A DNA stretch of 26,565 nucleotides from Thermostichus sp. DRC_bins_24. GTDB lineage: Bacteria > Cyanobacteriota > Cyanobacteriia > Thermostichales > Thermostichaceae. Below, in pieces: positions 1 through 26,565 of this stretch (its first letter is position 1; every line of letters begins with the position of its first letter). Location: contig JAUQVK010000040.1 in the NCBI GenBank assembly GCA_039794845.1, positions 1 to 26,565 of the forward strand. The letters run 5' to 3'. The notes beneath the pieces are model-generated. The model was not told the DNA's origin, did not search any database, and saw only the letters and a program-made list of their open reading frames with translations. The position numbers were made by a program, and so were the translations under genes.

Positions 1-2
1 TG

Positions 3-131
3 CGGCAGAACGGCTATGACATTCGTACCGTTCAGGAATTACTAGGTCACAAGAATGTCAAGACCACGAGGGTTTACACCCATGTGCTCAACAAAGGCGG
101 TCGCGGAGTCAGAAGCCCTCTGGATCCCTAA
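3..131 (+). CDS. intI: C-terminal end of an integron-type tyrosine integrase (partial, enters from the left edge; may be a relic)
   Basis: My translation from base 3 is [42 protein letters not shown]. It contains box II LLGH...TT..YTH and the YTHVLNxGGxGVRSPLD tail characteristic of IntI. Not in the ORF track. Confidence 0.85.
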
Positions 132-220
132 GCTATCTCATTGAGGGATCCCTTTCCTAAGAATCACACTCTTCAATCCTGATGACCCTCCGGGTCGTGC
201 AGAAGAGCATGAGCGCTAAG

Positions 221-1633
221 CTATCGGGCACTCCACTCATGGTGGAAGACACCGGGCTTATCGGTACGCTCAAAGGTGTGTGCCCCAAAGAAGTCTCGCT
301 GGGCTTGGGTGAGGTTTTGGGGCAGATTGGCAGTGCGGTAGCTGTCGTAGTAAGCCAAGGAGGCACTGATGGCGGGAATCGGGATCCCCAAAGCGGCGGC
401 TGTGGCTACCACCCGGCGCCAGGATCCCTGTCGTTCCTGAATGGCTTGCTTGAACTCCTCATCCAAAAGCAGGTTCACCAGTTCGGGATCCCGTTTGTAG
501 GCGGACTGGATCTCACCGAGGAAGCGGGCCCGAATGATGCACCCCCCCTTCCAAATGCGGGGGATCTCGCTGAAGTCGTAGATGTAGCCGTGGGTGGCGG
601 CAGCTTTTTTGATCAGGGCCATCCCCTGGGCATAGGAGCAGATTTTGGCGCAGTAGAGGGCGGCCCGTAGGTCTTGAATAAAACTTTCTGGATCCCCTTC
701 AAAGGTGGTACCGGGGCCTTTCAGTTGTGTGGAAGCGTAGAGCCGTTCTTCTTTAATGGAAGAAAGGATCCGGGCTTGCACCGCCGCTTCGATCGTGGGT
801 ACGGCCACGCCCAAATCTAGGGCATCTTTCACCGTCCACAGTCCTGTTCCTTTTTGGCCGGCCTTGTCCAGAATCAGATCCACCAAGGGTTTGCCCGTAT
901 CGGGATCCATCGTTTGGAAGATCTTGGCGGTAATCTCAATCAGGAAGGACTCCAGTTCCGTTTCATTCCAAGTTTGGAAAATCTCTTGCATCTGCTCTGC
1001 AGAAAGGTTTAATCCCCGGCGCATCAGGTCATAGACTTCGGCGATCAGTTGCATATCCCCGTATTCGATGCCGTTGTGCACCATCTTCACGTAGTGCCCG
1101 CCTCCTTTGGGCCCTAGGTAGGTGACACAGGGGCCATCCGGCACCTGAGCGGCAATTTTGGTCAGGATGGGTTCGAGTTCTTTGTAAGCTTCTGGGCTGC
1201 AACCGGGCATCAAACTGGGGCCATTCAAGGCACCCTCTTCGCCACCGCTGACTCCCATGCCGACAAAGTGTAATCCTGTGGGGGCAAGAGCTTCGGCGCG
1301 GCGATCCGTATCGGTGTAGAGGGAGTTGCCGCCATCGATGATGATGTCTCCCGGATCTAGCAGTGGCTTTAACTCATCAATCACCGCATCCACCGGGCTT
1401 CCCGCCTTGACCATGATCAGGAACTTGCGGGGCCGTTCCATCAGCTGCACCAATTCCGGCAAGCTGTAGGCGGGGGTAACCTGTTTGCCCTGGGCCCGTT
1501 CTCGGATGAATTGATCCGTTTTGGATCTGGTGCGGTTGTAAACAGCGATCGGGAAACCATTGCGTTCCACGTTGAGGGCGAGGTTTTCCCCCATCACGGC
1601 TAAACCGATAACGGCAAAGCTGGGCTTGCTCAT
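221..1633 (-). CDS. gndA: 6-phosphogluconate dehydrogenase, NADP-dependent, decarboxylating
   Basis: 470 aa with IGLAVMGENLALN, IDGGN, VSGGEEGA, VKMVHNGIEYGDMQ and QAQRDFFGAHTF. Confidence 0.98.
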   Translation of the reverse strand: MSKPSFAVIGLAVMGENLALNVERNGFPIAVYNRTRSKTDQFIRERAQGKQVTPAYSLPELVQLMERPRKFLIMVKAGSPVDAVIDELKPLLDPGDIIIDGGNSLYTDTDRRAEALAPTGLHFVGMGVSGGEEGALNGPSLMPGCSPEAYKELEPILTKIAAQVPDGPCVTYLGPKGGGHYVKMVHNGIEYGDMQLIAEVYDLMRRGLNLSAEQMQEIFQTWNETELESFLIEITAKIFQTMDPDTGKPLVDLILDKAGQKGTGLWTVKDALDLGVAVPTIEAAVQARILSSIKEERLYASTQLKGPGTTFEGDPESFIQDLRAALYCAKICSYAQGMALIKKAAATHGYIYDFSEIPRIWKGGCIIRARFLGEIQSAYKRDPELVNLLLDEEFKQAIQERQGSWRRVVATAAALGIPIPAISASLAYYDSYRTANLPQNLTQAQRDFFGAHTFERTDKPGVFHHEWSAR

Positions 1634-1804
1634 GGTTGCAGGTCCTTTCGGGAGAGCGGCAAATTACCAATAACCCACCCAATCTAAGGGCCGATTTGGC
1701 TGCAACCCTTGAGGGATCCTGTTTTCTTCACCTTTGGAATCGCCGGTTGGATCCTACGAAATTTTCGAGCAGATGTCCTCTTTGGCTCGTTGTTCCCGTC
1801 TGTT

Positions 1805-2320
1805 TTAAGGGCAACCCAAGCTCTCGCGGGTATCGACTCCTGTGACCGAATGGGATCCGCTGGCCCGTTCACACAACTGCTGCTGTGCCGCCCGATCCAC
1901 ATAGGCTTCACTAAAGTCTGCGCCGGTGATCGTGGCTCCCTGCCAAACAGCTCGTGCGGCGATCACGCCCGTTAGGTTGGCTCCACTTAGGTCGGCCCCC
2001 GCTAGGTTGGCCAAATCCAACAGGCCATTGCTCAGATCCACGCCCGCCAGGTTGGCTTGTGTTAAGTCTGCTTTGGTGAACGCCACACCCCCCAAGTTGG
2101 CACCGTGGAGATCCGCCCCATGCAGGTTGGCACTGACAAAACTACTGCCCCGCCAATCTTGGCCAGACAGATCCTGCCCTTGCAAGTCGGCATTGTTGAA
2201 ATTGAGACGGGTCTGACTCCAAGCCGGGGATCCCCCTAGCCAGAGCAGGAGTACCAGTAGCCCTGCCCATAGCCCTCGCATCAGAGGAATCAATCTTATC
2301 GATCTTGAGGTGAGGTTCAT
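1805..2320 (-). CDS. Pentapeptide repeat protein with signal peptide (start ATG 2320 or 2281)
   Basis: A(D/N)LxG repeats, hydrophobic leader ending PAWS, and the C-terminal LC...TGVDTRESLGC typical of lumenal/periplasmic cyanobacterial pentapeptide proteins. Confidence 0.92.
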   Translation of the reverse strand: MNLTSRSIRLIPLMRGLWAGLLVLLLWLGGSPAWSQTRLNFNNADLQGQDLSGQDWRGSSFVSANLHGADLHGANLGGVAFTKADLTQANLAGVDLSNGLLDLANLAGADLSGANLTGVIAARAVWQGATITGADFSEAYVDRAAQQQLCERASGSHSVTGVDTRESLGCP

Positions 2321-2375
2321 CCGGGATCCCTGAGTCCTGCACCCCACATTCTAAGAGGGATGCTTTGTTGAGGGT

Positions 2376-3578
2376 TTACCCCCCATAGGTGACATTGCGC
2401 TCTGTGGTGCGGAACTGGATGATGGTGAGGCCCACGACCATCAAGAACAACACAATCGATTGCGCCGCGGCCTTGCCCAAGTTGCCGGAAGAAACCCCAA
2501 TTTTGTAGATCTCGTAGATCAATACCGACGTGGAGCCGGAAGGGCCGCCGGCAGTGAGCAGATCGATAGTGCCAAAAATATCGAAAAAAGCGTAGGTCAT
2601 GTTGGTAATCACCAAAAAGAAGGTGATGGGAGAAAGCAGCGGTACGGTAATGGACAAAAAGCGGCGGAGGGCTCCGGCCCCATCAATGGCAGCGGCTTCT
2701 TGCAGATCCTTAGGCAAATTTTGCAGCCCAGCAATATAGAACAAAATGTTGTAGCCCATCTGTTTCCAAACGCTGGCGAAGATTACTACCCATGGAGCCA
2801 AATTGGGATTGCTCAGCCAATTCAAACGGGGGATCCCCACCAACCCCAGCAAATAGTTGGCCACACCCCCCAAGGGGTTAAACATAATAAAAAAGATGAT
2901 CCCCGCCACCGCCGGCGAAATGGCATAGGGCCAGATCAGGAGAATGCGATAAATCGCTGCCCCACGAATCGGTTGGTAGGCCAAGGTGGCAATCAATAGG
3001 GATCCCGTCAACCCAAAGAAAATGATGGCAGCGGAGATGGCGAAGGTGATGGTAATGCTACGTAGATAGGTAGCATCCGACAGTAGGCCCGTGAAATTAT
3101 CCACGCAGACAAAGCGGCTTCGCGGGGCACCAACGAACGTGAGCAAGGTGGAGAGGCGGAAGGTATCCAAGCCCGGATAGTAGAGGAACAGCACCAGAAT
3201 CGTCAGGGTGGGGGATAGCAACAACCAAGCCAGCCACCCCTGCTTAAAAATGCCTTTTTGTTGGGGGACTGTGCTTTTCATGCCCAGGTGACGGCGATAT
3301 TCCTGTTGGGTCCACCACAGCAGTGGCCCTAGGGGAATGGCCATGCCCACCAGCACCAACCCCAGGCCAAAGGCAATATCGATCAGCTGGCGCTCCGGTT
3401 CAAAGGTGCAAAAATCCAGCGGCACCATAAAAATCAGGGATCCCAAGCCCCCTGCCAGACCCCCCAAGAGGGCCCCCACCAGCCCGGAACGCTGCATCCG
3501 TCGAAAGCGGGATCCCACCCAAACGGCCCCGATTAACCCCGCCAACAGCGGCACCCCAATTTGGATCAACTCCAACAT
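2376..3578 (-). CDS. Carbohydrate (CUT1) ABC transporter permease, UgpA-like, with an N-terminal membrane extension of about 110 aa
   Basis: EAA loop EAAAIDGAG; ITVPLLSPITFFL; WKQMGYNILFYIAGLQ. Confidence 0.9.
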   Translation of the reverse strand: MLELIQIGVPLLAGLIGAVWVGSRFRRMQRSGLVGALLGGLAGGLGSLIFMVPLDFCTFEPERQLIDIAFGLGLVLVGMAIPLGPLLWWTQQEYRRHLGMKSTVPQQKGIFKQGWLAWLLLSPTLTILVLFLYYPGLDTFRLSTLLTFVGAPRSRFVCVDNFTGLLSDATYLRSITITFAISAAIIFFGLTGSLLIATLAYQPIRGAAIYRILLIWPYAISPAVAGIIFFIMFNPLGGVANYLLGLVGIPRLNWLSNPNLAPWVVIFASVWKQMGYNILFYIAGLQNLPKDLQEAAAIDGAGALRRFLSITVPLLSPITFFLVITNMTYAFFDIFGTIDLLTAGGPSGSTSVLIYEIYKIGVSSGNLGKAAAQSIVLFLMVVGLTIIQFRTTERNVTYGG

Positions 3579-3629
3579 GGCTTCTTCCTTCTTCGCTTAC
3601 GGCTCCTCCGGCTTCAGTTCCCACCGGCC

Positions 3630-3651
3630 AAAAAGGGGCAGGCACCTGCCC
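3630..3651 (-). terminator. Intercistronic stem-loop after the substrate-binding protein gene
   Basis: GGGCAGG-ca-CCTGCCC hairpin at 3636-3651, followed on the minus strand by CTTTTT. Confidence 0.5.
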
Positions 3652-3698
3652 ACCCCCATCCCTTTGGATCCCCCAGCCCGAATACCCCAGTGACCGGG

Positions 3699-5057
3699 CT
3701 AGTCGTAGAGGGAGTTGTATTCTGCCAGCAAACGGTTGGCCTCCTCATTGGCCCGGATCATCGCTTCCTCTGGATCCCCGCCCTGCAGCATCAGGTTTTC
3801 CATGGTTTGGGTGATCACATCGCGGGTTTGGGGGAAGGATCCCAGCAGTGCTCCCCGTGTGGCGGTGGTGACGGTGGAGTTGTTGATCTGGTCGCTGGCG
3901 GTAAAGAAGTTGGGGTTCTCTTCAAACCAACCCTGAGACTCCAGCAATTCCACCGAGCTTTCTCGGATCGGCAGATAGCCCGTCACCTGGTGCCACTCAG
4001 CGGCGTTTTCGGTGTTGTTGAGCCAGAGCATGAAGGACAGTGCCCCATCCTCCACTTCCGTGGGCAGCCCATCCACCAACCAGAGGCTCGCCCCCCCGAT
4101 CAGGTTGCCGGTCCACCCCATGTCAGCGTTGTAGGGCATACGGGTGGTGACGATCTCAATATCGTTTTCTTTGGCAGCGTTGGTGATGTTGGCAGCATCA
4201 GCGCTGCTGGTAATCGCCATGGCGACGGTGCCCGTTTGAATGGCTTGCTCGGTGGCGGCCCAATCCCGCTGACGGCCGCTATAGACGTAGTAGCCCTTGT
4301 CTTCCATGCTCTGCCACCAAGAGGCGATGGCAACAGAAGGCTCAGAATCCAAGAACAGCCGGGTGGCACGAGCAGCCCGACCATTTTGATTGTTGGCCAG
4401 AATGGCATTTTGCTGGGCCATCCACTGCTCGTAGAACCAACCGTGATTGGGCCAAGTGATGCAGCCCTGGGGAGCGTCGGGGAGGGCCATGATCTTTTCG
4501 CAGGCGGCTTCCACCTCCTGCCAGGTGGCAGGTGGGGTGTCAATGCCCGCTTTTTCCAGGATGGCGGTGTTGGAGTAGAGGATGGGGCTGGAGCTGTTCC
4601 AGGGCATGGAGGTGAACTTGCCGTCCAGGGTGTAGTAGCTCACCACCGGCTGAATGAAGTCATCGAAATTCACCGGGATCCCATTGACTTCGGTACGATC
4701 CCCGAGGGCATCGGCAATGGACTTAAAGTACCCAAAATCCCGTGCCCGCTGGGTGCCCACCTCAAACCACTGCACCACAGAAGGAGCAGCATTCTGCTGA
4801 ATGGCCAGGTCGGTGGCCTGCTGAATTTCCTCGTAGTTGGCGTAGCCCTCGACCGTCACGTTGTACTGAGGGAATTGTTCATTAAATTCGGCTGCTTTCT
4901 CCCGCGTCCAATCGAGACGGTTATCGGTAAAGGCAATCCAAACTTTCACATCAGTAGGGGATTGAGCAAAGCTGTCGGCAGCCAGAAAAGCAGCCCCAGA
5001 GGCAGCCACGAAGCCAGCGGCAACAGCTAGGAAAGTACGACGGGTGTTTGTATTCAT
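3699..5057 (-). CDS. ABC transporter extracellular solute-binding protein, UgpB-like, with Tat signal
   Basis: TRRTFL twin-arginine leader; SMPWNSSSPILY, PPATWQEV, IGGASLW, AEWHQVTGYLP. Confidence 0.92.
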   Translation of the reverse strand: MNTNTRRTFLAVAAGFVAASGAAFLAADSFAQSPTDVKVWIAFTDNRLDWTREKAAEFNEQFPQYNVTVEGYANYEEIQQATDLAIQQNAAPSVVQWFEVGTQRARDFGYFKSIADALGDRTEVNGIPVNFDDFIQPVVSYYTLDGKFTSMPWNSSSPILYSNTAILEKAGIDTPPATWQEVEAACEKIMALPDAPQGCITWPNHGWFYEQWMAQQNAILANNQNGRAARATRLFLDSEPSVAIASWWQSMEDKGYYVYSGRQRDWAATEQAIQTGTVAMAITSSADAANITNAAKENDIEIVTTRMPYNADMGWTGNLIGGASLWLVDGLPTEVEDGALSFMLWLNNTENAAEWHQVTGYLPIRESSVELLESQGWFEENPNFFTASDQINNSTVTTATRGALLGSFPQTRDVITQTMENLMLQGGDPEEAMIRANEEANRLLAEYNSLYD

Positions 5058-5313
5058 AGATTGGGGTACGGTCGCGTTTATCAGAGGCAGCTATGAGGTT
5101 ACTGCAGCAACATTAAGAGCAGGTTATAACCCCTCCTCATTCCAGTGACAAACCCGCTACAGATCTTGAACAGATCCTGAGAGGTTGTGGGCGCTTCGGT
5201 GACCCTCCGGGTCGTCTGGAGGACGACTGAACCCACAGGCTGGAGTCGGAGTCTAATGGAGTGAAGGCCGAAGATGGATTAGTGGTTACGGCCATCCAAG
5301 GGGGCCCCCAAAC

Positions 5314-6018
5314 ATGAACAATGCACATTTTCGTTTGTCGCTGGTTACCGCCCTCTTGGTGGCGTTGACCCTTGCTCCCTCTGCCCAGGCCCAACCCCGT
5401 CAGCGCACCCGCATCACCACGACACAGCCATCCCTGACCATCCGGGGTGAACGGACCTCTACAGGGCCAGGCTCCTTTTCCAACGCCGGCAGCTACACCC
5501 GCACCGGACCAAACGGGGGATCCGGCAGTGGTACCTATTCCGGCCAGGGATCCCGGCGATTGATTCCCGGTCAGGGGGTGGAAGGGGTATATTCCGGCCA
5601 AATCACCACCGAGCGAGGCCAGACCTGGAACCTAAACCATCAGCACAACACCACTCGCACCGATGAGGGTTGGCAACGACAGGGCCATACCACGGTGCAA
5701 AACGCCGAGGGAGAAACCGTAGGCAGCAACTCCGCCATCATCAAAGGTCAGCCGGGAGAGGGCCGGCAACGCACTGGGCAATTCGATACCGCCCGCGGAC
5801 AAAGCCTCACCACTGAGTCGAGTGGCACACCGACCAGACCAGGGCAATGGCGGCGTAAAACCCGTGTGTTTGATGGCGAGGGGGAGCTGCTTGGGGGCTC
5901 TGATACGGATGTGCAGTATCAATTGATGCCGGGGCAAGGCTGGGTGAAAACTGTGGACGGCAGCACGCTGAATGGGCAACCGATCCGCCGCACCACCACG
6001 GTTAACCCCAATCCGTAA
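5314..6018 (+). CDS. Hypothetical secreted Gly/Thr/Arg-rich protein
   Basis: 234 aa ORF with signal peptide ending AQA and repeated beta-hairpin-like G-x-x-x-T-x-R-G-Q units. Confidence 0.75.
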   Translation: MNNAHFRLSLVTALLVALTLAPSAQAQPRQRTRITTTQPSLTIRGERTSTGPGSFSNAGSYTRTGPNGGSGSGTYSGQGSRRLIPGQGVEGVYSGQITTERGQTWNLNHQHNTTRTDEGWQRQGHTTVQNAEGETVGSNSAIIKGQPGEGRQRTGQFDTARGQSLTTESSGTPTRPGQWRRKTRVFDGEGELLGGSDTDVQYQLMPGQGWVKTVDGSTLNGQPIRRTTTVNPNP

Positions 6019-6119
6019 GGGATCCCCGGGTTTGCAACCGACTGATGCCCAGGGTCATCGGGCCTTGAAGCCAGCGTGTATGGTAGATAAAAGCTCGTTT
6101 TGGGTTTCTCCCCGTCCCT

Positions 6120-7862
6120 ATGCCCAGGGTTAGCACCTCTCAAAACCAAACCGACCAACGCTTCAGCCCTGCCCACGCCAAAGGGTTAAAACCCTACCAG
6201 CAAAAGCAACTGCAACGGCTTTATCAGCTGCGCTTGCCCCCCAGCAGCCTTGTCACGGTCGAATTTGCCCAACGGCTGGGATCCATCTGCCAAGAATTGG
6301 ATTATCAACCGATCAGTGTTTACCTAAACCGGCGCGGCCAAGTGATTCGCGTCGGGGTGGGATCCCCCTTTGAAACCCAAATCCCCGCCTGGGAACTGCC
6401 GCGTCAGGGGGCGGAGCGACTGTCGGGGATCCGCTGCATCACCACCCAAACGGGCTCAGAAGGGCCGGGGCAAAAGGCACTGACGGCCATGGCTCTGCAA
6501 CGGTTGGATGCCCTGATCACCCTTTCGGTGTCCAAATCTGGCGGGCACCTGCGACGGGGGGGAACCGCCACGGGCTTTATCGAGCGGGCCTATTTGGCGC
6601 ATCTGTTGCCGGATGGAGAAAGCCGCTGGTTGGTTTCAGAGCCCCTGCCGGTGGGGATCCTGGCGGAACAAGATTTACAAGAGCTGGTGGCGGCTCTGGA
6701 GGATCAGTTTCGGCGCCAATTCACCGCCCGCCAAGTGGATCTGGATCAGGATCGGGCGGTACTGGTGGGGTTGCAGGAGCCGGGGCAGAGCGGCGAAGAC
6801 TTGATGGATGTTTTAGCGGAGTTGGGTCGCCTGGTGGAAAGCGCCGGCGGGCAGGTGCTGCACACCCTCTGGCAAAAACGGGAAGGCCCCAGTTCCACCA
6901 CAGTAATCGGCTCCGGCAAGGTTCAGGAGTTGGCTCTGCTGGTGCAGGATTTGGGCGCCAACCTGGTGGTCTTCGACCGGGAACTCACCCCCAGCCAAGT
7001 GCGTAGCCTGGAGGCAGCGGTGGGGGTACGGGTGGTGGATCGCAGCGAGGTGATTCTGGATATTTTCGCTCAACGGGCCAGAACCCGCGCCGGGAAATTG
7101 CAGGTGGAACTGGCGCAATTGCAGTATTTGCTGCCCCGTTTGGCCGGTCGAGGCCGCACCATGTCTCGTTTGGGAGGTGGCATTGGCACCCGTGGCCCCG
7201 GGGAAACGCAACTGGAAATGGAGCGGCGAGCCATTCAACGGCGCATCAGCAAGCTCCGCCAACAGGTGCAGGAGCTGCGCAACCATCGGCAACGGCTGCG
7301 GCAACGACGGGAGGGATCCCAAATTCCGGTGGTGGCAATTGTGGGCTATACCAATGCCGGAAAATCCACCCTGCTCAACACCCTCACCCATTCCCAGGTG
7401 TACGCTGCCGATCAACTGTTTGCCACCTTGGATCCCACCACCCGGCGGCTGGATTTGCCCCAGCATCAGGCGGTGCTGCTCACGGATACGGTAGGGTTTC
7501 TAACCGAATTGCCCGATCAACTGGTGGATGCCTTTCAGGCCACCCTGGAGGAAGTCACCGAAGCCGATGCCCTGCTGCACGTGGTGGATCTTTCCCATCC
7601 CAATTGGGAGGGGCAAATTGAGGCGGTGGAGAACTTATTGGATGAAATGCCTCTGGCCACCGGCCCCCGGCAACTGGTGTTCAACAAAATAGACCGGGTG
7701 GATCCAGAGTGGTTGGAAGACGTGCAACTGCTGTATCCGAAGGCCCTGTTTGTCTCTTCCACCACCGGCCAAAACCTGGATCAACTGCGCCACACCCTGG
7801 CAGGGCTTGCCTCTGCCCTGAACCCGAAGGACTGCAGCTGGGCGGAATCCAGGGATCCCTGA
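6120..7862 (+). CDS. hflX: GTPase HflX (long cyanobacterial form)
   Basis: ILDIFAQRA, GGGIGTRGPGET, GYTNAGKS, LFATLDPT, DTVGF, NKID. Confidence 0.97.
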   Translation: MPRVSTSQNQTDQRFSPAHAKGLKPYQQKQLQRLYQLRLPPSSLVTVEFAQRLGSICQELDYQPISVYLNRRGQVIRVGVGSPFETQIPAWELPRQGAERLSGIRCITTQTGSEGPGQKALTAMALQRLDALITLSVSKSGGHLRRGGTATGFIERAYLAHLLPDGESRWLVSEPLPVGILAEQDLQELVAALEDQFRRQFTARQVDLDQDRAVLVGLQEPGQSGEDLMDVLAELGRLVESAGGQVLHTLWQKREGPSSTTVIGSGKVQELALLVQDLGANLVVFDRELTPSQVRSLEAAVGVRVVDRSEVILDIFAQRARTRAGKLQVELAQLQYLLPRLAGRGRTMSRLGGGIGTRGPGETQLEMERRAIQRRISKLRQQVQELRNHRQRLRQRREGSQIPVVAIVGYTNAGKSTLLNTLTHSQVYAADQLFATLDPTTRRLDLPQHQAVLLTDTVGFLTELPDQLVDAFQATLEEVTEADALLHVVDLSHPNWEGQIEAVENLLDEMPLATGPRQLVFNKIDRVDPEWLEDVQLLYPKALFVSSTTGQNLDQLRHTLAGLASALNPKDCSWAESRDP

Positions 7863-7866
7863 AGGC

Positions 7867-7883
7867 TATAAATGAAAAATATA
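7867..7883. promoter_or_regulatory. Putative LysR-type regulator box upstream of the flavodiiron gene
   Basis: TATA-aatgaaaaa-TATA forms an ATA-N9-TAT (T-N11-A) dyad in an AT-rich intergenic region. Confidence 0.45.
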
Positions 7884-7966
7884 AGTATTACAAAGTCTAA
7901 ACATTAGAATATCCAGTTACATTGAAAGTTAAATCGTTACCTGGCTGTATGCGAGAGGGAGGAAAT

Positions 7967-9703
7967 ATGGCCGTCACCGCAGTCGCACCTCGTCCTGTTC
8001 AGTCGCACCTCACTCTGCAAACCCTATCCATCGGAACCGATACCTTGGCGATTCGCTCCCAAGACTGGGATCGGGATCGCTTTGACATTGAGTTCGCCCT
8101 GGAAAACGGCACCACCTACAACTCCTTTTTGATCCGTGGAGAAAAGGTGGCCCTGATCGACACCTCCCATGAGAAGTTTCGCCAGCTTTATTTTGATTTT
8201 CTACAAGGGATCCTCAACCCTGCCGAGATTGATTACCTGGTGATCAGCCATACCGAGCCGGATCACAGTGGCCTGGTGAGAGATCTGTTGGAGCTCGCCC
8301 CTCAAATCACGGTGGTTGCCTCCAAAGTGGCGGTGCAATTCCTAGAAGACCTGGTGCATCGGCCCTTCGAGCGGCAGTTGGTGAAAAGTGGTGACCGTCT
8401 GGATCTGGGCAAGGGGCATGTTTTGGAGTTTGTTTCCGCCCCCAACCTGCATTGGCCCGACACCATCCTGACCTACGACCACGGCACCCAAATTCTCTAC
8501 ACCTGTGATGTGTTTGGGATGCACTACTGCGACGATTTCGGCTGGGATGAGCACCCCCACCTGCTGCAGTCGGACTACAAGCTCTACTACGACTGTCTAA
8601 TGGGGCCGAATGCCCGCTCGGTGTTGTCGGCCCTGAAGCGCATGGAAGCCCTCCCTCCCATCGCGGCTATCGCCACGGGTCACGGACCTCTGTTGCGGCA
8701 CCACCTGGCCGACTGGGTGGAGCAATATCGCGCCTGGAGCCTGGAGCAAGCCAAAGCCGAACGGATGGTGGCGGTGTTTTACCTGTCGGGGTATGGCCAG
8801 GCAGAATCTCTGGCCCAAGCCATTGCCCGTGGGATCCAAAAAACCGGTGTCCAAGCCGAACTGGTGGATCTGCGGCTGGTAGATGCCCATGAGGTGCGGG
8901 AGCTGGTGAGCTTGGCTGTGGGAGTGGTGGTGGGCATGCCCCCCCAATCTGGCCCGGATGCGGCGGCGACCCAGGTACTGCTCAAAACCCTGCTGGCAGC
9001 AACCCATAGCAAGCAGAGCTTTGGCCTGTTCGAGTCTGGGGGAGCGGATGACGAGTCGGTGTACCTCTGCCGCAATACCCTACAAGAGATCGGCGCCAAA
9101 GAAGCCTTTGCCCCGATCTTGCTCAAGCAACCTGCCAATGACGCCCTGCTACAACTGTGTGAGGAAGCGGGTACCGACCTAGGGCAATGGTTGACGCGGG
9201 ATCGCAACATTCAACAAATGAAAGCCCTCGATGCGGATTTGGATCGGGCCTTGGGCCGCATCAGCAATGGTCTTTACATCATCACTGCCCAAAAAGGGCA
9301 AGCCAATAGCGCCATGTTGGCCTCTTGGGTGGCCCAAGCCAGTAGCGAACCGCCTGGGATCACCATCGCCGTAGCCAAAGATCGGGCGATCGAGTCTTTC
9401 CTGCAGGTGGGGGATACCTTTGTCTTGAATGTGTTGCAGGAGGGCAACTATCAGTCGTTGATGCGCCACTTCCTCAAGCGCTTTCCACCCGGGGCCGATC
9501 GCTTTGCCGGAGTCAAAACCTACCCCGCTGCCAATAGATCCCCGATTTTGGCCGATGCCCTGGCCTATCTGGAGTGCCGGGTGGCGAGCCGCATGGAAAC
9601 CAGCGATCATTGGGTCGTCTACAGCACCCTAGAAGCCGGTCGTGTCTCCAGCTTAGGAGCCCTCACGGCTGTTCACCACCGCAAAGTGGGCAATCATTAC
9701 TAG
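7967..9703 (+). CDS. Flavodiiron protein (diflavin flavoprotein), Flv3/Flv4 type
   Basis: Canonical diiron motif SHTEPDHSG, plus LHWPD, CDVFG and GHGP; flavodoxin and flavin-reductase domains ending HHRKVGNHY; GGAGG RBS before ATG 7967. Confidence 0.95.
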   Translation: MAVTAVAPRPVQSHLTLQTLSIGTDTLAIRSQDWDRDRFDIEFALENGTTYNSFLIRGEKVALIDTSHEKFRQLYFDFLQGILNPAEIDYLVISHTEPDHSGLVRDLLELAPQITVVASKVAVQFLEDLVHRPFERQLVKSGDRLDLGKGHVLEFVSAPNLHWPDTILTYDHGTQILYTCDVFGMHYCDDFGWDEHPHLLQSDYKLYYDCLMGPNARSVLSALKRMEALPPIAAIATGHGPLLRHHLADWVEQYRAWSLEQAKAERMVAVFYLSGYGQAESLAQAIARGIQKTGVQAELVDLRLVDAHEVRELVSLAVGVVVGMPPQSGPDAAATQVLLKTLLAATHSKQSFGLFESGGADDESVYLCRNTLQEIGAKEAFAPILLKQPANDALLQLCEEAGTDLGQWLTRDRNIQQMKALDADLDRALGRISNGLYIITAQKGQANSAMLASWVAQASSEPPGITIAVAKDRAIESFLQVGDTFVLNVLQEGNYQSLMRHFLKRFPPGADRFAGVKTYPAANRSPILADALAYLECRVASRMETSDHWVVYSTLEAGRVSSLGALTAVHHRKVGNHY

Positions 9704-9980
9704 TCATTACCGATTCACGGGTTCAGGCTGAGGGGCACTTCGACCAATTGCCTTGTTGCAAATCGGATAAGGCTAGGGTGCCCATTCTATAGTCACTCCA
9801 AACATAGCCTCTGGGCTTTTGAAACTTAGACAAACGATTGTAGGTTGACTCTGAAAATGTGCATAATAGCATGCCTCAGAATCAACGATTCGTTCCTATT
9901 TTTGTTGCATTTTCTATCCCTTTAATCTTTCCTACTTTATCTCCAATAAAAACTGAACTTCCTTCTCAAATTGCCCCTGG

Positions 9981-10156
9981 TACAGCCCTTGCGTGGGTTT
10001 TCTACAACAGGGATTGTGACTTCGCTCCGCGAGGTGCGGAGCACTGGCCTTCTAGAGAGTGGATCTCAACTTCCACAGTTGTTACACGTGACTGGCGGTG
10101 CCCTATGGGCCGCCATGGGCGAACGCGCCAGCGTGCCCTAGGCGTAAAGGGCTGTA
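9981..10156. mobile_element. MITE-like/REP-like element (176 bp)
   Basis: Terminal inverted repeat TACAGCCCTT (9981-9990) / AAGGGCTGTA (10147-10156) with TA at both ends; internal GC-rich hairpins; intergenic between convergent genes. Confidence 0.55.
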
Positions 10157-10189
10157 TTCTCTTTATTCAGTGTTCAGTAGTAGGTAGCC

Positions 10190-10600
10190 CTAACCCTGCT
10201 CAATGGGCGGGATCCGGGCGATCACGCCTTTTTTAAGGGGGCGTTCGGCCCAGGGCAGGATCCCATCGGGTTTGGTGAGATACAGCTCTGCGGTTTTGAG
10301 GATTGAATTCACATCTTTTTCGGGATCCAAATCTCCAAAAACATAGGTGGTCTTCGTAGGGGCAGCCAGCCCAATCACACAGGCATGGCTACATCCGCTC
10401 ATGCAGGCCACGGGTTTGAGTTTGAGTTGCGGATCCAGGGTCTGCGATTGCAATTTCTCGAGAAGGATCTCTCCTTGACTGATCCCCTCTTTTTTGCCAT
10501 TCACCCACCGGGATCCACAGGTGGTGCAGACCCAAAGGTAATGGGGATAGCTGGGTTGAGATTGAACTTGGGGTTGGGGATCTTGAAGGGTTTGAGTCAT
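10190..10600 (-). CDS. DUF1636 family predicted metal-binding protein
   Basis: VCTTC...VACMSGCSHACVI...KTTYVFGDL...DGILPWAERP...IARIPP; likely ATG at 10600. Confidence 0.9.
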   Translation of the reverse strand: MTQTLQDPQPQVQSQPSYPHYLWVCTTCGSRWVNGKKEGISQGEILLEKLQSQTLDPQLKLKPVACMSGCSHACVIGLAAPTKTTYVFGDLDPEKDVNSILKTAELYLTKPDGILPWAERPLKKGVIARIPPIEQG

Positions 10601-10683
10601 GGTGGGTTTGGGTTGTGATTTGGGTTGTAAAGGATGAAAAGAGGCTGGGATCCGGCCCAGGCGTTGGTAGTGAAAATGCAGCA

Positions 10684-12648
10684 CTAAAACTGCCCCCGCA
10701 GATTAACTTTCAGGGTGCGGCCAATGCCGGGATAGCCCGGAAACACTTCGTACTGTTGATCCAAGAGGTTGTCTACACCCACTTCTAGGGCCAAAGCCTC
10801 TGAAATCGGGATCCCGCCTTTGAGGGCAAGGGTGGTGTAGCCCGGCAAGGATTCAGTGTTGCTGTTGTTGGTAAAAAAGCCGCCAATTTGATGCATTAGC
10901 AGAGATCCATAGCTGCCATCTAACGAGCGATAAGTCAGCCCCAAATTAAAGCTATCGGCCCCCACAAAGGCCAGTTGATTGCCAATGGTGGTGGCATCCA
11001 CAGCTTCGCGGATTCGGGGGTCGTTGAGGGTGTAGTTAACAAAAGCTGTCCAGTTGGGGCTGAAGCGCAAATCTAGGGCTGCTTCTAGGCCGGTGTATTC
11101 CACCAAGCCGATGTTTTCGTAAGTGCCCGAGGTTGGGCCTGTGCTAACAAAGGTAATGCCATCTCGGATGCGATTGTGGGCAAAGGTGAGGCGCAAAAGA
11201 CCGATATCCCCCAAGGTTTGATCCAATCCAATATCGAAGCTTTCTCCCCGTTCTGGACGCAAATTGGGGTTGCCATCCACCTCAAAAAAGCCCCGCAATT
11301 GAAAAAACAATTCTGAGATCAAAGGGGTACGAAAGCTGCTGGCGTAATTGGCCCGTAGGGTGGTGCCCTCCCCTACTGTCCAGCGGATCCCGATGGCCGG
11401 AGAGGTGGCGGAGCCATTCACCAGGCTATTAAAATCCTGACGGATCCCCAAGTTGAGATTGAGATCAGGTGCTGGATCATAATCCAAACGGGCAAATAAA
11501 GCCCCCTGATTAACCCTGTCATCGTAGTTGATATTGGTGGATCCCTCAGCAAATGAAAACGTGGTGTTGCGTCCTGAAATAGAACGGTAATCGGCTCCCG
11601 CCATCAGGCTGAGCGTATCACCTATTTGTCGGTCATATTGCAGCTGGGATCCCCAGCCAGTTCTGAAAATAGTATCGCGGGATCCCTGGGTTTCAGGAGC
11701 ACTGAAGCGATAGTTGAGGTCATCCAAAAACACCCTGGCGCGCAGGGATCCCTCTTCTTGGGCCCAAAGCCAGTCGAGATCCAGTAATAGATCATTGGTG
11801 TTTTGAATGGCATCAGGAGAAGGAAAATTCGTGCTTCCTGGTACTTGAAACGCCTTTGTCAGGTACAACGCATTTAGATTGAGGGTGTGCTCCTCACTCA
11901 CTTGCCAGGTGAGCTTGGCCTGGAGGTTGTTGTACTCCACCGCCGAGTTTTCTCGGATCCCCGATTGCTCCAGACGGGCAATTTCAAAGGGAAAATCATT
12001 GGCACTTTCCAATCGGCGATAGCTGATCACCCAGCCCAGATCCTCCGCTTGGCCACGGGATTGGATCCCTTGTTCATTTAGACCATAGCTGCCGATGGCG
12101 GCCTCAAGTAGGGTTTCTGGCTCGGAGGTAGGTGCTACTGTCACGATGTTGATCACCCCGCCAATGGCATCGGATCCGTAGAGGGTGGATCCCCCCCCTG
12201 GCGCAACCTCGATTTGCTCGATCACATCGCTGGTGATCTGCGATAGATCAAACCCCCCAAAAAAGCCCAAATCGTTAATGGGCCGACCATCCAGCAACAC
12301 CAACACCTGAGCCGTGCGTCCCCCGCGCATGAATTGCGAACTGAGCGCCCCCAACTGGGTGCCGGCGGTGCCATCGCTGAGGATCCCCGGCAAATATCGC
12401 AGGGCCTCTTGAGCGGTTCTGGCCCCCTGCTCCCGAATCTGCTGGCGGGTGATCACATACACCGGACGGGAGGAATCCCGCAGTAACCCCGGACGACGAA
12501 AGGGGCTGGTCACCGGCTGATTGAGGATCTCGGCACTGATGCCCGTATCCAAAACCTCTGCCGACAGTGAATCCGGCACTTGCCCCCAGGCCGGGATCCC
12601 AATGCCCAAAATCCCCAGCCCAACGCTGAGGAAGACAAATCTATTCAC
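10684..12648 (-). CDS. btuB: TonB-dependent receptor, probable cobalamin receptor
   Basis: Plug motifs VLVLLDGRPIND and STLYGSDAIGGVINIVT; NPNLRPE; C-terminal Phe; cobalamin riboswitch upstream. Confidence 0.9.
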   Translation of the reverse strand: MNRFVFLSVGLGILGIGIPAWGQVPDSLSAEVLDTGISAEILNQPVTSPFRRPGLLRDSSRPVYVITRQQIREQGARTAQEALRYLPGILSDGTAGTQLGALSSQFMRGGRTAQVLVLLDGRPINDLGFFGGFDLSQITSDVIEQIEVAPGGGSTLYGSDAIGGVINIVTVAPTSEPETLLEAAIGSYGLNEQGIQSRGQAEDLGWVISYRRLESANDFPFEIARLEQSGIRENSAVEYNNLQAKLTWQVSEEHTLNLNALYLTKAFQVPGSTNFPSPDAIQNTNDLLLDLDWLWAQEEGSLRARVFLDDLNYRFSAPETQGSRDTIFRTGWGSQLQYDRQIGDTLSLMAGADYRSISGRNTTFSFAEGSTNINYDDRVNQGALFARLDYDPAPDLNLNLGIRQDFNSLVNGSATSPAIGIRWTVGEGTTLRANYASSFRTPLISELFFQLRGFFEVDGNPNLRPERGESFDIGLDQTLGDIGLLRLTFAHNRIRDGITFVSTGPTSGTYENIGLVEYTGLEAALDLRFSPNWTAFVNYTLNDPRIREAVDATTIGNQLAFVGADSFNLGLTYRSLDGSYGSLLMHQIGGFFTNNSNTESLPGYTTLALKGGIPISEALALEVGVDNLLDQQYEVFPGYPGIGRTLKVNLRGQF

Positions 12649-12697
12649 AGTCAGAGCTCCTTTTTCCGTGCAACGCGGAACATCAAGGACATAAGAC

Positions 12698-12830
12698 CGT
12701 AGGCGGGCATCCTGACTGAGAGATAGGCCAAAGCCTTAGCTCATCACAGTTGCGGCACAGCGCCGGATTTGCACCGGACTTTCCCCCTTACTCACCGTGG
12801 CTGATCCCCACCGTGACCTAGCGGTAGGTC
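12698..12830 (-). ncRNA. Cobalamin (B12) riboswitch
   Basis: Minus strand reads TAGGT...TAAGGGGGAAAGTCCGGTGCAAATCCGGCGCTGTGCCGCAACTGTGA...AGTCAGGATGCCCGCC, the conserved core and B12 box. Confidence 0.93.
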
Positions 12831-12956
12831 TGCATCATACCTCCAAATGGCCGGGATCCCCATCCAGCCTGGGGGGATCCCTGTGAAAGTGCCTAAGCTC
12901 TTTTCGGGGTACGGGCACCACCGACCACCGTTGTGTGGAATCAGAAGCAGCGGGCT

Positions 12957-13559
12957 TTACAGCCGCAGCGGACTATCCAACGTCAGGTTGATGGCCTGAT
13001 TGGGGCGCAGCACCACCACTTGAGGCGCGGTAACATTGCCTATCGCCACCCCGGCACCGGCTCCACCGATCACCCCAAGGGCAGAAACTCCCCCCGTGAG
13101 CAAGCCCAGTAGGGTACCGCCCACAGCGCCAATGGCCGCATCCTCAGCAATCGCTTCAGCAGAATAGTGGCGCGGATCCTTTTCGTCATGGATCAAGTCG
13201 GAAGACATCTGCACCGAGTAAAGGCGCCCGTTGGCAATCAAGGCTGTGCCGAAGAATCGTGCGCCCCCTTGGGCCGGCTGCATTCGCCCCCGCACCTCAC
13301 TGCCCGCCGGGATCACCAGTTGGCCGCTGCCATCGTAGATGTCCTGAGCTACCCGCAGGGTCACCGGATGGGTGCTATCGGGGCTGAAGTACTGGGGTTC
13401 CTCTCCCTCAAGGCTTTGGACTGGGATGATCGTGCCCGGTTGAAGCTGCTGTACTCCCAGATCGAACAGTTGCTGAGCCGAAGCCGGGGGCAGCGTGAGC
13501 AGACCCAAACTGGGGGTTGCCAAGCCGATCATCGCTGCGGAAAGAACACGCACATTCAT
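12957..13559 (-). CDS. Conserved cyanobacterial exported protein with glycine-zipper C-terminus
   Basis: Signal peptide ending ASA; GQLVIPAGSEVRG; AAIGAVGG...GGAGAG. Confidence 0.8.
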   Translation of the reverse strand: MNVRVLSAAMIGLATPSLGLLTLPPASAQQLFDLGVQQLQPGTIIPVQSLEGEEPQYFSPDSTHPVTLRVAQDIYDGSGQLVIPAGSEVRGRMQPAQGGARFFGTALIANGRLYSVQMSSDLIHDEKDPRHYSAEAIAEDAAIGAVGGTLLGLLTGGVSALGVIGGAGAGVAIGNVTAPQVVVLRPNQAINLTLDSPLRL

Positions 13560-13614
13560 AACCTATCCTCCAAAATGCAAACAAAAGGCAAAATCCTGCG
13601 GGCTGATTTGAGGC

Positions 13615-13860
13615 TCAGGCCCGACGAATAAAGCTGATCAGGGCCAACAAAACCAAGGCCCCAACCGTGGCCATCAACAAACTTCCCAATAGGCCCGTAG
13701 CCGAGAGACCGAGCAAATCGAAGAGGAATCCTCCGAAGAAGGCCCCAGAAATGCCGACCAAGATATTCCCAATCAGGCCAAAGCCGTAGCCGCGCCGAAT
13801 GTTTCCAGCCAGCCAGCCGGCGATTGCCCCAATCAACAAAAACCACAGTGTGCCGTTCAT
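13615..13860 (-). CDS. GlsB/YeaQ/YmgE (transglycosylase-associated) stress membrane protein
   Basis: LIGAIAGWLA...GFGLIGNILVGISGAFFGG...ATVGALVLL. Confidence 0.92.
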   Translation of the reverse strand: MNGTLWFLLIGAIAGWLAGNIRRGYGFGLIGNILVGISGAFFGGFLFDLLGLSATGLLGSLLMATVGALVLLALISFIRRA

Positions 13861-13917
13861 CTTTCCTGCTCCTTGTTGTTGTTAAGTGATGACCTTTCTG
13901 GAACCCACCCTTCGACT

Positions 13918-14196
13918 TCACTGGAACTTGGCAAAGGCATTATCCAGGGCGCTTTGCAGCTCACCCCAAGCGGATTCCAAGCCAGATTTCAGTTCTTCCC
14001 AAGCTTCGCCACTGCTGTTTTGGAGAGACCGTAGTTTTTCTTCAAAAGCTTCACGTTTGAGCTTCAGAGCCTCAAGACGCTTATCTTTGGCCTCATTCTC
14101 AGCTCGTTTTGCAGAGGCTTCTAACTTCTCAATCTGCACGATGATCTCATCCAATCGAGAGCGCATTTTGTTTTGATAGGTTAGCCGCTCTTGCAT
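13918..14196 (-). CDS. Small coiled-coil stress-type protein (sll1863-like)
   Basis: YQNKMRSRLDE...SSGEAWEELKSGLESAWGELQSAL; GGAGG RBS. Confidence 0.8.
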   Translation of the reverse strand: MQERLTYQNKMRSRLDEIIVQIEKLEASAKRAENEAKDKRLEALKLKREAFEEKLRSLQNSSGEAWEELKSGLESAWGELQSALDNAFAKFQ

Positions 14197-14522
14197 CCTG
14201 TTTCCTCCGGTACAAGTCAGTCACCTTTGCCCATGGCAATCGGTCACTTCTCTTTTGTAAACAGGTTAAAAAAAGAAGGTGAAAATCTTGTGAATGACTA
14301 AGGATTCCTGATAACAGGCAGCTGTACAGCCCAAAAAAAGGGACTGGCAGTGTGAGGTCTACCAGCCCGCGTGGGTTCCCTGTGAGTGAGCTGATACCGT
14401 CGTTGCCAACGTCTTCAACCCAATTCCAGTTTCCGCAGCTCCCCTCTCCTGCGAAGTGACCCGGATCACTCGGCGATAGAAGGTGGAATTGGAATGGTCA
14501 AGAGCGCCCTGTAGGGATCCCT

Positions 14523-15833
14523 TCACAGCAACCGCAACTGTTGCCCTTCTGGTTGAGTATTGTCTTCCAAGCCCTCCAAGCTGGGATCCCAGTCCCATTC
14601 CTGTAAGGGATCCGCCGATTCTTCCAACAACTGACGGGCGGCTGCCAGCAAATCACTGCGCAGCGGGGCCAAATCGCTACGGCTGGCCAAGTACTGCTCC
14701 AGAGTGGTCAGGGGTTCCAGCTGGTTCGGATCCAATCCCGGCAGACGAGTACGGTGGGGGCTGATCACCTCGGGGGCAATCGTATAGCTGAAGGCGGGAG
14801 CAAGGGCATTGTGCAGGGCGCGCTCGTCGATGAGCTCCAGTTGATCGGGGCGGAGGCGATAAATCAGCCGCAGAATCGAGCCTTGCACCGGAGCTTTGGC
14901 AATGGCCGCGAGTATTTTGGCTTGAATATCCCTATTCCCCGGGGGATCCGCGCTTAAATCCAGGCGAATGGTGTGAAAGGTGCGGGTGGGTAAGGGCAAA
15001 AACTCATAGCTAGCCCCGGCGGCGGTGACCTCCACCAATACACAGCCTTTTTCTTCCTTTTCCTCGCCGAAATCCACCCGATCAATGCTGCCCGGATAGA
15101 TCATCAAGGGATCCCGACACACCACCTGATGGCGATGGACATGCCCCAAGGCCACGTACTGAAAGGCGGGACGGGCCAGCAGCGAAAGGGGCACCGTAAC
15201 CCCTTTGCCCACGGAAAGATGCCGTTCGGCCCCATAACGGGCTGTTTCCACCATCACATGGGCCAGCAGAATTGCCGGGATCCCGGGCTGCAGGGTGCGG
15301 ATCTCCCCTTCTAAGGCCAGGTGCAGGCGCTGCAGCAGTTGATGGGCGAGGAGCTCGGCATTAAGCCCCAGGCTCTCCTGTCGGGTGAGCAGGGTGGAAC
15401 GGTTCAGCCAAGGCAGTGTGGTTACCTGTACAGGGCCGCTGCCTGTTCTGATCAGGTGGGTTTGCAGCCGATCCCCCACGATGAAGCCCGAGACCCCCAG
15501 AGCGCGGTAGATGGCCAGACTGGTGCCCTCTTGGCCCTGGCCGTACTGGTCGTGGTTGCCCACCAAAAGCACGGTTGGGATCCCGGCATCCGCCAAACGG
15601 CGAAACTGCTGGGCGAAGAGTTCTTGATGAAGGGGGGGCGGCGTAGCATCCGGGAAGGCATCTCCCCCAAACAGCACCAGATCCACCGCCCGTTCCAGGG
15701 CATGATCGATACAGAGGCGTAAGGATGTGACGAAGTCTTCTAGGCGGGTATTCAGTCCGGTGGCCGGGTTAATGTAGCCGTGAGCTTGGCCACTGCCCAA
15801 ATGAATATCGGAAAGGTGCAGCAGCTTAACCAT
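14523..15833 (-). CDS. sbcD: Exonuclease SbcCD subunit D (Mre11-like)
   Basis: HLSDIHLG, GGDAF, VGNHD, LLAH, ALGHVH, YPGSIDRVDFGE. Confidence 0.95.
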   Translation of the reverse strand: MVKLLHLSDIHLGSGQAHGYINPATGLNTRLEDFVTSLRLCIDHALERAVDLVLFGGDAFPDATPPPLHQELFAQQFRRLADAGIPTVLLVGNHDQYGQGQEGTSLAIYRALGVSGFIVGDRLQTHLIRTGSGPVQVTTLPWLNRSTLLTRQESLGLNAELLAHQLLQRLHLALEGEIRTLQPGIPAILLAHVMVETARYGAERHLSVGKGVTVPLSLLARPAFQYVALGHVHRHQVVCRDPLMIYPGSIDRVDFGEEKEEKGCVLVEVTAAGASYEFLPLPTRTFHTIRLDLSADPPGNRDIQAKILAAIAKAPVQGSILRLIYRLRPDQLELIDERALHNALAPAFSYTIAPEVISPHRTRLPGLDPNQLEPLTTLEQYLASRSDLAPLRSDLLAAARQLLEESADPLQEWDWDPSLEGLEDNTQPEGQQLRLL

Positions 15834-15867
15834 AGGAGCAGGTGGGGTTCACCCTCATCATAGGCAA

Positions 15868-16620
15868 GTAACGTCTTCCCGACGCTGACGGCTTACGCAG
15901 CACGGCGCGGGCTTTCCAAAAGCCCTTCAGTCGCCCTCCGGCTATCTCCTTCAACCCACAGGATAACCAGGAGAGGAGCCTCCAGGCCGTATTACCGACA
16001 GCCCAATCGATGGAAGGTTCTTGGCCCCGTTAAAAGCCCCATCCCCCTGCCAACCCCAATGCCCACACCCAAACCGCTTACCCCTCCGATAGGACTTATC
16101 GACATCCGGGTGAATACGCAGACATCGGTGGCACGTTTGACCGGCGTAGGCCGGATTGACCGCAACAACCTTCACACCCGCCCTCAAAGCCTTGTACTCA
16201 ATGAACCCCCTCAACCGGTGGAACCCCCAACTGTTACTGCGCCTGCGCTCGTTTGGTTGCGAGGCTGTTGGTTGGTTCTTTCCCGAAGCCCCGTTAAATC
16301 TTCCAGAGCAATGCCGGCAGACGGAGACTTAGCAGTTTCAACAATGCGTCTCGAAACAGTGTCATTCACCCCACTTTGGAATCGGCGCTCACGGCCGGAT
16401 AACCGTTGCAGCAATCCACCCACTCGGCGGCGTGTACTGCGTGTGCCCTTACTGGCTTTGTGCTGGAGCTTGGCTCTTAAGTTGGCCAAGTGGTCACGCA
16501 CCTGGGTTATGGCTTGCCCATTCCGGTGCCGTCCCTCCGAAGTGTGGGCAATATCGGTACGGCCCAAATCCACGCCCAAGACATCCCGACACCCCCTCGA
16601 AAGGGTAGGGTGCAGGGCTC
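15868..16620 (-). mobile_element. IS200/IS605-family remnant with the right end retained and the left part lost
   Basis: tnpB fragment followed on the minus strand by a GGGCTTTTGGAAAGCCC hairpin and ...AGCGTCGGGAAGACGTTAC, resembling an IS605 right end; left boundary approximate. Confidence 0.75.
15951..16600 (-). pseudogene. tnpB: tnpB pseudogene (RNA-guided nuclease), 5'-truncated and frameshifted
   Basis: RuvC-I GVDLG and RuvC-II IALEDL in one frame; frameshift near 16250; then IEYKA..AGVKVVAVNPAY..CHRC. The second Zn pair reads CGHW and RuvC-III reads DGAFNGA. Confidence 0.9.
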
Positions 16621-16727
16621 CTGCTGCCCCACCCGGGCAGGTACGGATCCTGGGCGGTAAACCGTCCTGATCAAAGCATCTGTTGGACAGCTTACACTGA
16701 AAGAACTGACTCATCGCTTGGACTGGC

Positions 16728-17330
16728 ATGATTCCCACCGTTATCGAGCAATCTGCGCGGGGCGAACGCGCCTTCGACATCTACTCGCGCCTGCTGCGGG
16801 ATCGGATCATCTTCTTAGGCACTCAGGTGGACGACGATATTGCCAACCTGATCGTGGCCCAGATGCTCTATTTGGAGTCCGAAGATCCCGAGAAAGATAT
16901 CTACCTCTACATCAACTCCCCTGGTGGCTCCGTCTACGCCGGTATGGCCATTTACGACACCATGCAGCACATTCAACCGGATGTATCCACCATCTGCATT
17001 GGGTTGGCAGCCAGTATGGGAGCTTTTCTGCTGGCGGGCGGCACCAAGGGTAAGCGCATTGCCCTCCCCCACGCCCGCATCATGATCCACCAACCCCTAG
17101 GCGGGGCACAGGGGCCAGCCACCGACATCGAAATTCAGGCCAAAGAAATCCTCTACATCAAACAAAGCCTGAACAGCCTGCTGGCTCACCACACCGGCCA
17201 GCCCTTGGAGCGCATCGAACGGGATACCGACCGCGACAACTTCATGACCCCAGAACAAGCCAAAGAGTACGGCCTCATCGATCAAGTGATCAGCAAGCGA
17301 CCCCAACCGACCTTGGCAGCGGTTTCCTAA
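16728..17330 (+). CDS. clpP: ATP-dependent Clp protease proteolytic subunit
   Basis: [44 protein letters not shown]. Confidence 0.98.
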
Positions 17331-17371
17331 ACATCTCCAGACCATCTGGCCTCGGAAGCCTAACCTGAGAT

Positions 17372-17394
17372 GCCCCCTACTCAAGGGGGTTTTT
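17372..17394 (+). terminator. Rho-independent terminator of clpP
   Basis: GCCCCCT-actca-AGGGGG followed by a T run. Confidence 0.7.
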
Positions 17395-17865
17395 GTTGGT
17401 CTTTTGGCTGTTTTGAGGAACCCTTCCAGAGGGATATTAAGAAAACCAAAGAAGTCTATATTCTCAAGGAAAAAGGATGTGGCTTACTTTAACTAAACTA
17501 ATCGAACTCATAAAGAAAGTAATAATCGGCCCATCATTGCGAGTGATAACTTAGGATTAAACCTGATGTAAACCTGTGCTTGCCAGGGCTCCTAGCTTAG
17601 ACATTGCCGAGAAATCTTCCCTTTAGATTTCGAAAAGTCAGTGTGTCAAAGCTAGCGATTGAAAAGAGGGTTTTAGGACTGTGTCATCACTGGGGTGAAG
17701 ACCGTCTTGAAATCTAGAGATGGCCTTGCGGTTGTGGGGCAGGTTTGTTCGCGGAAGTCCGACGGTCTGGGGTTTTGGCCCTAGATTTGCGCGCCTTTTC
17801 GTCGCATCCGTGAGGGGTCTTTTCTTCGATTTTGTGATTTGTGATTCGTTCAGAGGGAGATCGAC

Positions 17866-19290
17866 GTGGCCTATTCAGCAACCCAATCCAAAAGCGGTTA
17901 CCAAGCCGGGGTGAAGGATTACAAACTCACCTACTACACTCCCGATTACACGCCTAAGGATACCGATATCCTGGCCTGTTTTCGGGTTACTCCTCAGCCT
18001 GGCGTTCCCCCTGAAGAAGCGGGGGCAGCGGTGGCGGCTGAGTCTTCGACTGGCACCTGGACGACGGTGTGGACGGACTTGCTCACCGACCTGGATCGGT
18101 ACAAAGGCCGTTGCTACGACATTGAGCCAGTTCCAGGTGAAGACAACCAGTACTTTTGCTTTGTGGCCTATCCCTTAGATCTGTTTGAGGAAGGCTCTGT
18201 TACCAACATGCTCACCTCGATTGTGGGCAACGTCTTCGGGTTCAAGGCCCTGATGGCTTTGCGCCTAGAAGATTTGCGGATCCCGGTCGCCTACCTGAAA
18301 ACCTTCCAAGGCCCTCCCCACGGTATTCAGGTGGAGCGGGACAAGTTGAACAAGTACGGCCGTCCGCTGCTGGGCTGCACCATCAAACCGAAGCTGGGTC
18401 TGTCCGCCAAAAACTATGGTCGGGCGGTGTACGAGTGCCTGCGGGGCGGTCTGGACTTCACCAAGGACGACGAGAACATCAACTCGCAGCCCTTCCAGCG
18501 CTGGCGGGATCGCTATCTGTTCGTCATGGATGCCATCCACAAAGCCCAGGCGGAAACCGGGGAAATTAAGGGCCACTACCTGAATGTCACTGCCCCCACC
18601 TGTGAGGAGATGTTCAAGCGGGCCGAGTTTGCCAAAGAGCTGAAGGCCCCGATCATCATGCACGACTACCTAACGGCTGGCTTCACCGCCAACACCAGCT
18701 TGGCCAAGTGGTGCCGGGACAACGGCATTCTGTTGCACATTCACCGCGCCATGCACGCCGTTATCGACCGGCAGAAAAACCACGGGATTCACTTCCGCGT
18801 CTTGGCCAAGTGCCTACGGATGTCCGGAGGGGATCACCTGCACTCTGGTACGGTGGTGGGCAAATTAGAAGGCGACCGGGCCATCACTCTTGGCTTTGTG
18901 GATCAAATGCGGGAAAACTACGTAGAAGCGGATCGCTCCCGCGGTAACTTCTTTACCCAAGACTGGGCCTCTATGCCTGGCGTGATGCCGGTGGCCTCCG
19001 GGGGGATCCACGTCTGGCACATGCCTGCTCTGGTAGAAATCTTCGGGGATGATGCCTGCCTGCAGTTTGGGGGTGGCACCCTGGGGCACCCTTGGGGGAA
19101 TGCTCCGGGCGCAACCGCCAACCGGGTGGCCCTGGAAGCCTGCATCCAAGCCCGCAACGAAGGTCGCGATCTGGCCCGCGAAGGCAACGATGTCATTCGC
19201 GAAGCGGCCAAGTGGTCGCCGGAATTGGCGGCTGCCTGCGAACTGTGGAAGGAAATCAAGTTCGAGTTCAAGGCTGTCGATACCCTCTAA
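17866..19290 (+). CDS. rbcL: RuBisCO large subunit, form IB (GTG start)
   Basis: [10 protein letters not shown] catalytic motif; 474 aa. Confidence 0.99.
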
Positions 19291-19387
19291 AGCTAAAGAT
19301 CCGCCGTCAGGGACAGAGGATCCACAGGTTGCTTTTCACGGCCCACCCGACCTTTGTCCCCTTTCCGGCCCACTTCTTGGATCTGCA

Positions 19388-19795
19388 ATGGATCTGAAAC
19401 AGATCGCCAAAGACACCGCCAAAACCCTGATCAGTTACCTAACCTATCAGGCGATGCGGACGGTGCTGGCTCAGCTGGGCGAAACGGATCCCCCTAAAGC
19501 CTTTTGGCTACAGCAGTTCTCAGCTCGGCAAAACCTTCAGGATGGGGAAGCCTACCTGCGGGCCCTGCTGGCGGAACGCCCCGAGCTAGCCTATCGGATC
19601 ATGACCGTTCGAGAGCACATTGCCGCGGAAGTAGTTGATTATCTGCCGGAGATGGCCAAAACCGGCATTCAACAAGCCAACATGGAGCACCGCCGCGATC
19701 ACTTAGAACGGCTCACCTCAGCCACGGGATCCCTACCCGTCACCCACCCGGAAGCGGGATCCCCTGTCCAAGACCCTACACCTGAAACGGAGTAA
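19388..19795 (+). CDS. rbcX: RuBisCO assembly chaperone RbcX
   Basis: [22 protein letters not shown]; lies between rbcL and rbcS. Confidence 0.97.
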
Positions 19796-19803
19796 CACCG
19801 ACC

Positions 19804-20136
19804 ATGCAAACGTTACCGAAAGAGCGTCGCTACGAGACCCTGTCCTATTTGCCTCCCCTCACCGACCTGCAAATCAGCAAGCAACTGCAGTACATCTTGG
19901 ATCAGGGCTATATTCCTGCTGTGGAATTCAACGAGTCTTCTGAGCCAACCGTGTATTACTGGACGATGTGGAAGCTGCCGCTGTTTAACGCCACCTCCAC
20001 CCAAGAGGTGCTGAGCGAAGTGCAATCCTGCCGCAGCACTTACCCCAACTGCTTCATCCGGGTGGTGGGGTTCGACAACATCAAGCAGTGCCAAATCCTC
20101 AGCTTCTTGGTGCATAAGCCCAGCGGTGTGCGCTAA
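19804..20136 (+). CDS. rbcS: RuBisCO small subunit
   Basis: [19 protein letters not shown]...[10 protein letters not shown]. Confidence 0.99.
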
Positions 20137-20163
20137 TCACTCAGTTTGTTCAGTCATCACCTT

Positions 20164-20240
20164 GTGAGCCCTGAGTAGGGTTCACCTACCCAAAACAGTA
20201 GGGAGGGGGCCAACACGACATCTCTCCCTGCTTTTTCTTT
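20164..20240 (+). terminator. Two stem-loops / terminator after rbcS
   Basis: GTGAGCCCT-gagt-AGGGTTCAC, then AGTAGGGAG...CTCCCTGCT followed by TTTTCTTT. Confidence 0.7.
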
Positions 20241-20499
20241 ACTTGTTCTCCCCTTGCTCCACTTTGGGGGGATGCGAATGCGGCTTCCACTGATAGTCCC
20301 CCTACGACAACCGAGGGATCCCCCATGGGGGACTAAAATCTAAAATTATGCCTCTGGTGGGCTATGCCAACGGACTAGATTGGGGGGCTAACCGGCTAGC
20401 GACATCCAGTCACAAGCCTGCAGCACAGTGGCTCAGGGAAAACCTCCAGTATCCTTACCCTGGGCGATACGCACGCTATGGTGGGGAATCCTAGAGCAA

Positions 20500-20548
20500 T
20501 GGCTCAGGCGTGATTTGAACACGCGACCAAGGGCTTATGAGTCCTCTG
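20500..20548 (-). tRNA. 3' half of tRNA-Met(CAT) only; att-site direct repeat, not an intact tRNA
   Basis: Minus strand GGACTCATAAGCCCTTGGTCGCGTGTTCAAATCACGCCTGAGCCA gives the anticodon loop, T arm and 3' acceptor strand. No D arm or 5' acceptor strand lies upstream. Confidence 0.88.
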
Positions 20549-20739
20549 TGCCTATATCTAGAAGCTTTATCCCATAGGCATTACAGCTACCCACCAGAAA
20601 ACCTTCACCCTATCCTTCACCACTTTTACTGTCCCTTTGAGTCCGTTCCAGTCCCGTTTAGGGGTACGATTGACAATCCTTACATACCCCTGTGGCAAGA
20701 GAGAGGGATAATCCTGAAATAGGCGGTAGTGGGCATGCT

Positions 20740-21000
20740 TTACCCCGCCAGCGAGCGCATAAAGTCTCTCAGGGATGTTGCTGTTAGCGAACACGGGGCC
20801 GTGCTTGGGTCTGGATCCGTATTAGCTATCTCTTTGTGGGCCAGAGCCTGGCCCACTTTATCAGTGGGACGAGCCAAGAACCACTGAAAGACCAACAGCA
20901 GCACCTCCCCTGGATAGCGCAGCCCAGTCACCTTCTGCAACCGCTCAATCTGGGGTAACAGCTCCACCGGGATCCTCACCCGCACCTGCACCGTTCTCAT
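20740..21000 (-). CDS. Ribbon-helix-helix protein, ParR-like adaptor
   Basis: MRTVQVRVRIPVELLPQIERLQ fits the RHH strand-helix pattern; ATGA overlap with the parM stop (20997-21000). Confidence 0.7.
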   Translation of the reverse strand: MRTVQVRVRIPVELLPQIERLQKVTGLRYPGEVLLLVFQWFLARPTDKVGQALAHKEIANTDPDPSTAPCSLTATSLRDFMRSLAG

Positions 21001-21917
21001 ACCCCACAAAGCCCCAGCACCTGAGCAAACTGGGGATCCTCAACCACCTTGAACCACCTCTGCTCTCCCATCCGTTTCAACCACCCAGCCGCCAACGGAG
21101 CCGCCCCACCCGCCACCAGAATCACCCCAATCCTCTCCAACCAGGGGTCCCAACGGTTGAGAGCTTCACTGAGGATCCCCTTCAACCACAGATCACACCG
21201 CTCCTCAAAGAACCCGGCAAAACTCACCCCCTGAACTCCGTAGGCAAAGGATCTCTCAGCAATCCCATCCATGATCAGTTCAATCTTGGGCGTCCCCACC
21301 ACCTGACAGGTCAACCTGGGATCCGCCGCAATATCCCCAGCCAGCCCATAAACCCCACCCCGCCTCAACACAACCCGTGCCCCCTCAATCTGGGATCCCT
21401 GCTCATCCACCAGAGTGGCAATCGCTGTCCCTCCACCCAGATCCAGGATCCCAGTCAGGGTACGAGGCACCGTCAACCCCTGCTGCTGGCCATACCAGTA
21501 GATCCCCATCCCCTCTGGCTGCACCTGCACAGAATTGATGACCACTGTGACACTCTGCCCATGGACAAGAATATGGTGCTCGCCAATCAGCGCCTTTTGG
21601 AGTAGATCCCCTTCCCCTGGATCCGGCAGACTCATCACCAAGTCCAGCTCTAGATCCTCCGCTCCTAAAACCCCCAGCACCAGACGTAGGGCACACTCAT
21701 GCTTCTCACTCAGCCAAGTACGGATGCCCCGGCGATGGTTCCTGGCTTGGTGCCCCACCACCCAAGAAGTTCCCACCAGTTCCGATTGGGATCCCTGCAC
21801 ATAGTGAACCGCTCCCGAACCGGATCCCTGGACATGGGCATAGATGGACTCCACTGCCCACACTTGTCCCTGATGCGCCACTTTGACAAAGCGATTGCCC
21901 AAATCAATAGCGGTCAT
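20997..21917 (-). CDS. parM: ParM/StbA family actin-like ATPase
   Basis: Actin-fold motifs AIDLGNRFVK, VQPEGMG, ILDLGGGT and LVAGGAA; 306 aa. Confidence 0.9.
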   Translation of the reverse strand: MTAIDLGNRFVKVAHQGQVWAVESIYAHVQGSGSGAVHYVQGSQSELVGTSWVVGHQARNHRRGIRTWLSEKHECALRLVLGVLGAEDLELDLVMSLPDPGEGDLLQKALIGEHHILVHGQSVTVVINSVQVQPEGMGIYWYGQQQGLTVPRTLTGILDLGGGTAIATLVDEQGSQIEGARVVLRRGGVYGLAGDIAADPRLTCQVVGTPKIELIMDGIAERSFAYGVQGVSFAGFFEERCDLWLKGILSEALNRWDPWLERIGVILVAGGAAPLAAGWLKRMGEQRWFKVVEDPQFAQVLGLCGV

Positions 21918-22068
21918 AGCATCTCATTACTAAAGAGTCGCCACACTGTAGCCAAAGAACGCACAGACTCAAAATAAGACCTTGTGACTCCTATTGAGAC
22001 TTGTCAACCTGACATCTGTGTAGGAATGCAGTAGGCTCTGTGGATTGTTGAGCCGGTCAGCCCTACCC

Positions 22069-22242
22069 ATGAGTCGTATTGCCCTGTGTCGCCCCGTCGT
22101 GGGTCATCGTTCCACTATCACAAAGGAGGATAAAAAGCGCATCTATCAACTGGCCCAACAGGGACTAACTCCTCAACAAATTGCCCTACGCTTAGGAGTT
22201 TCAGTCAGCACAGTGCGCAATTATCATGCAAACTGCCCTTAG
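22069..22242 (+). CDS. Small helix-turn-helix protein
   Basis: KKRIYQLAQQGLTPQQIALRLGVSVSTVRNY. Confidence 0.8.
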   Translation: MSRIALCRPVVGHRSTITKEDKKRIYQLAQQGLTPQQIALRLGVSVSTVRNYHANCP

Positions 22243-23071
22243 CCCCAGCACTAGATCTGGTTCCGCTTGCTATAGGTACACGGAGCAGCGGCGAATTGTG
22301 GGGGGCTTGTTATCGGGAAACTCCCTGTTGGTCGTAGGAGAACCGGGATCCGGCAAGAGTACCCTGGCCCACTTTGTCCGCCGAGAGCTGATGGGATTCA
22401 GACAGGTGCATCTGACCGCTTCCACCCCAAAGCAGATGGTGGAGAGCGTGGCCGAGCAATTGGGAGTAGAGGCCACCACCCTGGAGGGCAAGAAGATGAC
22501 CTTGGCCCAGTTGCAAACCGCGTTGTTTGCCGACTTGATGGGACAGACTGCGATATTCATCTGTGACGATGCCGAGCAATATCCCCTCTCATTGCGGCAA
22601 TGGCTAGAGTCCTTGCTCTCCACCAAGGCCGTGCTGTTGGTGTTGGCCACCTGGCCCCCCGCCAAAGACTTGTTCCTCAAACTGCCTCGCCTGGAATTGG
22701 ATCCCCTGCCAGAAGCCTCTATCCGTGACTGCATCCAGAGTGCGGCAGATGAACTAGGGATCCGGCTCAACCCTGGGAAAGTCTCCAACCTGATGGAGAG
22801 ATGTGGTGGAAATCCCATGCTGGCTAAGCGAGTCGTCTTGGAGGAGCACTTAGGTCTGAGAATCACGGGGCCTGACCATACCCAATGGATTGACGGCACC
22901 CCCTTCTTGGTGGCCTTTTTGATGTGCTTCACCCTGGTCAGGTTCCTGGGCTTAGGCTTCAGCAGTACCAGTCTCTATCTCTTGGGAGCCATCCTGACGG
23001 TGGTGGCCGCCATCGCCCGGTTGATACTCTACTCCCTGCCCCGTCGCAAAGGGAGGCTGGGTCAACGATGA
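22226..23071 (+). CDS. AAA+ ATPase (ExeA/AAA_22-like) with two C-terminal transmembrane helices
   Basis: Walker A GEPGSGKS, Walker B IFICDD, CGGNP motif, hydrophobic C-terminal hairpin. Confidence 0.85.
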   Translation: MQTALSPSTRSGSACYRYTEQRRIVGGLLSGNSLLVVGEPGSGKSTLAHFVRRELMGFRQVHLTASTPKQMVESVAEQLGVEATTLEGKKMTLAQLQTALFADLMGQTAIFICDDAEQYPLSLRQWLESLLSTKAVLLVLATWPPAKDLFLKLPRLELDPLPEASIRDCIQSAADELGIRLNPGKVSNLMERCGGNPMLAKRVVLEEHLGLRITGPDHTQWIDGTPFLVAFLMCFTLVRFLGLGFSSTSLYLLGAILTVVAAIARLILYSLPRRKGRLGQR

Positions 23072-24111
23072 TGAGCCTTACCCATGCCATCTTTGCTGTC
23101 ACTGCCTCCAGCCTCACCCTGGGATCCGCCTCACCCTGGGTACTCATGGCAGCAGCCTTGGGATCCCAACTCCCCGACTGCGATACCTCCACCAGCTATC
23201 CGGGCAGGATCCTCAAACCCATCAGCACCCGACTCGAAGCCCGCTACCCCCACCGAACAGTCACCCATAGTTTCTTAGCCACCGGGATCCTGGCACTAGC
23301 CAGCTTGCCTTTGGCTCTGTTTGGCCTCCCGTGGGGTGGATTAGTGACGGGCTATTTCTACGGTTGGTTTGCCGATGTGTTCACCAAATCAGGAGTGCCC
23401 GCCTTTTGGCCGAGCAGAGCCAGACTGGTCATCCCCGGCAATCCCCGCCTCAGGCTTTCAACAGGATCCCCTGCTGAATGGGTAGTGCTGGGCATCTGTC
23501 TAGTGCTGCTCATCATCTCCATCAACATCCACTCCCAAGGAGGTCTTATGAGAACCTTCAACCTGTGGATGGGGATCCCTAGTGGAGCCATCGAACTGGT
23601 CAACCAAGACCAAGACAAGTTCTTGTTGGTGGCTGACATTGACGGCATCAATACCCTGAGTCAGCAACGGGTGGAGGGATCCTATCAGGTCATCCGTACC
23701 CTGGGATCCTCTGACCTTCTCTTGGAACAGGATGGTGGGTTCTATCAGGCCGGAGGCGGAGTCAATGCTCAGCTCCGTCTATCCAGAATCTTCATTCGTC
23801 GGGGACAACCCATCACCTCCCAGGTCGAACAACTCACCTTCCAAGAGCAACCCTTCCTCCTGCCCCCTGATGAGGGATCCCCCATCCAAGTCCATTACAG
23901 CGGCGTTGTGCAACTGGAAGATGCCTTTGACTTATCCATCACCCCCAGTGTGGAGGAGTACCAGCCTGTCACGTTGCAATACCTAGGAGATGACCGGGTG
24001 ATGCTGCGCTTCACCTCTGCTAGAGCCAGTGACCTGGCCCCCTTCCTGGGCTACTGGGGATCCGGGCAAATGCTGGTCAGACGACTCTATCCAGCCGGAA
24101 GTGGCCCATGA
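23068..24111 (+). CDS. YdjM-like membrane metal-dependent hydrolase with C-terminal soluble domain
   Basis: LTH, GSQLPDCD, HRTVTHS, ADVFTKSGVPAFWP; start at the ATGA overlap at 23068. Confidence 0.88.
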   Translation: MMSLTHAIFAVTASSLTLGSASPWVLMAAALGSQLPDCDTSTSYPGRILKPISTRLEARYPHRTVTHSFLATGILALASLPLALFGLPWGGLVTGYFYGWFADVFTKSGVPAFWPSRARLVIPGNPRLRLSTGSPAEWVVLGICLVLLIISINIHSQGGLMRTFNLWMGIPSGAIELVNQDQDKFLLVADIDGINTLSQQRVEGSYQVIRTLGSSDLLLEQDGGFYQAGGGVNAQLRLSRIFIRRGQPITSQVEQLTFQEQPFLLPPDEGSPIQVHYSGVVQLEDAFDLSITPSVEEYQPVTLQYLGDDRVMLRFTSARASDLAPFLGYWGSGQMLVRRLYPAGSGP

Positions 24112-25307
24112 TCTTTGCACCCAGAGAAGCCCCCTTACCCCCAGCAAGACTCTTCCCCAGCCCCAAAATGGGGTCCCCCGTCGAACCTGCAAGCGGGATC
24201 CTGTTGGGTCAGACCACCCATTGGGATCCCCATGTCCTGCCCAATCCTCATGTAGTGGTGATTGGTGCCAGTGGCAGCGGCAAAACCCAAACCCTCAAAG
24301 CCCTGGCCTATGAACTCAGTCAGACATCTCACAAGCAGATTCTCATCATCGACTTCCATGGTGACCAGTCCCTTCCAGGAGAAACCGTCTATCCCCTGCA
24401 CATGGCCAGTCCCCATGGCATCAACCCCCTCACCGTCAATCCAGACCCCGAAGGAGGTGGGCCACACCTACAGGCTATCCAGATTGCCATGCTCCTGCGT
24501 AAGGCCTTGGCCCTTGGCCCCATCCAGGAGGGACTACTGCTGGATATCCTCAAACAGCTTTACCTCAACCACGGGATCCTGCAATCTCAACCGGATTCCT
24601 GGACATTGCCTCCCCCCACCTTTGCCCACCTCGAACAGATCATCCAGAAACAGGTGGAGGAGGGCAGCACTGACCATACCAAGTTGCAAATCAAGCTGGC
24701 CGCCACCTTCAGCTACGGTATCTTTTCCCGCCCCCAACCCGACTTCACAGCCCCCTTGATCCGGCTGGATGTCTCCAAGCTACCTCCCGCCCTGGGATCC
24801 ATTGCTGCCGAATCTCTAGCTCATCAACTCATGAACCAGCACAGGTTACAGGGGGAATCTGCCCCCAGGACATTCGTATTCATTGACGAAGCCAAGGAGA
24901 TGCCCAAGACTAGTGGATCGGCCCTTGACCGCCTCATCATGGATGGTCGCAAATACGGCCTGGCCCTGATTCTGGCCAGTCAGAGTGAACGACATCTCTC
25001 CAAAGAGGTGATTGCCAACTCTGCCACCAAGATTGTCCTGCCCGTTGACCAAACCGAAGTCAAACCTGTTGCCCGCAAATTCCGGTTCGCCGAACACCTC
25101 ATTGCCCAACTCACTCCCCTCACCGCCCTCGTCAGACTGGGATCCCAAGCGGCCCATGTGACGATCCACCCCTACTACCGCCGTGTTACAGAAACTCTTC
25201 CGTCTGTTTATACAACCTCAGCCTCAACAACAGAGGCCCCCCCTCAATCACAAACAGATCCAGAGAGCCCAGACCGTTTACAAAATCCTGGACTCTCTCC
25301 CCCCTGA
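24108..25307 (+). CDS. HerA/VirB4/FtsK-superfamily (DUF87-type) ATPase
   Basis: PHVVVIGASGSGKT, IIDFHGD, INPL, FVFIDEA, GRKYGLALILASQ, IAN. Confidence 0.88.
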   Translation: MIFAPREAPLPPARLFPSPKMGSPVEPASGILLGQTTHWDPHVLPNPHVVVIGASGSGKTQTLKALAYELSQTSHKQILIIDFHGDQSLPGETVYPLHMASPHGINPLTVNPDPEGGGPHLQAIQIAMLLRKALALGPIQEGLLLDILKQLYLNHGILQSQPDSWTLPPPTFAHLEQIIQKQVEEGSTDHTKLQIKLAATFSYGIFSRPQPDFTAPLIRLDVSKLPPALGSIAAESLAHQLMNQHRLQGESAPRTFVFIDEAKEMPKTSGSALDRLIMDGRKYGLALILASQSERHLSKEVIANSATKIVLPVDQTEVKPVARKFRFAEHLIAQLTPLTALVRLGSQAAHVTIHPYYRRVTETLPSVYTTSASTTEAPPQSQTDPESPDRLQNPGLSPP

Positions 25308-25479
25308 CTGGAGCTACAGCCAGAGGCAGCAGTTCATCAAAGACTGGACTGGCAAAGCCTGTAGCCGCAAACTCATCGCCCGTTGGCAGAAGGAGAGAAA
25401 TGCTGCGAATCATCACCATCCTGGCCCTGGCCCACCTCCTGGTAGCTCTACCCGCCCACGCACAACTACGCATCAGTGA
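25183..25479 (+). CDS. Small hypothetical protein, HTH-like (GTG start; overlaps both neighbours)
   Basis: WSYSQRQQFIKDWTGKACSRKLIARWQKE helix-turn-helix-like pattern; fills the gap in the operon. Confidence 0.6.
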   Translation: MLQKLFRLFIQPQPQQQRPPLNHKQIQRAQTVYKILDSLPPDWSYSQRQQFIKDWTGKACSRKLIARWQKERNAANHHHPGPGPPPGSSTRPRTTTHQ

Positions 25480-25864
25480 CGGCGATACCCTCACCCTCAA
25501 TCGAGAACGTATCCGACTGGCCTGCATTGATGCCCCCGAATCCGATCAACCCTATGGCCCCCAGTCCGCCGCCCGACTCAGGGATCTGCTAGGCACGGGA
25601 TCCATCAGAGTCCAACCCCTCGCCACTGACCGCTATGGCCGTTCCATTGCCAAACTTTATATCGGGGAAACCCTTGTCCAAGAGGCTTTGGTCAGAGAGG
25701 GATTGGCCTGGGTTTATCCCCAATTCCTGCACCGCTGCCCTACCACCGCTACCCGTCTGCAGAACGCCCAACAAACGGCACAACAACACCGCCTCGGCCT
25801 ATGGGCTGACCCACACCCGATTCCCCCATGGGTTTGGAGAAGTGGGCCACCACGAAGAAGATAA
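25400..25864 (+). CDS. Thermonuclease (SNase) family protein with signal peptide
   Basis: Leader ending AHA; DGDT, RIRLACIDAPE, DRYGR, LVREGLA, GLWA..PPWVWR. Confidence 0.95.
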   Translation: MLRIITILALAHLLVALPAHAQLRISDGDTLTLNRERIRLACIDAPESDQPYGPQSAARLRDLLGTGSIRVQPLATDRYGRSIAKLYIGETLVQEALVREGLAWVYPQFLHRCPTTATRLQNAQQTAQQHRLGLWADPHPIPPWVWRSGPPRRR

Positions 25865-25866
25865 TC

Positions 25867-26496
25867 ATGCTCTTCGCTCAGCTCCCACCCCCTACACCAC
25901 CCCCAGAAGTCAGGCCCCAACGACCCTACAAGGTCACTCTCACCCTGACTGACCCGAACCAATTGCAAGTTCAAGTCGGCCAATCCCTCTCAGTGGGATC
26001 CATCCTGGCCAAGCGTACCGATCCCACCCTAGAACTCAAACGGGCACAACTCCTCGCCAGGCTCGAGAGTCTCGATAGCAGGGATCCCCCAGACGATTTC
26101 TTCAGAACCGTCCGCCTGCGAGAATTGGAATACCAGCGACTGCGCCAGGAATACGAAACCCAATACAACCTCGTCACCCGATTAACAGCCCTACCGGATC
26201 CCCCACCCTCTCTCCAGCGGCAAGAACTCAATACCCTCCACTCCCTTTACAGCCGCTTGCAACTGGCCCATGAACGCTTAGCCCAAGCCCACCGGGAAGC
26301 CACACGGCAGCAACGAAACGACCAACTCACGACTGAGCAACAGAAAGCTGACCTCACCCACCAAGTCCAGCTCCTGGAACACGAGATCGCCCTGACCACC
26401 ATCCGCTCCCCGGTCGCAGGAACCGTCTCCAGAATCCAATTCACCAGCCAGACCAACCAGACCCTCCATGTGGAAATCCAGATTACTCCCCGTTAG
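25867..26496 (+). CDS. HlyD/membrane-fusion-protein-like adaptor
   Basis: Lipoyl half-motifs VQVGQSLSVGSILA and IRSPVAGTVSRI flanking a long coiled coil. Confidence 0.78.
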   Translation: MLFAQLPPPTPPPEVRPQRPYKVTLTLTDPNQLQVQVGQSLSVGSILAKRTDPTLELKRAQLLARLESLDSRDPPDDFFRTVRLRELEYQRLRQEYETQYNLVTRLTALPDPPPSLQRQELNTLHSLYSRLQLAHERLAQAHREATRQQRNDQLTTEQQKADLTHQVQLLEHEIALTTIRSPVAGTVSRIQFTSQTNQTLHVEIQITPR

Positions 26497-26565
26497 CCTC
26501 CTCCTCGTGGGCCTCCAGCCCGCCCTAGCGGATCCCATCCCTCTGCTGCAAGAGCAAATCCGCAT
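26468..26565 (+). CDS. N-terminus of an exported protein (partial, runs off the window)
   Basis: My translation is MWKSRLLPVSLLLVGLQPALA-DPIPLLQEQIR, a Sec signal peptide; it overlaps the end of the HlyD-like gene. Confidence 0.65.
   Translation, partial: MWKSRLLPVSLLLVGLQPALADPIPLLQEQIR

Follow-up and report, generated by a model that had tools for sequence, protein, structure and literature searches.

The operon located directly after rbcS in Thermostichus sp. DRC_bins_24 is best explained as a plasmid-backbone cassette of which one copy has lodged in the chromosome. Its relatives probably build an assembly, comprising a YdjM-family membrane protein, an adaptor and an OEP-like protein, that spans the cell envelope. 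The odds that nucleic acid is what this assembly handles are slightly under even, and export or transfer is a tentative suggestion for its purpose. The cassette may represent a novel mechanism by which DNA is moved or policed, and we found no paper on it in the literature. The operon ends the window, the 26,565-nucleotide stretch of DNA analysed here, and consists of eight intact ORFs with conserved motifs, all on the plus strand (Table 1). The co-orientation and couplings given in the preliminary description were borne out by the ORF calls and coordinates, with ATGA overlaps at both 23068 and 24108 and the ORF at 25867 starting after a gap of 2 bp; the HTH gene also overlaps the AAA-TM gene by 17 nt. 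Overall, that observation was partly confirmed and its interpretation partly supported.

Table 1 Coordinates of the operon and of the divergent genes beside it.
Position	Strand	Feature	Evidence
20740-21009	-	Small ORF after the ParM-like gene	
20997..21917	-	ParM/actin-like (ALP) segregation ATPase	Pfam ALP_N 2.5e-7, 31.4 bits (cut-off 26.3)
22069..22242	+	Small HTH protein, 57 aa, operon gene 1	Pfam HTH_23 1.6e-7, 31.4 bits (cut-off 24.6); HTH_7 3.1e-7
22226..23071	+	AAA_22-type P-loop ATPase (AAA-TM), C-terminal two-helix membrane hairpin	Pfam AAA_22 2e-10, 41.5 bits (cut-off 27)
23068..24111	+	YdjM-family polytopic membrane metal-hydrolase-like protein	Pfam YdjM 6.9e-21, 75 bits (cut-off 29), residues 1-154
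24108..25307	+	Soluble FtsK/HerA-superfamily ATPase, 399 aa, DptH/mad8-like	Pfam TrwB_AAD_bind 39.1 bits (cut-off 20.5); DUF87 30.3 (cut-off 23.2)
25183..25479	+	Small basic protein, 'CSRKLIxxWxKER' domain (family f9)	Recurrence after ATPase; no Pfam family
25400..25864	+	Exported staphylococcal-nuclease-type nuclease (SNase), 154 aa	Pfam SNase 2.6e-23, 82.9 bits (cut-off 21)
25867..26496	+	CC family, short member, 209 aa, coiled-coil	Aligns with both lipoyl halves of the family
26468..26565	+	Start of exported coiled-coil protein (family f32), open at window end	ATG 26468, MWKSRLLPVSLLLVGLQPALA/DP...

The window is a stretch of cyanobacterial chromosome (gnd...clpP, rbcLXS) in which the cassette adjoins the RuBisCO operon. 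A cobalamin riboswitch is its sole gathering-level Rfam match, and ARAGORN identified no tRNA genes in it, contrary to the initial view of a tRNA-integrated element. As originally reported, genes for a relaxase, for VirB-type or RND proteins and for phage structural proteins are all absent from the window. Its only ABC genes (2376-5057) encode a chromosomal uptake system ~17 kb from the cassette. Divergent from the operon is the ParM-like gene, a plasmid-type gene in chromosomal surroundings, for which the NCBIfam ParM and PRTRC-D matches were weak and under cut-off; no homologue of this gene was found beside the cassette in the 82 other loci. The GGGATCCC palindrome of the host is equally dense in the island (9 in ~6.3 kb) and in the flank (29 in ~20 kb), indicating that the copy has long been resident.

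The gene set is conserved together elsewhere, a point on which the preliminary description had made its reading depend. Relatives of the FtsK/HerA-type ATPase were confirmed in 126 cases, of which the best 80 were kept (78 cyanobacterial by title and 2 titled 'uncultured bacterium'); the neighbour counts over these loci consider only those with enough flank. The conserved order is (small gene)-AAA-TM-YdjM-ATPase-(f9)-CC-f7, where f7 is an OEP-like family. Upstream of the ATPase, 55 of 62 loci carry AAA-TM and 57 of 67 carry YdjM, while CC is downstream in 60 of 61. As this order recurs in dozens of genomes it is beyond chance, and we are highly confident that the cassette is real and conserved. 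The first-gene slot, which holds the HTH gene in the window, is occupied in other lineages by unrelated small genes (families f5, f13-f14 and f15-f9; 37/49 loci).

The cassette is common on cyanobacterial plasmids; 27 plasmid records carry at least 80% of the ATPase, the best 27 being all cyanobacterial. Part of it also occurs on Thermus and some proteobacterial plasmids, the AAA-TM and YdjM pair being present on plasmids of Thermus, Allochromatium and Nitrosococcus. Phages are nearly devoid of it (1 and 3 weak matches). ParA is encoded within 10 kb of the ATPase in 28 of 47 loci, two loci (L003, L030) and S. elongatus PCC 11801 p1 have an ArdC-type gene close to the cassette, and in Allochromatium ssb and a CHAP peptidoglycan hydrolase gene adjoin the AAA-TM/YdjM pair. 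Plasmids bearing YdjM are typed as non-mobilizable in 72 of 74 cases, as are all seven examined singly. The 54 recurrent neighbour families (±10 kb, 80 related loci) include no relaxase or VirB-type family and no canonical T4SS, ABC or RND partner that could account for the genes.

The cassette is a direct neighbour of ParA/ParB, CyRepA1 and KfrA_N genes, and of the ParM-like gene in the window, which raises the possibility of a role in plasmid maintenance. In polyploid cells the two ATPases and the membrane proteins might anchor plasmid copies to the membrane or segregate them there, or else help replication. FtsK-family ATPases do segregate DNA. Segregation, however, offers no place for periplasmic and outer-membrane components or an exported nuclease, and these plasmids already have ParAB, making a maintenance role very improbable.

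AAA-TM and YdjM are both membrane proteins. In AAA-TM the Walker A residues G41, G43 and K44 and the Walker B residue D114 are invariant in the family alignment, and the C-terminal hydrophobic hairpin is conserved. The YdjM domain (residues 1-154) contains seven invariant residues (D37, D39, H62, R63, H67, D103 and E137) and K/R-rich loops at 35-67 and 106-136, before the strongest membrane helix at 139-154, and is followed by a β-rich C-terminal domain of ~190 aa.

In other organisms YdjM, its C-terminal domain and a CC-type adaptor occur, in this order, in a single polypeptide. The Thermus YdjM (545 aa) runs on into a CC-like domain (hhalign 95.4%, E 1.7e-8), and among the 150 best YdjM cluster representatives, 34 long proteins (457-737 aa) have a CC-homologous C-terminal extension (hhalign 98.1%, E 1.3e-13, 55 columns against the CC profile). 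One of these long forms, P0264, terminates in an SNase domain (64.4 bits, cut-off 21), giving a YdjM-CC-SNase protein, and a CC-SNase fusion is present in Aliterella (L011; SNase 1.8e-17). The YdjM-adaptor fusions indicate that the adaptor pairs with YdjM in the inner membrane, together with the AAA-TM ATPase. This is in contrast to the original proposal that a HerA-like ATPase replaces the efflux pump.

The adaptor itself had been described as HlyD-like. The AlphaFold model of a full-length CC protein (pLDDT 83.2) displays a transmembrane segment (3-25), strands (71-99), helices (101-345), one of which comprises 130 residues, and further strands (348-377). Foldseek returned six matches at E≤1e-3, four HlyD chains, EmrA and one Smc coiled coil. 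Based on this model, CC is proposed to be a minimal HlyD/EmrA-type (MFP-like) adaptor in which a split lipoyl-like β domain surrounds a long helical hairpin. This predicted fold, together with the YdjM-CC and SNase fusions, is new here. The HlyD likeness thus holds for the family, whereas the window protein has no Pfam match and reaches only 21.1 bits against the NCBIfam type_I_hlyD cut-off of 208.65; it is half-length and does not possess the N-terminal membrane anchor or lipobox carried by its relatives. The envelope-spanning conduit put forward earlier is likewise supported by the adaptor fold and by the OEP-like gene that comes next in most relatives, but not by the short, anchorless adaptor of the window.

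The f7 protein, a single-repeat (half-size) OEP/TolC-like protein, is encoded downstream in 36 of 49 loci and absent in 13, among them the three closest relatives of the window with enough downstream flank. Among 18 f7 members, 11 match the OEP Pfam model with one repeat at E≤0.01 (3.1e-6 at best), and the best Foldseek matches of the f7 model are mostly OprJ, OprN, TolC, CusC and OprM, none of them at E≤1e-3 (TM 0.2-0.35); the model itself (pLDDT 68.8) has zero strands, and f7 has no sequence match in the PDB. The assignment of f7 as an outer-membrane factor is therefore weak. The Thermus plasmid encodes an OEP homologue (38.1 bits against a cut-off of 22) with no hhalign relation to f7 (probability 0.2%). 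In the window the gene after CC belongs instead to f32, a family of 188-aa proteins in relatives with full-length homologues after CC in L003, L005 and L030, and no detectable relation to f7 (hhalign probability 0.1%).

Between f7 and SNase, 18 of 38 loci contain one to three genes of family f4, whose products of ~215-420 aa start with a signal-like segment and belong to no Pfam family. These proteins, or SNase, could be the cargo of a type-I-like exporter, which might alternatively move a small molecule; YdjM and AAA-TM would then correspond to MacB/HlyB, CC to MacA/HlyD and f7 to TolC. This view is consistent with the HlyD- and EmrA-like adaptor fold, the OEP matches of f7 and the Thermus, Allochromatium and Nitrosococcus versions, which would operate without the FtsK/HerA-type ATPase. 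It is nevertheless an unlikely one. An SNase that forms one polypeptide with CC or YdjM cannot travel as free cargo, a Pfam scan and the 54 neighbour families reveal no ABC, RND or MFS transporter in the cassette, and YdjM has hydrolase-type metal ligands rather than a transporter signature. Export of non-DNA cargo also leaves the FtsK/HerA-type ATPase, the plasmid-backbone position and the company of ArdC and ssb unexplained.

The chromosomal setting, the truncated adaptor and the lack of an OEP-like gene in the three closest relatives with enough downstream flank might together be signs of decay, the window copy being what is left of an integrated plasmid and no longer building a working machine. 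Partial copies do exist in the closest relative genome, where two (L004 and L005) are without AAA-TM and YdjM and a third (L030) has its ATPase split into 220 and 162 aa. Decay is difficult to reconcile, however, with the integrity of the eight ORFs, the long residence indicated by the palindrome and the dN/dS of the ATPase relative to its nearest relatives (0.13-0.18, a rough value because dS is ~1.1-1.3). Furthermore, the window stops 1.3 kb past the ATPase, and later genes lie beyond view. We consider a remnant improbable.

The FtsK/HerA-type ATPase has Walker motifs and no membrane segment; its N-terminus from 24108 is conserved, with P9 and P11 invariant. The superfamily assignment in the preliminary description stands, although the kinship to VirB4 does not: the nearest matches are PADLOC mad8 (2.5e-25) and, in the PDB, DptH (7es4; 1.1e-18), and the protein falls under every transfer-ATPase cut-off (VirB4, 34.6 vs 643; CedB, 44.2 vs 700; TraD, 16.7 vs 521). 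Its closest characterised relatives are the DptH/DndH and mad8 defence ATPases, not VirB4, CedB or HerA. A search at E≤0.01 did not find the ATPase in the modules of Thermus, Allochromatium and Nitrosococcus, and the putative DNA motor is thus outside the most widely shared core. The f9 ORF begins within the last, unconserved part of the ATPase gene and runs into the first part of the SNase gene. It is a real gene: 27 of 63 loci have its domain (...GxxCSRKLIxxWxKER) after the ATPase, and elsewhere the domain forms the N-terminus of CC, ahead of the membrane segment (L009, L014, L073, L076 and L082).

SNase has a hydrophobic signal-like N-terminal segment and contains DGDT...RLxxIDAPE...DRYGR, which we take to be the catalytic motifs. 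A periplasmic gatekeeper, in which the scaffold positions the nuclease, and perhaps a YdjM hydrolase, against DNA crossing the envelope, is a somewhat less probable alternative to DNA export. It would be directed at transforming DNA, rival plasmids or phage DNA, and the DptH/mad8-like ATPase would act on whatever DNA entered the cytoplasm. Thermus, Synechocystis and S. elongatus are naturally competent, which favours such a function, as do the physical attachment of the nuclease to the machine in the fusions described above, the defence relatives of the ATPase, the several cassette copies that occur per genome and the frequent methyltransferase, Uma2, toxin-antitoxin, AbiEi and HepT/MNT genes nearby. 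A precedent is provided by the membrane-localised thermonuclease YokF of B. subtilis, described in a preprint as blocking nanotube-mediated plasmid transfer (10.1101/2025.10.26.684598). On the other hand, only 20 of 38 loci have an SNase gene at most 10 kb from the ATPase and the other 18 have none there, and PADLOC finds no complete system (no matches for YdjM and CC, weak ones only for AAA-TM). A lone periplasmic nuclease would suffice for exclusion, leaving two ATPases, an adaptor and an outer-membrane protein over, and the tight par/rep link and fixed order resemble a plasmid backbone more than a shuffling defence island.

Relaxase-independent DNA export is favoured over the gatekeeper, if tentatively. 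In the export model plasmid DNA would pass out of the cell without a relaxase or type IV secretion system. YdjM would reside in the inner membrane, its metal site cytoplasmic and its β-rich domain presumably periplasmic, with the membrane-anchored AAA_22 ATPase beside it; the K/R-rich loops ahead of its last membrane helix speak for this topology. The CC adaptor, to which some lineages add the small cytoplasmic N-terminal domain, would bridge the periplasm and, in most relatives, may contact the OEP-like protein. SNase would be attached to, or work beside, the periplasmic base as an accessory with an exclusion-like role, degrading DNA that is stray or incoming, and in cyanobacteria the soluble FtsK/HerA-type ATPase would be the motor on the cytoplasmic side. 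Both DNA as cargo and the outward direction are inferred. A non-specific nuclease in the periplasmic base sits oddly with the export of intact DNA, and no nickase or relaxase substitute was identified. The defence kinship of the ATPase, its non-detection in the Thermus, Allochromatium and Nitrosococcus versions and the weak evidence for f7 also count against export, as do the loci that lack f7 or SNase, the MFP domains missing from CC and the anchorless CC of the window.

The proposed ATP-driven assembly would share the plan of tripartite type-I-secretion and efflux-like systems while using a different inner-membrane engine. Compared with true MFPs, CC matches no HlyD Pfam model and does not have their β-barrel and membrane-proximal domains; it is the lipoyl-plus-hairpin part of HlyD and EmrA that the adaptor resembles.

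The eight genes that close the window (table) form a tightly packed operon. The couplings claimed for it in the preliminary description, ATGA overlaps at 23068 and 24108 and a 2-bp gap before 25867, were borne out by reading of the ORFs; the statement that the element is tRNA-integrated is unconfirmed, as ARAGORN and Rfam find no tRNA in the window. A repeat search for att-like or parC-like sites between 20100 and 22300 returned short HIP-centred matches only, and a promoter and terminator scan of 20100–26565 gave no promoter-like and two terminator-like sites, below the counts in shuffled sequence. The palindrome GGGATCCC, a variant that characterizes JA-type Synechococcus from hot springs, is present in 38 copies in the window compared with 1.36 expected (none of 100 shuffles had as many), for example at positions 145, 2227, 12853, 23160 and 26081, and acts as a host HIP (highly iterated palindrome). 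Its density is equal in the island (nine sites from 20315 on) and in the chromosomal part, showing that the island is no recent arrival from a distant lineage. The GC skew of the plus strand, followed over 20500–26565, reaches −0.27 to −0.33 at 20.5–22 kb and again at 25–26.5 kb, far more strongly negative than anywhere in the chromosomal part of the window. In that chromosomal part the cobalamin riboswitch (45.5 bits, cut-off 31.5) lies upstream of the genes for a TonB-dependent receptor and a DUF1636 protein, which together are probably a B12 or corrinoid uptake operon, and the ORF beside clpP, with a weak OrfB_IS605 match below cut-off (E = 6.4e-4), is possibly a transposase remnant.

Features of the window and the genes of the operon at its end
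Feature	Coordinates	Strand	Remarks
Chromosomal stretch	1-20136		6-phosphogluconate dehydrogenase, ABC uptake system, hflX, flavodiiron protein, TonB-dependent receptor, clpP, rbcL-rbcX-rbcS
DUF1636 gene	10190-10684	-	
TonB-dependent receptor gene	10684-12648	-	
Cobalamin riboswitch	12685-12837	-	
ORF beside clpP	16211-16780	-	
ParM/actin-like gene	20997-21917	-	after rbcS
Operon of eight genes	22069 to window end	+	follows ParM/actin-like gene on the window
Gene 1, HTH protein	22069-22242	+	
Gene 2, AAA-TM	22226-23071	+	AAA_22 ATPase, membrane hairpin at C-terminus
Gene 3, YdjM	23068-24111	+	YdjM plus additional ~190-aa domain
Gene 4, FtsK/HerA-type ATPase	24108-25307	+	399 aa
Gene 5, f9	25183-25479	+	small basic protein
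Gene 6, SNase	25400-25864	+	exported
Gene 7, CC	25867-26496	+	coiled-coil protein, 209 aa
Gene 8, f32	26468-26565	+	exported coiled-coil protein, start only (ATG 26468), ends with window

The 399-aa ATPase was used as the anchor for comparing loci. Among the candidates scored 466 relatives had E≤1e-3; 126 were confirmed by scanning one genome per species, and the best 80 were used, 78 of them titled cyanobacteria and two ‘uncultured bacterium’, with a top identity to the window ATPase of 79%. The gene content of each locus was obtained by clustering crude ORF calls and searching the family HMMs against six-frame translations, and presence was counted solely over loci with sufficient flank. The recurrent order is a small gene, AAA-TM, YdjM, ATPase, in some cases the f9 domain, CC and an outer membrane efflux protein (OEP)-like family, f7, often followed by opposite-strand f4 genes and an SNase gene. 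YdjM and AAA-TM are upstream of the ATPase in 57/67 and 55/62 loci, respectively, while CC is downstream in 60 of the 61 loci, f7 in 36/49 and f4 in 18/38; SNase and ParA occur within 10 kb of the ATPase in 20/38 and 28/47 loci, respectively. The f9 domain follows the ATPase in 27/63 loci, and in five aligned lineages it is the cytoplasmic N-terminus of CC. The f4 proteins are small and secreted-looking (∼215 aa, some 300–420 aa), belong to no Pfam family, and are encoded by one to three tandem genes on the opposite strand between the OEP-like and SNase genes (L020–L081; for example 13197–15344, minus strand, of locus L052). Five loci (L008, L013, L017, L028 and L033) contain a LexA/CI-like repressor gene (HTH_3 and Peptidase_S24 domains) upstream of the cassette. 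E. coli ydjM is known as an SOS gene, and the papers listed for YdjM mention it in the context of the SOS regulon only; DNA damage may induce the cassette in some lineages.

These loci represent a conserved plasmid-type cassette. At least 80% of the ATPase is present in 27 plasmid records in PLSDB, the best 27 matches all being cyanobacterial, with 41–64% identity. Cassette plasmids include pSYSX of Synechocystis PCC 6803, which has two copies, pSYLC of PCC 6714, plasmids of S. elongatus PCC 11801 and UTEX 3055, and others from Microcystis, Nostoc and Anabaena. The cassette sits in the backbone of these plasmids; apart from the cassette itself, the 33-kb plasmid of S. elongatus PCC 11801 encodes CyRepA1, ParAB, a recombinase, an ArdC-like protein and a thermonuclease, with few other backbone-type genes. 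A further 161 plasmid matches of the ATPase, from Pseudomonas and other proteobacteria, are partial P-loop matches (∼35% of the query) to DUF87/DUF5710 proteins and do not represent the cassette. That the cassette is a phage module was rejected because a phage collection yields just one partial YdjM match and three weak ATPase matches. No paper was found on slr6005-8/slr6065-6 of pSYSX, and literature searches linking DUF87 or CyRepA1 plasmids with conjugation, with thermonuclease/HlyD/T4SS or with TolC/MFP found nothing on the cassette.

MOB-suite classified 72 of 74 YdjM-bearing plasmids, and all seven of the plasmids opened, as non-mobilizable. The neighbours of the cassette were surveyed as the 54 families with at least two members around the 80 loci, one representative of each being compared with Pfam. 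The content of these families comprises tyrosine integrases, LexA/CI-like repressors, KfrA_N, ParA/ParB, toxin–antitoxin pairs, methyltransferases, Uma2 and transposases. Neither the window nor the 54 recurrent families contained a relaxase, a VirB-type protein or a VirB3/6/8/9/10-type channel gene. Similarly, no ABC, RND or MFS transporter is encoded in the operon or is a conserved neighbour, the ABC_tran neighbour family being present in only four loci, where it is not adjacent to the cassette. A role for the cassette in maintenance of its plasmids is very improbable and fits the data less well than the DNA export and DNA barrier functions considered below.

The 399-aa protein is assigned to the FtsK/HerA superfamily of P-loop ATPases. 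Neither the Walker A motif GASGSGKT nor the DEAK block varies across the family alignment, the protein exceeds the Pfam cut-offs for TrwB_AAD_bind (39.1 versus 20.5) and DUF87 (30.3 versus 23.2), and a PDB search matches DptH, HerA and EccC. It falls below the NCBIfam cut-offs of the VirB4-type models (VirB4_CagE, 34.6 versus 643.1; CD1110-type, 40.9 versus 325; TraC, 24 versus 567), of the HerA equivalog models (34.1 versus 800) and of CedB (44.2 versus 700) and CedD (54.7 versus 600), and no CedA-like protein was matched among the window proteins by Pfam or NCBIfam. Identity as a type IV coupling protein was rejected on the TraD_Ftype (16.7 versus 521) and CD1115 (18.3 versus 250) scores and an N-terminus that is not hydrophobic, although the TrwB_AAD_bind model is passed. 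The closest characterized kin is DptH (PDB 7es4, E = 1.1e-18, residues 35–300), and in PADLOC the ATPase matches mad8 (2.5e-25, positions 14–298 of the 314 in the profile) and DndH (9e-18). A Dnd/Dpt or MADS defence system, which would include DndFG/DptFG or mad1-7 with a methyltransferase, was rejected, there being no other component among seven operon proteins (PADLOC) or in the window (Pfam); PADLOC detected no complete known defence system in the operon. In many relatives (L067–L082; proteins such as P0020, P0027 and P0031; plasmid NC_019750.1) a GIY-YIG nuclease domain, which looks like a homing-endonuclease type of insertion, splits the ATPase match into two pieces, the gene then encoding 472–516 aa. 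The ATPase HMM was not found in the Thermus, Allochromatium and Nitrosococcus loci, all of which contain AAA-TM and YdjM. The widest core of the cassette is therefore AAA-TM and YdjM, plus the adaptor, to which the FtsK/HerA-type ATPase is a cyanobacterial addition. In AAA-TM the Walker motifs are also invariant; its profile retrieves only generic P-loop proteins from the PDB (such as RecA, midasin and RuvB), and a look-up in the Atlas returned only unnamed AAA_22 clusters.

The product of the third gene (PF04307, 75 bits against a cut-off of 29) is placed by its sequence in the YdjM family, which is of the membrane metal-dependent hydrolase type. All 24 sequences aligned retain D37, D39, H62, H67, D103 and E137, and the family profile retrieved nothing from the PDB. 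Several YdjM proteins (locus L085, 12001–13638; P0200, P0217 and P0249) have weak, below-cut-off Pfam matches to Zn-dependent phospholipase C (E = 3e-4 to 1e-2), which hint that the metal site may be that of a PLC/P1-nuclease-like phosphodiesterase. Full-length homologues that include the C-terminal domain were identified by tblastn on plasmids of Allochromatium, Nitrosococcus and Methylobacter, and on ten small ones of Thermus. In pALVIN01 of Allochromatium and plasmid A of Nitrosococcus the AAA-TM/YdjM pair shares a gene block with ssb, HTH genes and members of the siphovirus Gp157 family; in the former a CHAP-domain peptidoglycan hydrolase is encoded next after the pair, and in the latter a MazF-type toxin gene lies between AAA-TM and YdjM.

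On the Thermus plasmid pTthSNM1-1c a YdjM of 545 aa is encoded together with an AAA ATPase, a thermonuclease and a ‘TolC family’ protein of 236 aa. The additional 200 residues of this YdjM are a coiled coil between lipoyl-like segments, which hhalign aligned with the CC profile (95.4%, E = 1.7e-8). An exhaustive profile search yielded 306 YdjM clusters at E≤1e-30, and 34 of the 150 best are long forms of 457–737 aa; a separate search for YdjM proteins of >609 aa had returned none. All 34 pass the Pfam YdjM model, eight have a sub-threshold lipoyl match and eight match the CC model, while the extensions of the 34, used as a profile, aligned with CC over 55 columns (98.1% probability, E = 1.3e-13, hhalign). 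An SNase domain (64.4 bits) closes one of the long forms, and a CC protein of Aliterella itself ends in SNase. The CC-type adaptor thus has physical links with both YdjM and an SNase, and these fusions indicate that YdjM, adaptor and nuclease constitute one periplasmic assembly. Consistent with this, the K/R-rich loops of YdjM (35–67 and 106–136) precede the last membrane helix, which would place the C-terminal domain outside and the metal site inside, a topology in agreement with the fusions. A complex prediction for YdjM and AAA-TM scored 0.30 against a mark of 0.32.

In the CC alignment the proteins start with a membrane segment or a lipobox, and a long helical region then separates two beta segments, the conserved first one (LKVKxGxxVxxGQIIxD) and the second (V[RK]SPxxGxIxRIK). 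In the AlphaFold model of the full-length member from locus L052 (pLDDT 83.2) a transmembrane segment (3–25) is followed by a beta domain split around a hairpin with a 130-residue helix; the model stops after the lipoyl domain, the beta-barrel and membrane-proximal domains being absent. Foldseek returned six matches at E≤1e-3, comprising four HlyD chains, EmrA and one Smc coiled coil, with best E-values of 1e-4 for HlyD and 9.6e-4 for EmrA; the TM-scores were 0.15–0.26, low values that are expected for long hairpins. By sequence, none of 30 CC members matched the HlyD-type Pfam models, the NCBIfam scores for HlyD (25.5 versus 208.65) and DevB (23.7 versus 129) were below cut-off, and the alignment profile found nothing meaningful in the PDB. 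The CC family thus has the anchor, split lipoyl domain and alpha-helical hairpin of membrane fusion proteins (MFPs), the anchor being absent from the window member, and the fold match without a sequence match argues that CC works like the lipoyl–hairpin part of an MFP and is not a member of that family by sequence.

The f7 proteins (∼345 aa, signal-like N-terminus) contain a single Pfam OEP repeat in 11 of 18 members at E≤0.01 (best 3.1e-6; an example member scored 20.1 bits, below the cut-off of 22), whereas the 236-aa Thermus protein passes this model with one repeat (38.1 bits versus 22). The f7 structural model (pLDDT 68.8) has long helices and no strands, and its top Foldseek matches are mostly TolC/OprM-type channels, all at E≥0.09. 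The alignment profile had no match in the PDB, hhalign found no relation between f7 and the Thermus OEP protein, and the f7 model also missed the Thermus protein. We lean, on a weak link, towards f7 being a distant, half-size outer-membrane factor, a probable OEP-like partner in most lineages. The window SNase (PF00565) scored 82.9 bits against a cut-off of 21 and has an N-terminus that reads as signal-like.

The copy in the window departs from the canonical order in that the SNase gene lies between the f9 gene and CC. Its CC is half-length, and the next gene encodes the exported protein f32, which hhalign found unrelated to f7; the window, which ends at 26565, shows no f7 gene, and none was found in the three closest relatives with sufficient flank. 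Intact ORFs, retained key residues and an ATPase dN/dS of 0.13–0.18 argue against decay of this copy, the ATPase dS of 1.1–1.3 being near saturation and those of SNase and CC saturated. The closest relative genome, the MAG Synechococcaceae SM2_3_2, has four copies of an ATPase–SNase–CC–f32 module (L003, L004, L005 and L030). Two copies lack the upstream AAA-TM and YdjM genes, the ATPase of L030 is split (220 + 162 aa), and an ArdC-N gene follows the module in L003 and L030.

The YdjM protein, adaptor, nuclease and OEP-like protein would together span the envelope. That the cassette handles nucleic acid is suggested by its nuclease and FtsK/HerA-type ATPase, by the par, rep, ArdC and ssb genes that accompany it and by the lack of other transfer genes. 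As its purpose we tentatively favour relaxase-independent export or transfer of DNA, to which we assign a probability well short of even. For an envelope machine that is large, fixed and driven by ATP, and that belongs to the backbone of plasmids without other transfer genes, a transfer device is the simplest explanation, and export is favoured because the layout copies one-step type I secretion. That same layout might serve an exporter of proteins, a distinctly unlikely function that accommodates the data less well than either DNA export or a barrier to DNA. Such a barrier, in which the cassette would be a periplasmic gatekeeper for DNA, is the main rival and, although rather unlikely, is consistent with the built-in nuclease, with the kinship of the ATPase to DptH and mad8, and with the precedent of YokF (preprint 10.1101/2025.10.26.684598); the absence of SNase near 18 of 38 loci argues against it.

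In its most specific form, which is rather unlikely, the DNA export model holds that the cassette is an unrecognized secretion or transfer system for DNA, independent of relaxase and T4SS and built on a type-I-like scaffold. YdjM and AAA-TM would form the engine, with a minimal HlyD-like adaptor and a half-size TolC-like channel, and the FtsK/HerA-type motor would join this scaffold in cyanobacteria. Plasmid DNA would be pushed out of the donor and taken up by naturally competent neighbours, with the periplasmic SNase acting as the entry-exclusion factor of the plasmid. If true, the model would explain the movement of the great majority of cyanobacterial plasmids, and of the small Thermus plasmids, which are at present scored as ‘non-mobilizable’. 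A cassette that moves DNA would open a new path of transfer in a phylum that is important ecologically and biotechnologically, while a gatekeeper would be a new barrier, at the level of the envelope, to gene flow and to the genetic engineering of these strains. Either function would provide the first cellular role for a YdjM-family protein and a new kind of inner-membrane engine for the tripartite MFP/TolC architecture.

Among known systems, the tripartite type I secretion and efflux machines (HlyB-HlyD-TolC, MacAB-TolC and EmrAB-TolC) resemble the cassette in combining an inner-membrane engine, a periplasmic adaptor with lipoyl domain and long hairpin, and an OEP-family outer-membrane protein. 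HlyD has a small cytoplasmic N-terminal domain ahead of its membrane segment, as do some CC proteins. In contrast to the ABC, RND or MFS transporters of these machines, the cassette has a YdjM-family partner and a separate membrane-anchored AAA_22 ATPase. Its adaptor lacks the beta-barrel and membrane-proximal domains, its OEP-like protein has one OEP repeat where TolC has two per protomer, and the nuclease and FtsK/HerA-type ATPase are extra. Thermus TdtA transjugation, Sulfolobus Ced and Streptomyces TraB appear to share with it a soluble or membrane-associated FtsK/HerA-superfamily ATPase on a mobile element without relaxase or VirB-type channel, the likeness to Ced extending to the weak CedD and CedB scores, which are far below their cut-offs. 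To our knowledge the cassette has neither a TraB-type clt-binding domain nor NurA, and all three systems lack a YdjM protein, an exported SNase and a bridge of the MFP/OEP-like kind. DptH/DndH and mad8 of MADS are the nearest sequence kin of the 399-aa ATPase; DndH, however, is ∼1,700 aa, with the ATPase-like module as its C-terminal part only, and the companion genes of Dnd/Dpt and MADS are absent from the window and the recurrent neighbours.

The cyanobacterial T4SS class MPF_C is represented by alr7199–alr7213 of pCC7120alpha, a putative plasmid DNA-transfer locus with VirB4, VirB3/6/8/9/10 homologues, a relaxase and VirD4 (PMC4027160, PMC8600333). The cassette resembles MPF_C in being cyanobacterial, plasmid-borne and putatively engaged in DNA transfer; identity with it was rejected, as the MPF_C gene types are all absent from the cassette and the VirB4 score of its ATPase, 34.6 bits, compares with a cut-off of 643. 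YokF is an SNase-fold thermonuclease with a signal peptide that operates at a membrane machine, docking on FlhA, and acts on plasmid DNA in transit (preprint 10.1101/2025.10.26.684598). Just one gene, from a prophage in a Gram-positive bacterium, encodes it, whereas the cassette nuclease belongs to a multi-gene set of diderm bacteria.
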